Part shown: one piece after another, positions 1 through 38,935 of the stretch | Position numbering within the stretch: the stretch's first letter is position 1 | Layout: each line of letters opens with the position of its first letter | From: a virus | IMG/VR virus record: IMGVR_UViG_3300045988_103843 | Location: 1-38,935 of that record | DNA: 38,935 nucleotides | Reading direction: 5' to 3' (one strand) | Made by a program: the position numbers and the translations under genes | The notes under the pieces: model-generated | What the model was told of the DNA's origin: nothing | Seen by the model: the letters and a program-made list of their open reading frames with translations, nothing else | Databases searched by the model: none

Positions 1-55
1 CGAGATACTGCGCCAGAACTCTTAATCTGTTATTAGAGCTTCGCGACGACGACCG
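1..55. repeat. Terminal direct repeat, copy 1 (identical to 38881-38935). Most likely the overlap of a circular contig.
   Basis: nt 1-55 (cgagatactgcgccagaactcttaatctgttattagagcttcgcgacgacgaccg) recur verbatim as the last 55 nt of the window. Confidence 0.95.
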
Positions 56-458
56 CGGTGTTGTCGATCGTGACGGTTGCCGGAACGGTCGCGCTGGTGG
101 CCACGAGCGTAAGCGTCGAAGTGCTGTCGCAACACTGGTTACGCACGATTGCCGGGATATTGACAGACATGGTGCCAGCGGCTGCCGCAGTGATGGTCTG
201 CGTGGCGCCAGGCACGGCGACGCCGTCTTTGAATAGTGTGACGGTATATGCACCGGCCGCAGTAGGCGTGAACGTGACGCTGGCATCGACATCGAAATAA
301 CCCTGACCCTTGAGCAGGATGCCGTTACCAGACAGGACAGCATTACAGCCGAAACGGCGGACAGTCGTACCGAGCGGGATAGTCGTACCGGCAGCCGTGG
401 ACAGCGTGAGCACGGTACTAGACGGGTCGGCGGTGTAGATTGCAGATTTGCACGACAT
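33..458 (-). CDS. BclA C-terminal-domain-like (C1q/TNF jelly-roll-like) protein without a collagen stalk; accessory gene
   Basis: 141 aa, T/A/V-rich beta-strand pattern (GQGYFDVDASVTFTPTAAGAYTVTLFKDGVAVPGATQT ... VVVAKL) resembling exosporium BclA C-terminal domains. RBS AAAGGA upstream of the ATG. The stop lies inside the terminal repeat. Confidence 0.5.
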   Translation of the reverse strand: MSCKSAIYTADPSSTVLTLSTAAGTTIPLGTTVRRFGCNAVLSGNGILLKGQGYFDVDASVTFTPTAAGAYTVTLFKDGVAVPGATQTITAAAAGTMSVNIPAIVRNQCCDSTSTLTLVATSATVPATVTIDNTAVVVAKL

Positions 459-478
459 GGTTTATCCTTTCTATTGAA

Positions 479-508
479 ATAGGGGCATGGCCTGAGCCAT
501 GCCCCTAT
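479..508 (-). terminator. Perfect 13-bp stem-loop between two accessory genes (weak or no U-tract)
   Basis: ataggggcatggc-ctga-gccatgcccctat, located 40 nt downstream of the stop of the 548-1183 gene. Confidence 0.4.
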
Positions 509-547
509 CTTGCCCAGGCGGAAATGCCTTATCGACCGAATGTTTGT

Positions 548-1183
548 TTAGATGTTTGCAGCACTGCAGCAACCGTTACCGCAGAACGGCGACGGGCCAG
601 CGTTATAGGCGAATGTGTTGGGGTAGCGCACCACTCCGCACATCGCCTGGGACAGCTGGAGCTGGTTGATCTGGTTCTGCATGTCGGCCATGCGATTGCC
701 GGTAATGGTGTCGAGGACCTTCTGCGTCTGCTCGGCCACAGTCTGCTGGATTGCAGCGGTGTTGATCGCGCCGTTGTAATTGACGGAGTCGATACCGCGC
801 TGAGTGGTGCAGCAGCAATCTGCCAGCTGGGACTGCATCTGGTTAAAGCCATTTTGGACAGTCGCACCGAGCTTGCTGGACTGTTCAAGCGTCTGATAGC
901 CGAGACTGCAGATCGCGTTGTCGTTTTGACGCGCGATCGCGGCCTGCTGGTCACTGAGTCGCCCGACTGCATTCTCGAGGCCGTTGAAGTTCATGGCGTT
1001 GCACAGGCCTGCTTCAGTAACTGGCTCACTTGCGGAGCCACGGTTGCCGAAGCCAAAGCCGTTGCCGCCCCAACCGAAGATCATGGCGAAGAGGATGATC
1101 ATACACCACGCGGTATCGCCGCCGAAACCGTTCTCACGGGAAGCGGTCGCGATGTCAGAAAGTGAATACTCAGACATAGCCAT
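548..1183 (-). CDS. Membrane-anchored Gly-, Q/N- and Cys-rich protein of unknown function
   Basis: 211 aa. N-terminal hydrophobic helix (WCMIILFAMIFGW), GWGGNGFGFGNRG tract, Q/N-rich helical middle, Cys clusters (CCC, CGNGCC). RBS AAAGGA before the ATG. Confidence 0.7.
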   Translation of the reverse strand: MAMSEYSLSDIATASRENGFGGDTAWCMIILFAMIFGWGGNGFGFGNRGSASEPVTEAGLCNAMNFNGLENAVGRLSDQQAAIARQNDNAICSLGYQTLEQSSKLGATVQNGFNQMQSQLADCCCTTQRGIDSVNYNGAINTAAIQQTVAEQTQKVLDTITGNRMADMQNQINQLQLSQAMCGVVRYPNTFAYNAGPSPFCGNGCCSAANI

Positions 1184-1255
1184 CTCATTTCCTTTCGTTG
1201 TCGACGTATGCCTATATAGTTCAAGCAGACTCCACAGCCGTACGCTCCGTGCCGT

Positions 1256-1492
1256 CTACTTAAACATCTTTTGGACCATATTGAAATCAATCCCGTTCTC
1301 ACGTGCGATCTGCTCAGGGCTCTTGCCCTTGTTTTGATTGACGAATGCAGCAAACTGCGGGTTTGCCTCCATCATCTTCTCCATAAACTGCTCCGGGTTG
1401 AAGTGTTTGAGCTCCTGGGCAGCGGCCATGGCCGCTTGGAATGGGTTACTTGCTTGCGGTTTCGCGTTGCTCCCGAACAGGCTGCTTGCCAT
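1256..1492 (-). CDS. Small hypothetical protein
   Basis: 78 aa. Strong RBS GAAGGAGG upstream of the ATG at 1492. Overlaps the 3' end of the upstream gene by 47 nt. Confidence 0.6.
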   Translation of the reverse strand: MASSLFGSNAKPQASNPFQAAMAAAQELKHFNPEQFMEKMMEANPQFAAFVNQNKGKSPEQIARENGIDFNMVQKMFK

Positions 1493-1841
1493 TGCCGATC
1501 GCCTCCTTCAGCTTCGCCAAGGTGTCGTTGAACTCTTCACGGGTCACATACTGCTGCGTCTGCGGAGTTGGGTTCTCGATCGGTTGGAAAGCAAAAGTAC
1601 GGATGGTCGGAAAACCGGCACCATCCGTGCTTTTAACATACATGATGTCGTTATCTGTGTCGAACAGGGGCACGACAGAATTGGGAGGCATTTGGTATGC
1701 CTTCGCGCCTTCCATACCAGTGACACGGATTAGCTGCATGTTCTGCTGCATTTGAGCACGTTGCTGAAACTGTTGCATCTGGTCCATTGCAAATTGCTGC
1801 GATGCGCCGATAGGTTGATATGTGTTGTAGTTACCGAACAT
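1446..1841 (-). CDS. Hypothetical Q-rich protein immediately downstream of the endolysin
   Basis: The ORF track gives 1446-1889. An internal ATG at 1841 (MFGNYNTY...) follows GGAGAA and avoids overlap with the endolysin stop at 1859. Confidence 0.65.
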   Translation of the reverse strand: MFGNYNTYQPIGASQQFAMDQMQQFQQRAQMQQNMQLIRVTGMEGAKAYQMPPNSVVPLFDTDNDIMYVKSTDGAGFPTIRTFAFQPIENPTPQTQQYVTREEFNDTLAKLKEAIGNGKQPVREQRETASK

Positions 1842-1858
1842 CATGCTTTCTCCAATCA

Positions 1859-3028
1859 TTAACGACGAGTGCCGTCCGAAACATAACACTGGAGACGGTC
1901 GAGTGCGTAACCATATATACCGGCATAATCATCGCCACCGTAGGTGGAGCCGTCGTCGCAGACTTCGTCCCAGTAGCCAGCATGGGCAACATCCTGAGAA
2001 CGATAGTAGACCTGTTTATAGTCACCATTTGGCGTGATGTAATACATCTGCACGCCGTCAATTGTCTGGCCCCAGATGCCCGCCATGCCATTTACAGAAT
2101 CGTTGTAACTGGCGGCCTGCACCCAGTCAAGCCAGCCGCTTTCCTTGGTGTGAACACGATAGCGAAGCGTTCCGCTATCCACCCAAGCGATGAGCATATC
2201 GTGGGAGCCGTAGGGCATACCCGCGAAACCCTCAGAGTTGGAATCGTTGAAGTTGGTAACGGCATCATTCCACGCGCCGTAGCGGTTGTGCAGCGCATAG
2301 TGGATGTTGACACTCTTGCCCGTGGACTTGGGGAAACTCGTGCGCGTGGCAGAGGTGGAAGGCTGGTACGTGCCTCCGTTGCCGTCCGTAGGTGCGATCG
2401 GCGCGATATAGCCGCTACCCATATAGGTGGCGACATCGCGCTTGAAATCGCCCCAAGTCTTACCGTACTGACGGAAATAACCGATCGGGTCAGTGTGGTC
2501 AGACCCGCCCCAGGTACGTGCGGCTTCATAATGGCTGAGCAGGCGGCTGGTGTCCCAACCATGAGCGCGGAGCGTGTCGCCTGCCCACTTAACAGCCTCG
2601 GTCCATTGCTTGGCGAAATCAGTGGCATTTGTGGCGTGTGCCAGCTCGATGCCAATCGTACACCAATTGCCATTACCGACGTGCCAGCACAGGCGGTTCT
2701 GCGGTACGGTATCGTACACTTTAGAGCCGTCTAGCTCCATGACATCATGCACTGCGTAGGTATCGTCACGCGACCACAAAAGCACGTGATTCCACGCACT
2801 CGCGCCCGGGTTAGCCGTCTCGTGGATCACGAGGTACTGCGGTGACAGCGACCCGTGTCCATTGCTGACGTAATTAGTGATACGCTCGTAGGCATAACTC
2901 GTCGTCGGTACTGTGAGTGCAAGTGCGATAGCGACCGTACTTGCACATAATGCCAATCGTCGAGTGAGGTGAGGCTTAGATAGATATCCAGCAACGCGCA
3001 TATTTGCCTTGATACCCAAATTACTCAC
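1859..3028 (-). CDS. Endolysin: N-acetylmuramoyl-L-alanine amidase (Amidase_2/PGRP fold) with an N-terminal signal/anchor segment and three ChW-like C-terminal repeats
   Basis: YLVIHETANPG...WHVGNGNWCTIGIELAH...GGSDHTDP amidase motifs. Hydrophobic N-terminus RRLALCASTVAIALALTVPTTSYA. C-terminal repeats of the Y.xH....GW..W....G.AG type. The start is uncertain: GTG at 3028 or ATG at 3001. Confidence 0.88.
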   Translation of the reverse strand: MSNLGIKANMRVAGYLSKPHLTRRLALCASTVAIALALTVPTTSYAYERITNYVSNGHGSLSPQYLVIHETANPGASAWNHVLLWSRDDTYAVHDVMELDGSKVYDTVPQNRLCWHVGNGNWCTIGIELAHATNATDFAKQWTEAVKWAGDTLRAHGWDTSRLLSHYEAARTWGGSDHTDPIGYFRQYGKTWGDFKRDVATYMGSGYIAPIAPTDGNGGTYQPSTSATRTSFPKSTGKSVNIHYALHNRYGAWNDAVTNFNDSNSEGFAGMPYGSHDMLIAWVDSGTLRYRVHTKESGWLDWVQAASYNDSVNGMAGIWGQTIDGVQMYYITPNGDYKQVYYRSQDVAHAGYWDEVCDDGSTYGGDDYAGIYGYALDRLQCYVSDGTRR

Positions 3029-3051
3029 CCTTTCTAATAGTATTACCGTTG

Positions 3052-3264
3052 TTACTCATTCGAAGCCTTCGCAGTGGCGTGCGATACGCCGATAAGCGAG
3101 CCCACGAGGGTGCCGGTCGCAGTGATGACCGTCACGGCGATACTGGTGAATTCCCACCCGCACGCAGTGCCGACGGTACCGACGAACGTCGCGGCCGCCG
3201 GAAGTGCAACGAGGCCTGTCCACTTAAGAACATTATACGCCTTGTCAGGGATGATGTACTGCAT
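3052..3264 (-). CDS. Holin (Dp-1-family-like, two TM segments)
   Basis: 70 aa, MQYIIPDKAYNVLKWTGLVALPAAATF... plus a second hydrophobic segment. RBS AAGGAG. Lies directly upstream of the endolysin. Confidence 0.8.
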   Translation of the reverse strand: MQYIIPDKAYNVLKWTGLVALPAAATFVGTVGTACGWEFTSIAVTVITATGTLVGSLIGVSHATAKASNE

Positions 3265-3273
3265 AATTGCTCC

Positions 3274-3606
3274 TTATTCCTGGTGTGCTTCCATGATCTC
3301 ATTATACATATGTGTACCAGGCCCATTGAGACCAAGTTCATCATGGTAATGATGGTAAATGTCGTCAACCTGTTGTTTATCGGCCGCGGAACACGGATGG
3401 CCTTCTATGACGAATCGCCGGTGTAGATCTTCGAGCCGGTAAAACAACAGCTCACCGAGCATTACACGATTTTGTGTGCGTTCTTCATGTTCACGACGCG
3501 ATATGTTATACAGCTGCCCGGTGTTTGTTTTGATTGCATTCAACAGCCAACCAATTATCGTACCCATAATTGTGGTCACAACAGTTGTGGTCATATAGTT
3601 AAACAT
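3274..3606 (-). CDS. N-terminally membrane-anchored protein upstream of the holin (possible lysis accessory)
   Basis: The ATG at 3606 is preceded by AGAGG (the track start at 3630 is TTG). TM segment TTTVVTTIMGTIIGWLL followed by a charged His-rich soluble part. Confidence 0.6.
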   Translation of the reverse strand: MFNYMTTTVVTTIMGTIIGWLLNAIKTNTGQLYNISRREHEERTQNRVMLGELLFYRLEDLHRRFVIEGHPCSAADKQQVDDIYHHYHDELGLNGPGTHMYNEIMEAHQE

Positions 3607-3704
3607 AAAATACCTCTTAGACGAGAACAATGACTGTGCTGCCCCTTTACGAAGCCCTCAACGATCATGTTGCAAAAGACCTTGGACTCGATCGTGGATA
3701 TGGA

Positions 3705-4535
3705 TTACTTGTTGGGCTCACGGTTGATCGGCTCCGCGTAAATCCAGGTGACGGTGCCGTTGAGCCCGTTGGCGCTCGTATGGGTGGATACGCCGGCGTA
3801 GACGTACAAGTGATCGTCGTCGGTGGTTTTGCTGGGAATCCAAATCTGCCCGATGTCGTTGCTCTGTCTATGCACGAGCGCATTATAAAAACTGAACTCC
3901 GGCCTGAATTCGCGCGGGATGACCTCTGGAATCTTCCACGGTGCCCCCGGGTCTACTTGGCTGATGTCGATGAGCGTGAGTGTCGCTATGCCGCCTCTGG
4001 CGTAGAATATTACCTGACCGTAGTTTTTATCGTAATAAAGCCAGTAGAACGAGTCCTGAAATACTGATTCCCCGACGGACTTGAGCGAGGCCACTGGGTC
4101 AAAGAGTGCCACGGGCGTGCCGATACTAATGCCGTTTAGTGGGATACGCCAGAGTTTGAGGTCGTTAGAGGTCGTCGCTGGGTCTGCAGCCGTTCCCGTA
4201 CTGGGCGTGCCCTTGATGACGACAGGTGTGATGCTCTCGACGCCGGCGCGTGTCTTCGCATAACGCGCCACTACCAGGTCGTTACGCTTCTGTCCCTGTG
4301 TGCCGGACTGAATGGTCAAAGAGGTCGCCGCCTGGTTCCAAAAGCGCTTGCCGCCGACCATGCCGACACCTGTGCCGAGCGTCGCGTTGTTCGCGCTCGC
4401 CATCGTGAGCTTGAAATTGTCGCCATAATCAAGCACGCAATCAGCCTTGCCGATAGTCGCGATGTTCAATGCCGACAGGTCGTCCGAGCTGATGTGCTTG
4501 GTGCCGGTCATGCCGTCAACAATCTCGAATGCCAT
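3705..4535 (-). CDS. Putative tail fibre / receptor-binding accessory protein
   Basis: 276 aa with RBS GAAGGAG. Lies between the collagen-like fibre genes and the lysis cassette. No recognisable catalytic motif. Confidence 0.55.
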   Translation of the reverse strand: MAFEIVDGMTGTKHISSDDLSALNIATIGKADCVLDYGDNFKLTMASANNATLGTGVGMVGGKRFWNQAATSLTIQSGTQGQKRNDLVVARYAKTRAGVESITPVVIKGTPSTGTAADPATTSNDLKLWRIPLNGISIGTPVALFDPVASLKSVGESVFQDSFYWLYYDKNYGQVIFYARGGIATLTLIDISQVDPGAPWKIPEVIPREFRPEFSFYNALVHRQSNDIGQIWIPSKTTDDDHLYVYAGVSTHTSANGLNGTVTWIYAEPINREPNK

Positions 4536-4539
4536 GGTA

Positions 4540-4770
4540 CTACTCCTTCGCGTTGCTCATGAATTGCTGGAACTCGCCATCCTGCTTGGCGGCCAGCTTC
4601 TTGTACTCGTCAGTGCAGGACTTGCACAGAAGCCTGCTCGCCTTGCTGCCGTACTGGTCGAAGCGCTCGACCTCACGCCAGTCTGCCGATGCTGCACTAT
4701 TCGCAGCGAGGTATGCATCCTCACCACAGCGGTCGCATACGTAGTGGGTGTAGTTCTCGGTCTTTGACAT
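4540..4770 (-). CDS. Small CxxC...CxxC zinc-ribbon-like protein
   Basis: 76 aa. CDRC at the N-terminus and CKSC near the middle. RBS AAGGAG. Confidence 0.6.
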   Translation of the reverse strand: MSKTENYTHYVCDRCGEDAYLAANSAASADWREVERFDQYGSKASRLLCKSCTDEYKKLAAKQDGEFQQFMSNAKE

Positions 4771-4779
4771 GTCTTCTCC

Positions 4780-5466
4780 TTACTTCGTGCGGAGCCACGT
4801 ATGCGGCCCTACGCTCGGTTGCCTCGTCCACGTACCACCGACATCGTTCGGGTTAAACGAGCCATCTGTCTCCAGGTACTCACCGACACGATGGGCCATC
4901 AGCCACGTATCGTTGGGGTCACTGGAATCGAAAATATGTTGCCACGGCCCCCATGAGGAATTCGAGGTGCCATTGCGCCAATATATGTCGCGGCCACTCA
5001 CTGCCACCTGCTTCGGATAACCGCCAGAGTCGTCGCCCCACGGGACGAAGGTGATGAGCGTTGCGAAGGTCTCGCTGCTCGAAACTCCGATAACACGCGC
5101 GGACTTGAATTCGATCACTGTCTCATGCCCGTAATTCGACATATACCAGCTCGGCGGCCGGTTGTCGTTGCGTGTGTCCTTGATCTCGCCGCCGCTCGGC
5201 CCCTGCGGGCCTGTCGGCCCCTGCGGCCCGGTAGCACCTTTAGGTCCCTGGATGCCCTGAGGCCCCTGCGAACCTGCCGGGCCGGTGGGTCCTGTCGGCC
5301 CTGGCTTGCCTGTGGGGCCTTGCGGTCCTGTGGCTCCTGTCTCGCCTTTAGGGCCTTGCGGACCTATCGGGCCAGTCGCACCACGTGCACCCGTGGCACC
5401 CTGCGGGCCAGTGGCACCGGTGTCGCCTTTTGGGCCCTTGATGTTGCCTACAAGGTATCTCGCCAT
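4780..5466 (-). CDS. Collagen-like tail fibre protein (about 30 G-X-Y triplets plus a globular C-terminal domain)
   Basis: [34 protein letters not shown]... followed by a W/Y-rich C-terminal domain. Confidence 0.85.
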
Positions 5467-5468
5467 GA

Positions 5469-7604
5469 TTACTCACCTATCTCGTAATAAAGCTCGCCCG
5501 TAGTTTTGTCGTATGAGAGCGGCGGAGCCGTCGCCCCGTCCGCCACATGCGACCAGAGGTTGCCATCGGAATCGACCGTCAGTGAGAAGAACCCAGAAAG
5601 CGGGGCAGTGACACCGGAATCACCGCGGTCGCCTTTCTCACCCTTCGGGCCCTGGATACCCTGCGGCCCTCGTTCGCCTTGCTCACCCTTGACGCCCTGC
5701 GGGCCTGTCGCACCGGTTGCGCCTCGCGCTCCGGTGGCACCAGTAGCTCCTGTATCTCCCTTCGGGCCTTGTGGGCCAGTGGGACCTGTGGCTCCCTTGG
5801 GGCCTTGCGGTCCCGTAGCGCCAGCCACGCCTGTAGCACCAATCGGGCCTTGCGCGCCCATCGGGCCTTGTGCGCCCTTTACGCCGGTCGCACCGCTCAT
5901 GTCGGCAATAAGCGAATAGCCGTCTGCCGTTTTCACATACAGCTCGGCGTTATGCGGGTCTTCGACATTCGAACTGATCACAACAAAGCCGCCGACCTTC
6001 ACGCCGTCCGTCTTCCATCCAGCCTGCATCGCGCTGTAGCTGGCGTACACCTTCGAGATTGAAAAACCCTCGCCAGTGTCGCCTTTCTCGCCCTTGGGAC
6101 CTTGGACACCCTGCGGGCCACGCGGTCCGGTCTCGCCTTGGATACCTTGGGGGCCTTGCTTTCCCTGCACGCCCTGCGGGCCTTGCTCACCGGTCTCGCC
6201 CTTCGGCCCCTGCGGCCCGGTAGCACCCTTGGGACCTTGCGGTCCCGTCTCGCCTTGCGGTCCCGTCTCGCCTTTTATGCCCTGCGGACCTTGGGGACCG
6301 CGTTCGCCAGTTGCTCCTGTCTCACCCTTAGGGCCTTGGATACCGGTGGCACCGCGTGGGATACCGAGCGAGAGTGTCTTGATCAGCCTATCGCCTGATA
6401 GCGATGCTGTGGCGTCCGCACCCTCTGTGAGCGTAGACACCTTACCCATGACGATATCTGCCTGTGCCCACGTCTGGAGCGAATTCGACGCATCCGTTAC
6501 AGCCTTGTCGGCCTTGACCTCCACGGCCTTGAGCGATTCCGCATCGACCTCCGCACTGAACGTGTAGTTCTCGAGCTTCAGGCCATTTCCGGCAAAGTAG
6601 GCATGGCCTCCGCCACCACTATCGGTCGCGCTGGATGAATTCTTCGTCGTGGTCTCACTGCCGACCTCGTATTTGTATGTCGCCACACCCCGCGAGACCT
6701 GTACGATCTTCTTCACCACGGTAGCGCTGACGATCTTACCATGCGCGTTGTCACGTGCCGAAATGATGTCACCGACATCGACGTCGATGTCCTCGTGTGC
6801 GTCGACTTCGACACTGCCACGGGTCTGGTACTCCTGGAGCTTCTTCTTGCCCTCTTCTTCGAGTTTCGCCGCGTCGGCATTACTGTAGTCGTAGAGTGCG
6901 CATATCTCGTCGACTCCAAACAAACTTTGTGTGTGGCTGATGTTACCTGTTGCGTCCGCATAGAAATGGACAACGACGCGGTTCTCAAGCTCGCCAGTGC
7001 CTGCACATACCAGGTGGTTGACACAGCGATGGACCGTGGTGAGCGTAAAATCGAGTAGATCTGAGTCGACTTTGTCCGCATAATCGACAGCTGGTGGCAG
7101 CGAAAGCTCGACCTTTCCATCAAGGCGACGCATCGATACCTTGCGGCCGTTCGCCTCTGCCAGGGCCTTCAAGCCGCTATAACCGTCCGTGAAACGGTCG
7201 AAGGTGTAGCTAATTGTACTATCATCAGAAGCGACCGAAAACAGCCCCGACAGCCCCATGCGCTCGATAAGAGACGCGAGCACCACGCCGGCCTTTCCAC
7301 TCACAGAAAGATAGTCGCTACCAGAATCAGGGAGCAGGCGCTTACCGGCCAAGATGCCATGCCAGGTACGGCCCGCACACAGAATTGACCCTGTGGCCTC
7401 CCTACCGGCATCGTAGCTCGCTTGGTCGATGACGCCACCGTACTCAGTACCGTCGATGAATACGAGTTGACCCTCGGCAGGCGCCTCGTCGGTGCGTACC
7501 TCGAGCTTCAATGCGTTCTCATCACTGCCGAATGCAAGGTCGAGCTCAAAGTCCTCAATCTCACGGATGTCACCTGCAGCCGTGTCATTTATTACTAAGA
7601 CCAT
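5469..7604 (-). CDS. Tail-associated (Tal-like / ReqiPepy6 gp37-like N-terminus) fibre protein with two collagen-like blocks
   Basis: 711 aa. The N-terminal roughly 400 aa are typical of siphovirus tail-tip proteins. Two long G-X-Y blocks are separated by a globular insert. Lies downstream of Dit. Confidence 0.8.
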
Positions 7605-8410
7605 GCGGGCTCGCCCTCCTCTTCGTACAAGGTGAGGTCGAACCCAAAAGAGTTATCCCACGAGATTTCAGACGTACCTGCCGGCACGCGCTCGAAGATA
7701 TACTCACCAGACCCCGCGCCGCTGCCTCGGTGTGCCTTGCTGAAAGCATCCATCGTGGTGCCGTCAGCGGCGACCACAGTGACTGTTCGGCGCAGGGGGT
7801 CTATGTCCATGTAACCACCGTCTGGCACAGTCACGTCGACCTGATACAGGTTGTCGGCCAGACGCACAGATGGGTTGACTGCGGGCCCATACACTATGAG
7901 CTTCGCAGGGCTGTCGGTATAACCTGGATTGATCGCATATTGTCGCGGCGTGGTCACGCCGAGGTCGTATGGCAAGTCGTGTGGTAGGTCGAGGAATTCG
8001 TAATCATCCGAGGCACGCACTGGCACGAACGCCGTCGTCGTACCTCTGCGCCATACCCCGTCGAGCAGAACCATTGTTAGCTTCGCAGCGAAGAAATCAT
8101 TGCCGATGTCGTCGACCTCGGAAGCCACGATGAAACAGTGTTGGAACCAACCATCGACGCGGATAGTGCCAGGTGTGCCCTTCTGCATGTCGGAGTCGGC
8201 GCAATGGCGGAACGCGTCCGCCTGCGCCATATCTGCGAAAAACGCCTTGAATGAGACTTTGCGGGCACCACGCGAGGCCGTTGCCAAGGCGCGATACCCG
8301 ATCTTGTAGTCCCATTCGCGGCTGAATAGGTCGTTTGGCTTGCCGACGTAAACGCCGGAATTGAGCTGGATGGCGGCACCCGTGCTAGACTCATATACGA
8401 TATTAAGCAT
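7595..8410 (-). CDS. Distal tail protein (Dit)-like
   Basis: The ATG at 8410 (MLNIVYESS...) overlaps the tape-measure stop by 8 nt. Lies between the TMP and Tal genes. Confidence 0.6.
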   Translation of the reverse strand: MLNIVYESSTGAAIQLNSGVYVGKPNDLFSREWDYKIGYRALATASRGARKVSFKAFFADMAQADAFRHCADSDMQKGTPGTIRVDGWFQHCFIVASEVDDIGNDFFAAKLTMVLLDGVWRRGTTTAFVPVRASDDYEFLDLPHDLPYDLGVTTPRQYAINPGYTDSPAKLIVYGPAVNPSVRLADNLYQVDVTVPDGGYMDIDPLRRTVTVVAADGTTMDAFSKAHRGSGAGSGEYIFERVPAGTSEISWDNSFGFDLTLYEEEGEPAWS

Positions 8411-10484
8411 ACGCGACTGCCTTCCTCGCCTTGCGCCCGAACTCCGATTCGCCCATGACAGGCGTGAACTCTGCAATGATGGCCGGCAAGTTCTCTGCCA
8501 GCCAGCTGATAACGGCAGATTCGCCACCGGCAATATTGTTGGTGCCGGGTATGGCGACATCTTGCGCCGTTGAAATCATACCGCGCATTGCGTTATCTGT
8601 AGACTGCAACAGCAAGTCGGCATCGTCGTCGACACCGAGCGCTGCGCCCTGCATCGTATACTGGCCGATCTTACGGAACACACGCGACGGCGATTTGATG
8701 CCGAGCAGGTTCTTGGCTGCGCTAATGGCATTGTCGACAGCACCTTTAACTGCACTGATCAGCTGATCGGCGGCACCGGTGACACCGTTCACCATACCCT
8801 GGATGATGTTCGAACCGATCGATGTCACTTGGCCAGGTATGGACGCGAGGCCGTTGATGAGGTTATTCGCGAACTGCGTGGCAGCGCTCGTGGCGTTGCT
8901 TGCGAACTGTGACACCCAGCCGATAACGGTCGAGATGACGCCAGAGAGCCAGGATGCCACGTTACCGGGCAGCGCCGACAGGAACCCGGCGATTCCAGAG
9001 ACAAACCGCGAACCGGCGTTTACAGCGTTCGCCGCCATGTTGGCGACCCATGCGGCGACATTCGCGATGACCGTCGACAGGAATGTCGCGATGTTGCCAG
9101 GCAGCTGCGCGAACCACTGTACCAATGCATTGATCGCGTTGGGCAGGTCAGTCGTGAAAAACTGTACGACGCCTGTCACGAAACCGCTGATGTCCTCATA
9201 CAACTGCTGGAAGCCTGTGATGACGAACGCGATGACCTCGACGATGGCCGAAAACACCTTGATGGCAGTACTGATCGCTGCGGCCAATGCTGTACCGATG
9301 AGGTCTGCGATGAACGTGAGCAAAGGCTGTGCGTACTCGATAGCACTGAAGAAATCATTGAAAGCCGGTGACAGCGTCTCGATTGCGGGGAGCACGAGGT
9401 CGTTGACGTTGTCGCTGAACGTCGTGACACCAGAGCTGATCGCGCTGAACACGCTGTCAGCTGCATCTGCTGCTGGTTTCAAATTGTCGTTGAATACGTC
9501 TGCGAACTTACCGAAGACTTTGTCTGCACCTGCGAATGCATCGTACAACGGCCCTTGCACCGCTTCAGGCAGGACGCCGATAAGCGAGGCGCGGAGGTAG
9601 CGGCCGACATTCGGAGCATATGCTGCAACCGTCTGGCCGAGAGTTTCCATGATCTGGCCGACCCTCGGGATGATGTTCTTACCCGCAGTGGCGACGGACT
9701 CGACGAGCTCGTCGGTCAAGTCTTGCATGTTGGCGTTCTCGTTACCGAGGCCTGCGACCCAGTTCTCCCATGCGGCCTTCGCCATGTTGACGGAGCCCTC
9801 GATGGTCGTCGCTGCCTCTTTTGCAGTCGTGCCGGTGATGCCCATCTCACCTTGCACGAGGTGGATGGCCTCGACGATGTCAGAATACGAATCGACCGAG
9901 AAATCACGCACTTCGCCCTGCGCTGCTGAGAGTTTCTCGGCGTCTGAGAGCAGGCGCTCCAATTCAGACTTTGTACCGCCGTAGCCGAGTTTCAGGCTGT
10001 CGAGCATCTCGTAGTTGCCGCGCGACAGCGACATGTATGCTTCCTGAACGGTCTCGAGCGATGTGCCCATCTTGTTGGCATTGTCGCTCATGTCCATGAT
10101 GGCAGTGTTGGCTGCGTCGGCTGCGGCCTCAGTATTGCCGCCGAGCGAGCTGATCAGCGCCGCTGCGAAGTTCGTCGAGATCTCCATGTAGCGGTTAGCT
10201 GAAACACCTGCCGTCTGGTAGGCATTTGCCGCATACTGCTGCATTTTGCCGGACGAGTCTTTAAACAGGGTGTCGATACCACCGACGAGCTGCTCGTAGT
10301 TCGAATATGCGTCGAGTGCAGTCTTACCGATGGCGACCGTCGCTGTACCCAATGCGGCGACAGCGGCACCGCCGACTTTCGCAGCGGTGCCCAATGTGTT
10401 CTTGATGCCGTCACCGATCTTGCCGACCTCGCCTGATGCCTGGTCGTCACATGTGATCTTGACGGCGAGGTCGAGTAGATTCAT
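8403..10484 (-). CDS. Tape measure protein
   Basis: 693 aa, A/G/I-rich helical protein with multiple hydrophobic segments. Lies directly after the G/GT chaperone pair. Confidence 0.9.
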   Translation of the reverse strand: MNLLDLAVKITCDDQASGEVGKIGDGIKNTLGTAAKVGGAAVAALGTATVAIGKTALDAYSNYEQLVGGIDTLFKDSSGKMQQYAANAYQTAGVSANRYMEISTNFAAALISSLGGNTEAAADAANTAIMDMSDNANKMGTSLETVQEAYMSLSRGNYEMLDSLKLGYGGTKSELERLLSDAEKLSAAQGEVRDFSVDSYSDIVEAIHLVQGEMGITGTTAKEAATTIEGSVNMAKAAWENWVAGLGNENANMQDLTDELVESVATAGKNIIPRVGQIMETLGQTVAAYAPNVGRYLRASLIGVLPEAVQGPLYDAFAGADKVFGKFADVFNDNLKPAADAADSVFSAISSGVTTFSDNVNDLVLPAIETLSPAFNDFFSAIEYAQPLLTFIADLIGTALAAAISTAIKVFSAIVEVIAFVITGFQQLYEDISGFVTGVVQFFTTDLPNAINALVQWFAQLPGNIATFLSTVIANVAAWVANMAANAVNAGSRFVSGIAGFLSALPGNVASWLSGVISTVIGWVSQFASNATSAATQFANNLINGLASIPGQVTSIGSNIIQGMVNGVTGAADQLISAVKGAVDNAISAAKNLLGIKSPSRVFRKIGQYTMQGAALGVDDDADLLLQSTDNAMRGMISTAQDVAIPGTNNIAGGESAVISWLAENLPAIIAEFTPVMGESEFGRKARKAVAYA

Positions 10485-11100
10485 ACGACCACTAATCCCG
10501 CCCTTTGTGTGACGTCCGCCACGACTGCGGCGGCGTCGATGTCTTCATATACCTTGGGCCGGACTACATCATACCATCGTCGGTTTAGGAACTTTTGTTG
10601 GCCCATGAGGTATAGGGAATCGGTGACGTATACCTTAAACGCCATCTCATCCCGCTCCCTTCTGTAACGGGCCTTCGTGAACTGGACGAATACGTCTGCC
10701 CTTAGAGGACCTCGAAACTCTCCAAGGCAGAGCCAGATGCATCTGCGTCCTTCTTCGTCTTCGGCGAGGATAAAAAACTGATGAACGCCTCGTCAGTCAA
10801 AAGCTCAATGGTGTCAGTGAACAGCTTTGCGAGGTTGAGCATATCGGTATACTCCTCAGGGGTCACACCCTCAATTGTAGCCAAAATTGTGATGACGTCT
10901 TGCTTGTGTCCCTTGAGCAAAACCGGCACACCCTTACGCATACGCGCAGCGAAGAACTCACGCGCTTCCATACCTTCCGGCACGGCCTTGCGCTTGAACA
11001 TTTCTGCGATGTCCTTATCCTGCGCGATATTTGCGACGGGGTCGATGAGGTCGGCGATGACGTCGAGGACACGGTCACCCTTGATATCGCTGAGTTTCAT
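10481..11100 (-). CDS. Tail assembly chaperone gpGT-like product made by a programmed -1 frameshift
   Basis: My hand translation shows the -1 frame open from the slippery site to a TGA at 10481-10483. That stop overlaps the TMP ATG as ATGA. This explains the otherwise ORF-free gap 10485-10701. Confidence 0.7.
10702..11100 (-). CDS. Tail assembly chaperone (gpG-like, zero-frame product)
   Basis: 132 aa acidic protein between the major tail and tape measure genes. Contains the slippery heptamer near its 3' end. Confidence 0.8.
   Translation of the reverse strand: MKLSDIKGDRVLDVIADLIDPVANIAQDKDIAEMFKRKAVPEGMEAREFFAARMRKGVPVLLKGHKQDVITILATIEGVTPEEYTDMLNLAKLFTDTIELLTDEAFISFLSSPKTKKDADASGSALESFEVL
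10771..10777 (-). other. Slippery heptamer T_TTT_TTA for the -1 frameshift
   Basis: Plus strand taaaaaa. On the coding strand, agT TTT TTA tcc in the zero frame (..F I S F L S..). Confidence 0.65.
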
Positions 11101-11125
11101 TTTACTTCCTCCTTCTTAGGCAGCA

Positions 11126-11728
11126 TTAGGCGTCTGCCGAACCTGCCTTGATGTAGATCTCGAATGGTACGGTGTCGATATTTTTCATGCTGTAATGGCC
11201 TGTATACTCGAAGCTGAACGTACCCTTCGCTTTGTCACCGGACTGGATCTTGAAACCACCGGTCGACAACGCGCTGATGAGCTTGATCGCGATGAAACCG
11301 GCCTTACCTGCAGACGTGCCGTCTTCGTTGACGTCGGAGTAGTCGCCGACCCACCAAATGTCTTTGAAATCTTCGGCGTCAACAAAGTTGCGGGGCACGA
11401 CCTTGGTCGGATCGTCGCTTACGGTGTCGGCAGTGCCGACGACAGATTTTGCGACGTTCGTATCCATCGTGACGAAAGTGCCGGACATCTTGGCATCCCA
11501 GCTGTCGAGCTTCTTGAGCTCTTTCGTGTTCTTCGGGCAGTTATCGATGTCGTCGCCAAAGTCGGTGAACGACGGCGTTGCCTCGAACGTCACACCACCG
11601 CTCGTCGCGCCGACGATATTACTCGCAGTGAGCGCACCGGTCGCCGGGTCGAAATCAGTGGTGAGGAGGCCGGCATTGAGCTGGAGTTTCTTGAATGTAT
11701 CCGTGGGGATCTGCGTGAACTTAGCCAT
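11126..11728 (-). CDS. Major tail protein
   Basis: 200 aa, in the position upstream of the chaperones. Typical siphovirus tail-tube-like composition. Confidence 0.8.
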   Translation of the reverse strand: MAKFTQIPTDTFKKLQLNAGLLTTDFDPATGALTASNIVGATSGGVTFEATPSFTDFGDDIDNCPKNTKELKKLDSWDAKMSGTFVTMDTNVAKSVVGTADTVSDDPTKVVPRNFVDAEDFKDIWWVGDYSDVNEDGTSAGKAGFIAIKLISALSTGGFKIQSGDKAKGTFSFEYTGHYSMKNIDTVPFEIYIKAGSADA

Positions 11729-11741
11729 TTAACTTGTCCTC

Positions 11742-12110
11742 TCAAAATGAGGTGATAAACTCTGCCGTCAAATTGATATGGCGGCGCTTGATCTTGCTGT
11801 CGGCGGTGTCACCCATACTCTGGCAGAACGGCGAGCCCTTTTTGAGTACGATTCCGCCACCATCGCATGGGATACACTTGCAGCCAGTGAGTGCCTTCGA
11901 GACATCGCGGGCTTTCGCATTCGGCTCCGCCTCCGAGTCACCGCGGCACCAAATGTCCATAGCCAACGCGACCTCGCCGCCCCAGAAATCATCGACAGAC
12001 AGCTCGTACGTGATGTACGGGAATTCCGCGTCGTCTGGTACGGAAGTCGCGGCGTACGCCGGGACATCGAAGCCGGCCATGAAATTGTAGATCGCTGCTG
12101 CCGGCGTCAT
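11742..12110 (-). CDS. Tail terminator / tail completion protein (assigned by position)
   Basis: The ATG at 12110 forms an ATGA overlap with the upstream stop, with GGAG 6 nt upstream. Confidence 0.45.
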   Translation of the reverse strand: MTPAAAIYNFMAGFDVPAYAATSVPDDAEFPYITYELSVDDFWGGEVALAMDIWCRGDSEAEPNAKARDVSKALTGCKCIPCDGGGIVLKKGSPFCQSMGDTADSKIKRRHINLTAEFITSF

Positions 12111-12454
12111 GACAAGCTCCATTCCTCGGCGTTTACCTGCTCAAACTGGAACGAGGCTGTGGAAGGTGTGCGCTTGTCGTCCCCGTTAGACGTGACACGG
12201 AACACCTGCCCGTCTGACTTACGCTTGAAAACGTCATGGAACTCTAGCGCTGCGTTTACCGCCGTAGTGACGGTATACGTGTTCGTGAGGCCGTCCTTCT
12301 CGGCGATGCGCGCCTGAAGGCTCGTGTCCCTCACGATCGCCGCATCGAACTCCGCGCCCTCCTGCCAGGCAGTAGTGAAACCGCCCTCGCCGTCGGACAC
12401 CTTAGCCTTGTTCATCACGACACAAGGTTCTTTGAAAGCATCGATCAAACTCAT
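12107..12454 (-). CDS. Head closure / head-tail joining protein (SPP1 gp16-like, assigned by position)
   Basis: The ATG at 12454 forms an ATGA overlap with the upstream stop. 115 aa. Confidence 0.45.
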   Translation of the reverse strand: MSLIDAFKEPCVVMNKAKVSDGEGGFTTAWQEGAEFDAAIVRDTSLQARIAEKDGLTNTYTVTTAVNAALEFHDVFKRKSDGQVFRVTSNGDDKRTPSTASFQFEQVNAEEWSLS

Positions 12455-12861
12455 GGCAACTTCCTCCAACGGTTGAGGCGTCGGCGGAATGCGTCTTGCC
12501 ACCGCATAGGCGTACCGTCAGACGCCGTGGCCTTCGTATACGAATACCCGCCGAATGACTCCGATGTGTATACGGAATCGGGGTTGGCCTTGCACCACGC
12601 CTCGATTTCGGCTGCGATGTCGATGACTGCCTTCGGTATCGCCAACGCCCAGACCTCGCCGTCGAACACCTCGTCGATGAAATCTGATGCGGGGTATTGG
12701 TGCAGGCCGTCATTGAATACGCTGCCGACGATGCGGTAATACTGGCCCTGCTTGACGAAGCCATGCGGGAGGGTGAGCTCACCGTCTACGATGGTGAGCT
12801 CACCTGCGAGGTAATCACACTCGAACCAATTGTGGATCTCTGTGAGCAACTCCTCCAGCAT
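12451..12861 (-). CDS. Head-tail adaptor (gp6/gp15-like, assigned by position)
   Basis: 136 aa, immediately downstream of the major capsid gene. Confidence 0.45.
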   Translation of the reverse strand: MLEELLTEIHNWFECDYLAGELTIVDGELTLPHGFVKQGQYYRIVGSVFNDGLHQYPASDFIDEVFDGEVWALAIPKAVIDIAAEIEAWCKANPDSVYTSESFGGYSYTKATASDGTPMRWQDAFRRRLNRWRKLP

Positions 12862-12870
12862 GTTGACTCC

Positions 12871-13869
12871 TTAGGCAGTCTTCGGCGCGGTGATGATGCC
12901 CTTCATGTGGCCGGCCTTGAGCGTGTTCTTGAGGGCGACGCCTGCGACAAGCTCGACTTCACCCTTCTTAACCGCACCGGGGAGGGTAAGGTCGGGCATG
13001 TAGGACGTGATGACCTTGGTGCCAGTCGGGGAGATGCCGTGGAAGGCGTCGATGCCGAACTTGACGGCATAGATGTCGGAGGTACCGAAAGCACTGGCGC
13101 TGGCAGCGGTGTCGGCGATGATGCTGACGGTCTCGGTGCCGTTATAGAAATCGCCGGCATCCATGAGCTCGATGCCGTTATAGGCCTCGACAGTGCGACC
13201 GAAGTCGTCACGCGACTGGGTGTAGTAGCCGGAACGACGTGCGATGCCACGGAGCTTGGAGAGCATCTTGCGGTTCATGAGTAGCATGTCGGGCATGCCG
13301 TCGAGGCCGGAGATGAACTCGTCGAGCTCGTCCAGGAACTGGTTGCGGTTGGCATCCATGTTCGCACTGGTGGACAGGTCCGCAGTGGAGGTGTACTCGG
13401 TGGAGGCACCGGTGAGCAGCTTCTTGAGGCCGTCGAAGGTGCCGGTGGTCTTACCGGCGCCGGCGGCGCCTGCGGCGGTGCCGTTGATCACGCAGTTGGT
13501 GAAGAAATTGGCAGTGGCCTTGATCTTCTCGTCTGCCTGGAACACGAGCTCATCGATGGCGCCGGAGGTGTCCTGGATGACGCGGTCGACCTCGAAGGAA
13601 CCTCCCATGATGATGGCCTGCGTGGTCTTCTTCTCACGCTTGGCCTCGTTTGCGGTGTACTCGGAGTTGATCGCACGGACGGCAGCGGTGGAAGGCGTCT
13701 TCAGCTGCGTGTAGCCGTAGGTGAGCGTGGATCCGCCGGTACCGGGGGAGATGGCGTTGTCGAAAGTGAGGCGGTCGAGGAGCAGGGAAGAGCGACGGAA
13801 CATGTCGACGACCTGCTGGTCGACCTTGTCGGCCATACTGACCTTGGCCTCTGCGAGAGTGATAGGCAT
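12871..13869 (-). CDS. Major capsid protein (HK97 fold expected)
   Basis: 332 aa, directly after the scaffold gene. Composition and length are typical of this type. Confidence 0.85.
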   Translation of the reverse strand: MPITLAEAKVSMADKVDQQVVDMFRRSSLLLDRLTFDNAISPGTGGSTLTYGYTQLKTPSTAAVRAINSEYTANEAKREKKTTQAIIMGGSFEVDRVIQDTSGAIDELVFQADEKIKATANFFTNCVINGTAAGAAGAGKTTGTFDGLKKLLTGASTEYTSTADLSTSANMDANRNQFLDELDEFISGLDGMPDMLLMNRKMLSKLRGIARRSGYYTQSRDDFGRTVEAYNGIELMDAGDFYNGTETVSIIADTAASASAFGTSDIYAVKFGIDAFHGISPTGTKVITSYMPDLTLPGAVKKGEVELVAGVALKNTLKAGHMKGIITAPKTA

Positions 13870-13880
13870 AATTGCCTCCT

Positions 13881-14444
13881 TTAATCAGTGTTCTGCTTGG
13901 TGTACTTCTGTCGCAGGGCGTCGGCCAGCGATTTCGGTTCGGCCGTGCCGTCGCCACCGCCATTAGGCGGCGTATCGACACTCGCGGGCTTAGTGCCCTT
14001 GGTCGGGATGAAATCAGACCATTCGCCCTTGACCTTCTCCGTGACCTTGTCGGCATCCTTGATGGCGCCGTCCTCGACCACGATATTAGACAGGTCTGCG
14101 ACACGCATCACGGCATCCATACGCTTGGGGTCGACCCCGGCGTCATTGAGCAGTTTACGGTACAACGATTTCTTTTCACGGTCGGCGGCAGCCTTCGCAG
14201 TGTCTGCCTTGAACGCCTCGAAATCGGCGTGCTCCTTCTCGAACTTCTCTTTGAAACCGTCAGCAGGCTTGGCTTTGAGCTCCTCGAGCTCCGCCTCGGC
14301 CTTTTCCAGTCGATCAGCTGCATCTTTGAGCTCGTCGCGCTCGTCCTTCAGCGCGTTGACGGTCTCAGTGTGTGCATCGATGATCTGGTCGATCTTCTCG
14401 TCTTCGATCCCCATGGATCGGAGGAGTTTGCGGGTAAGTGCCAT
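13881..14444 (-). CDS. Scaffolding protein (GP20-like coiled coil)
   Basis: The ATG at 14444 (MALTRKLL...). Highly charged K/E/D/A-rich helical protein upstream of the capsid gene. Confidence 0.8.
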   Translation of the reverse strand: MALTRKLLRSMGIEDEKIDQIIDAHTETVNALKDERDELKDAADRLEKAEAELEELKAKPADGFKEKFEKEHADFEAFKADTAKAAADREKKSLYRKLLNDAGVDPKRMDAVMRVADLSNIVVEDGAIKDADKVTEKVKGEWSDFIPTKGTKPASVDTPPNGGGDGTAEPKSLADALRQKYTKQNTD

Positions 14445-14515
14445 GATGTTCGCTCCATTCCTTCGGACTCTGGGGCACATGCTTCGACCCCATACTGTAT
14501 AGCGCATTGCTTCGC

Positions 14516-14547
14516 GCATTTAACATAAATAATACCATGTTAAATGC
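14516..14547 (-). other. Perfect 11-bp AT-rich stem-loop in the intergenic region upstream of the scaffold and capsid genes
   Basis: gcatttaacat-N10-atgttaaatgc. It overlaps the stop codon of the 14540-14878 gene. Confidence 0.35.
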
Positions 14548-14878
14548 TGCCGCCGAGGGCTTTTTTCAGCACTTGGCGGTATTGTGTGCCATGCTCAGAA
14601 GCCGCCGGCCTTAGGAAAGGCTGAGCCTTCTGGCGCGAGGTGCCGAGCTCGACGTACGGCGCGTATTCGACATTCGTCCCGATGTACACGGCGTTATCGG
14701 CAGCATCGACCTCGTATGTGATCGAGCCGCGCAGGTTGCCGGTATCGACCGGGCATTTCTTGGCGGCGTAGTTCTCGGCCAAAAGCCCGATCTCCTCGAG
14801 TGCGCGGCCGATCGCCGAGTCGATACCGTCGACTGCCTGCTCGATATTGTCTTGCTTCACCGTGACATCGCCGGCCAT
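14540..14878 (-). CDS. HK97 gp10-family neck / tail-completion protein
   Basis: VDTGNLRGSI and TNVEYAPYVELGT motifs. The internal ATG at 14878 avoids a long R/S-rich out-of-context N-terminus. Confidence 0.7.
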   Translation of the reverse strand: MAGDVTVKQDNIEQAVDGIDSAIGRALEEIGLLAENYAAKKCPVDTGNLRGSITYEVDAADNAVYIGTNVEYAPYVELGTSRQKAQPFLRPAASEHGTQYRQVLKKALGGSI

Positions 14879-14879
14879 G

Positions 14880-15113
14880 TCACTCCTCCTCGATATAGAA
14901 CGGGCAGTCGGCGCCGTCGAAATAGACCGTGTCGGGCTTGATGTTGCCGAGGCGGCGCTCGTATACGAGGCAATACGACTTGTCCGGTGAATCCTCCCAC
15001 GGCGCCGGGCCGTGCGCATTCGCACACGTCCGGCATTTGCGGGGGTTGCGTTTCAGGCAGCCGAACGAGTCGTCGGCCTCGAGGTTCGGTACTTTCTGCT
15101 TCTCAGTGGCCAT
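14880..15113 (-). CDS. Small Cys-containing hypothetical protein
   Basis: 77 aa from the ATG at 15113 (MATEKQK...). Contains C-x7-C-x2-C plus two further Cys. Confidence 0.55.
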   Translation of the reverse strand: MATEKQKVPNLEADDSFGCLKRNPRKCRTCANAHGPAPWEDSPDKSYCLVYERRLGNIKPDTVYFDGADCPFYIEEE

Positions 15114-15121
15114 GGTACTCC

Positions 15122-17734
15122 TTACTTGTATTTGTCCTTCGAGCCGGTCCACTCTTTGGGATCCTGCTGGAACTTATCGTAACCCTGCTCGGGGTGCAGC
15201 TCCAGCACGACATGCATCTTGCCGTCGGTGCCTTTGTACACGTCTGTCGCGGTGTAGTAACCGCCGCGCTGCAAGATCATCTCCGATTCCTGGCCGAAAC
15301 TGTGTTGTTCCTTCTTACCGTCCCATTCACCGTAACTTGCGCCAGAGAATGCACTGAACGGCTCCGCATACATCATCTCAGACCCGGCAGGGCAATAGAT
15401 CTCCATAGCGACAGGCTTATGGCTGAAACCTTTGCCTGCCGCAGTACCAGTCGACACGAACGACTGAATGCGGTTGGACATGCCGACGAACGATTTGAGC
15501 TCATCGGTACTCATACCGCTCAACTTCGACGCACTCGTGCCGAAGAACGACTCCATGGCGTTGTAGTCGCATCCACGCACGAGCCACGTGTCGTGGTCGT
15601 ACGTCGACTTCTCGATGAGCGACGTCATGTTGCGGATCGCCGAACCCTTGCCTTCGTAATCGATCCAAACGTCACCTGGGCCGACATAGAACTTCTTCTC
15701 CCATCCCGTGCCAGGTGCGCTATACGGCTTGCGGAAGCCAGACAACGGGCGGTTCCACGCACCGGAGGCTGCGGTATAGCCGTAGATACCCTTACGCTCT
15801 GCAGAGGTAGCTTCGCGCCAGACCTTGCCGCATCCTTCTCGGAAATGCTTGTCGGCCTCAGCCGACGAATCGAACTTCCACGCGTTCGCCTTGCGCTCCT
15901 CGCTGAATGCCGAATCTTCGACGAGTCCCAGGTCGACCATCTGTTTGTGGATCGACTGCCGCTTGAGCTTCAATGCCGACATGTTGTCGACATGTGATTT
16001 ATACGCCTGGCCTTTCTCATCGAACTCTTTCGTGTCGTCGATGAACTTCGACCACTTCGCGAATGCCTGGTCATCGCCTGCGTCCGCGGCCTTTGCGGCT
16101 TGCTCGGTGAAATAATCGAGCTTCTTGGGGATCGCGTCTTTCTTAGCGTCCCAATCGGCGAGCGTCACGGGGTCTTTCCAAATGCCGGAATACGTCTTGT
16201 CGGAACTCTTCATGAGCTCTTTCAGCACGTCGATCTCGTTATCGACATCCTTCAGCTGACTATCGAGTGCGTTGGCGAGCTTCTGCTCTTCGGTCAGCTT
16301 CTCTGTTTTCCATTCCTCGTAATTCATGTCGCCGAGTTTGTTGGCACGCTCGACTTCGTCGTACTCCACATCGCCGATAACGGGCACAAGCGTGCAGCGG
16401 CAGTTGTAGACTTCAGAGGCAGGGCCGTCCGGGTCACCCGGGTACTTCAGCCCGTTGCTGAATTCCGCATCGAGTTTGACGGTCTCGCCGTCTAGGTGGC
16501 GGTGGCTGCCGCGCGTGCGCGAATCGAGCGCCGCGAGCCATTGCTTGTCGACATCGATACCCATGTCTGCGGCGCGCTCGTATCCCTTGAGCTTGCCGAG
16601 CGAGTGCGCACTCGTAATGGCAGTGCGTGCAGCCTTCATAGCGGCACGCTGGTCCATGGCGGCGATACCGGCGATCGAGGCGGCGAGCTGCGGGACCGTC
16701 TGGCCCTGCAGCACGGCCTGCGTCACCGCAGACGTGACATGGCGGCTGTTCCAGGCAGAATCTTTCGCCTTGTCGAACGCCGCCTGCGGGAGCAGGTCGG
16801 GCTCGTTCGCGACGAGCTCCATGACGGTGTTCTTGTTGTACAGCGTGAAAGACGTGTTCGCCTTGGCGCCGTGCTCGATCTCATACGTCGCGAAGTTCAT
16901 GCCCTCCGCATACACACCGGCCGGCACTTGGTTGACGTAAGCCATAGCCATCTTGTCGGCGGCGGTGAGGTCTTGCGTTAATGCCTTCTTGAGTGCCTTG
17001 AGCTTGTCGTTGTGCAACGCCTGGTCCTTGCGCCAAGCCTTATATGCCTTCGCGTCCTTTTTGCCGGCTGCGACGTCGGCTTGCCATTTAGCATCTTCGG
17101 CAGCGAACTCTTTGAGCGAGGACTCGATACGTGCCGTCATGCCGTCAATCGCATCGGCGTAGGTGAGCTGCAGTTTCTGCTGCAGCTCCTGCGCCTGCTT
17201 CTCGAGCAGCTTGGCCTGCGCGCCGTCCTGCGCCTTCGCGGCCTTCGCTGCGAGCTTCTTGCCAGCCTTGCCGGCACCGTCCTTCGATTTGTAGCCGTTC
17301 TTGAACGTGCCATCGGGCATCAAATACCCATAAGTGCCGTCGGTGAACGTGTTGACGACATAGCCGCCCTTGTCTTCGCTCTTCAGGACCTGCGGGCCTT
17401 TCGGCTCTGCGGCTACGAGCTTGGTGGCTGCCTTCTTGGCGCCGTCTTTCGACTTGTAACCCTCTTTATGCTTGCCGCCGTCCGTCATGTAGCCATAAGT
17501 ACCGTCTGAATACGTGTCGATCTGGAAGCCGTCGAAGTATTGTGTCTTGGTGACGGTCGCAGGGCCTGCGGCTTCATCGGGTACGAGCTCGTACATACCG
17601 ATTTTCAAGGCGTACGCGGCCGCTTCCTTAAACGTCTTAAACGACTTTATCGATGGATGGTCTGTATTCGTTAGATACTTCCACCCCGACACACCCTTGA
17701 TAACGGGGACCTCGTCAATTGAGTGAATTTTCAC
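15122..17734 (-). CDS. Head morphogenesis protein (Phage_Mu_F / SPP1 gp7-like) fused to a C-terminal ADP-ribosyltransferase (R-S-E, C3/VIP2-type) domain
   Basis: MuF motif SRTRGSHRHLDGE...YNCRCTLVP in the middle. The C-terminus carries ERKGIYGYTAASGAWNRPL, WLVRG, FVSTG and QESEMILQRG. GTG start with AAGGTGA as RBS. Confidence 0.85.
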   Translation of the reverse strand: MKIHSIDEVPVIKGVSGWKYLTNTDHPSIKSFKTFKEAAAYALKIGMYELVPDEAAGPATVTKTQYFDGFQIDTYSDGTYGYMTDGGKHKEGYKSKDGAKKAATKLVAAEPKGPQVLKSEDKGGYVVNTFTDGTYGYLMPDGTFKNGYKSKDGAGKAGKKLAAKAAKAQDGAQAKLLEKQAQELQQKLQLTYADAIDGMTARIESSLKEFAAEDAKWQADVAAGKKDAKAYKAWRKDQALHNDKLKALKKALTQDLTAADKMAMAYVNQVPAGVYAEGMNFATYEIEHGAKANTSFTLYNKNTVMELVANEPDLLPQAAFDKAKDSAWNSRHVTSAVTQAVLQGQTVPQLAASIAGIAAMDQRAAMKAARTAITSAHSLGKLKGYERAADMGIDVDKQWLAALDSRTRGSHRHLDGETVKLDAEFSNGLKYPGDPDGPASEVYNCRCTLVPVIGDVEYDEVERANKLGDMNYEEWKTEKLTEEQKLANALDSQLKDVDNEIDVLKELMKSSDKTYSGIWKDPVTLADWDAKKDAIPKKLDYFTEQAAKAADAGDDQAFAKWSKFIDDTKEFDEKGQAYKSHVDNMSALKLKRQSIHKQMVDLGLVEDSAFSEERKANAWKFDSSAEADKHFREGCGKVWREATSAERKGIYGYTAASGAWNRPLSGFRKPYSAPGTGWEKKFYVGPGDVWIDYEGKGSAIRNMTSLIEKSTYDHDTWLVRGCDYNAMESFFGTSASKLSGMSTDELKSFVGMSNRIQSFVSTGTAAGKGFSHKPVAMEIYCPAGSEMMYAEPFSAFSGASYGEWDGKKEQHSFGQESEMILQRGGYYTATDVYKGTDGKMHVVLELHPEQGYDKFQQDPKEWTGSKDKYK

Positions 17735-17753
17735 GGTAAGATCACCTTAAACA

Positions 17754-19223
17754 CTAAAACATGCCGTCATCGTCGTCATCGTCATCGTCACCTTCGTTGC
17801 CAGCGGGTGCGGTGGTGTTCACCAACGTGCCCATGCGTCCCTCGTCCTCGGAATCGAGGCGTTCCTTGATCGCCGGCACCTCGCTGGGCGAGATGTTCGG
17901 CAGCTTGCGCAAAATGGTCTCGTGGTCGAGATACTGCGCCTCGCTCATGACCATGTCGACCTGCTCTTTCTGGTTGCTGATGCGTGTGCGCTTGAACACG
18001 GGCGCATCGTCGATACCCATGAGGGCGAGCAGTTGCTGCACGAACTCTGAGACTTGGTATTCGAAATCACTCGCCTCCTCGTCCATAGGCTGGTACGCAG
18101 CATCGATGTGGTCGTTGGTCGCGCCCGCGGCCACCGTATGCACATCGAGTGCGCCGAAGTCCTCGTAGATGCCCTCGCGGATCGACTGCAGGTACGCCTG
18201 GCGTGCTGCGTATGGGATCTCCTGCGTATATGCCTGGGCGTTGCCGCCGTCATCGGAGTCGACGAGCGCGACGTGGTTGATCTTCAGCCGGTCGAGGAAC
18301 TTCTGCAGGTCCTTGTCGCTCATGCCGCCAGCGTTAGACACGAGCCAGTAGATCTGTGCGCAGTCAGTGAGGTCGTTCGCGAAGCCAGAGCGGATCAGGT
18401 CATAACTGTCAATCGCCTGGCGCATGCCGACGAGTGTCGATTGGTGCAGCTTCGAGCCCCACATCGGCACCACCGGCAACGCAGAGTAGTTCTCGCCGCC
18501 GATGACCTGCTCGATGCCGTCGGCGGGCGTATAGCTCGTCTTCTCGATATAGGGCCGTTTCTCCTCGACGACATCGAGGCGCTCAGCGCTCGCACCGTTC
18601 GCGTCCTTGTAGCTCTGGAAACGCGTGTAGCCATCAGGCTCGTAGAGCACGGCCTGCATCGGGCGCGACTGGTCGATACGCCAGAAGCGGATGCCTGCCT
18701 TGAGCGTGCCGTCGTATTCGTCCCACAGCGGGCAGAACTCGGTCAGCGGGAACACGAACATGCGGTCGAGGTTCCAGAAACCGAAGCACACGCCGTGGAT
18801 GAGCGCGTCGTACGCGAGCGTGCGCAGGTCGTGGTCGAAATGCTTGCCGAGCTTCTCCTTGGTCGTGTCCTCCTGGCCGATCTCGTCGACGTCGATGAAC
18901 GACACGCCCTGACCGAGCGAGTACATCGTGCGCTGGGTGTTCAGGCGGTGGAAGAAATTGCTAGCGATCTTGTTGTTGCTCGCCGTGAAGTCGACGAGCT
19001 TGGACCCGGTGATGTCGAAAACCTTCTGCACGTACTTGTTGATCGTCGTGTTCTCCTGGCGGTCATACGCATCGGCCATGCGCGCCGTGCGGTACGCCTT
19101 ACCCGACTTATGGCGCTCGATCGCCTCCAACACGAAGCCCTCGCGGTTGGCGTCACCCGCCTCCACGAAATCCTGGTACGTGAGCATGCGCGACTTGTCG
19201 TCGCGTACGTCGTCCCATCTCAT
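17754..19223 (-). CDS. Portal protein (SPP1 gp6-like) with a poly-Asp C-terminus
   Basis: 489 aa, ATGA overlap with the TerL stop. C-terminal GDDDDDDDDGMF. Confidence 0.88.
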   Translation of the reverse strand: MRWDDVRDDKSRMLTYQDFVEAGDANREGFVLEAIERHKSGKAYRTARMADAYDRQENTTINKYVQKVFDITGSKLVDFTASNNKIASNFFHRLNTQRTMYSLGQGVSFIDVDEIGQEDTTKEKLGKHFDHDLRTLAYDALIHGVCFGFWNLDRMFVFPLTEFCPLWDEYDGTLKAGIRFWRIDQSRPMQAVLYEPDGYTRFQSYKDANGASAERLDVVEEKRPYIEKTSYTPADGIEQVIGGENYSALPVVPMWGSKLHQSTLVGMRQAIDSYDLIRSGFANDLTDCAQIYWLVSNAGGMSDKDLQKFLDRLKINHVALVDSDDGGNAQAYTQEIPYAARQAYLQSIREGIYEDFGALDVHTVAAGATNDHIDAAYQPMDEEASDFEYQVSEFVQQLLALMGIDDAPVFKRTRISNQKEQVDMVMSEAQYLDHETILRKLPNISPSEVPAIKERLDSEDEGRMGTLVNTTAPAGNEGDDDDDDDDGMF

Positions 19224-20497
19224 AATGCGAACCTCCTAGGCTCCCCGTTCTCGCCGCCGAAGAACGGCGACTCGTATACCATATCCCTCGGCCGGTACAC
19301 GCGTTTCGTCCTCACGAAATACCTCAGTGCATCCATGCCGTGGTCGTCGACCTTGACCGGCTTGTCTTGGTCTGCCTTATCATCCCATACATAGCCGGTG
19401 AACTCGCGCGCCAATTCTGTGAGCGTGTCGCCGATTTTGACCTGTCCCAACTGCATTGCGCTCGCGGTGTCGCGCACGCCGTCACCGACATCGTTGTCGG
19501 CCTTCCTCACTTTGAACCCGCCGCGCCTGCGCAGCTGCGCGATAAACGACGACGCGCTGGGGTCGACTATGATCTCGACGTCTGCTTCTTCCGGGGCGTC
19601 GTTCGTGAACACAACCAGGTCGTCGACATAATCGGGGTCGGTCTTCTGCCTGCCTTCCTCGCGTCCCGAGTAGCGGTACTCGCCGACCGCATGCCACGTG
19701 CCAGACGCATCGAGCATCCACTTGATCGCATGGAGCGGGTTCTGCGTTCCGTAGTCGACGCTCACGCAGTAGCCGCGTACGTCTTCCGGCTTCTCAGGTG
19801 ACCATGTCGGTTCCTGCGCATCCTTCCAGTTCGGGTACACGAGGCCCTCGGCCTTCGCCCATAGGCCCCTGATGTATCGGTCGTAGTACACGGTGCCTCG
19901 GTACTCGGCCTTGAGGCCTTCGACATAGGCACGTGGCAGGAACGGGTTGTCGTCGATCGTGTACCTCTGCACGAACATGTCGATACCGGGGTCTGCCTCA
20001 CCCTTATCGATGAACTGCTTGAGCCAATGGGTCGGTCCCGCCGGGTTGCATGCGCCGTGGCACTCGCTGTACGGCAAAGAGAGTCGGCTCTTCAGCATCT
20101 CGAACACGTCGGGGTGGATGTCGCAGATCTCGTCGCAGTAGGCGAACTTGACCTCCGCGCCGCGCAGCTTCGATACCTGGCCTGCGTTCTCGGCGCCGAT
20201 GCAGTACACGCGCTCGCCGAAGACCTCGCACCAGTTGCGGGCGTTGATGTCGCCGACGAACTTATCGCCCCACATGTCACGCATAGGCGTGAGCACGTTT
20301 CGCTCGATATTCTCCTTGGTCGCGCCCAAGATCAGCGCCAGGCCCTTCTTGCCGCGCAGTTTGATCAGCCTGTCGGGGATCGTGTACTGCACGGCCAGGT
20401 GGCTCTTGCCCGAGCGCACGGCACCGGTCGCGAGGTTCCACCTATGGTGCGCCTCGCGTACGTATTCCGCCTGCTTAGGCGTCAGGTGCACCTCCAT
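19220..20497 (-). CDS. terL: Terminase large subunit
   Basis: The ATG at 20497 (MEVHLTPKQAEY...). Walker A GAVRSGKS, Walker B-like YCDEI, nuclease half with D-rich motifs. Confidence 0.9.
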   Translation of the reverse strand: MEVHLTPKQAEYVREAHHRWNLATGAVRSGKSHLAVQYTIPDRLIKLRGKKGLALILGATKENIERNVLTPMRDMWGDKFVGDINARNWCEVFGERVYCIGAENAGQVSKLRGAEVKFAYCDEICDIHPDVFEMLKSRLSLPYSECHGACNPAGPTHWLKQFIDKGEADPGIDMFVQRYTIDDNPFLPRAYVEGLKAEYRGTVYYDRYIRGLWAKAEGLVYPNWKDAQEPTWSPEKPEDVRGYCVSVDYGTQNPLHAIKWMLDASGTWHAVGEYRYSGREEGRQKTDPDYVDDLVVFTNDAPEEADVEIIVDPSASSFIAQLRRRGGFKVRKADNDVGDGVRDTASAMQLGQVKIGDTLTELAREFTGYVWDDKADQDKPVKVDDHGMDALRYFVRTKRVYRPRDMVYESPFFGGENGEPRRFAL

Positions 20498-20975
20498 CTG
20501 CCACCTCCTCGATCTGCACGAGCACGTTCTTGACGTCGATGATGTCGCCGTCGTCCGCAGGCAGCTGCGGCTGCATCGAGCGCCAGGCGTCACCGCGGCG
20601 GTTGAACAGCCACATGGCGATTGCCTTCACGTCTGCCGGCACGTGCTTCTTGACCTTCTTGGTCAATACCTCCATGCCCGTGTCGGGGTCACGTGACCAG
20701 GTCTCTTCGAAGTAGTCATACCCGAGCGCTCGCCGGAGCAGGGCGCCCTCGACCTGACCGTCTACGAGGTCCTCGGTGACGGTGAGCGCCTTGTCCAGCT
20801 CGGGCGACTGCTGGCGCCACTTCAAGAGCGTCGTGTGCGCGACGCCGATCTTGTCCTCGGCGATCGCCTTCACGGAGAGGCCTCGACGCCTCCAGTCGTT
20901 GATCAGCTCGATGCCGTCCTCGCCGAGCCAATAGCGCTTGCGCTGCACCGCGTTGTTGAATTTGATATACGGCAT
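20475..20975 (-). CDS. terS: Terminase small subunit (HTH-containing)
   Basis: 166 aa directly upstream of, and overlapping, terL. HTH-like LSVKAIAEDKIGVAHTTLLKW. Confidence 0.75.
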   Translation of the reverse strand: MPYIKFNNAVQRKRYWLGEDGIELINDWRRRGLSVKAIAEDKIGVAHTTLLKWRQQSPELDKALTVTEDLVDGQVEGALLRRALGYDYFEETWSRDPDTGMEVLTKKVKKHVPADVKAIAMWLFNRRGDAWRSMQPQLPADDGDIIDVKNVLVQIEEVADGGAPDA

Positions 20976-21003
20976 TTGCCTCCACTCCTTCTACATCGAA
21001 ATA

Positions 21004-21032
21004 TATTATACGACGCCTGCAGCGGGCATTCG
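21004..21032 (-). promoter_or_regulatory. Candidate late promoter (TCGAAT-N17-TATAAT) upstream of terS
   Basis: On the minus strand, TATAAT (plus 21004-21009) lies about 28 nt upstream of the terS ATG and is followed by GGAGTGGAGG. The -35 element is weak. Confidence 0.4.
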
Positions 21033-21046
21033 AGTGTGCGCTCTGC

Positions 21047-21138
21047 CGTGTATACTGTGCATACTGTGTATATGCGGTATGCACAGTCAGGGCTCGGTCG
21101 GCGTTTCGATTTTTGCGACTGTGTATACTGTGTATACC
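21047..21138. repeat. TGTATACTGTG-type short repeats (two clusters) upstream of terS
   Basis: gtgtatactgtgcatactgtgtata at 21047-21072 and tgtgtatactgtgtatac at 21119-21136. Confidence 0.7.
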
Positions 21139-21194
21139 CACCAGCATCGAATTGAAACGCCCCTATATGTTCACCGACGTCAACATACACGCCG

Positions 21195-21611
21195 TCAACT
21201 GCCTGTCACACTGCTGTCAAACACCTGTCACACCGCTTTTTTCGATTTATCTGCACCGTGTGACAGGTAGTCTCGACAAAACGCGACGTAGATGCACGTA
21301 TTTGCAACTACCTGTCACACTGTCACACTGACATGCTCCCCTATACCCCGATATTTTGAGAATAATATATTTATCATTTGATGAATATACCTATAGAAAA
21401 TATCTAATATAGGGCCGGCCTGCTGTTTGCCAGTGTGACACTTGGGTACCCAACAATTTACCTACGTCGCGTTTTGATGCCTACTACCTGTCACACTGGC
21501 CCGAAAACAGTGTGACAGCATGTGTGACAGTAACTCACGCAAAACACCGCCACACATGCCATCACGTCGCGTTTCGCCACTTACTACCTGTCAACCACGC
21601 AGATAAATCGG
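21195..21611. promoter_or_regulatory. Non-coding regulatory hub A: array of ACCTGTCACACTG and AAACGCGACGTAG motifs around an inverted repeat with a 39-nt AT-rich spacer
   Basis: At least 9 exact TGTCACAC/GTGTGACA sites in both orientations. Tandem site at 21309-21330. IR arms at 21338-21357 and 21397-21414. Outer IR cgatttatctgc (21242-21253) / gcagataaatcg (21600-21611). Collinear with 37613-37915. Confidence 0.8.
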
Positions 21612-21638
21612 AAAGTGCCAATTTCGGCCCTCAGGCAT

Positions 21639-21675
21639 GAAAAACGGCCCCGAGGCTCATATCCGCCTCGGGGCC
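21639..21675 (-). terminator. Rho-independent terminator ending the early/accessory operons
   Basis: Perfect 11-bp GC-rich stem ggccccgaggc / gcctcggggcc with an 8-nt loop, followed on the minus strand by GTTTTTC. Lies about 80 nt downstream of the stop at 21755. Confidence 0.8.
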
Positions 21676-21754
21676 CTGCAAGTATACGCGCCAACGCAAA
21701 ACTGCGCCTTCTACGTATGCTACAATCATTTTTAGATATGTTTCTGCGCTGCCC

Positions 21755-22030
21755 TCACTCCTCAAAATCGGCGCAGCAGTCGCTGTCGTCCACTATCGCG
21801 TCCTCGACCGCGGCCAGGATGTACCTGGGCGTCCAACGCTGCGTGCCCTTGAGCTCTGCGAGCGCGCCTTTCAACTTGAGCTCGCATACATGGCAGTCGA
21901 GCTCGTCCGATTCGATGCAATGGCGGCATTCACTGCAGTAGCGGCGCTCGCCGCCGTAAGCGCGGTCGATGTCGTCGTCGAAGCAACCAGGCGGCAGGTT
22001 GTAGCCGCAATCGGGCTCGTAATCAGGCAT
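21755..22030 (-). CDS. Small acidic Cys-rich protein (last gene before the late region)
   Basis: 91 aa with 8 Cys, including CSECRHC and CHVC. Confidence 0.65.
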   Translation of the reverse strand: MPDYEPDCGYNLPPGCFDDDIDRAYGGERRYCSECRHCIESDELDCHVCELKLKGALAELKGTQRWTPRYILAAVEDAIVDDSDCCADFEE

Positions 22031-22307
22031 TTCTCAGGTCCTCCCCACACCACGGGCAATACCGCGGTATCGTCTCGAACTCGGTCCAACTCGTAATATA
22101 CGTATCGTCGTGCTCGTAATGCACGACGCCGAATACGAGGTCGCACCTAGGGCAATGGACGGCGTCGACTGGGTCGACGTCATCTATCGCGACTACCTGG
22201 TCAGTGTACACCAACTTGCGCGGCTTCCACTTCTGAAACGATGGTGTCGCCCCGCACGTCGGGCAGTCGCACGGCCTCGCGAACTTAATCCTGCGCCCCA
22301 TCTTCAA
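22023..22307 (-). CDS. Zinc-ribbon protein
   Basis: 94 aa with CDCPTC...CPRC...CPWC pairs. Overlaps both neighbouring genes. Confidence 0.65.
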   Translation of the reverse strand: MKMGRRIKFARPCDCPTCGATPSFQKWKPRKLVYTDQVVAIDDVDPVDAVHCPRCDLVFGVVHYEHDDTYITSWTEFETIPRYCPWCGEDLRNA

Positions 22308-22638
22308 TCACCTCCGCCCCGCAATGTGGGCAACGCTCATATTTGCCGTAGATCTCCTCACAAGACCTGCCGCACTTGCTGCATTCGTAGATCCTCACTT
22401 CGACGTTCCCATGGGTCTCGACGGCCGTGAGCTCGAGGCGACACGTCGGACGGTCGATCAGGTCTGCGAGTTCTTCCCAACGAGTTGTACAGCCGCCTTC
22501 GAGTTGGCATAGCGCTTGTGTATCGCTGAACAACCTCAGGCTGAGCTCCTGGCACTCATCGCACTGGTCGAATCCATTGCAGTCGCAGCGTGTACGCAAT
22601 TCCTCGGCTATCTCACGGTACTCTTCGTCTGTGATCAT
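22285..22638 (-). CDS. Cys-rich zinc-ribbon-like protein
   Basis: 117 aa with CDC...CDEC and C-terminal CSKC...CPHC. Confidence 0.65.
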   Translation of the reverse strand: MITDEEYREIAEELRTRCDCNGFDQCDECQELSLRLFSDTQALCQLEGGCTTRWEELADLIDRPTCRLELTAVETHGNVEVRIYECSKCGRSCEEIYGKYERCPHCGAEVIEDGAQD

Positions 22639-23033
22639 TTACCGTCACCCCTCAGTTTGTGGATACGCGATGCGATGTCCGTACACATGTTAACCGTGCA
22701 ATCACCTACATAGAGCTTGCAGTCGACACACCGTTTCCCGATATTGCGAGCGTATGCGCATGCGGGGTCGTTGCAATCGGGGGAATCTTCGTAAGTCTCG
22801 ACCGCATGCAGGTCCTCGTCCAGCTTCTCCCAACTGTCGGGCCCGTCTAGATACATATCGCTGACGGCGAAATATGACGACATGCTGTGCGTGAACCTCA
22901 CTCTCCACGTATCGCTATTTGCGAAGTATGCGAACAGCCTCACGTCGTTCGCATTACCATACCTGTCATACAGCACTTTTGTATCTAGCGGGACCTCTCG
23001 CCCATCGGCGTCTTTTGGCGGCTCGATATTCAT
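22635..23033 (-). CDS. Hypothetical protein, paralog B of a tandem pair
   Basis: 132 aa. Shares PKDADGREVPLDTKVLYD, PDSWEKLDEDL and RIHKLRG with the upstream gene. Confidence 0.7.
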   Translation of the reverse strand: MNIEPPKDADGREVPLDTKVLYDRYGNANDVRLFAYFANSDTWRVRFTHSMSSYFAVSDMYLDGPDSWEKLDEDLHAVETYEDSPDCNDPACAYARNIGKRCVDCKLYVGDCTVNMCTDIASRIHKLRGDGK

Positions 23034-23425
23034 CGGTCTTCATCCTTCAGCTTATGGATGCGCTGTGCGACATGTTCTACCATTTGAACGAGGCATTCTT
23101 TATTCAGGTCGGCACGGCACTTTTCGCAAGCGTCGTCTGCGGGGTCAAAATATTCACAGGGCGCGTAACGAGTTGAGGCAACACACCTGTCCAAGTCCTC
23201 TGCCAACTTCTCCCAACTATCAGGTGGTGTGAGGTAATAGTCCTGCGGATAATACTTTACGCCGGACGTATCGAACAAAAACTGCACTCTCCATTGATTG
23301 CACAGTTTTTGAGATATATATTCCCACGCATAAATGACCAACGACTTACCGTTCTTGTCGTACAGCACATTAGTGTCTAATGGAATCTCGCGGCCCTCGG
23401 CATCCTTGGGCAATTCGATAGCCAT
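23030..23425 (-). CDS. Hypothetical protein, paralog A of a tandem pair
   Basis: The ATG at 23425 (MAIELPKDAEGREIPLDTNVLYD...) follows GGAGGA. The longer track ORF (to 23560) would overlap the MazG-like gene with an R-rich N-terminus. Confidence 0.7.
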   Translation of the reverse strand: MAIELPKDAEGREIPLDTNVLYDKNGKSLVIYAWEYISQKLCNQWRVQFLFDTSGVKYYPQDYYLTPPDSWEKLAEDLDRCVASTRYAPCEYFDPADDACEKCRADLNKECLVQMVEHVAQRIHKLKDEDR

Positions 23426-23439
23426 TTCTTCCTCCATCC

Positions 23440-23742
23440 TCAGAGCCTGCCTCGGCCCTCGTTCCTCTCGTCCATGCGCATGATTGCAGCATCGACTTCG
23501 CCTTGCGTGGCACCGACGGCCGCCAATACGTTCGCCACGGCCTGCACTGTGTCCAGGCACTCGTCGATGAGCTCCTCGCGGAACACCTTACGCATCGCCT
23601 CGGGCGCGTACTGCATGTTGTCGTACTTCTGCCAAGCGCCGTAGATCTCAGCCGCCTCCTCCAGTGGCTTGAGCACCTGCGGCTTCGCGTCCTCGACCTT
23701 GCGGAACACCCGCATGTTCAATAGGTAACCGTCGATCATCAT
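23440..23742 (-). CDS. MazG-like all-alpha NTP pyrophosphohydrolase (copy 1)
   Basis: 100 aa. EEAAE (ExxE) ... ELID (ExxD) metal-binding pattern about 25 residues apart. C-terminal RNEGRGR. Confidence 0.65.
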   Translation of the reverse strand: MMIDGYLLNMRVFRKVEDAKPQVLKPLEEAAEIYGAWQKYDNMQYAPEAMRKVFREELIDECLDTVQAVANVLAAVGATQGEVDAAIMRMDERNEGRGRL

Positions 23743-23756
23743 TTACCACTACCTCC

Positions 23757-24584
23757 CTAGATACATTGCTCGATAACTGCCTTGCCGCGCAGCTGGCCGA
23801 CCCACTTCGGAGGGATGGCCTCGAAACCGTAATATGTGCCGGCTAGCGCTCCGGCCACTGCCGCCGTGGTGTCTGTGTCGTCGCCGAGCTCGACTGCCTT
23901 GAGCACACAGTCTTCGTATGAGTGCGTGTTCAGGAAACACCACAGCGCCGCCTCGAGTGTGTGCTCGCAGTATCCATCGCTTTTGACGGCGCCGACAGGC
24001 CTCGATGCGATGTGCCCGTACCTGCGCCAGAGGTCGACTTTAGCCGGCGTGCCGACGTTTCGGATGGTCCGCAGCATGTCGCACAACGCGACGCATGACC
24101 ACTCGGCCACGGGGTGCGCATGGGTGATTGCTGAGACCTCGCGTATATGGTAGGGTTCAGCGTAGTCGATCATGGCGAGCGGCGCCGTCCTCATGAGCGA
24201 CCCGTTGCCGCACCCGTCATATGACTTCGCGGGCACGCCCGTCGTGATCGCCTTCCGGCACGTCATGCCGGTGTCGAAAACACGCCCGTCGCACGTGAAC
24301 TCACCGTCCTGCAGCCATCGGTGGAACCTGTCTGCGATGTCCGCAAAATCGATATATGCGCGATGCTTGATACTCGAGCAGATGCACAGGGCCATCGACG
24401 TGTCATCGGACCACGTACCGGCTGGCTGCCCATGAGCGCCGCCATCTACCATGCCGGTGCAATCGAACGTACCACGCTCGCAAAACTCATACGGCACGCC
24501 CAAGGCGTCACCGACTGCGAGCCCGTATATACACGAGCGCATGCGGTCCCTGTCATAATGCACGCAGTTATGCGTGGTCGACAT
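23757..24584 (-). CDS. ADP-ribosylglycohydrolase (ARH/DraG family)
   Basis: GLAVGDALG, GTWSDDTSM, GNGSLMR and LGDDTDTTAAVAGALAG. The full set of binuclear-metal motifs is present. Confidence 0.88.
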   Translation of the reverse strand: MSTTHNCVHYDRDRMRSCIYGLAVGDALGVPYEFCERGTFDCTGMVDGGAHGQPAGTWSDDTSMALCICSSIKHRAYIDFADIADRFHRWLQDGEFTCDGRVFDTGMTCRKAITTGVPAKSYDGCGNGSLMRTAPLAMIDYAEPYHIREVSAITHAHPVAEWSCVALCDMLRTIRNVGTPAKVDLWRRYGHIASRPVGAVKSDGYCEHTLEAALWCFLNTHSYEDCVLKAVELGDDTDTTAAVAGALAGTYYGFEAIPPKWVGQLRGKAVIEQCI

Positions 24585-24762
24585 AGCGCACCTCCCTCGC
24601 CTCGAACTCGCCGACCGTGCCGTCGGGGAACTCGACGAGCCCGACGGGCTTCTGGTTGTTCCCGAGGAAACCGCCTCGCTGGAACCACCCGATCAAGTCG
24701 CCGTAGCGGCCGTGTACGGCGACCGGCCGCGACTCCATGGATACGACCACTTGCACCTGCAT
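24568..24762 (-). CDS. Small hypothetical protein (64 aa)
   Basis: The internal ATG at 24762 forms a TGATG junction with the stop of the upstream MazG-like gene. MQVQVVVSMESRPVAVHGRYGDLIGW... Confidence 0.55.
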   Translation of the reverse strand: MQVQVVVSMESRPVAVHGRYGDLIGWFQRGGFLGNNQKPVGLVEFPDGTVGEFEAREVRYVDHA

Positions 24763-25112
24763 CAGTACCTGCCTTTCATGTTGTTGCGCTTCTCGCAACG
24801 CCTCATCAACTCCGACATGTCGTCGACACCGACTGCCGCGACGCAGTTGACGACCGCTTGGATCACGTCGGCCGCCTTGTCGAGCATCTTGTCGCGTGCC
24901 TTCGCCGAATACCGCTGGTTGCCGCGGCGCTGCACCCAGAACTGCCACGCGGTGAACAGCTCTGCCGCCTCCTCGAGCGGCTTCGTGAATTGCGGCTTGT
25001 CGTCTGCGTAGACGTATTTGAAATGCCTCACTTCACCGATCAGCACTTCCTGCCTCCCATCCCCCATGTCGAACACCGACACGGGCACTGATTTCGTGGG
25101 GTCACCGTGCAT
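24762..25112 (-). CDS. MazG-like all-alpha NTP pyrophosphohydrolase (copy 2, divergent second motif)
   Basis: The ATG at 25112. Shares KPLEEAAE.....AWQ with copy 1. The second motif is DKAAD instead of ExxD. Confidence 0.55.
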   Translation of the reverse strand: MHGDPTKSVPVSVFDMGDGRQEVLIGEVRHFKYVYADDKPQFTKPLEEAAELFTAWQFWVQRRGNQRYSAKARDKMLDKAADVIQAVVNCVAAVGVDDMSELMRRCEKRNNMKGRY

Positions 25113-25128
25113 AATGACGACACCCACC

Positions 25129-25362
25129 TCATCGGTCCTTGATCGCATATTCGACGGCCATGCCGAGCACAGGCAAAAACAGGAAAGCATACTCGCCGCC
25201 TACGGCGAAATAGCCCCTGTCTGCGAACGCATAGGCCGCGGCGACGGCCGTGGCCACGATACCGACGACCGTCAGGGCCGTATAGACAAAATCACGTATG
25301 GTTAGTCCTCCATTCGTTGGAAAGTATCGCAGTCGGCGCTGATGGCACGTGCGCGGATGCAC
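25129..25362 (-). CDS. Small membrane protein (start uncertain)
   Basis: Two hydrophobic segments (FVYTALTVVGIVATAVAAAYAF; YAFLFLPVLGMAV). The ATG at 25362 would overlap the upstream gene by 61 nt. Confidence 0.5.
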   Translation of the reverse strand: MHPRTCHQRRLRYFPTNGGLTIRDFVYTALTVVGIVATAVAAAYAFADRGYFAVGGEYAFLFLPVLGMAVEYAIKDR

Positions 25363-25586
25363 GCCTCATCGCACGTGCGCGCCATGACACGGATGTCGGG
25401 GCCGTCTAGGCGCCCGGCACGCCACGGCACGAACGGCATGCCGTAATTGATAATGCATGCCTTCCAACCGCACTCGCGGTAACGATTCGCGGTGTCCATG
25501 GCCGCGTCGAACTCCCATTCCGGGATGTCAAACGGCTCGGCTTCCTCGTCTGCCGGCGGCATGACGAAAACGATATACTCAGGCAT
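25302..25586 (-). CDS. Hypothetical protein, first gene of an accessory operon
   Basis: 94 aa. RBS AAGGAGGAA 4 nt before the ATG. Confidence 0.65.
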   Translation of the reverse strand: MPEYIVFVMPPADEEAEPFDIPEWEFDAAMDTANRYRECGWKACIINYGMPFVPWRAGRLDGPDIRVMARTCDEACIRARAISADCDTFQRMED

Positions 25587-25600
25587 TTGTTCCTCCTTTT

Positions 25601-25668
25601 GGTTGACAGGGCCATTATACTACTTTCGCGCATCGACATTTCGATAAATTGAAATTATTTTCGAAATG
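25601..25668 (-). promoter_or_regulatory. Promoter/leader cassette: TATAAT-N6-GTCAACCA-N3-GGAGGA-ATG with an upstream palindrome
   Basis: Minus-strand TATAAT (plus 25614-25619). CATTTCGA-N16-TCGAAATG palindrome at 25637-25668. The leader is about 85% identical by eye to 27324-27360. Confidence 0.55.
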
Positions 25669-25713
25669 CTTTAACGAACGGCGGGCGACAGAACTGCCAC
25701 CCACCTATGGCAT

Positions 25714-26526
25714 TTACTCCTCAGTGTGGTCGAGGTCGACGACCACCTCGCCGACGACTTCCCCGTCGACCTCGACCTCGGCGCCCTCGTGCCGCAGGCG
25801 CTTTTCGACTTCGGCCATGAACTCGGCGGCCTTCTCGGCGTATACCCCTACAGTGGGCTCGCCTGCGAACAGGCGCTCGTCATAGCAGCGCTGTGCACGG
25901 CGGTTGCCGATCTTGAACAGGTATTCGAATACGAGCTCCGCCGTGCCGGCCATGTACAGGTCTCCGGTGAATACGATCTCACGCTTGTCGACTTCCATAC
26001 GGACGCCGAAGAAAGCCGACACGGCATCGGCCAGGTCATAACGCCAGTGCTTGCGGCTGCCGACAGTCGTGCGCTCGGAGCGGGTGCCCTCGTCGCCGTT
26101 GGCGGCCCTGGCCTCGCGTGCGGCGTCATACACCTGCACTGCCTTGTCGATCAGCTGGAACTCGTCGACGCCCTTCGTGCGGCGGTCACAGAGGTTGGCG
26201 GCGATGGCCTGGCGGAAGCCCGCATAGTCCTCGGGCTCGCCCTCGATGATCACGTCGCCGGTCTCGCCGTACTTGAATTTCCCGCCGTCGCCTTCGGGCT
26301 CACCCTCGGCCTTGGTGAGGTCGATGTGCACGACCTGGTCGGCGAGGCAGAACATGTGGCGGAAGTCCTTGGCGACAGTGAGGTCGTCGCCCTTCTTGGC
26401 GATGACGCCCTTGCGGTAGAGCGACGGGAAGGGGTTCGCCGGCATCTCGACCAGCACGCCCTTCTTGTCGATCGCGCATTCGTTGATGAAACCGAGCTCT
26501 TTCTCAGTGAACGTTACCTCTGCCAT
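25714..26526 (-). CDS. Hypothetical acidic protein (270 aa)
   Basis: Long ORF with an RBS (GGAAAGGAAA) and an acidic EVEVDGEVVGEVVVDLDHTEE tail. No motif I can assign. Confidence 0.7.
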   Translation of the reverse strand: MAEVTFTEKELGFINECAIDKKGVLVEMPANPFPSLYRKGVIAKKGDDLTVAKDFRHMFCLADQVVHIDLTKAEGEPEGDGGKFKYGETGDVIIEGEPEDYAGFRQAIAANLCDRRTKGVDEFQLIDKAVQVYDAAREARAANGDEGTRSERTTVGSRKHWRYDLADAVSAFFGVRMEVDKREIVFTGDLYMAGTAELVFEYLFKIGNRRAQRCYDERLFAGEPTVGVYAEKAAEFMAEVEKRLRHEGAEVEVDGEVVGEVVVDLDHTEE

Positions 26527-26554
26527 GGTGTTTCCTTTCCCCTTCGTGGGCTAA

Positions 26555-26779
26555 TTACCAAACTTTCTGCTCGCCTGTGTAGGTATCGATGATTGTCGAC
26601 TTGCCGCCTTTAGGCAATGCACGCTGTGCTTGCCTGCAGCGCTTCCAGAACTCCAAATAACCTGGGCCGAAGCAAACGTCGACCTCGTCGATAGATTCCA
26701 GCGCGTCCTCTTCGGCCGTGCTCTCGAGGTAGTAGATACACTCGCCGCCGAGTACGTATGAATAGCAGTATCTCGCCAT
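26555..26779 (-). CDS. Small Cys-containing hypothetical protein (74 aa)
   Basis: The ATG at 26779 is preceded by AGGAGG. The upstream part of the 232-aa track ORF is an R/S/P-rich shadow of the 26790-27119 and 27135-27323 genes. Confidence 0.6.
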   Translation of the reverse strand: MARYCYSYVLGGECIYYLESTAEEDALESIDEVDVCFGPGYLEFWKRCRQAQRALPKGGKSTIIDTYTGEQKVW

Positions 26780-26789
26780 TTGTACCCTC

Positions 26790-27119
26790 CTAACCCAGTG
26801 CGTGGATCTGCTCGAATGTGGACCTAATTGTGATTTCACGACCGCGCTCGAGCAGTTGAATGGCACACTCTGGGTTGGGCGCATACAGCTCGAGGAACTC
26901 GCAAATAGAGTCGTGGTCGAACAGAATGCCGTCGCAGAAGCCTGCGGCGATATGCAGAATATCGCAGTGGCTGAGGCTCTTGGCGGTCTCGGTGATGGCG
27001 GAAATATCCACCGACTGCCCGCCGCATATGGTAGGCCTGACCGTGATGACGTAGTAATGCGGCGCGTCGGGGTCTTCGAAATCCCACTCTTTGACATACG
27101 TGCAGTACAGGGTGGCCAT
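26790..27119 (-). CDS. Hypothetical protein (109 aa)
   Basis: Coding-like composition, compact spacing with its neighbours. Confidence 0.65.
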   Translation of the reverse strand: MATLYCTYVKEWDFEDPDAPHYYVITVRPTICGGQSVDISAITETAKSLSHCDILHIAAGFCDGILFDHDSICEFLELYAPNPECAIQLLERGREITIRSTFEQIHALG

Positions 27120-27134
27120 GATGGCTCCTTTCGT

Positions 27135-27323
27135 TTAGTGGATGAGCATCTCGATGCGGTCGAGTGCGGCCTCGATGGAACCGAACACGCCGCGGAACGA
27201 CTCGAGGCCGAAATCGGGGTCGATCTCGGCGAGGAACATATCACCACTGGCATTGTCGCGGCTGATAACGAACGTGCGGTCGATACCGAACTGGTCTTGC
27301 TTGGTGATCTTGATGGGCTTCAT
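27135..27323 (-). CDS. Small hypothetical protein (62 aa), first gene of an operon
   Basis: The ATG at 27323 (MKPIKITKQ...) follows GGAGGAGCAAA. Confidence 0.6.
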   Translation of the reverse strand: MKPIKITKQDQFGIDRTFVISRDNASGDMFLAEIDPDFGLESFRGVFGSIEAALDRIEMLIH

Positions 27324-27338
27324 TTTGCTCCTCCTTCT

Positions 27339-27384
27339 GGTTGACAAGGTCATTATCCCATAACTCGGCGTGTAGGCACATACC
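27339..27384 (-). promoter_or_regulatory. Promoter/leader cassette: TGgGATAAT-N6-GTCAACCA-N3-GGAGGA-ATG
   Basis: Minus-strand extended -10 tgggataat (plus 27352-27360). Same architecture as 25601-25619. Confidence 0.5.
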
Positions 27385-27430
27385 TAATTTTAAATAAATC
27401 AAAAATAATTTCGATCAATTTGAAATTAAG

Positions 27431-27484
27431 TATGTACTTTCAGGTAGCTACCGGGTAATATAATTTTGTCAACCACGAGGAAGG
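27431..27484 (+). promoter_or_regulatory. Divergent promoter/leader for the only plus-strand gene: TAATAT-N6-GTCAACCA-N3-GGAAGG
   Basis: TAATAT at 27456-27461, GTCAACCA at 27468-27475, RBS at 27479-27484, ATG at 27493. AT-rich upstream region. Confidence 0.5.
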
Positions 27485-27492
27485 GAAACACC

Positions 27493-27738
27493 ATGATTAA
27501 GACTTTCGATGATGCCATCAAGCTCGAGCGCGTCCAGTACAAGCAGCCGTTCAATGAGGCATATGAGATCACCAACTACGACCGTCGCGTGAAGATCGTC
27601 CTTGATAACTACTGTGTGCACTATGTCCGCTTCAAAGCCGCCAACCGCGGCCAGTGGAAGTCGATGGGCCGCAAGGAGTTCGAGACCGCGAATAAGCAGC
27701 TTTGCATCAAAAACGCCCTCAAGTGGGTCAATGCATAA
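27493..27738 (+). CDS. Hypothetical 81-aa basic protein; the only convincing plus-strand gene
   Basis: MIKTFDDAIKLERVQYKQPF... It has its own RBS and promoter-like elements and is followed by two hairpins. Visibly less GC-rich than its neighbours. Confidence 0.7.
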   Translation: MIKTFDDAIKLERVQYKQPFNEAYEITNYDRRVKIVLDNYCVHYVRFKAANRGQWKSMGRKEFETANKQLCIKNALKWVNA

Positions 27739-27760
27739 CTGCATTACGTGTGATAAAATA

Positions 27761-27792
27761 GGAGGTGCGGTTTTGGGCCACCGCACCTTCCT
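27761..27792 (+). terminator. Hairpin 1 downstream of the plus-strand gene
   Basis: ggaggtgcggtt-ttgggc-caccgcaccttcc followed by tctttc. Confidence 0.55.
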
Positions 27793-27803
27793 CTTTCGGG
27801 TAG

Positions 27804-27849
27804 GGGAACACCCCAGATGCGATTGCGCGTCTGGGGTGTTCTTCTTTTT
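27804..27849. terminator. Bidirectional Rho-independent terminator between convergent genes
   Basis: gggaacaccccagatgcg / cgcgtctggggtgttc stem with one G-T pair. A T-run (ttcttttt) follows on the plus strand. On the minus strand the hairpin lies just after the dCMP deaminase stop. Confidence 0.7.
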
Positions 27850-28297
27850 ACTGTGCACTTGTGACGACTTCGACGCCTGCATTGCCTATCATGCGCATGC
27901 ACACCGGGCATGGCGATATGTCGCCGGCAGGGATGCGCTCGCCTGTCTCGAGGTCGACACCGGCCAAATACAGCGTGGCGCCGATCATCTCAGAGCGCGA
28001 GGCCGACAGCATCGCGTTCATCTCGGCGTGTACCGCCGGGCATGAGCCGTAATCACCGTCGTTATGCCCGTGGCCATGGCGGTGGCATATGCCCACATCC
28101 GTACAGTTGACGTCGCCGCGTGCGGCACCGTTGTAGCCGGTGGCGATGATCTCGTCGTTGGCCACAATCACGGCACCGTAGCGGCGGCGCAGGCACGTCG
28201 ACCTTGCCGCCACGGCTAACGCGATGTCGAGGTAGTACTCAGCTTTACTAGGCCTCGCCGGTCGATCCGAAAGCACCGTCGCCCCTCTCTTCGCCAA
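27848..28297 (-). CDS. dCMP deaminase (CMP/dCMP zinc deaminase family)
   Basis: HAEMNA and PCPVC zinc motifs; EYYLDIALAVAARSTC N-terminal helix. The likely true start is the GTG at 28276 (GAGAGGGG upstream) rather than the TTG at 28297. Confidence 0.88.
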   Translation of the reverse strand: MAKRGATVLSDRPARPSKAEYYLDIALAVAARSTCLRRRYGAVIVANDEIIATGYNGAARGDVNCTDVGICHRHGHGHNDGDYGSCPAVHAEMNAMLSASRSEMIGATLYLAGVDLETGERIPAGDISPCPVCMRMIGNAGVEVVTSAQ

Positions 28298-28667
28298 GCT
28301 GTTCGACGAAATCGGCCAACACGATCGGCATGACGACGAGCTGGCCGATACGGGTACCGCCCGGCACCTTCTTGAGTTTGTCGGTCAAGTTGGTGACGAT
28401 CGCGTGTACCTCGCCGGTGTAGCCGGAATCGATCGGCGGCAGCTCGCACACGAGGCCTTCGAGGCTCATGCCAGATCGCGGGAACACGCAGGCCATGACG
28501 CCGTCAGGCAGCTCGAGCGAGAAGCCCAACGGGATGCGGCGGGTCTCATGCGGCTTCAGGGTCTCACCGAAAGTGGTGTATACGTCTGCCCCGGCATCGT
28601 TGTAATGCGCACGCACCGGGAGCTTGACGTCTGAGGCCTCGCCGATACGGTTGATCTTAATCTTCAT
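28248..28667 (-). CDS. dut: Trimeric dUTPase-fold nucleotidohydrolase (dUTPase; dCTPase activity not excluded)
   Basis: AGADV, PRSG, IDSGYTGE, RIGQLV and RGDGAFGSTG, which are dUTPase motifs I-V. RBS GGAGGT. Confidence 0.88.
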   Translation of the reverse strand: MKIKINRIGEASDVKLPVRAHYNDAGADVYTTFGETLKPHETRRIPLGFSLELPDGVMACVFPRSGMSLEGLVCELPPIDSGYTGEVHAIVTNLTDKLKKVPGGTRIGQLVVMPIVLADFVEQLGEERGDGAFGSTGEA

Positions 28668-29475
28668 CCTTTACCTCCGTGATGATGGCGTTATTGAGAC
28701 AATATTCTGATACGGCAGGCCTCGGTGTGTCGGACGACATCGCGATGCGTTCGATCTCCGAGATATGGGCTAAAAACTTCTCGATGTCGAATTTGAGATG
28801 CGGTGCAGTATGCTTGCAGCACCAGACGCCACGGACGCGGTCGATGTCCTTAGTATATGCGTGAAGCGACACCGCGAAATGCGTGTACTTGCCGTATTCG
28901 ACGCCGAGTTCGTTCGCGATATGCTTCTGCAGCTCCGTGAAGAACACGACGTCATAAGGCGTGCCGAGCCACACGTCGTTGGAACGCATGATGCCGGTGC
29001 AATCGAGCTTGCCCTCGCGGAGCTCGAATACGAGGGCGATCGTGCAGATCTCGTCTTTCGTCTCGAAGCGCTTGGGGTTCGGCACGTTGAAATTGATGAC
29101 CGCACGACGCGAAGTCGGGTCGCGCTTAAGTGTGTCGATGACCTGCGCGACCTGGTCGAAGCCATAGCGGTTGAACACGATGGCGCCGTACGCCGATCGG
29201 TTCGTCGCGCCGTCATCGCTGATATGCTTCCAGAACGACGAAAACTTCGAGATGAACTCGACGTCGTCGCGGCCGGTGAAATACCATGCCAGCTCACCGA
29301 GCATATATGAAAGCGAGTAGCCGGTGCGTGCCGTCGCGATGTTGTCAGTGATGTCGAGCAGCGTGAAACCGCTATTGAGCAGTTCCTTTGTGCCGGCGAC
29401 CTCTTGGCCCTGTACTGAGATCTTGCCGCACAGTTGGCGGTAGATGTCGTTCATCGACTTGCCTACAACATGCAT
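28657..29475 (-). CDS. Thymidylate-synthase-fold deoxypyrimidylate hydroxymethylase/methylase, T4 gp42 (dCMP hydroxymethylase)-like with an Asp specificity residue
   Basis: GELAWYF (catalytic Glu), DPTSRRAV, DEICTIALVF (nucleophile Cys) and MRSNDVWLGTPYD. Aligned by eye with E. coli ThyA QRSCDVFLGLPFN and T4 gp42 MRSNDVVFGFRND, Asp replaces the ThyA Asn177. RBS AAGGAGG. Confidence 0.8.
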   Translation of the reverse strand: MHVVGKSMNDIYRQLCGKISVQGQEVAGTKELLNSGFTLLDITDNIATARTGYSLSYMLGELAWYFTGRDDVEFISKFSSFWKHISDDGATNRSAYGAIVFNRYGFDQVAQVIDTLKRDPTSRRAVINFNVPNPKRFETKDEICTIALVFELREGKLDCTGIMRSNDVWLGTPYDVVFFTELQKHIANELGVEYGKYTHFAVSLHAYTKDIDRVRGVWCCKHTAPHLKFDIEKFLAHISEIERIAMSSDTPRPAVSEYCLNNAIITEVKDED

Positions 29476-29939
29476 TTCAAAACCTCCTTAATACACCAAT
29501 CGACGTCATTGTCGTCCAAAGTGATCACACTGCTATTTGCGGCGGCGAACTCCTCGTAACGACGATAAATGAGCCCGATACTATCGGTGATGACGTCGCC
29601 GAACTCGTCGCCACGTAGTGTGAGGCGCCGCACCACCTCAGCGAGCGGCGGTAACACGATGACGATCGGGATGCCTAAGACAGAACACATGTAAGTCAGT
29701 TTCTCACAAGCATCGTTGTCGATACGTTGGGTGCGGCCAAATATATCGGCGTAAATTTGTTCGCTGATCCAGCAGCGGTCGATCACGACGCCGTCACATG
29801 CGAGCTTCTGCATGTACTCGGTGGCCGACTGTCCGCCGTTGCACGTCATCTTCAAGATGTTCATGTCGAGTTTATCGGCGAGCGCCTTCGCAAGCGTGGA
29901 CTTGCCGGCACCGTCAGGGCCTTCGATGATGATAGGCAT
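29463..29939 (-). CDS. Thymidylate-kinase-like dNMP kinase (short form)
   Basis: P-loop IIIEGPDGAGKST and a Tmk-like DRCWISEQIY (DRxxxSxxxY) motif. 158 aa. RBS GAAGGAG. Confidence 0.75.
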   Translation of the reverse strand: MPIIIEGPDGAGKSTLAKALADKLDMNILKMTCNGGQSATEYMQKLACDGVVIDRCWISEQIYADIFGRTQRIDNDACEKLTYMCSVLGIPIVIVLPPLAEVVRRLTLRGDEFGDVITDSIGLIYRRYEEFAAANSSVITLDDNDVDWCIKEVLKCML

Positions 29940-29942
29940 GGT

Positions 29943-31826
29943 TTACTCCTTCGTGAAAACACGTACACGTTTGCCGTTGACACGGCAGGTCTTACTTGCC
30001 AGGCCGTAGTGTTTATTGGCCTGGCGTGTGAATTCGTTTTGGCCGAGCGGCTTCAGGTTGTTCCTGATCGCCCAGGCCATATAGTAGTCGTACACTAACG
30101 CCGTCGACTCGTTCACCACCTCGTCGACAGGCGTGTCCTCGAAGTAGCCGAGGACGGGGTTGTTGGCGACGTTGTAGTCTTCGATCTCCTTGACGACGAC
30201 ATCTGGCATCGTAAACGAGCGGTTTGCCAAAACCCGCTCAAGTCCCTTGAGGCCGATGTTGATCAGGTGGCTCATGACCTCAGGCGAGTGGAGCTTGTAC
30301 TTGATGTACGGGTCGAAATCTGGGTCGTCTTTCGAAAACGTCGCCTTGAACGGCACGAGTACGATGCGGTCGAGCACAGCACCGGTCTTGTCCCTGATGC
30401 GCGGCATGGAATTCGCCGAGAACAGCAGCTTGGCATAACTGGCGAAGTCAAACGGGTCTTGGCCCTTACGCTCGGCGTTGACGCGGTCACCGCTTACGAG
30501 CTTCTTGAAAATAGCCGGGTTTGCGATGAACTCGTCGCCGATGTCGTCGCCGATGTTGGCCAACTTCCCAAACAGCTCCGCCGTCTTGAACCGCTCGCCG
30601 AGCTCCGCCAGGTCGAGTGCCGATGTATTGCCGTCACCGAGTAATGTCTTGAGCATGTCGAGGTACGTCGACTTGCCGTTCGCCTTGTCGCCGATCAGGA
30701 TGAAACTCTTGCGGAGCTCGTTACGCCTATAGAACAGGTAGCCGATAACCTCCTCCAGCAGGGCGTAGATACCGTCGTCATTGCAGGCGAGGCGACGCAG
30801 TGTCTTGTCGGTGAACTCCGACCAAATCGTCGGGTCGTACTCCCATGGGATGCGGTTCGTGATCACGAACTCCGGAGAGAACGGCTCAAGCTCGCCGGTC
30901 TTGATGTCGTACACACCGTTGGCGAACGCGATGTAATCGGCATCGGCCGCAGGTGCGTCATCTTGGATGAGCACGTCAAGGTAGTTGAGTACCTCGGTGC
31001 GCTTGGCCTTCGACAGCATCGGCAGGTGCCTGATCATCGCGTTCTCGATGAGGAGGTTGCCGGACACATAGACACCGTCACGGTATATATGGAGCTGCCG
31101 GCCGATCTTGACGATACGGTGTTCGTTCTTGAGGTACTCCGCGAACTTGTCGAATAGGAACGTGCCCTTGTTGTAGAACACATCTTCGGCAAATGCATCG
31201 TCGCGGTAGACGACATCGAGCTCCTGCTGCTCCATGGGCTTGTCGAACATATAGCGATTGATCACCGCCAACGTCTCGCGCGCCTCGTCTTTCGTGAAAC
31301 CCTCCGACTGCAGTGTCAAGATGTAGTTGAATAACGCCTGGTTGCGGCCGTCACCCTCTTCCATCTCGTCGAAGTCTGGCACATACTTCACCGGCCTCAG
31401 CCAGCACGGCAGCTCGTCGTAATCCTCGTCCGGCTCGATATCGTAGATCACATCGCGCTCGTGGCCGTCGACTTTCAGGCTGCCGTATGTGGCTTTCGAC
31501 CCGACTTTGATGTCGGCGTCGATGCCGATCGCCAGGCGTGCGTGTGTCTTGCATTTCATACCACGGGGGTAGCCGACGAAATAGAAATGCTTGCCGCGGG
31601 TCGTGGCGACGACCTTGCACGCGATCTGCTCGGCCTCGACGATGTCCATCAACTTCTCACTCTGTGCCATGTCGTCGATGTCGACGAAAATCGTCTCAGG
31701 CGCGAGCACACCACCGTAGCCGTCGAGTTTACGCGCCTGCGCCAGTGTGAGGTACTGGCCGTCTTTCAGCTTCTGTGCGCACTTCTTGCCGTTGAGTTTC
31801 ACATAGCCCATAAATAGGCGGTCCAT
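29943..31826 (-). CDS. Primase-helicase (Prim-Pol-like N-terminus, D5_N, P4-type SF3 helicase C-terminus)
   Basis: FVDIDD...ATTRGKHFYF. Walker A ILIGDKANGKST. The ATG at 31826 forms an ATGA overlap with the polymerase stop. Confidence 0.85.
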   Translation of the reverse strand: MDRLFMGYVKLNGKKCAQKLKDGQYLTLAQARKLDGYGGVLAPETIFVDIDDMAQSEKLMDIVEAEQIACKVVATTRGKHFYFVGYPRGMKCKTHARLAIGIDADIKVGSKATYGSLKVDGHERDVIYDIEPDEDYDELPCWLRPVKYVPDFDEMEEGDGRNQALFNYILTLQSEGFTKDEARETLAVINRYMFDKPMEQQELDVVYRDDAFAEDVFYNKGTFLFDKFAEYLKNEHRIVKIGRQLHIYRDGVYVSGNLLIENAMIRHLPMLSKAKRTEVLNYLDVLIQDDAPAADADYIAFANGVYDIKTGELEPFSPEFVITNRIPWEYDPTIWSEFTDKTLRRLACNDDGIYALLEEVIGYLFYRRNELRKSFILIGDKANGKSTYLDMLKTLLGDGNTSALDLAELGERFKTAELFGKLANIGDDIGDEFIANPAIFKKLVSGDRVNAERKGQDPFDFASYAKLLFSANSMPRIRDKTGAVLDRIVLVPFKATFSKDDPDFDPYIKYKLHSPEVMSHLINIGLKGLERVLANRSFTMPDVVVKEIEDYNVANNPVLGYFEDTPVDEVVNESTALVYDYYMAWAIRNNLKPLGQNEFTRQANKHYGLASKTCRVNGKRVRVFTKE

Positions 31827-33550
31827 CACATCACCCCAAACTGTGCTAACCGCGTTTTCGCGAGTTGAATATACCAACTCTTATCCAAATAAGCCGGGCA
31901 TTTCTTGCCGTGCACGTCGCCGTTATCGATAAATGAGTGCTCGCTTGTGTTGCCGAACTTCTCTGGCTTTGCCTTACCTGCCTTGACACGCCCGACCAGG
32001 CCGTCCGAATCGCGTGTAGATGCAAAGACTCGGAAACACTTGTCGGTGAGCCGCTCATGCCCGTGTACACCATACTTGTATTTGCCCGATACCTTCACGA
32101 CACGCTGGTAATCGATTAAGTCGTCGTCGGCTGCGATTGTGTCTTCGACAGGCACACCATGCACCATGTAGTCTACGAGCGCTTTGTTGACGACGGCGAG
32201 GTCGCAATCGAGCGGCCCCAATTTCTTGACATACGCGCCTTTCGTCTTCACCGACCCGTCAGCGGCCACGAGGACATAGTTGTTGACATCCTTCTGGTAG
32301 ACGCGGGTGAACTCGTCGAATTCCAAGCCCATGCCGGTGCGGTGCTCCCACTCATACGCCACGTCGTCGACACGGTCGTAGAACGCATCGGGCCCGCCTT
32401 CGAAACCGTCGGGCATGCGGATGAGTACACCGTCGGTATTACTCTGGATGATCTCCGCTCCGGTGTCACGGACCAACTTGTGCATGAGGTCGATGAGCAT
32501 GAGCTGCCCGTTGACGCAGACCATGTTTGCCTGACGCGGGTCGTAGAGTGCGTTGAACTTGTCTTTGCTGGCGCCAAATGTGCCGTTGACGACGAGTTTC
32601 AATGCCTTCTGGCGGGGGTCTTTCACATGCTTCAGCTCGATACGGTGGTCGCGGATGCCCTTGAACTTCGATGGGTCGTGCACATTGCGTGATAGCAGAT
32701 CGTGCTCAATCATCTCCGCCGGGTAGTAACTCTCGACGTCGGCGTTGATGAAATAACCCTCGCCGGCGTACTGTGTGAGCGCACCGTGCAAGCCTCCCCA
32801 CGCACACTTGTGCGGGCAGCCTGCGATGTCGAAATCGAGCGTCGCCGAGTAATCTTGGTTGGCCGTGTCGAGGTACCATGTCCGGATGAAATCATAAGGC
32901 CCGAGGTCGAGGCATGCGAGGGTCTCGATGTCGAACTCGTCGTCACGCGGGCGCGCCGGGCGCTCGGCACCGAGGATGATCGCCGTCAACTGTGCGTCGG
33001 TCTTGCCAAGGTACACCAATGGGAGGTCGAACATTTTGAGCAGGTCCATGCGCGCGTCGAACTCGTTTTTGCGCTGCATGAATACCTCAATTGTCTGCTC
33101 GACGTCATGGCGGCAATATTTCACGGTCTCGGCGATCTCGGCTTCAGTCAATTTGCGGTCGATGTCGAATGGCACCGTCGTCTCACAAATGTCGTTACCC
33201 ATATAGGCCTCGAGTGTCTTGAGGCCCCTGTCAGTGCGGTGATGGAACACGTCGTAATTGACCATGTATACCTTGCGCAGCAAACTCGAATACTGCCAGC
33301 CCTTATGGCCTTCGGCGATGATGAAATCATTGATCGCCTTCGGGTCAAAGCCGCACAAGATACCCTTGAAAATAAACTGGTCGTAATGGAGGTTGTTGTA
33401 CCCTACCCAAATATCGCGTTTACGCTCTTCGTAGAGCGCGGTGAGCGCGTCGGCATCGTTGATGATGACGCGCTCGTCGCGTGTGACGGGGTTGATGACT
33501 ACGACCATCCAGTCGTGTTTGAAAACTTCGAAGTCGTAGAAATTGAGCAT
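31826..33550 (-). CDS. Family-B-like DNA polymerase with a 3'-5' exonuclease domain
   Basis: Exo motifs YDFEV, NNLHYDQFIF, YCRHDVEQT. Polymerase motifs DVESYYPAEM (A), KLVVNGTFG (B), SNTDGV (C). Confidence 0.8.
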   Translation of the reverse strand: MLNFYDFEVFKHDWMVVVINPVTRDERVIINDADALTALYEERKRDIWVGYNNLHYDQFIFKGILCGFDPKAINDFIIAEGHKGWQYSSLLRKVYMVNYDVFHHRTDRGLKTLEAYMGNDICETTVPFDIDRKLTEAEIAETVKYCRHDVEQTIEVFMQRKNEFDARMDLLKMFDLPLVYLGKTDAQLTAIILGAERPARPRDDEFDIETLACLDLGPYDFIRTWYLDTANQDYSATLDFDIAGCPHKCAWGGLHGALTQYAGEGYFINADVESYYPAEMIEHDLLSRNVHDPSKFKGIRDHRIELKHVKDPRQKALKLVVNGTFGASKDKFNALYDPRQANMVCVNGQLMLIDLMHKLVRDTGAEIIQSNTDGVLIRMPDGFEGGPDAFYDRVDDVAYEWEHRTGMGLEFDEFTRVYQKDVNNYVLVAADGSVKTKGAYVKKLGPLDCDLAVVNKALVDYMVHGVPVEDTIAADDDLIDYQRVVKVSGKYKYGVHGHERLTDKCFRVFASTRDSDGLVGRVKAGKAKPEKFGNTSEHSFIDNGDVHGKKCPAYLDKSWYIQLAKTRLAQFGVM

Positions 33551-33558
33551 CGCTATAC

Positions 33559-34026
33559 CTAATCGAGTTCGAAAATATCGGTGATCTGGAAGGTGTCGAA
33601 GCCCTTGTTGTTCTCACCGTACTCGAGGCCGTACTCGAATTTGCCGTCGATGTACTCGGTGATGTCGAGCAGCAGGTCGTTGTAATCGGCGTACCCAGTG
33701 AACTCGACATCGATACCGGAATCGTCAGGCAGCAGCGAGCGGAGGAAAGAGTTCATAATGTGGATCTGGAAACCCTGCGTGATAACCTGGTTCATGAAAA
33801 TACGCTGGCCCTTGAGCTCGCCGTCGCTGACGATCTTCATCCAGCACGATACCATAGGCTTACCGGTCTTCTTGGTCTCGGTGAGCTCGAGCTTGTCGAT
33901 TGAGACCTCATAGTCACCGTGTGGCACGTCCTTGAAATCGGCACCGCCACCGTTGGCCTCTGCGTCGGCGATGTCCTTCTTAAGGCCGTCGATGTCGACC
34001 ATCTTGTCAAACTTGCTGAAATCCAT
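33559..34026 (-). CDS. DUF669-like protein (putative ssDNA-binding partner of the Sak4-type ATPase)
   Basis: The ATG at 34026 (MDFSKFDKMV...). VPHGDYEVSIDKLELTETKKTGKPM pattern, and a position after an AAA_24-type ATPase. Confidence 0.6.
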   Translation of the reverse strand: MDFSKFDKMVDIDGLKKDIADAEANGGGADFKDVPHGDYEVSIDKLELTETKKTGKPMVSCWMKIVSDGELKGQRIFMNQVITQGFQIHIMNSFLRSLLPDDSGIDVEFTGYADYNDLLLDITEYIDGKFEYGLEYGENNKGFDTFQITDIFELD

Positions 34027-34051
34027 GATATGTTGTCCTTTCAATCAGTAA

Positions 34052-35758
34052 TTACTCTTCGACGACGCGACGCTTACGGGTGCGACGCTTCGGCTTCTCC
34101 TCGACAGCCTCGGGCTCTGCGGCCTCTTCGGTGTCGAACGGCGGCTCCTCCTCTTCGGCGACAGCCTTGGCCTTACGGGTACGGCGCTTGGGCTTCTCCT
34201 CGGTCTTGGCATCGGGCTCCTCAGCAGTCTCAGCCTCAACCTCAGGCTTAGGCTTTGCCTTCTTGGCCTCAGGCTTCACAGTAGCGCCCTGTGCCTCAAG
34301 CAGTGCCTCATTGAATGCCTCGACAGTGAGCTCGCAGCGGTCACGCTTGAAATCGATACGCCCGCCGCCGAAGATGTTCTCGTTCTTGCGGAGCTGCAGG
34401 AAATGGCCACGCTCGTCCATATAGGCTCGGAGCGTCATGGTGACAGTGCCGGCGAGCACATTCGCGACCTTGTCAGGCAGGTTCGGCTTAAATGTCGATA
34501 CCTTCATGCCGTTTGCGTACGTGATCTCCGTGACGAGCTCCTTGGAGATATAAATGACACGGTAGCCGAGGGACTTGAGGCGCTTCATTTGGCTGAGGAA
34601 CTCAGTACGAACCATGTCCCAGCCCTTGCCGTAGCCGCCGTCGCTCTCGTGCTTGATGCCGAGCTGGTCGAATACGTAGAAACGGCAGTGCTCGTATAGG
34701 TCTTCGACCAGGTCGAGCGCGATGACCTTGAATGTGTTGTCATGCTTCTCCAGCTCATCGACGACCTCGCGGAACTTCGCCCATGCGAGCACCTTCTTGG
34801 TCATACGGCCTTCGGTGACGAGCTCATCGGCGATCTGGACGAACGGGCTCGTGATATTCTGGGTGTTGCCGTCGGTGTTGATGAACAGCACGTCGTCAAA
34901 GTGGTCGACGAACGTCGACTTGCCGACATAGCTGTCTGCATAAAGCCACATATCGGGGTCAGTGATGACAGCCTCGGCGCGGCGTTCGTTCTTGGGCAAA
35001 ATAAACATGTCATTTCCTTCCAAACAGAAATCTTTGTAATCACACCAGTCACATAGGCGCGACTCATGCTTCGGGAATTCGGTGGCGTTCGCCATCGTGC
35101 AAGTGCCGACTGCGAAATCGGCGACTTTCTCTGGATCATACTCGACGCGGTACAGCTTAGGCCACATGTCTTCCAACGTGGCGGCGAGACGCTCGCGGAA
35201 TTGGTAGAGGTCTTCGGTCTTCTTCTGCCTGATCATCGTCTTAGGCACAATCAAGAATGCCATGTCTTGGATGATCTCACCCGGGTGCGTCTTCTCATAG
35301 AAATATTTATAGACGCTCAGCTGCCCGCTCTCGAGGTACCTATCGACATTGTTCGAATACTTGAAATCGAGCATCGTCCACAGGCCGTTGCCACGAGGGA
35401 TGAGCATGTCGATGAAACCGACGAAACCGCTGTCGTCCTCGACCTTCACCTCGAACACTGGGTCGGTGTCGTCGTCCAGCATACGCCATGCGAGCTCGCG
35501 TGCGCGTGTGCCGAGCACGCGGATCTTCATCAGCTCGTTGACCGTCAAATCGGTCATGACGGGGTACGCGGCTTTATAGTTCGCGATTGCCTCGTCGACA
35601 CCGACCTCGATGCACTCGTGCAGCATCGTGCCGATCACGAGCGGGTTCGCCGCATCGCAGTTGAACGGCACTTCGAGGCCGTCGACATAGTTGAACTCGA
35701 ACTTACGCGGGCACTGGGTGAAGGTACCTACCCTCGAATATGAGGTCTTGAACGTCAC
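34052..35758 (-). CDS. Fusion protein: Cas4-like PD-(D/E)XK exonuclease with an Fe-S Cys tetrad, plus a Sak4/AAA_24-like ATPase and a repeated basic/acidic tail
   Basis: N-terminal QCPRKF...GFIDML...LDFKYS...QLSVYKYF...CDWCDYKDFC. Second half YADSYVGKSTFVDHF...VIALDLVEDL...YGKGW. EEKPKRRTRK occurs twice at the C-terminus. GTG start after AGGAGG. Confidence 0.8.
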   Translation of the reverse strand: MTFKTSYSRVGTFTQCPRKFEFNYVDGLEVPFNCDAANPLVIGTMLHECIEVGVDEAIANYKAAYPVMTDLTVNELMKIRVLGTRARELAWRMLDDDTDPVFEVKVEDDSGFVGFIDMLIPRGNGLWTMLDFKYSNNVDRYLESGQLSVYKYFYEKTHPGEIIQDMAFLIVPKTMIRQKKTEDLYQFRERLAATLEDMWPKLYRVEYDPEKVADFAVGTCTMANATEFPKHESRLCDWCDYKDFCLEGNDMFILPKNERRAEAVITDPDMWLYADSYVGKSTFVDHFDDVLFINTDGNTQNITSPFVQIADELVTEGRMTKKVLAWAKFREVVDELEKHDNTFKVIALDLVEDLYEHCRFYVFDQLGIKHESDGGYGKGWDMVRTEFLSQMKRLKSLGYRVIYISKELVTEITYANGMKVSTFKPNLPDKVANVLAGTVTMTLRAYMDERGHFLQLRKNENIFGGGRIDFKRDRCELTVEAFNEALLEAQGATVKPEAKKAKPKPEVEAETAEEPDAKTEEKPKRRTRKAKAVAEEEEPPFDTEEAAEPEAVEEKPKRRTRKRRVVEE

Positions 35759-36059
35759 AACTTCCTCCTTTCTCCTTCAGGCGGCATACAAGCCGTTTCA
35801 ATTGGGCGAAATCGTCAGGCCAGACGACTACTGCCACGCCGCCGCTCTCCGTTATCTTCCCGCAGTGGTAGACCTGCAGCGGCGACGGCTTGCCGTTAGG
35901 GCCTTTGAGCTCGATTCCGACGAACCGGCCGTTGACGCATGCCAAGATGTCGGGTACGCCTGCACGGGTGTTGCGGTTGGCGAAAAACTTGACATGCCAT
36001 ACGCCTTGTGAATCGAGCCACCGCTTCACGCGGTTCTCGAAGTTCTTCTCACCGGCCAA
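35703..36059 (-). CDS. VRR-NUC domain nuclease
   Basis: GVPDILACVNGRFVGIELKGPNGKPSPLQ (D...ExK core). Overlaps the downstream gene by 56 nt. Confidence 0.75.
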   Translation of the reverse strand: MAGEKNFENRVKRWLDSQGVWHVKFFANRNTRAGVPDILACVNGRFVGIELKGPNGKPSPLQVYHCGKITESGGVAVVVWPDDFAQLKRLVCRLKEKGGSCDVQDLIFEGRYLHPVPA

Positions 36060-37334
36060 CTAATCACCTCCCATCTCGAATAGCTTCTCAGTGTAGTCGC
36101 GCCGCATCGCAAGTGTGTCGTAGATCTTCTCTTCGACAGTGCCTTTCGACACCAACTCGTAATACGTGCACGGCTTGTCTTGGCCGACGCGGTGGATACG
36201 CTTCTTCGACTGCTCGAAGAGTGACGACGCCAGCGGCGGCGAGAAATAGACGCAAGTGTCGGCTTGCTGCAAGTTCACGCCCATCGCACCCGACTGGTAT
36301 TGGATGAGCGCGACCCCATCGCCAGTATCGAAGAACGGCGACAGGTCATGCGCCTTGCCATTGAGCACACCGTATGGCCGGTGCCTCTTCTCCAACTCCG
36401 CAGTAAGCCCTTCGAGCTCGGCGTCGAAATTGTAGAACACGACGAGGCGTTTACCGATGCCGTCCAGCATATCACCGAATGCCTCGAGCTTGGCCTGTGA
36501 ATACGCACCCGCCAACTGGCGTTTCGCGGTGAGGTCACCGAAGACGGTGTCGCCGACAAACTCGCGCCCGAACGCCGTAATAATGTTCACCTTGGCGAAC
36601 TCTCGGTAATACTTGCTCATCGGCACGTCGACCTTGATGAAACGCTGATCAGGCAGGTCGATGACGTCGTCGGTCTTGAGGAAATCGCAACCGAGCTCCT
36701 TCATCTTGCGCACCAGCCTCTCCTCGTTTTTGTAACCCGTCACTTTCGTGATCGGGAAACCCTCACGCATCGTCGTCTCATACTCGACGTATTGCCGCCA
36801 AAACAGTTTCTCGTCGATACCCCAACCGAGCATGTGCAACTGCGTCCACAGGCGTTCGTACTTGCCGTCGACCGGTGTGCCCGACAGCAAGATGAGCTCG
36901 TTCGCCCTAGCCGCCAACTCCATCGCCGCCTTGGTGCGTTTCGATGATTTGTTCTGCAGCAATGACGACTCGTCGAACATTACGGCGAAGCATTTCAACT
37001 CCTTGAGTTCTGGGCGCCGCCATAACAGGTCGTAATTGATCACGCCGACTGCGTCTCGTGAATGCGGGTCGCCGATGCGCAATTCAAACGCTTCAATGCA
37101 GTGTGGCTTCGTCAAATTGACGACGTCGATGTCGTAATAATTCGAGAAGTGGGCCATCCAATCGGCTACCTTCGACTTCTGGCATACGACCAAGGCCAAA
37201 TGCCAACACTTGTCCGACATCAATTTCTCGGCGCCGGTAAATGTCTTGCCGAGGCCCATGTCGTGGTAGAACGCACAGCTGCGTTTGCCGTCGACGCGGT
37301 CGAGGGCAGCCTGCTGGTATGCGAACAGGCCCAT
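36060..37334 (-). CDS. SNF2-family (DEAD-like) helicase
   Basis: DMGLGKT (motif I), MFDESS (II), LLSGTP (III), and a helicase C-terminal domain with GVNLQ and RIHRVGQ. Confidence 0.9.
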   Translation of the reverse strand: MGLFAYQQAALDRVDGKRSCAFYHDMGLGKTFTGAEKLMSDKCWHLALVVCQKSKVADWMAHFSNYYDIDVVNLTKPHCIEAFELRIGDPHSRDAVGVINYDLLWRRPELKELKCFAVMFDESSLLQNKSSKRTKAAMELAARANELILLSGTPVDGKYERLWTQLHMLGWGIDEKLFWRQYVEYETTMREGFPITKVTGYKNEERLVRKMKELGCDFLKTDDVIDLPDQRFIKVDVPMSKYYREFAKVNIITAFGREFVGDTVFGDLTAKRQLAGAYSQAKLEAFGDMLDGIGKRLVVFYNFDAELEGLTAELEKRHRPYGVLNGKAHDLSPFFDTGDGVALIQYQSGAMGVNLQQADTCVYFSPPLASSLFEQSKKRIHRVGQDKPCTYYELVSKGTVEEKIYDTLAMRRDYTEKLFEMGGD

Positions 37335-37528
37335 TACGAGAAGAACATTGACTTGATCTCCTCGCCAGTCAAGTCATACCGGTCTGCGATAGCCTTGATC
37401 TCAGACTGTCGGAACTCGGACCTGCCGTTGATCTTCCACGACAGTGTGGATTCTGTCACGCCGAGCATTCGTGCGAGCTCGCCTTGGGTGTCCCCGAACT
37501 CGCGGATAGTTTCAAATAGGCTCTTCAT
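37334..37528 (-). CDS. Cro/XRE-like HTH regulator, first gene of the early operon
   Basis: 64 aa. TQGELARMLGVTESTLSWKING helix-turn-helix. RBS GGAGGT. Confidence 0.75.
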   Translation of the reverse strand: MKSLFETIREFGDTQGELARMLGVTESTLSWKINGRSEFRQSEIKAIADRYDLTGEEIKSMFFS

Positions 37529-37556
37529 CTTTCACCTCCTTCGATCGGCGAACCTC

Positions 37557-37619
37557 ATTATACTGCGTTTCGTTTCGATTTATTCGAGTATTTATAACTT
37601 TTTTTGAAATACGTGTCAA
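37557..37619 (-). promoter_or_regulatory. Candidate tandem early promoters
   Basis: Minus-strand TTGACA (37614-37619)-N17-TATAAA (37591-37596), plus a proximal TATAAT (37557-37562) about 28 nt upstream of the ATG at 37528. Confidence 0.55.
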
Positions 37620-37915
37620 ACTGTCAAACACCTGTCACACTGCTGATTTTAGGCCTGTTTGACAGTAAATTGCATCCCTATGTCGCGTTTTGCCGTACCT
37701 GTCACACTGTCACACTGTTTCTCCCCTATACCTAGATATTTTCAAAAGTATATACTATAGGCTTATTAGATATATAGATAAAAAATATCTAATATAGGGG
37801 CCCCTTGTTGTTTGACAGCTTGACAGGTGATGAGAAACGCGACGTAGAGATGCAAACACCTGTCACACTGGCCCTTTTAGCGGTGTGACAGGTGATGGAC
37901 ACTGTTTGACAGGTA
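37613..37915. promoter_or_regulatory. Non-coding regulatory hub B, collinear with hub A
   Basis: ctgtcaaacacctgtcacactg at 37621-37642. Tandem site at 37696-37717. IR arms at 37723-37742 and 37782-37800 with a 39-nt AT spacer. aaacgcgacgtag at about 37845-37857, with a reverse copy at about 37677-37691. Several TTTGACAG variants. Confidence 0.8.
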
Positions 37916-37919
37916 CTAA

Positions 37920-38231
37920 CTACCGTAGCGCGTGGATCTGTGACATGACTGCGTCGTACTCCTTCGGACACACGGCTTTTATGCACTCCATGTGTTTGTC
38001 GAGTATACCCATCAATGCTGCGTAGTCGACACGCGATGCGGCTTCCAAGAAATCAGACCCTGTGAGCGCATCGGTCTCCTGTGCCGACATTGCCATTGGC
38101 TGCATACTGCTTTCGAGGTGGTCGCGGACGATGTACAACCATGCCAGACGCTCACATACGGCATAAGACGTATCGCGCTTCTCCAGGTTGAGGATCTCCT
38201 CTTCGATAGTCTCAATCGACACCATTTCCAT
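37920..38231 (-). CDS. Hypothetical helical protein (last gene of the late transcript)
   Basis: 103 aa with coding-like composition. Confidence 0.6.
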   Translation of the reverse strand: MEMVSIETIEEEILNLEKRDTSYAVCERLAWLYIVRDHLESSMQPMAMSAQETDALTGSDFLEAASRVDYAALMGILDKHMECIKAVCPKEYDAVMSQIHALR

Positions 38232-38237
38232 TCACCC

Positions 38238-38807
38238 CTAACTGAGTTTCTTCCCGACGTCATGTAGCTTCTTCTTATATTTCTCGTGTAGCTCGTGCTG
38301 CATAGGCACGATGACCTGCATGTCGTAATCGACGGCACTCAGCTTGAGTGCCAAGCGGTCGGCATACTCGCACTCGTCGTCGACATCTCGCACGAGCTCG
38401 TAAATCACGCCTGCAGCGGCGACTTCCCCTGCATCATAGAGGTCTTTGGCCGACTTCGCATAGAGCTCTTTCGTGTCGTGTTCCCACTCACACCACGCGT
38501 GCATACCAGTCTCGACAGTCTTGGACTTCGTCTCCGATTCGACTGCTTGTCGTGTGAAATTCGACCACGCGACGGGGATGATGTTGATGTACGTTGTGTT
38601 CGACTCAGGCAAAAGCTGGTTACAGTGGTCGATGAAATAGCGGTGGACGCGGCGCATTGAAATCGTCTCGCAGATGAAATGGTACTCATGCAGGCGTGCG
38701 AAACCTTCCAACCCGAGGAAATTGTAGTAATCTGCCATCTGCTCGTGCATCATCATGCCTTCGATCATGTGGTCAGATACTTTCGCGAACGTGTCAATTA
38801 CTTGCAT
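38238..38807 (-). CDS. Hypothetical protein, possibly a ferritin-like four-helix bundle
   Basis: 189 aa. H/E-rich helices (MIEGMMMHEQMADYY, ARLHEYHFICE, HAWCEWEHD, MQHELHEKY) suggest di-metal ligands. The assignment is tentative. Confidence 0.35.
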   Translation of the reverse strand: MQVIDTFAKVSDHMIEGMMMHEQMADYYNFLGLEGFARLHEYHFICETISMRRVHRYFIDHCNQLLPESNTTYINIIPVAWSNFTRQAVESETKSKTVETGMHAWCEWEHDTKELYAKSAKDLYDAGEVAAAGVIYELVRDVDDECEYADRLALKLSAVDYDMQVIVPMQHELHEKYKKKLHDVGKKLS

Positions 38808-38839
38808 CTTTGCCTTCTCTCAATTCATCCATACTTTGC

Positions 38840-38868
38840 GAAAGGGATGCCTCGACGGCATCCCTTTC
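38840..38868 (-). other. Perfect 12-bp stem-loop about 45 nt downstream (across the circular junction) of the BclA_C-like gene
   Basis: gaaagggatgcc-tcgac-ggcatccctttc. There is no clear U-tract on the minus strand. Confidence 0.4.
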
Positions 38869-38880
38869 TTCAGCCCTGGT

Positions 38881-38935
38881 CGAGATACTGCGCCAGAACT
38901 CTTAATCTGTTATTAGAGCTTCGCGACGACGACCG
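38881..38935. repeat. Terminal direct repeat, copy 2 (identical to 1-55)
   Basis: Exact 55-nt identity with the start of the window. Confidence 0.95.

What the first reader, a model, noticed from the sequence alone, without database searches (positions are those of the whole stretch)
15122..15900. ADP-ribosyltransferase toxin domain fused to the portal-associated MuF/gp7-like head protein
- Seen: the C-terminal roughly 250 aa of the 870-aa head morphogenesis protein carry the R-S-E triad of C3/VIP2-type ARTs, in the canonical order. These are WLVRG, FVSTG and QESEMILQRG, preceded by ERKGIYGYTAASGAWNRPL.
- Established: MuF/SPP1 gp7-type proteins are packaged in the capsid near the portal and leave with the DNA. 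MuF-toxin fusions are known, and T4 Alt is a packaged ART that modifies host proteins on injection.
- Inference: this ART is probably delivered into the cell at infection. The same genome encodes an ARH-family hydrolase (23757-24584), which suggests a write/erase or toxin/immunity pair.
Basis: partly seen in the sequence, partly recalled or inferred. Interest (0 to 1): 0.7.

Follow-up and report, generated by a model that had tools for sequence, protein, structure and literature searches.

The report
Phage head protein carrying ADP-ribosyltransferase toxin
A gut phage (probably infecting Collinsella) fuses a C3/VIP2-type ADP-ribosylating toxin domain to its portal-associated MuF head protein, an architecture already described in other phages; the new detail here is a small cysteine-rich gene that travels with the toxin and is its likeliest inhibitor.

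Summary
ORF 15122-17734 (-) encodes an 870-aa protein with a Phage_Mu_F core (aa 332-449) and a C-terminal ADPrib_exo_Tox domain (aa 637-843), both above Pfam thresholds. R720, S761-T762 and E816-x-E818 align with the catalytic residues of C3-like ARTs. An AF2 model (pLDDT 88) matches C3bot, C3stau2, VIP2 and CDTa at Foldseek probability 1.0. The domain is under purifying selection (dN/dS 0.14).

This architecture is already published: MuF polymorphic toxins, Bxa/BAH/Bsi, MuF-VIP2 fusions in lytic Microbacterium phages, and the Aravind-group surveys. It is a new member of a known kind.

Among phages with >=90% identical portals, the region after MuF residue ~476 (YEEWK) is ART, an HExxH domain, or absent.

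The ARH (23757-24584) is DraG/Tri1-like. The ART and ARH best match the two chains of one solved ART-ARH toxin-immunity pair (8za7). However, the ARH lies 6 kb away beyond a strong terminator, is intact and constrained in relatives lacking the ART, and is deleted in two that keep it.

It has no known family or fold and follows E-x-E-type MuF-ARTs even at 35% ART identity. It is the likelier cognate inhibitor. Virion delivery is inferred only.

The parts
15122..17734 (-). MuF-ART gene: 870 aa, GTG start, stop codon included
   Evidence: ORF list. Pfam Phage_Mu_F plus ADPrib_exo_Tox. More than 600 homolog clusters, the top 120 at 78-93% identity, nearly all carrying both domains.
17225..17734 (-). 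N-terminal region (aa 1-170) with a tandem ~55-aa duplication (aa ~57-112 and 113-168; motif DGTYGY...GYKSKDGAxKAxKKL). No known family.
   Evidence: Self-alignment scores 135. Copy number is 1-3 in relatives. It is the fastest-evolving segment (dN/dS 0.20).
16307..17224 (-). MuF/gp7-like core (aa 171-476), ending at the conserved YEEWK motif (aa 472-476), which is the junction where C-terminal cassettes are swapped
   Evidence: Pfam aa 332-449 and PHROG head-morphogenesis families aa 166-483. dN/dS 0.065. Junction mapped by comparison with the metallopeptidase-type, short and deletion variants.
15875..16306 (-). Helical, acidic linker or pre-toxin region (aa 477-620) that travels with the ART domain
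   Evidence: Present only where the ART is present, including in distant loci L043, L064, L068 and L077. Conserved KTYSGIWKD motif in alignment A1. dN/dS 0.16.
15125..15874 (-). C3/VIP2-like ADP-ribosyltransferase domain (aa 621-870; Pfam match aa 637-843 = window 15206-15826)
   Evidence: dN/dS 0.14.
15575..15577 (-). Codon of catalytic Arg R720 (WLVRG)
   Evidence: Aligned with the catalytic Arg of C3stau2. R at this position in about 114 of 120 homologs.
15449..15454 (-). Codons of S761-T762 (the S-T-x motif, FVSTG)
   Evidence: S761 is nearly invariant in A1. SFVSTG occurs in 97 of 120 homologs. Aligned with the STS of C3-like ARTs.
15281..15289 (-). Codons of E816-S817-E818 (E-x-E ARTT motif)
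   Evidence: E818 is invariant and E816 nearly invariant in A1. E-x-E occurs in 109 of 120 homologs with a variable middle residue: S 61, F 39, P 8. Aligned with the Q-x-E of C3stau2.
14880..15113 (-). orf77: a 77-aa Cys4 protein (CxxC...C...KP...C), the candidate cognate inhibitor or immunity protein of the ART. Its ribosome-binding site (AAGGAG) overlaps the MuF-ART stop codon, and its own stop is 1 nt before the next gene's ATG.
   Evidence: Gene called in the source contig. Junction sequence. No Pfam, PHROG or NCBIfam family. The family has 76 clusters at 50% identity. dN/dS 0.065. Co-occurs with E-x-E-type MuF-ARTs. No structural match in the PDB.
23757..24584 (-). ADP-ribosyl(arginine) hydrolase, DraG/Tri1-like, 275 aa; metal-site motifs GDALG, SDDT and GDDTDT are intact
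   Evidence: Pfam PF03747 at 8e-60. Best solved relative is Lmo0067 (8za7_A) at 1.5e-40; 6dre and DraG structures are also hit. NCBIfam Tri1 at 3e-48 and DraG at 5e-41, both below the equivalog cut-offs. Motifs checked.
21646..21675 (-). Strong intrinsic terminator (11-bp stem, 10 G-C pairs, T-run) separating the ARH-containing upstream block from the terS-terL-portal-MuF-ART-orf77 block
17754..19223 (-). SPP1 gp6-type portal gene immediately upstream of the MuF-ART gene (context)
   Evidence: Pfam PF05133 at 5e-31 and PHROG 64.

Best explanation
The gene encodes a MuF-family polymorphic toxin or effector.

Shown here:
- A conserved MuF/gp7-like core (aa 171-476) is followed, after a YEEWK junction, by an exchangeable cassette. 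In this phage the cassette is a helical linker plus a C3/VIP2-fold ART with an intact R / S-T / E-x-E site.
- The cassette also includes a tightly coupled 77-aa Cys4 gene (orf77).
- The ART is under purifying selection.

Inferred mechanism:
- As with SPP1 gp7, a few copies of the protein are built into the capsid at the portal and leave with the DNA.
- The ART then uses NAD+ to mono-ADP-ribosylate arginine residues of host proteins early in infection. Arginine is inferred from the E-x-E motif, from Bxa, and from the arginine-specific type of the phage's hydrolase.
- When the protein is made late in infection, orf77 binds and blocks it until it is packaged. This parallels Bsi for Bxa and Tis1 for Apk2.
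- The DraG/Tri1-like ARH is encoded in a separate upstream transcription unit. It removes ADP-ribose from arginines. It acts as a back-up or eraser for the phage's own ART and, because it is kept in relatives without the ART, probably also against ARTs brought in by related phages or by the host.

The phage looks non-temperate. It has its own polymerase, primase, helicase and nucleotide-metabolism genes and no integrase. A host-takeover role therefore fits better than a prophage-borne weapon between bacteria.
For: Domain identity and fold.

Catalytic residues: conserved in about 109-114 of 120 homologs; E818 is invariant across relatives down to 28% identity.

Selection: dN/dS is 0.14 for the ART and 0.065 for orf77.

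Cassette swapping at YEEWK among phages with >=90% identical portals: ART type; HExxH type (L021, L029, L033); short type (L018); clean deletions (L014, L015). Distant MuFs carry Zeta toxin, glutamine deamidase and metallopeptidase domains.

orf77 linkage: present in 22 of 22 close ART+ loci and absent from 9 ART- loci, apart from two recent deletion variants. In the distant set it follows 5 of 6 E-x-E-type ART MuFs by HMM; the sixth has a Cys-rich ORF with the same pattern. This includes a second ART subfamily (L062). It follows 0 of 31 non-ART MuFs (Fisher p about 1e-5).

Gene coupling.

ARH type, and the joint match of ART and ARH to 8za7 chains B and A.

Precedents: Bxa/BAH/Bsi tested in E. 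coli, with Bxa shown to be arginine-specific (PMC11699363). Apk2, where the binder is always present and the hydrolase is variable (PMC10083569). gp7 is in the capsid at the portal (PMC5576092). MuF-ARTs are predicted to be head-packaged (PMC9503650). MuF-VIP2 fusions occur in lytic Microbacterium phages (PMC7302621).

Lifestyle. A 55-bp terminal repeat indicates a complete genome.
Against: Nothing here shows that the protein is in virions, is ejected, or is enzymatically active. The target and the modified residue are unknown.

A few homologs lack one of the glutamates (GFG, GFE, KFE; 7 of 120). These could be sequencing errors or inactive variants.

orf77 has no similarity to Bsi or to any known immunity family. 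Its fold has no PDB match. A complex prediction could not be run. Its linkage to the ART could partly reflect physical adjacency within one recombination unit. One ART-type MuF (L056, Q-x-E type) has no orf77.

The ARH shows no association with the ART among close relatives: intact in 10 of 13 ART+ and 6 of 8 ART- loci, p = 1. Those loci are one lineage, so they are not independent observations.

A decayed copy of the ART end, orf77 and the ARH sits in a bacterial-looking contig (L088). Some relatives may therefore integrate, and the lytic assignment rests only on the absence of recognisable lysogeny genes.
Confidence: 0.7

Rival explanations
1. The protein is a Bxa-like fitness factor or interbacterial toxin. 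It would be made from a resident phage or prophage, released on lysis, and would act on neighbouring bacteria or on gut epithelial cells rather than on the newly infected host. orf77 and the ARH would serve as immunity for the producing cell.
For: Bxa is a MuF-ART from a gut prophage with these activities. PHROG 16625 'Bxa' is the best ART-specific phage family. The phage comes from the human gut. Jamet et al. found MuF toxins only in temperate phages. A decayed relative lies in a bacterial contig (L088).
Against: No integrase, repressor or other lysogeny gene was found in a complete 38.9-kb genome that has its own replication and nucleotide-metabolism modules. The only genome-collection match is a phage-sized MAG contig, not an integrated copy. 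The ART is only 31% identical to the Bxa-like protein. The neighbouring genes differ: there is no Bsi homolog, and the ARH belongs to a different clade and lies 6 kb away.
Confidence: 0.15
2. The ARH is not the partner of this ART. It would be an independent anti-defence or cross-protection enzyme. It would reverse arginine ADP-ribosylation imposed by host defence ARTs, or by the ARTs of competing related phages. orf77 alone would be the ART's cognate inhibitor.
For: The ARH is intact in 6 of 8 close relatives whose MuF lacks the ART, with dN/dS 0.10 at dS about 0.5. It is deleted or split in 3 of 13 that keep the ART. It sits in a different transcription block, beyond a strong terminator. The Aravind-group survey argues that phage ARG/ARH enzymes target macromolecular ADP-ribose adducts. 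In Apk2 systems the hydrolase is likewise dispensable.
Against: The ART and the ARH best match the two chains of a single solved toxin-immunity pair. The ARH's arginine-type specificity matches an E-x-E ART. In the distant set the only ARH found (L051) is in a phage with the ART and orf77. All three also persist together in the L088 remnant. The close relatives are one recent lineage, so retention after a recent cassette swap is possible.
Confidence: 0.35
3. The C-terminal domain is not a protein-arginine transferase. It could be an NAD+ glycohydrolase, a nucleic-acid ADP-ribosyltransferase, or a catalytically dead structural appendage.
For: No activity was measured. Some ART-fold toxins are NADases (for example Tne5). 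A few homologs have lost a glutamate. Some relatives in alignment A1 have S or T in place of the catalytic Arg.
Against: All three catalytic elements are conserved and under purifying selection. The closest structures and profiles are all protein-modifying C3/VIP2-type ARTs. The E-x-E relative Bxa modifies arginine. The genome carries an arginine-type ADP-ribosylhydrolase.
Confidence: 0.08

Closest known systems
MuF polymorphic toxins (Jamet et al. 2017, PMC5576092), also treated as MuF-anchored polyvalent or packaged effectors (Iyer et al. 2017 PMC5512222; 2022 PMC9503650)
   Same: N-terminal Phage_Mu_F domain. The gene follows the portal. The C-terminal toxin domain is swapped among close relatives. 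A small ORF lies immediately downstream. ART is a listed toxin type (14% of 191 MuF toxins), and MuF fusions to Alt/VIP2 ARTs are stated explicitly.
   Different: The family was reported as exclusive to temperate phages, whereas this genome has no detectable lysogeny genes. The downstream small ORF belongs to an unannotated Cys4 family.
Bxa / BAH / Bsi of the Bacteroides stercoris prophage (Alexei et al. 2024, PMC11699363), with a Bxa-like locus in Bacteroides phage Versailles (ON453897)
   Same: A MuF-ART of about 870 aa with an E-x-E motif. The ART domains are 31% identical (E 3e-27). The same phage encodes an ADP-ribosylhydrolase and a small non-enzymatic protein next to the toxin.
   Different: The ARH is not adjacent (6 kb away, same strand, separate block). 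It is DraG/Tri1-like and only 23% identical to the hydrolase in the Bxa-type locus of phage Versailles; Bxa's own hydrolase BAH is described as ARH1-like. orf77 has no similarity to either small ORF flanking the Bxa-like gene. The host phylum differs (Actinomycetota, Collinsella, against Bacteroidota). This is not a prophage.
ART-ARH toxin-immunity pairs: Lmo0066/Lmo0067 of Listeria (PDB 8za7) and Tre1/Tri1 of Serratia (6dre identified as Tri1 from memory; the Tri1 family match is from NCBIfam)
   Same: Lmo0066 is the ART's best solved relative by sequence (E 5.6e-14) and by TM-score (0.83). The ARH's best solved relative is Lmo0067 (E 1.5e-40), and its best NCBIfam match is Tri1.
   Different: Those are adjacent, secretion-system-associated gene pairs. 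Tri1 carries an N-terminal extension, which from memory also blocks the toxin by binding. The phage ARH match starts at Tri1 position 65, so it lacks that extension. It is unlinked from the ART and persists without it.
MuF-VIP2 fusions in Microbacterium phages Percival, Goodman and Johann (Jacobs-Sera et al. 2020, PMC7302621)
   Same: Actinobacterial siphoviruses. The fusion sits in the structural operon. Cluster EJ phages are lytic with their own DNA polymerase and primase. A relative (Floof) lacks the toxin domain.
   Different: No close sequence relationship was found: no full-length match in the phage collection, and the best MuF-core hit is 39%. No ARH or orf77-type partner is reported there.
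Phage T4 Alt (packaged ART)
   Same: An ART-fold enzyme carried in the head and injected with the DNA to modify host proteins on arginine. Functionally it is the closest model for what is proposed here.
   Different: From memory, Alt is a free internal head protein targeted by a capsid-targeting sequence and processed by the prohead protease; it is not a MuF fusion. Only the ART fold is shared.

Membership tests
C3/VIP2-type R-S-E mono-ADP-ribosyltransferases (Pfam PF03496 ADPrib_exo_Tox) | Family HMM match above the curated threshold | tested here: met
   44.9-47.7 bits against a cut-off of 23.4.
C3/VIP2-type R-S-E mono-ADP-ribosyltransferases (Pfam PF03496 ADPrib_exo_Tox) | Catalytic Arg, S-T-S motif and (Q/E)-x-E ARTT motif in this order, aligned to those of solved enzymes | tested here: met
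   R720, S761-T762 (third position Gly) and E816-x-E818 align to C3stau2. Conservation shown.
C3/VIP2-type R-S-E mono-ADP-ribosyltransferases (Pfam PF03496 ADPrib_exo_Tox) | ART fold | tested here: met
   AF2 pLDDT 88. Foldseek probability 1.0, TM 0.72-0.83 to C3bot, C3stau2, VIP2, CDTa and 8za7_B.
C3/VIP2-type R-S-E mono-ADP-ribosyltransferases (Pfam PF03496 ADPrib_exo_Tox) | NAD+-dependent ADP-ribosylation of a protein substrate | not testable with these tools
   Needs an enzyme assay.
MuF polymorphic toxins | N-terminal Phage_Mu_F domain, with the gene in the head-morphogenesis module next to the portal | tested here: met
   PF04233 at 3.9e-15. The portal gene ends 19 nt upstream.
MuF polymorphic toxins | C-terminal domain polymorphic among otherwise near-identical relatives | tested here: met
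   ART, HExxH-domain, short and deletion variants at >=90% portal identity. Other toxin domains occur in distant relatives.
MuF polymorphic toxins | Small ORF (<150 aa) immediately downstream, as a putative immunity gene | tested here: met
   orf77 lies 8 nt after the stop codon and co-varies with the ART.
MuF polymorphic toxins | Encoded by a temperate phage or prophage (a reported property rather than a strict criterion) | tested here: not met
   No integrase or repressor in the complete genome. No integrated copy in the genome collection. Lytic precedents exist.
MuF polymorphic toxins | Protein present in the virion and delivered with the DNA | not testable with these tools
   Needs virion proteomics or infection assays. 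Reported as untested for MuF toxins in general.
Bxa-BAH-Bsi system | Bxa-type MuF-ART | tested here: met
   PHROG 16625 at 1e-18. 31% identity over the ART to the Bxa-like protein of phage Versailles.
Bxa-BAH-Bsi system | Adjacent ARH1-like hydrolase (BAH) | tested here: not met
   The ARH is 6 kb away, DraG/Tri1-like, and 23% identical to the Versailles ARH.
Bxa-BAH-Bsi system | Bsi-family binding immunity protein | tested here: not met
   orf77 shows no similarity to either small ORF flanking the Bxa-like gene.
ART-ARH toxin-immunity pair (Tre1-Tri1 / Lmo0066-Lmo0067 type) | Homologous ART and homologous DraG-like ARH in one genome | tested here: met
   8za7_B and 8za7_A are the best solved relatives. 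Tri1 is the best NCBIfam match.
ART-ARH toxin-immunity pair (Tre1-Tri1 / Lmo0066-Lmo0067 type) | Adjacent, co-transcribed genes | tested here: not met
   About 6 kb and a strong terminator lie between them.
ART-ARH toxin-immunity pair (Tre1-Tri1 / Lmo0066-Lmo0067 type) | Co-occurrence of the ARH with the ART across relatives | tested here: inconclusive
   Close set: intact ARH in 10 of 13 ART+ loci and 6 of 8 ART- loci, p = 1, but this is one lineage. Distant set: the only ARH found is in an ART+ phage, L051.
ART-ARH toxin-immunity pair (Tre1-Tri1 / Lmo0066-Lmo0067 type) | N-terminal extension of the ARH (in Tri1, from memory, it occludes the toxin) | tested here: not met
   275 aa; the match begins at position 65 of the 361-position Tri1 model.

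The most novel reading that the evidence does not exclude
The 77-aa Cys4 protein (orf77) would define a new, unannotated family of zinc-ribbon-like inhibitors specific for E-x-E-type ARTs fused to MuF. It would be the obligate partner of the toxin. The DraG/Tri1-like ARH would be a separately maintained gene that protects infected cells against arginine ADP-ribosylation from any source, including the ARTs of competing sibling phages in a population that is polymorphic for the toxin cassette. This would be a two-tier arrangement, private inhibitor plus shared eraser, in an apparently lytic gut phage.
Probability: 0.4. Interest if true: 0.5.

Novelty: new member of a known kind. Interest (0 to 1): 0.3.

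Why it matters
The phage group is abundant in human-gut metagenomes: more than 600 protein clusters, and many near-complete 35-40 kb contigs. It probably infects Collinsella, a genus of medical interest for which I know of few characterised phages.

The group provides a natural allelic series on one nearly identical backbone: ART, HExxH-domain, no-toxin and clean-deletion variants, each with or without an intact ARH. That is a good system for the still-open question of what MuF-fused toxins do, whether host takeover on injection or competition between bacteria or between phages.

It also offers a candidate new ART-inhibitor family (orf77).

The central observation itself, an ART fused to MuF, adds no new principle.

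Tried and rejected
1. AF2 prediction of an ART-linker-orf77 chimera, to test binding.
2. Fold search of the orf77 model against the PDB. It gave no matches, so the fold says nothing about function.
3. An orf77-anchored scan of viral contigs. The 67-member alignment had no usable conserved stretch. A smaller alignment gave one pattern that mostly re-found the same phage group, so it provided no independent test.
4. Word-index homolog searches with the ART domain alone and with orf77. They returned few hits. The exhaustive HMMER search was needed to size the orf77 family. Its three long multi-stretch hits are repeat artefacts, one of them a synthetic FN3 concatemer.
5. A DNA-level search of deposited phages found no match. 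The protein-level search found no full-length relative.
6. The genome-collection scan for integrated prophages found only a phage-sized MAG contig labelled Collinsella, plus distant hits.
7. A search for a second ART in the window, using Pfam and PHROGs on ORFs of unknown function. None was found.
8. The literature search for Lmo0066 returned nothing.
9. L062 first looked like an orf77 without an ART. Inspection showed that its MuF carries a different, canonical ART that my subfamily HMM had missed. This prompted a Pfam scan of all the 'non-ART' MuFs, which revealed one Q-x-E ART without orf77 (L056).
10. No Rfam family or tRNA was found in the window.


Full report
**1. Observation**

The window is a complete phage genome. 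It has a 55-bp exact terminal repeat and 57% GC. The source is a 39,007-bp human-gut metagenome contig, and both assemblies imply a circular length of 38,880 bp. Essentially all real genes are on the minus strand.

ORF 15122-17734 (-) encodes 870 aa, with a GTG start preceded by AAGGTGA. The gene order is terS (20475-20975), terL, SPP1-type portal (17754-19223), this gene, a 77-aa ORF, a gp10-like gene, scaffold and major capsid protein.

- aa 646-664: the Y-x-Y-T...N-x-P-L helix
- R720 in WLVRG
- S761-T762 in FVSTG
- E816-S-E818 in QESEMILQRG

**2. Is it an ART?**

Yes, by four independent lines of evidence.

- **Family models.** Pfam ADPrib_exo_Tox is above threshold (E 1e-11 to 1e-12), and Phage_Mu_F is above threshold at aa 332-449. 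The PHROG named 'Bxa ADP-ribosyl transferase' matches aa 598-846 at E 1e-18.
- **Profile against solved structures.** A 24-sequence profile hits Lmo0066 (5.6e-14), C3stau2 (6.9e-11), C3larvin, BECa, C3bot and CdtA. The R, S-T and E-x-E columns align to their catalytic residues.
- **Predicted fold.** An AF2 model (pLDDT 88, pTM 0.85) matches C3-family, Certhrax, CDTa and VIP2 structures at probability 1.0 and target-normalised TM 0.72-0.83.
- **Conservation.** E818 is invariant down to 28% identity. E816, S761 and G721 (the residue after the catalytic Arg) are nearly invariant. Among 120 full-length homologs, Arg is kept in about 114, S-T in about 103 and E-x-E in 109, with a free middle residue: S 61, F 39, P 8.

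dN/dS against about 20 close relatives is 0.14 for the ART. That is purifying selection, with dN about 2.5-3 times that of the MuF core, portal and TerL. The E-x-E form, as opposed to the Q-x-E of C3, is the arginine-specific type. The E-x-E relative Bxa was shown to modify arginine.

**3. What kind of gene is it?**

I collected 80 viral loci through the portal gene, at 96% down to 56% portal identity. I scored them by tblastn and by profile HMMs.

Among phages with >=90% identical portals, the MuF core stays 93-96% identical up to the motif YEEWK (aa 472-476). After that point there are four states:
- linker plus ART plus orf77 (22 loci)
- a ~240-aa HExxH domain, probably a metallopeptidase, with no small ORF after it (L021, L028-L033; split into two ORFs in L027)
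- a short MuF with no toxin domain (L018)
- clean deletions of the ART (L014; and L015, which fuses MuF in frame to orf77)

More distant MuFs carry Zeta-toxin, glutamine-deamidase, lethal-factor-like and Mx-peptidase domains. This is the signature of a polymorphic toxin locus, as defined for MuF by Jamet et al..

**4. The overlooked partner: orf77 (14880-15113)**

The AAGGAG ribosome-binding site of orf77 includes the last two bases of the MuF-ART stop codon. Its ATG follows 8 nt after that stop, and its own stop is 1 nt before the next gene's ATG. It is strongly constrained (dN/dS 0.065).

It has four nearly invariant cysteines (CxxC...C...KP...C). No Pfam, PHROG or NCBIfam family matches it. 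An exhaustive search of 1.84 billion representative proteins found only 76 clusters, almost all stand-alone proteins of 64-126 aa. Its AF2 model (core pLDDT 86-89) has no PDB match.

Its distribution follows the ART:
- **Close set.** All 22 ART+ loci have it. The 9 ART- loci lack it. The two recent deletion variants are the only ART- loci that keep it.
- **Distant set, ART-type MuFs.** It follows L035, L043, L051 and L077 (ART 35-49% identical). It also follows L062, whose MuF carries a different, canonical ART (YTGSSY...LRRG...FTSTS...GEGETLL). L064 has a 68-aa ORF with the same Cys pattern, below the HMM threshold.
- **Distant set, others.** It follows none of 31 assessable non-ART MuFs, and it does not follow the single Q-x-E-type ART (L056).

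Fisher p is about 1e-5; physical linkage and shared ancestry inflate this figure.

orf77 is unrelated to Bsi: it shows no similarity to either small ORF flanking the Bxa-like gene of phage Versailles. The simplest reading is a cognate binding inhibitor, analogous to Bsi for Bxa and Tis1 for Apk2. A complex prediction could not be run.

**5. The ARH (23757-24584)**

It is a bona fide ADP-ribosylglycohydrolase (PF03747, 8e-60) with the GDALG, SDDT and GDDTDT motifs intact.

Its nearest solved relative is Lmo0067 (8za7_A, 1.5e-40), which is the immunity chain of the complex whose toxin chain (8za7_B) is the ART's best relative. Further hits are 2cwc, 6dre and DraG structures. NCBIfam ranks Tri1 (ADP-ribosylarginine hydrolase) and DraG first, both below the equivalog cut-offs. 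The match starts at Tri1 position 65, so the N-terminal extension of Tri1 is absent.

The genomic evidence, however, does not show an obligate pair:
- The ARH is about 6 kb from the ART, in the block of small genes after the replication and nucleotide-metabolism modules. A strong intrinsic terminator at 21675-21646 separates it from the packaging and structural block.
- Among close relatives it is intact in 10 of 13 ART+ loci and in 6 of 8 ART- loci. It is deleted in L019 and L024 and split in L020, all of which keep the ART (p = 1).
- In ART- phages it is still under purifying selection (dN/dS 0.10 at dS about 0.5, against 0.13 in ART+ phages).

Points in favour of a link:
- In the distant set the only ARH seen is in L051, which has the ART and orf77.
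- A decayed remnant in a high-GC bacterial contig keeps the ART's last ~47 residues, an orf77 homolog and an ARH within 3 kb (L088).

The pattern of 'binder always, hydrolase sometimes' is exactly what was reported for Apk2 MuF toxins. I conclude that the ARH is plausibly a second-line eraser for this ART. It also has a role that does not depend on the phage's own ART, such as protection against ARTs of sibling phages or of the host.

**6. Lifestyle and host**

The genome encodes a helicase, an exonuclease/annealing protein, SSB, DNA polymerase, primase, thymidylate synthase and kinase, dUTPase, dCMP deaminase and an endolysin. No ORF of integrase size is left unassigned, and no repressor was recognised.

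The only hit in 185,579 species genomes is a 36.6-kb, phage-sized contig binned with an uncultured Collinsella. Another homolog is labelled Collinsella aerofaciens MAG. No deposited phage matches at the DNA level.

The phage is therefore probably a non-temperate siphovirus of Collinsella. This departs from the 'temperate only' statement of Jamet et al.. It has precedent in the lytic Microbacterium Cluster EJ phages, which carry MuF-VIP2 fusions.

**7. Mechanism: what is shown and what is inferred**

Shown:
- domain identity, fold, catalytic residues and selection
- the cassette structure of the locus
- coupling and co-variation of orf77 with the ART
- the type of the ARH and its independence from the ART

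Inferred:
- The MuF core places a few copies at the portal, as for SPP1 gp7.
- The fusion leaves with the DNA and ADP-ribosylates arginines of host proteins early in infection.
- orf77 holds newly made toxin inactive late in infection.
- The ARH erases arginine-ADP-ribose.

Packaging and injection of any MuF toxin were still described as untested in 2023.

**8. Novelty and score**

Prior publications cover the main elements:
- MuF-ART fusions: PMC5576092, PMC5512222, PMC9503650, PMC7302621
- an ARH and a small binder as dual immunity: PMC11699363
- the head-packaging hypothesis

This is a new member of a known kind. It comes from an abundant but uncultured gut phage group.

The modest new content is threefold: the orf77 family as a candidate ART inhibitor, the evidence that the ARH is maintained independently of the toxin, and the natural allelic series. 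Interest is 0.3.

Noticed in passing
window 20976-21754 and 37335-37919: Two gene-free, AT-shifted regions (48.7% GC in the first, against 57% overall) carry arrays of the motif CCTGTCACAC in both orientations: 8 copies at 21202-21531 and 6 copies at 37631-37913. In total there are 18 matches with up to 1 mismatch against 3.0 expected, reached by 0 of 100 shuffles. They lie upstream of the packaging/structural block and of the helicase/replication block. They are probably operator or iteron sites for a phage regulator.
   Followed up: partly
window 21646-21675 (- strand): A strong intrinsic terminator (11-bp stem, 10 G-C pairs, T-run) lies at the end of the block of small genes that contains the ARH, just before the motif array and terS. 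It suggests separate early/middle and late transcription units.
   Followed up: no
window 17225-17734 (aa 1-170 of the MuF-ART protein): A tandem ~55-aa duplication (DGTYGY...GYKSKDGAxKAxKKL) with no known family. Relatives have 1-3 copies, and a distant MuF (L035) also starts with one copy. It is the fastest-evolving part of the protein (dN/dS 0.20).
   Followed up: partly
L021, L028-L033 (for example L029:11620-13419); split into two ORFs in L027: Sibling phages with >=90% identical portals replace the linker-ART-orf77 cassette with a ~240-aa domain containing HIMHEFAHAYAD (HExxH, probably a metallopeptidase). They also have a different MuF N-terminus, and no small ORF follows.
   Followed up: partly
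L014:7808-9190 and L015:11484-13013: Natural clean deletions of the ART. L014 joins MuF aa ~482 to the last ~11 residues and keeps orf77. L015 fuses MuF aa ~505 in frame to orf77 residue 15. They would serve as ready-made negative controls.
   Followed up: partly
L088:5810-9669: A high-GC bacterial-looking contig (MBOAT, DltD, beta-lactamase genes) carries a remnant of the ART C-terminus (aa 812-858, 62% identical), an orf77 homolog (64%), a truncated gp10-like gene and an ARH (51%) within about 3 kb. It looks like a decayed integrated relative, or capture of the toxin-immunity genes.
   Followed up: partly
L056:2146-3771: A distant MuF with a small C3-like ART of the Q-x-E type (FMSTT...EEQQEVLLERG). 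The gp10-like gene follows it directly, with no orf77-type gene. orf77 therefore seems specific to the E-x-E ARTs.
   Followed up: partly
window 27848-29939 and 33559-34044: A compact nucleotide-metabolism block (dCMP deaminase, dUTPase, thymidylate synthase, thymidylate-kinase-like protein) plus SSB, next to primase, DNA polymerase, exonuclease/annealing protein and helicase. There is no integrase, tRNA or Rfam hit anywhere in the genome.
   Followed up: yes
window 14540-14878 (- strand): An HK97-gp10-like (tail-completion/neck-type) gene sits between the MuF module and the scaffold and major-capsid genes. This is an unusual position, and it is conserved across the whole portal-anchored set.
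   Followed up: no
homologs P0094, P0119, P0127-P0131: Several database homologs show scattered substitutions towards G, R and P, including loss of catalytic glutamates (GFG, GFE). These could be error-prone assemblies or genuinely inactivated alleles.
   Followed up: no

Follow-up and report, generated by a model that had tools for sequence, protein, structure and literature searches.

A phage that carries an enzyme for removing ADP-ribose from its targets must presumably have some ADP-ribosylation to remove, and the question is whose. It is raised by an ADP-ribosylglycohydrolase (ARH) gene in the virus genome IMGVR_UViG_3300045988_103843, all 38,935 nucleotides of which were analysed (hereafter the window). 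The sole ADP-ribosyltransferase (ART) of the window is a PF03496 domain fused to a MuF head protein, at some distance from the hydrolase. The original prediction, made from the sequence, saw in the ARH either an eraser or immunity partner of this virion ART or an enzyme directed against host defence. In our analysis the most likely role of the ARH is that of a dispensable back-up antidote to the head-packaged ADP-ribosylating toxin, with a small cysteine-rich protein encoded beside the toxin as the more important partner.

The hydrolase gene and the phage that carries it

The first ~55 bases of the window recur at its end and we therefore regard it as a complete circular genome (~38.9 kb). The minus strand is the coding strand of nearly all genes. 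Replication genes (SNF2 helicase, PD-(D/E)XK+AAA_24, DUF669, and D5 primase-helicase) have the highest coordinates and are followed by those of nucleotide metabolism (dNMP-kinase-like, thymidylate-synthase-like, dUTPase, and dCMP deaminase). Next comes a cluster of small accessory genes, which includes the ARH and ends before a terminator-like hairpin. The packaging and head genes are next lower (terminase, SPP1-type portal, MuF-ART, HK97-gp10-like protein, scaffold, and SU10-type capsid protein), and the lowest-coordinate block encodes the tail, collagen-like fibres and an amidase endolysin. The window has no detectable integrase or recombinase, and its annotated ORFs include neither nitrogenase or PII genes nor a DraT-type transferase partner. 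The coordinates of the features discussed here are given in Table 1.

Megablast with positions 20000-30000 found no match among deposited phages, so none of these is an annotated close relative. The phage is a common one, judging by more than 120 protein clusters that are 78-91% identical to the ARH and lie on metagenomic contigs of 35-40 kb. Relatives map to Collinsella (Coriobacteriaceae) in a scan of species-representative genomes, and one match of 81% identity was located on a contig of 36.6 kb that had been binned with a Collinsella MAG. The host lineage is Collinsella, a gut actinobacterium.

Table 1. Positions in the window of the ARH and MuF-ART genes and of neighbouring features
Feature	Positions	Strand	Description
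Four-Cys ORF	14880..15113	minus	77 aa; CxxC...C...C, C-terminal FY-x-EE; 8 nt downstream of MuF-ART stop
MuF-ART minor head protein	15122..17734	minus	870 aa; PF04233 Phage_Mu_F, residues 332-449; PF03496 ADPrib_exo_Tox, residues 637-843
Intrinsic-terminator-like hairpin	21646..21675	minus	11-bp stem, 10 G-C pairs, T-run; from a consensus scan only
ARH gene	23757..24584	minus	ATG start; 275 aa; predicted DraG/Tri1-type ADP-ribosyl(arginine)hydrolase
ARH codon E33	24488-24486	minus	Catalytic residue
ARH codons D60/D61	24407-24402	minus	Catalytic residues
ARH codon D104	24275-24273	minus	Catalytic residue
ARH codons D236/D238/T239	23879-23868	minus	Catalytic residues
56-aa ORF	24568..24738	minus	No assigned function; stop overlaps ARH start by 17 nt
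Shine-Dalgarno GGGAGG	24591..24596	minus	6-nt spacer to ARH ATG; read directly from the sequence
Promoter-like site	27387..27414	minus	Just downstream of terminator-like hairpin pair 27763-27845; matches not above shuffled expectation

The ARH matches Pfam family PF03747 ADP_ribosyl_GH over model positions 2-286 of 287 (203.3 bits with a cut-off of 26.2, E=8e-60) and PHROG 6572 'ADP-ribosylglycohydrolase' with 204 bits. All of the motifs quoted in the original prediction are present, namely GDALG (residues 25-29), WSDDTSM (58-64), GNGSLMR (126-132) and GDDTDTTAAVAGALAG (234-249), and its family assignment is confirmed. The catalytic residues of DraG are E28, D60 and D97 (PMC8120803), and with a +5 SEQRES offset allowed for they align to E33, D60 and D104 of the window ARH. 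These three and the metal ligands are invariant: D26, E33, S59-D60-D61, D104, N127-G128, H155 and D236-T237-D238-T239 are kept by 68 of 68 diverse homologues, and both binuclear-metal ligand motifs, S/T-D-D and D-x-D-T, are retained in the window ARH. Pairwise dN/dS among 20 orthologues is 0.11-0.14, and the gene is therefore under purifying selection. PADLOC returned no match for the ARH or for MuF-ART, and Pfam assigned no family to the ORFs flanking the ARH. Two of the latter, paralogues of 100 and 142 aa, were considered as MazG-like, an assignment that was dropped because neither Pfam nor PHROG supports it. The 56-aa ORF upstream of the ARH is kept in relatives, even in one from which the ARH is cleanly absent (L148).

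Full-length sequence matches in the PDB were led by Listeria Lmo0067 (8za7, E=1.5e-40, 32% identity) and included the Thermus ARH (2cwc), Serratia Tri1 (6dre, E=9e-37) and DraG (2woc, E=1e-28), whereas ARH3 matched only the last ~45 residues (E ~1e-11). An AF2 model built from a shallow alignment is all-helical, with pLDDT 71.7, pTM 0.80 and two loop regions of low confidence; we counted its moderate confidence against our main reading. Foldseek searches with this model placed Tri1, Lmo0067 and DraG on top (TM 0.68-0.72, probability 1.00), with Tri1 as the top structural match at TM 0.71-0.72. The closest solved proteins by both sequence and fold are then the ART-toxin immunity ARHs, Tri1 and Lmo0067, followed by arginine-specific DraG. 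From its sequence and the moderate-confidence model, the window ARH is apparently catalytically intact. Its alignment with Tri1 opens at query residue 12, equivalent to Tri1 residue 69, and just 11 residues precede the core. Because it is without the N-terminal extension of ~60 residues by which Tri1 occludes its toxin, the window ARH appears to be of a purely enzymatic type, like the hydrolase BAH described below.

The ARH was placed by the original prediction in an early accessory operon, and this is plausible: the strong terminator-like hairpin forms the boundary between the ARH accessory cluster and the terminase and late genes, and the timing is read from gene order only. The promoter-like site of Table 1 might possibly start a ~5.4-kb accessory transcription unit with the ARH. 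The ARH itself is 6.0 kb upstream of muF, past the terminase and the terminator, and is not in the head-morphogenesis region.

The toxin domain and the four-cysteine ORF beside it

The virion ART of the original prediction is real. The domain is of Alt/VIP2 type and occupies the C-terminal part of MuF-ART, approximately residues 600-870 (nt ~15122-15934). Alignment with homologues indicates that its motifs are intact: R (WLVRG), S-T (FVSTG) and ExE (QESEMILQRG). The ExE form goes with arginine-specific transferases, which fits an eraser of DraG/Tri1 type. When the ART domain was searched by sequence against the PDB, no match reached E<=0.01. Polymorphic toxins fused to MuF (Jamet 2017) and MuF-fused Alt/VIP2 ARTs (Iyer 2022) have been described. 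In the phage group of the window, which we define by TerL and portal proteins >90% identical, the MuF C-terminus is likewise polymorphic and consists of the ART, a ~240-aa HExxH domain or nothing; Pfam has no family for the alternative HExxH toxin domain. About two thirds of the genomes in this group carry the ART.

Directly after the ART lies the 77-aa ORF with four cysteines, for which Pfam has no family. It occupies this position in 57 of 57 distant ART-anchored loci. Within the window group it is present in every ART-positive genome, is never lost, and is absent from the HExxH genomes. Relatives in which the ART has been deleted still keep it, as an orphan in one case (L023) and fused in frame to MuF in another (L011). 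Since it always follows the ART and travels with it, the Cys ORF has the behaviour expected of the cassette's cognate immunity gene.

A module of this kind, Bxa/Bsi/BAH from a Bacteroides stercoris prophage, has been proven experimentally (Alexei et al. 2024, PMC11699363). Bsi binds the toxin Bxa, and an AlphaFold 3 model together with mutagenesis indicated that the active site is occluded; BAH, which belongs to the ARHs and has a catalytic Glu, undoes the ADP-ribosylation by Bxa enzymatically and does not bind Bxa (PMC11699363). The Cys ORF corresponds by position to Bsi, which is encoded between Bxa and BAH. On the basis of this position and of its covariation with the ART, the Cys ORF is most likely the cognate ART immunity gene, and its product is a candidate active-site blocker similar to Bsi. 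The part of primary immunity partner would fall to the Cys ORF, which co-varies perfectly with the ART, and not to the ARH. The Cys ORF would be the obligate layer of protection and the ARH the non-essential one.

Distribution of the hydrolase across lineages and within the phage group

How regularly, then, is a MuF-ART accompanied by an ARH? Distant ART-anchored loci were evaluated if they had enough flanking sequence (~7 kb or more upstream of the ART and 1.4 kb or more downstream), and 23 of about 26 such loci contain an ARH. It is adjacent to the ART in nine of them (+229 to +440 nt) and lies 5.6-7.9 kb upstream, before the terminase, in the other 14. De-replication of the ART loci at >=70% ART identity gave 16 clusters, 12 of which have an ARH (8 adjacent-only, 3 upstream-only including that of the window, and 1 with both), and just one evaluable cluster is without it. 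Five of the 12 ARH-positive clusters rest on ARH-anchored loci only, so that the ART-anchored count of 23 in ~26 is the unbiased estimate. The separation of ART and ARH into different modules was thought to be unusual; with at least 4 ART clusters and 14 of 23 ARH-positive loci arranged in this way, it is not. Seen from the side of the hydrolase, distant ARH-anchored viral loci (ARHs 45-51% identical) have the ARH directly after a MuF-ART in 31 of 56 cases, and the representatives that we read in detail follow the order MuF-ART, small Cys ORF, ARH, as in Bxa, Bsi, BAH. The background frequency is low: homologues of the window ARH were detected by tblastn in 38 of 50,697 deposited phage records, and Iyer et al. 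(2022) called the ARH domain rare in viruses.

A different picture emerged within the window's own group, where loci were combined per contig. ART-positive genomes have an intact ARH in 14 cases and a lost or disrupted one in 4; for the nine ART-less genomes the figures are 6-7 and 2-3. The presence of the ARH is independent of the ART (14/18 versus 6/9 intact, Fisher p=0.65), which counts against the main reading. In the ART-positive genomes that lost it, the ARH is cleanly absent (L148), has an internal deletion of residues 40-249 (L150), is truncated and fused to a methyltransferase remnant (L143), or is frameshifted (L128). All four retain a full-length MuF-ART with intact R, S-T and ExE motifs as well as the Cys ORF. 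The ARH is therefore dispensable, and compensation of its loss by inactivation of the toxin is ruled out. Deletion of the ARH by recombination between the flanking paralogues was also ruled out, since L148 retains both paralogues and the small upstream ORF. Among the disruptions in ART-less genomes, that of L019 is a nonsense codon (position 53) and that of L126 is absence of the DxDT motif; in another genome (L017) only the last 10 residues are missing. Elsewhere among the ART-less genomes the ARH is intact and has the same dN/dS (omega ~0.11), a second observation that counts against the main reading. Recent cassette swapping, orphan immunity or a second substrate are possible explanations for this retention.

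The link between ARH and ART, for which the original prediction had proposed co-occurrence statistics as a check, is thus strong across lineages and is not seen within the window's own group. Independence of the ARH from ART-carrying phages, which it had named as grounds against the link, was found in part, in that group and in its four genomes with an intact ART and no intact ARH. Taken as a whole, the original interpretation is partly borne out.

ARH relatives are also encoded by the host lineage. The species-representative scan gave at least 591 matches encoding ARH relatives, and among the best 80 of these, 79 are 53-57% identical to the window ARH, with titles that name Collinsella or Coriobacteriaceae in nearly every case. 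A chromosomal orphan ARH was found across the Collinsella genomes sampled and is 54-57% identical to the window ARH, compared with 45-51% for the phage ARHs adjacent to cassettes. No ART, MuF, portal or terminase is present within 10 kb at any of the 79 chromosomal loci. Of 72 evaluable species, 41 have a YhcG/DUF1016 nuclease 66-76 bp upstream of the host ARH, and this nuclease matches the PADLOC candidate defence family PDC-S02 with 494 bits. In a neighbour-joining (NJ) tree the phage ARH groups with the Collinsella host clade at a bootstrap of 12/100, its commonest bootstrap sister being an unrelated ART-less viral contig (57/100). A robust feature of the bootstraps is that the window ARH never groups with the cassette-adjacent ARH clade. 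It may have been recruited independently, as it is never found in that clade and is closest to the Collinsella orphan ARHs, and we counted this, too, against the main reading. Capture of the phage gene from a Collinsella chromosome is suggested by the identities and by the NJ tree; with a bootstrap of 12/100 we do not claim it.

A probable back-up eraser, its alternatives and related systems

Our preferred reading, to which we assign a probability of about 0.6, is that the ARH is an active mono-ADP-ribosyl-arginine hydrolase and serves as the enzymatic eraser in a toxin module of three parts, MuF-ART, Cys blocker and ARH. The MuF-ART, an R-S-ExE transferase, would be packaged in the head and presumably ejected with the DNA. 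By analogy with Bsi, the 77-aa Cys protein, made with the toxin in the late operon, would bind the ART and block it stoichiometrically, and the ARH would hydrolyse the N-glycosidic Arg-ADP-ribose bonds that unblocked ART had put on cellular or phage proteins. We infer that it acts on Arg-ADP-ribose and removes marks made by the MuF-ART. Since the ARH belongs to a transcription unit located ahead of the packaging genes, its product would already be there when synthesis of the toxin begins, and could also clear the marks of ART injected at the start of infection. The natural loss of the ARH in 4 of 18 ART-positive genomes fits such a two-layer system.

Does the ARH act on the phage's own toxin, or on someone else's? 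It might guard the infected cell and the resident phage programme against the ARTs of co-infecting siblings or of others, rather than against its own, as orphan immunity at the level of the population. Its conservation at omega ~0.11 in 6-7 of nine ART-less genomes would be expected from this, polymorphism of MuF C-termini within one group makes mixed infections with ART-positive siblings plausible, polymorphic toxin systems typically include orphan immunity genes (PMC11699363), and the orphaned Cys ORF is likewise kept after deletion of the ART. Recent cassette swaps and recombination explain the retention in ART-less genomes equally well, however, and the loss of the ARH in four ART-positive genomes is left unexplained, so we consider this unlikely. 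Also unlikely is a broader version in which the ARH supplies the "off" step of a programme that first writes and then erases, or is part of a population-level arms race. Here MuF-ART injected from the virion would mark Collinsella proteins at entry and the pre-packaging ARH would reset them or neutralise ART injected by siblings, with the host orphan ARH as a counter-measure to phage ARTs and a possible source for capture. If this were true, ADP-ribose erasers would serve all three parties, phage, sibling phages and host, as a common currency.

The second proposal of the original prediction, that the ARH strips ADP-ribose placed by an ART-based host defence on phage or host macromolecules, gained no positive evidence. 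It has a precedent in AdfN, which acts against DarTG1 (PMC11825919) and is, like the window ARH, a phage ADP-ribose eraser akin to bacterial antitoxins or immunity proteins. AdfN has a NADAR fold, acts on DNA-guanine ADP-ribose and comes from a phage that lacks a cognate toxin, whereas an ART is encoded by the window phage itself; only the ART-less, ARH-bearing siblings have an eraser without a transferase. The ARH lies in a hotspot of accessory genes ahead of the packaging module, and one relative has a DNA-methyltransferase remnant there; this position would suit such a function, as would the independence of the ARH from the ART within the group and the 25 of 56 ARH-bearing viral contigs with no detectable ART within 10 kb. 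Against this stand the strong cross-lineage co-occurrence with MuF-ART, the lack of a PADLOC defence-family match for the ARH, and the closest characterised relatives, which act on Arg-ADP-ribosylated proteins in toxin-immunity pairs and not on DNA (PMC8120803). No ART-based defence system was identified in Collinsella here, and an anti-defence role seems improbable to us. Less probable still is a soluble substrate (O-acetyl-ADP-ribose, alpha-NAD or a signalling ADP-ribose species) connected with the nucleotide-metabolism genes. ARH3 hydrolyses O-acetyl-ADP-ribose and alpha-NAD (PMC9503650) and the nucleotide-metabolism module is ~3 kb upstream of the ARH, but the two are not adjacent and a terminator-like hairpin lies between them. 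In addition, proteins of DraG/Tri1 type match the window ARH over the full length and ARH3 at the C-terminus only, and viral ARG domains, as Iyer et al. argue, favour macromolecular adducts.

Returning to the ARH as eraser arm of a toxin module, its match to Bxa/Bsi/BAH makes this a system of an already characterised kind. Common to both are a head protein with a MuF-fused C-terminal ART, a small ORF directly downstream, an ARH-family hydrolase with a conserved catalytic Glu, and a MuF C-terminus that is polymorphic across relatives; for the window phage, too, we propose neutralisation in two layers. They differ in that BAH is adjacent to its toxin whereas the window ARH is ~6 kb upstream in a pre-packaging unit, and in that the window phage infects an actinobacterium, has no integrase that could be found and can dispense with the ARH in natural variants. 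Tre1/Tri1 of the Serratia proteamaculans T6SS (PDB 6dre/6drh) also combines an R-S-E ART with a DraG-like ARH that reverses Arg-ADP-ribosylation; the window ARH, unlike Tri1, is not adjacent to its toxin and has no T6SS context. Lmo0066/Lmo0067 of Listeria monocytogenes is described as an 'ART-ARH type toxin effector-immunity pair' in the title of PDB entry 8za7, the one source our literature search left us with, as it returned no paper. Lmo0067 is an ARH immunity protein in the context of a bacterial secreted effector, whereas the window ART is a phage head protein. In the DraT/DraG nitrogenase switch the hydrolase has the fold and the E-D-D (+Mn) catalytic residues of the window ARH, from which Arg-ADP-ribose specificity is expected; the window has no DraT homologue or nitrogenase/PII context and its ART is of PF03496 Alt/VIP2 type. 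The logic of Apk2/Aph1/Tis1 (PMC11699363; PMC10083569) is the same, a MuF-delivered enzyme toxin with a small active-site blocker and a hydrolase that reverses the product, but its chemistry is (p)ppApp alarmone synthesis and hydrolysis rather than ADP-ribosylation.

In summary, the ARH finding does not overturn current understanding, and its new points are chiefly descriptive: a Collinsella phage in which no integrase was detected, a ubiquitous four-Cys partner of the ART, frequent upstream placement of the ARH, and its natural dispensability. The four-Cys obligate partner, the dispensable second-layer ARH and the upstream placement were not found in the literature searched. Genomes in the metagenomic population that are ARH-less, ART-less, orphan-Cys or toxin-swapped, at 80-95% identity, amount to natural knockouts and would allow each layer to be tested cleanly. 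In our preferred reading, the module of MuF-ART, blocking immunity and ARH eraser is extended from Bacteroides prophages to an abundant and apparently integrase-less gut phage of Collinsella.

The four-cysteine family and the MuF C-terminus

Downstream of the ADP-ribosyltransferase (ART) domain of MuF lies a member of a family of 64–102 aa proteins with the pattern CxxC...C...C and a C-terminal [FY]Y-x-[KE]E, for which Pfam has no model. An ART of the window type was followed by a four-Cys ORF in all of the loci of our ART-anchored sample (57/57), and the two are exchanged together as a cassette. The family is a likely immunity protein of the type of Bsi, the small toxin-binding protein of the Bxa/Bsi/BAH module of a Bacteroides stercoris prophage (PMC11699363).

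In siblings of the window phage, a domain of ~240 aa with an HExxH motif (HHIMHEFAHAY) takes the place of the ART+Cys cassette. This domain had no match in Pfam; in L012 (17259-17976) it is separate from MuF. No small ORF was found downstream of it in the siblings that carry it. We regard it as a putative alternative MuF toxin of the metallopeptidase type. The ART domain has been deleted in frame in L023 (8672-9426), where the final ART residues (…EWTGSKDKYK) and an orphan Cys ORF are retained, and in L011 (19040-19774), where MuF and the Cys ORF are joined in frame. The ART of the ARH+ sibling L016 (contig 091576) has the catalytic motif KxE, not ExE (SKFEMILQRG), and its activity may be altered or reduced.

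Features of the window and of related phage loci (L-numbers; coordinates are those within each locus)
Feature	Locus	Coordinates	Strand
dCMP deaminase, dUTPase, thymidylate-synthase-family protein, dNMP-kinase-like P-loop protein	window	27848-29939	(-)
Paralogous small genes flanking ARH	window	23440-23742, 24762-25190	(-)
Tandem-duplicate small genes	window	22635-23033, 23030-23425	(-)
Four-Cys ORF	window	14880-15113	(-)
Four-Cys ORF	L026	9754-9984	
Four-Cys ORF	L037	9757-9993	
Four-Cys ORF	L049	9682-9990	
Four-Cys ORF	L069	9552-9746	
HExxH-type MuF C-terminus	L003	18301-19020	
HExxH-type MuF C-terminus	L004, L008, L021, L108, L109		

Surroundings of the ARH gene and genome form

The stretch from the ADP-ribosylhydrolase (ARH) gene to the terminase, whose gene content varies among siblings, is a hotspot of accessory-gene turnover. 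The small genes flanking ARH are 37-40% identical, the tandem duplicates differ in copy number among siblings, and neither pair matched Pfam or PHROG. In L143 (contig 039244, 8070-8591), the initial 31 codons of ARH are joined to what remains of a C5 DNA methyltransferase, its C-terminal part (RRLTPRECERLQGFPDDW…GNSMAVPV). A plus-strand hairpin with a 20-bp stem overlaps a minus-strand terminator-like hairpin at 27763-27845, and the pair may be a bidirectional terminator between the accessory cluster and the nucleotide-metabolism genes, which could function in dTMP supply or a modified-pyrimidine pathway.

The window is a complete circular genome (terminal overlap ~55 nt) with a MuF toxin, and no integrase or recombinase was detectable anywhere in it (1-38935). 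MuF toxins were reported in temperate phages only (Jamet et al. 2017).

Chromosomal ARH of Collinsella

Orphan chromosomal ARH genes, 54-57% identical to that of the phage, occur across the sampled Collinsella genomes (L157-L235), with no ART nearby in these genomes. A YhcG/DUF1016 PD-(D/E)XK nuclease, which scores 494 bits against PDC-S02, a candidate defence family in PADLOC, lies 66-76 bp upstream of the chromosomal ARH in 41 of the 72 evaluable species (for example, L206, 8861-10765). This arrangement fits the prediction that host ARG-centred systems counter viral ARTs (Iyer et al. 2022).

Follow-up and report, generated by a model that had tools for sequence, protein, structure and literature searches.

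We consider it likely, though well short of certain, that the small gut siphovirus whose DNA is analysed here replaces cytosine in its genome with 5-hydroxymethylcytosine (5hmC) by way of a pre-replicative module, predicted from sequence. The DNA, referred to below as the window, is a stretch of 38,935 nucleotides, and the module lies on its minus strand as four overlapping ORFs encoding a kinase, a thymidylate synthase (TS)-fold enzyme, a dUTPase and a dCMP deaminase. The locus is laid out as follows:

31826-33550, minus strand: DNA polymerase, upstream of the cassette in the same operon
29943-31877, minus strand: D5-type primase-helicase, directly upstream of the kinase in the same operon
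29463-29939, minus strand: P-loop (d)NMP kinase of the SPbeta YorR type, 158 aa
28657-29475, minus strand: TS-fold enzyme, predicted dCMP 5-hydroxymethylase (5hmdCMP synthase), 272 aa
28248-28667, minus strand: trimeric dUTPase, 139 aa
27848-28297, minus strand: zinc-dependent dCMP deaminase, 149 aa, TTG start uncertain
27763-27788, minus strand: terminator-like hairpin, 3' of the deaminase stop codon

The first-pass annotation had described four overlapping genes downstream of the polymerase and primase-helicase, and their coordinates, strand and order are borne out, as are the motifs it quoted, all of which are found in the translations. The kinase and TS genes overlap by 13 nt and the TS and dUTPase genes by 11 nt; the operon closes with the deaminase gene, into which the dUTPase gene runs straight, with an overlap of at most 50 nt. 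The hairpin marks the end of this replication and nucleotide operon. Cultured relatives were sought by blastn of a 7-kb part of the window against 50,697 phage records, with only two 100-bp matches.

The TS-fold protein matches PF00303 (1.3e-25), and its best PDB match is the CMP hydroxymethylase MilA (1e-25), compared with 1e-16 for the best TS. It had been thought closer to T4 gp42 than to E. coli ThyA, which does not hold for the protein as a whole, as it is 22-25% identical to gp42 (47 bits at 22%) and 25% identical to ThyA (~49 bits); the resemblance to gp42 lies in the active-site signature and not in overall similarity. Formal alignments (MAFFT, BLASTP and phmmer) do confirm Asp at the position of ThyA Asn177, with Asp175 of the PYD motif opposite gp42 Asp179. 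Cys144 aligns with the catalytic Cys (ThyA C146, gp42 C148), and the further active-site pairs, with the ThyA residue in brackets, are Glu61 (E58), Trp82 (W80), Tyr96 (Y94), Asp141 (L143), Thr145 (H147) and Asp167 (D169). Arg122/123, Arg164/Ser165, His205 and Tyr207 likewise align with reference residues, and the enzyme combines a TS fold with the catalytic Cys and the phosphate-binding Arg/Ser set.

Several of these positions are diagnostic. ThyA residues 177 and 147 are the two that best separate cytosine-modified from unmodified contigs (PMC8670742), and here the window enzyme carries Asp and Thr instead of the Asn177 and His147 of canonical ThyA, or of the Asn found at both positions in the dUMP hydroxymethylases of SPO1 (gp29) and of the ViI-like type (Salmonella phage 38). 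The Asp at 177 is common to the window and 118 of 120 close homologues, these being the best 120 of the 349 protein clusters by which the lineage was sampled and standing for ~1,700 sequences. An acidic residue at ThyA 143 is associated with a hydroxymethyl and not a methyl product (PMC13326640); ThyA has Leu at this position and the window has Asp141, which is three positions ahead of the catalytic Cys, as is D145 of T4. Asp at 143 and Thr at 147 together form the gp42 pair, in contrast to the Asn and Pro of the Xp12-like AXL1 enzyme. It should be noted that such residue rules are correlative and derive from a limited number of tested enzymes; the published diagnostic residues fit a 5-hydroxymethyl-dCMP synthase.

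The Pfam match of the kinase is limited to the P-loop, and it matches PHROG 761 'thymidylate kinase' at 4e-15. Over its full length it matches SPbeta YorR (PDB 2axp, 1.2e-6), and its homologues in VPE25 (E = 6e-8) and ATCCB (E = 5e-6) are the ORFs that immediately precede TS, whereas BLASTP detected no similarity to T4 gp1 (E = 61). It is presumed to phosphorylate 5hmdCMP, as an analogue and not a homologue of gp1. The dUTPase matches PF00692 (7e-21, 74.7 bits against a cut-off of 22), has all five motifs in its translation (AGADV, PRSG, IDSGYTGE, RIGQLV and RGDGAFGSTG) and is 53% identical to that of VPE25. A hidden role as dCTPase was considered and appears unlikely, because the motifs are standard and the gene remains under purifying selection (dN/dS 0.05-0.11) and is retained in lineages in which the TS gene is inactivated; probably it is a general enzyme that sanitises dUTP and supplies dUMP. 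The last protein is a predicted dCMP deaminase with a match to PF00383 (1.4e-17, 63.8 bits against a cut-off of 25), the HAEMNA and PCPVC motifs, and PDB matches to the dCMP deaminases of S. mutans (1.6e-12) and T4 (6e-12) as well as to cyanophage and human enzymes.

From these signatures we infer dCMP as the substrate and 5hmdCMP as the product of the TS-fold enzyme, which would take dCMP and not dUMP. Cys144 would attack C6, methylene-tetrahydrofolate would give one carbon to C5, and an exocyclic methylene intermediate would react with water, not hydride, to yield 5-hydroxymethyl-dCMP. The adjacent YorR-type kinase would then make the diphosphate and host NDP kinase 5hmdCTP, which the phage polymerase would incorporate. 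As a phage thymidylate synthase is lacking, the deaminase and dUTPase would supply dUMP for host ThyA, and they would also limit dUTP and keep the dT and hmdC pools in balance, in the manner of the T4 cd deaminase.

The first-pass annotation had named two MazG-like genes at 23440-25112 as possible dCTPases. That range also takes in an ADP-ribosylglycohydrolase:

23440-23742, minus strand: small helical protein of 100 aa, candidate all-alpha NTP pyrophosphatase
23757-24584: ADP-ribosylglycohydrolase (PF03747, 8e-60)
24762-25043, minus strand: paralogue of the 23440-23742 protein (39% identity, BLASTP 7e-18)

The true start of the paralogue is probably inside a longer ORF (24762-25190), given the shorter homologues in relatives. 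Neither small protein has a MazG match in Pfam (E up to 5), in a PDB profile search or in NCBIfam. In an AF2 model of the 23440-23742 protein (pLDDT 69), the top Foldseek matches are DCTPP1, RS21-C6 and PRA-PH, all non-significant (DCTPP1 at E ~2 and TM ~0.47), and one nr name among its homologues, that of P0198, reads 'triphosphate pyrophosphohydrolase'. Relatives with an inactivated TS gene retain both paralogues, an observation that speaks against a dedicated dCTPase. A MazG-like dCTPase function is thus a weak suggestion from a modelled fold, and tblastn found no homologue of gp56 or of the AXL1 NTP pyrophosphohydrolase in the window. With no convincing dCTPase, we infer that replacement of dC in virion DNA may be incomplete, and full replacement is doubtful.

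The absence of a recognisable glycosyltransferase, as claimed earlier, has withstood two kinds of search. The beta-glucosyltransferases of T4, VPE25 and ATCCB and the second transferase of VPE25 gave no tblastn match in the window, and no glycosyltransferase family was found among ~45 ORFs scanned, a set that leaves aside ~10 short ORFs of 42-132 aa and the plus-strand ORFs 11778-12317 and 13872-14528. A carbamoyltransferase homologue was likewise not found in the window by tblastn, and neither it nor a beta-glucosyltransferase was found in close relatives where looked for. As these searches revealed no 5hmC-decorating enzyme, the base probably stays bare.

The relatives of the TS gene add evidence of another kind. 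Its closest homologues (42-51% identity), in VPE25, ATCCB and the IMG/VR contig L083, adjoin a beta-glucosyltransferase, and those of a gut-phage sister clade (contigs L079-L082) lie near a carbamoyltransferase of the family that turns 5hmC into 5-carbamoyloxymethylcytosine (PMC8670742). The DNA of VPE25/VFW was reported as cytosine-modified in 2016 (PMC4999554); a 2024 study in Nat Commun of type IV restriction in enterococci (PMC11322646) does not mention VPE25 and is not counted as evidence here. A deaminase linked to an Asp-type TS (70% versus 6%) is typical of cytosine-modified phage contigs (bioRxiv 10.1101/2024.12.05.627091), and among the relatives of the window the deaminase tracks an intact TS gene, the two being retained or lost together (Fisher p = 2e-6). 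The deaminase has been lost by two separate routes, and its loss accompanies replaced TS active-site residues and the gain of a C5 cytosine DNA methyltransferase, present at 5 of 6 deaminase-less loci with a decaying TS gene and at none of 20 deaminase-positive loci (Fisher p = 9e-5). Such a pattern is consistent with two routes to an occupied cytosine C5 that exclude each other.

Counting against the proposal, the rate of evolution of the TS gene exceeds that of its neighbours (dN/dS 0.11 versus 0.04-0.06, in a comparison that leaves out terL owing to misaligned matches). The gene is also inactivated in many relatives, which indicates that the pathway is dispensable in this clade. A diversity-generating retroelement as the source of the variable active-site residues was rejected, as the substitutions (C to R, Y, F or G; W to L, R or S) are not adenine-specific. 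The intact active sites of all IMG/VR relatives were also considered as an artefact of the search seeds; two inactivated variants used as queries in a re-scan returned the same contigs, and inactivated TS forms are absent from that collection.

The first-pass annotation had given 5hmdC as the probable product, or 5-methyl-dC should the enzyme act as a methylase. The former is favoured by the dCMP-specificity Asp, the signature of a 5hmdCMP synthase and the linkage of relatives to 5hmC-decorating enzymes, and the acidic residue at 143 disfavours the latter. The corresponding rival reading is a dCMP methyltransferase of the Xp12 type, giving a phage with 5-methylcytosine in which the deaminase would turn part of the 5mdCMP directly into dTMP. 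Asp at 177 also suits 5mdCMP synthases and is present in AXL1, cis-linked deaminases have been shown to act on 5-substituted cytosine nucleotides, and all seven TS homologues beside characterised deaminases were predicted to make 5mdCMP, five of them doing so when tested (bioRxiv 10.1101/2024.12.05.627091); an enzyme that uses 5hmC is, moreover, lacking from the window. We regard this reading as unlikely, since residues 143 and 147 are those of gp42 and of the beta-glucosyltransferase-linked enzymes and not Asn and Pro, the window has no homologue of DHFR, the companion of the TS gene in Xp12-like phages, and the closer homologues are without exception linked to enzymes dependent on a hydroxymethyl group. 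It is less likely still that 5hmdCMP is an intermediate from which the linked deaminase makes 5hmdUMP, so that the DNA would contain 5-hydroxymethyluracil (5hmU), alone or together with 5hmC. Some TS-linked phage deaminases do give 5hmdU from a 5hmdC pathway in vivo (bioRxiv 10.1101/2024.12.05.627091), and there is a similarly small chance that a deaminase acting on 5-hydroxymethyl-dCMP lets one Asp-type TS homologue supply both 5hmC and 5hmU; this would explain the tight co-inheritance of deaminase and intact TS gene, and why no hmC-decorating enzyme is needed. T4-like pool balancing, however, equally predicts the joint loss of the two genes, the deaminase finds its best matches among ordinary dCMP deaminases, and neither an enzyme removing dTTP or dTMP nor a kinase or transferase specific for hmU was recognised.

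The use of dUMP, in an ordinary thymidylate set (deaminase, dUTPase, TS and Tmk) or in a dUMP hydroxymethylase set of the SPO1 type, would accord with the production of dUMP by both deaminase and dUTPase and with the database name of the protein, 'thymidylate synthase'. A homologue from an Agathobaculum phage is even annotated as dUMP hydroxymethyltransferase; it too has Asp, which makes that annotation doubtful. We judge the use of dUMP to be highly improbable, because the characterised dUMP enzymes (ThyA, SPO1 gp29 and the ViI-like type) carry Asn where the window and nearly all of its sampled close homologues carry Asp, and because its scores with the best NCBIfam ThyA models, 77 and 73 bits, are far below the cut-offs of 174.55 and 327, with all equivalog cut-offs failed. 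Lastly, Asp at 177 and an acidic residue at 143 are common to the flavin-dependent 5-hydroxy-dCMP synthases (PMC13326640) such as RB69 gp48 and DLP3 gp80. The signature of that group, Asn in place of ThyA Asp169 (PMC13326640), is absent, as Asp167 is kept, and no arabinosyl- or glycosyltransferase gene was found among the ORFs scanned, leaving such an activity with next to no likelihood.

The module had been called a T4-like cassette, a term that does not apply gene for gene. The predicted chemistry of the TS-fold enzyme is that of T4 (catalytic Cys, Glu, the Asp179 equivalent, acidic 143 and Thr at 147), and the T4 cd deaminase is a relative of the one in the window; the kinase, on the other hand, is unrelated to gp1, a trimeric dUTPase replaces the gp56 type, and the gp56 dCTPase, the glucosyltransferases and the phage thymidylate synthase (td) of T4 have no counterpart. 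Pathway genes are scattered in T4 and contiguous in the window, in whose clade the pathway seems dispensable. Another close system is that of VPE25/VFW (with vipetofem, nattely and 9183) and ATCCB, siphoviruses like the window phage with a TS homologue 42-55% identical, the same Asp/Asp/Thr signature and a homologous small kinase directly upstream of TS; in VPE25 the dUTPase also follows TS directly. These are, however, 80-86 kb phages of Firmicutes with a replication module unlike that of the window, they carry a beta-glucosyltransferase resembling that of T4 along with another sugar enzyme, and the stretch examined holds no linked dCMP deaminase. The sister clade L079-L082 has the polymerase and primase-helicase in common with the window (45-56% identity), as well as the order kinase, TS, dUTPase and then deaminase. 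It differs by a carbamoyltransferase of 546 aa, encoded immediately before the deaminase and missing from the window and its close relatives. The 5-methylcytosine cassette of the Xp12/Pamexvirus type comprises an NTP pyrophosphohydrolase, a TS homologue, a dCMP deaminase and DHFR; these phages, like that of the window, are siphoviruses with an Asp-type TS homologue adjoining a dCMP deaminase and with a MuF minor-head protein fused to an ADP-ribosyltransferase domain (PMC9206674), although the DHFR and the recognisable NTP pyrophosphohydrolase that flank the Xp12-like enzyme are both absent from the window.

An hmC pathway in a siphovirus is not new, having been described for VPE25/VFW in 2016 and then for the MetaGPA contigs, which combine TS with a 5hmC carbamoyltransferase in another known cytosine-modification arrangement (Yang et al. 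2021, PMC8670742). The linkage of Asp-type TS and deaminase in cytosine-modified phages is already published as well, and as descriptions and tests of this architecture exist for other phages, the window adds little as a discovery of an enzyme or pathway.

If the proposal is correct, a very common lineage of human-gut siphoviruses, possibly infecting Collinsella, would carry undecorated 5hmC. Unusual behaviour of its DNA would then be expected in library preparation of the enzymatic or bisulfite type and in nanopore base calling, and type IV restriction, being modification-dependent, would have a natural target in it. The clade also constitutes a natural experiment, with intact hmC genes in some members, decaying hmC genes and a C5 DNA methyltransferase in others, and hmC genes with a carbamoyltransferase in the sister clade, and a comparison of these three states could reveal the selection for or against each route of cytosine modification in the gut.

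The window is an essentially complete siphovirus-type genome of ~39 kb with nearly all genes on the minus strand; a tape-measure protein and a major tail protein are present and a sheath gene is absent. Its replication operon runs from an SNF2 helicase through a VRR-NUC-like nuclease, an exonuclease/Sak4 fusion and a DUF669 single-strand-binding protein to the DNA polymerase and the D5-type primase-helicase, directly after which lie four genes that overlap by 13, 11 and at most 50 nt:

31826-33550, minus strand, DNA polymerase of the replication operon
29943-31877, minus strand, D5-type primase-helicase of the replication operon
29463-29939, minus strand, kinase, directly after the primase-helicase
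28657-29475, minus strand, thymidylate synthase (TS)-fold enzyme, second of the four cassette genes
28248-28667, minus strand, dUTPase, third of the four
27848-28297, minus strand, dCMP deaminase, last of the four
27788-27763, minus strand, terminator-like hairpin just past the deaminase

The cassette is as the first-pass annotation described it, and every motif quoted there was found in the window. Right after the deaminase, behind an AT-rich stretch, lies a lone plus-strand gene of ~81 aa (27494-27738) that ends at a terminator-like hairpin with a 20-bp stem (27802-27845, plus strand); its product has no family match, and the gene is kept in relatives, L008 and L012 among them. Elsewhere, a MuF-like minor head protein carries a fused ADP-ribosyltransferase toxin domain (15122-17734, minus strand; PF04233 and PF03496), a fusion similar to one found in Xp12-like 5-methylcytosine (5mC) phages, and a region highly variable between relatives (22023-23443, minus strand) encodes a row of small Cys-rich, zinc-ribbon-like proteins, including a paralogue pair (22635-23033 and 23030-23443) with the common motifs EVPLDTKVLYD and PDSWEKL.

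In phmmer alignments of the TS-fold enzyme with solved thymidylate synthases, RSNDVWLGTPYDV lies opposite RSADVFLGVPFNI, which places Asp175 at the position of the specificity Asn, and MAFFT and BLASTP likewise equate Asp175 with T4 gp42 Asp179 and E. coli ThyA Asn177, and Cys144 with gp42 Cys148 and ThyA Cys146. The Asp proposed at this position from inspection is thus upheld by all three methods. The protein scores far under all curated ThyA cut-offs, and among solved structures its best relative is MilA, a cytidylate hydroxymethylase. The earlier statement that it is closer to gp42 than to ThyA holds for the active-site signature only and fails for overall identity (22% vs 25%). A homologue in Agathobaculum phage AB434P2 (L002:3838-4500) is annotated as a deoxyuridylate hydroxymethyltransferase, yet it has Asp at the ThyA 177 position and the T4-like Asp/Thr signature, and this annotation is probably wrong.

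Positions 177 and 147 were reported to separate cytosine-modified from unmodified phage contigs best (PMC8670742), hydroxymethyl products are associated with an acidic residue at ThyA 143 and methyl products with a non-acidic one, and flavin-dependent 5-hydroxy-dCMP synthases are recognised by Asn at ThyA 169 (PMC13326640). At the positions equivalent to ThyA 143, 147, 169 and 177, the window enzyme carries Asp141, Thr145, Asp167 and Asp175, which is the pattern of T4 gp42, and the Xp12-like enzyme of the 5mC phage group has Asn at 143 and Pro at 147. A dUMP hydroxymethylase supplied by the neighbouring deaminase and dUTPase would otherwise be an attractive explanation; Asp175 speaks against it, because both dUMP hydroxymethylase types compared, SPO1 gp29 and the enzyme of a ViI-like Salmonella phage, retain Asn there. 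Each of the alternative products 5mC, 5-hydroxymethyluracil and 5-hydroxycytosine either fails a tested diagnostic or has weaker evidence, and the best-supported reading, which we consider probable, is that of a dCMP-specific hydroxymethylase giving 5-hydroxymethylcytosine (5hmC) DNA.

The gene neighbourhoods of related enzymes bear on this reading. The nearest cultured homologues are found in Lactobacillus phage ATCCB (45% identity) and in the Enterococcus siphophages VPE25, VFW and their relatives (42-55%). Like the window, these phages carry a homologue of the window kinase directly upstream of the TS gene; unlike it, they have a beta-glucosyltransferase downstream, and the DNA of VPE25 and VFW withstands bisulfite conversion and restriction (PMC4999554). 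In the IMG/VR contig L083, the gene after a TS gene with 51% identity encodes a beta-glucosyltransferase (6723-7739, between the TS and dUTPase genes) that shares 48.6% identity with its T4 counterpart. A sister gut-phage clade (L079-L082), with window-type polymerase and primase-helicase at ~50% identity, shares the order kinase-TS-dUTPase but, unlike the window, carries a 546-aa carbamoyltransferase immediately before the deaminase (L079:8643-10283; L081:9108-10760; also L080 and L082), and it was in this type of gene context that a 5hmC carbamoyltransferase was discovered (PMC8670742). The TS subfamily is therefore repeatedly accompanied by enzymes that need a 5-hydroxymethyl group. The window itself has no recognisable glucosyltransferase, as had been stated, and no recognisable carbamoyltransferase: tblastn returned homologues of neither, and no glycosyltransferase family was found among the ~45 window ORFs scanned, a set that leaves aside about ten short ORFs and two probably spurious plus-strand ORFs. 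A search of every related locus retrieved for comparison likewise did not find the carbamoyltransferase; the glucosyltransferase check covered the window and distant relatives only. The suggestion that an accessory gene encodes a new modifier or an inhibitor of type IV restriction gained nothing, since the analysis identifies no such gene.

The likeness to T4 lies in chemistry only. The window kinase has no similarity to T4 gp1 and resembles SPbeta YorR, the dUTPase is of the trimeric type, and the window has no homologues of gp56, DHFR or the Xp12-type NTP pyrophosphohydrolase. Two MazG-like genes had been put forward as possible dCTPases; they are paralogues of ~95-100 aa with 39% identity and no Pfam, NCBIfam or PDB sequence profile match, the top fold matches of a medium-confidence model (DCTPP1/RS21-C6 and PRA-PH) are non-significant, and one public annotation names a homologue a triphosphate pyrophosphohydrolase. 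Both are kept in relatives with an inactivated TS gene, which argues against a dedicated dCTPase because such an enzyme would be harmful there, and the proposal is not borne out. An ADP-ribosylglycohydrolase (23757-24584, minus strand; PF03747, 8e-60) sits between these two small helical paralogues. The kinase occurs as two alleles, the window type being 95-98% identical in L021, L025, L028, L032 and L034 and the second ~63% identical in all other relatives (L008-L040 compared), with flanking genes at 90-94% identity, a pattern that suggests mosaic exchange of this one gene.

The association of such genes with modified DNA is established. In the MetaGPA study the TS domain headed the ranking by association with cytosine-modified phage DNA, with the deoxycytidylate deaminase domain also among the top families (PMC8670742), and in follow-up work 70% of deaminases in modified contigs had a TS homologue no more than 3 kb away vs 6% in unmodified ones, most deaminase-linked TS homologues being predicted to make 5hmdC or 5mdC (bioRxiv 10.1101/2024.12.05.627091). 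The window is a further instance of this published architecture and logic, in a very abundant uncultured clade: at E <= 1e-10, TS homologues fall into 349 protein clusters, and the contigs that carry them are 33-40 kb long. Two GTDB genome contigs (L095 and L096, one of 36.6 kb) place the phage in two 'uncultured Collinsella sp.' MAGs, and this binning together with 57% G+C points tentatively to Collinsella as the host.

Among the 120 closest TS clusters (P0001-P0120; 78-93% identity), 22 have R, Y, F or G in place of the catalytic Cys, 21 have G, A or V in place of the catalytic Glu, and ~80 have a substituted or missing folate-site Trp. Replacements are frequently multiple in one gene whose ORF is still full length (also in L042, L043 and L088-L091). 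Cys is replaced in ~10% by member sequences vs 18% by cluster, the latter figure probably being too high, since copies in decay fall into a larger number of clusters. In a tree built without those columns the changes are polyphyletic, with independent origins in different branches. The dN/dS of TS is 0.11 in deaminase-positive and 0.20 in deaminase-negative genomes, and that of polymerase and primase-helicase is 0.04-0.05. Private substitutions of decaying copies (L042, L043, L089), called against the consensus of deaminase-positive relatives, are enriched in coding-strand A>G (46/149 vs 14/143 in intact copies); this type of change seldom introduces a stop codon, which may help to explain why inactivated copies stay open.

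Deaminase state follows TS state (Fisher p = 2e-6, without correction for relatedness). An intact deaminase is absent from all five Cys-replaced genomes looked up, present in 28 of 29 with a fully intact TS active site, and present in two of another six whose active site is altered elsewhere (Trp substituted or lost, with an additional Arg127-to-Ser in one). Loss took two routes: either 57 bp were deleted internally and decay followed, or the whole gene was cleanly deleted. Five of the six clean-deletion genomes (L030, L036, L088, L090 and L091; e.g. L088:10538-11488) encode a C5 cytosine DNA methyltransferase (PF00145, PCQ and ENV motifs, 316 aa), which all 20 deaminase-positive genomes with sufficient flanking sequence lack (p = 9e-5, Fisher, again uncorrected for relatedness), as does the window. 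Our interpretation is that cytosine C5 is occupied within the clade in one of two mutually exclusive ways, with the TS gene and deaminase as a pathway-specific pair and the kinase and dUTPase as general nucleotide enzymes. The pattern lends indirect genetic support to a role of the TS-fold enzyme at cytosine C5. The window has the fully intact configuration; the most interesting part, which lies outside the original finding, is the natural on/off/alternative polymorphism among its relatives.
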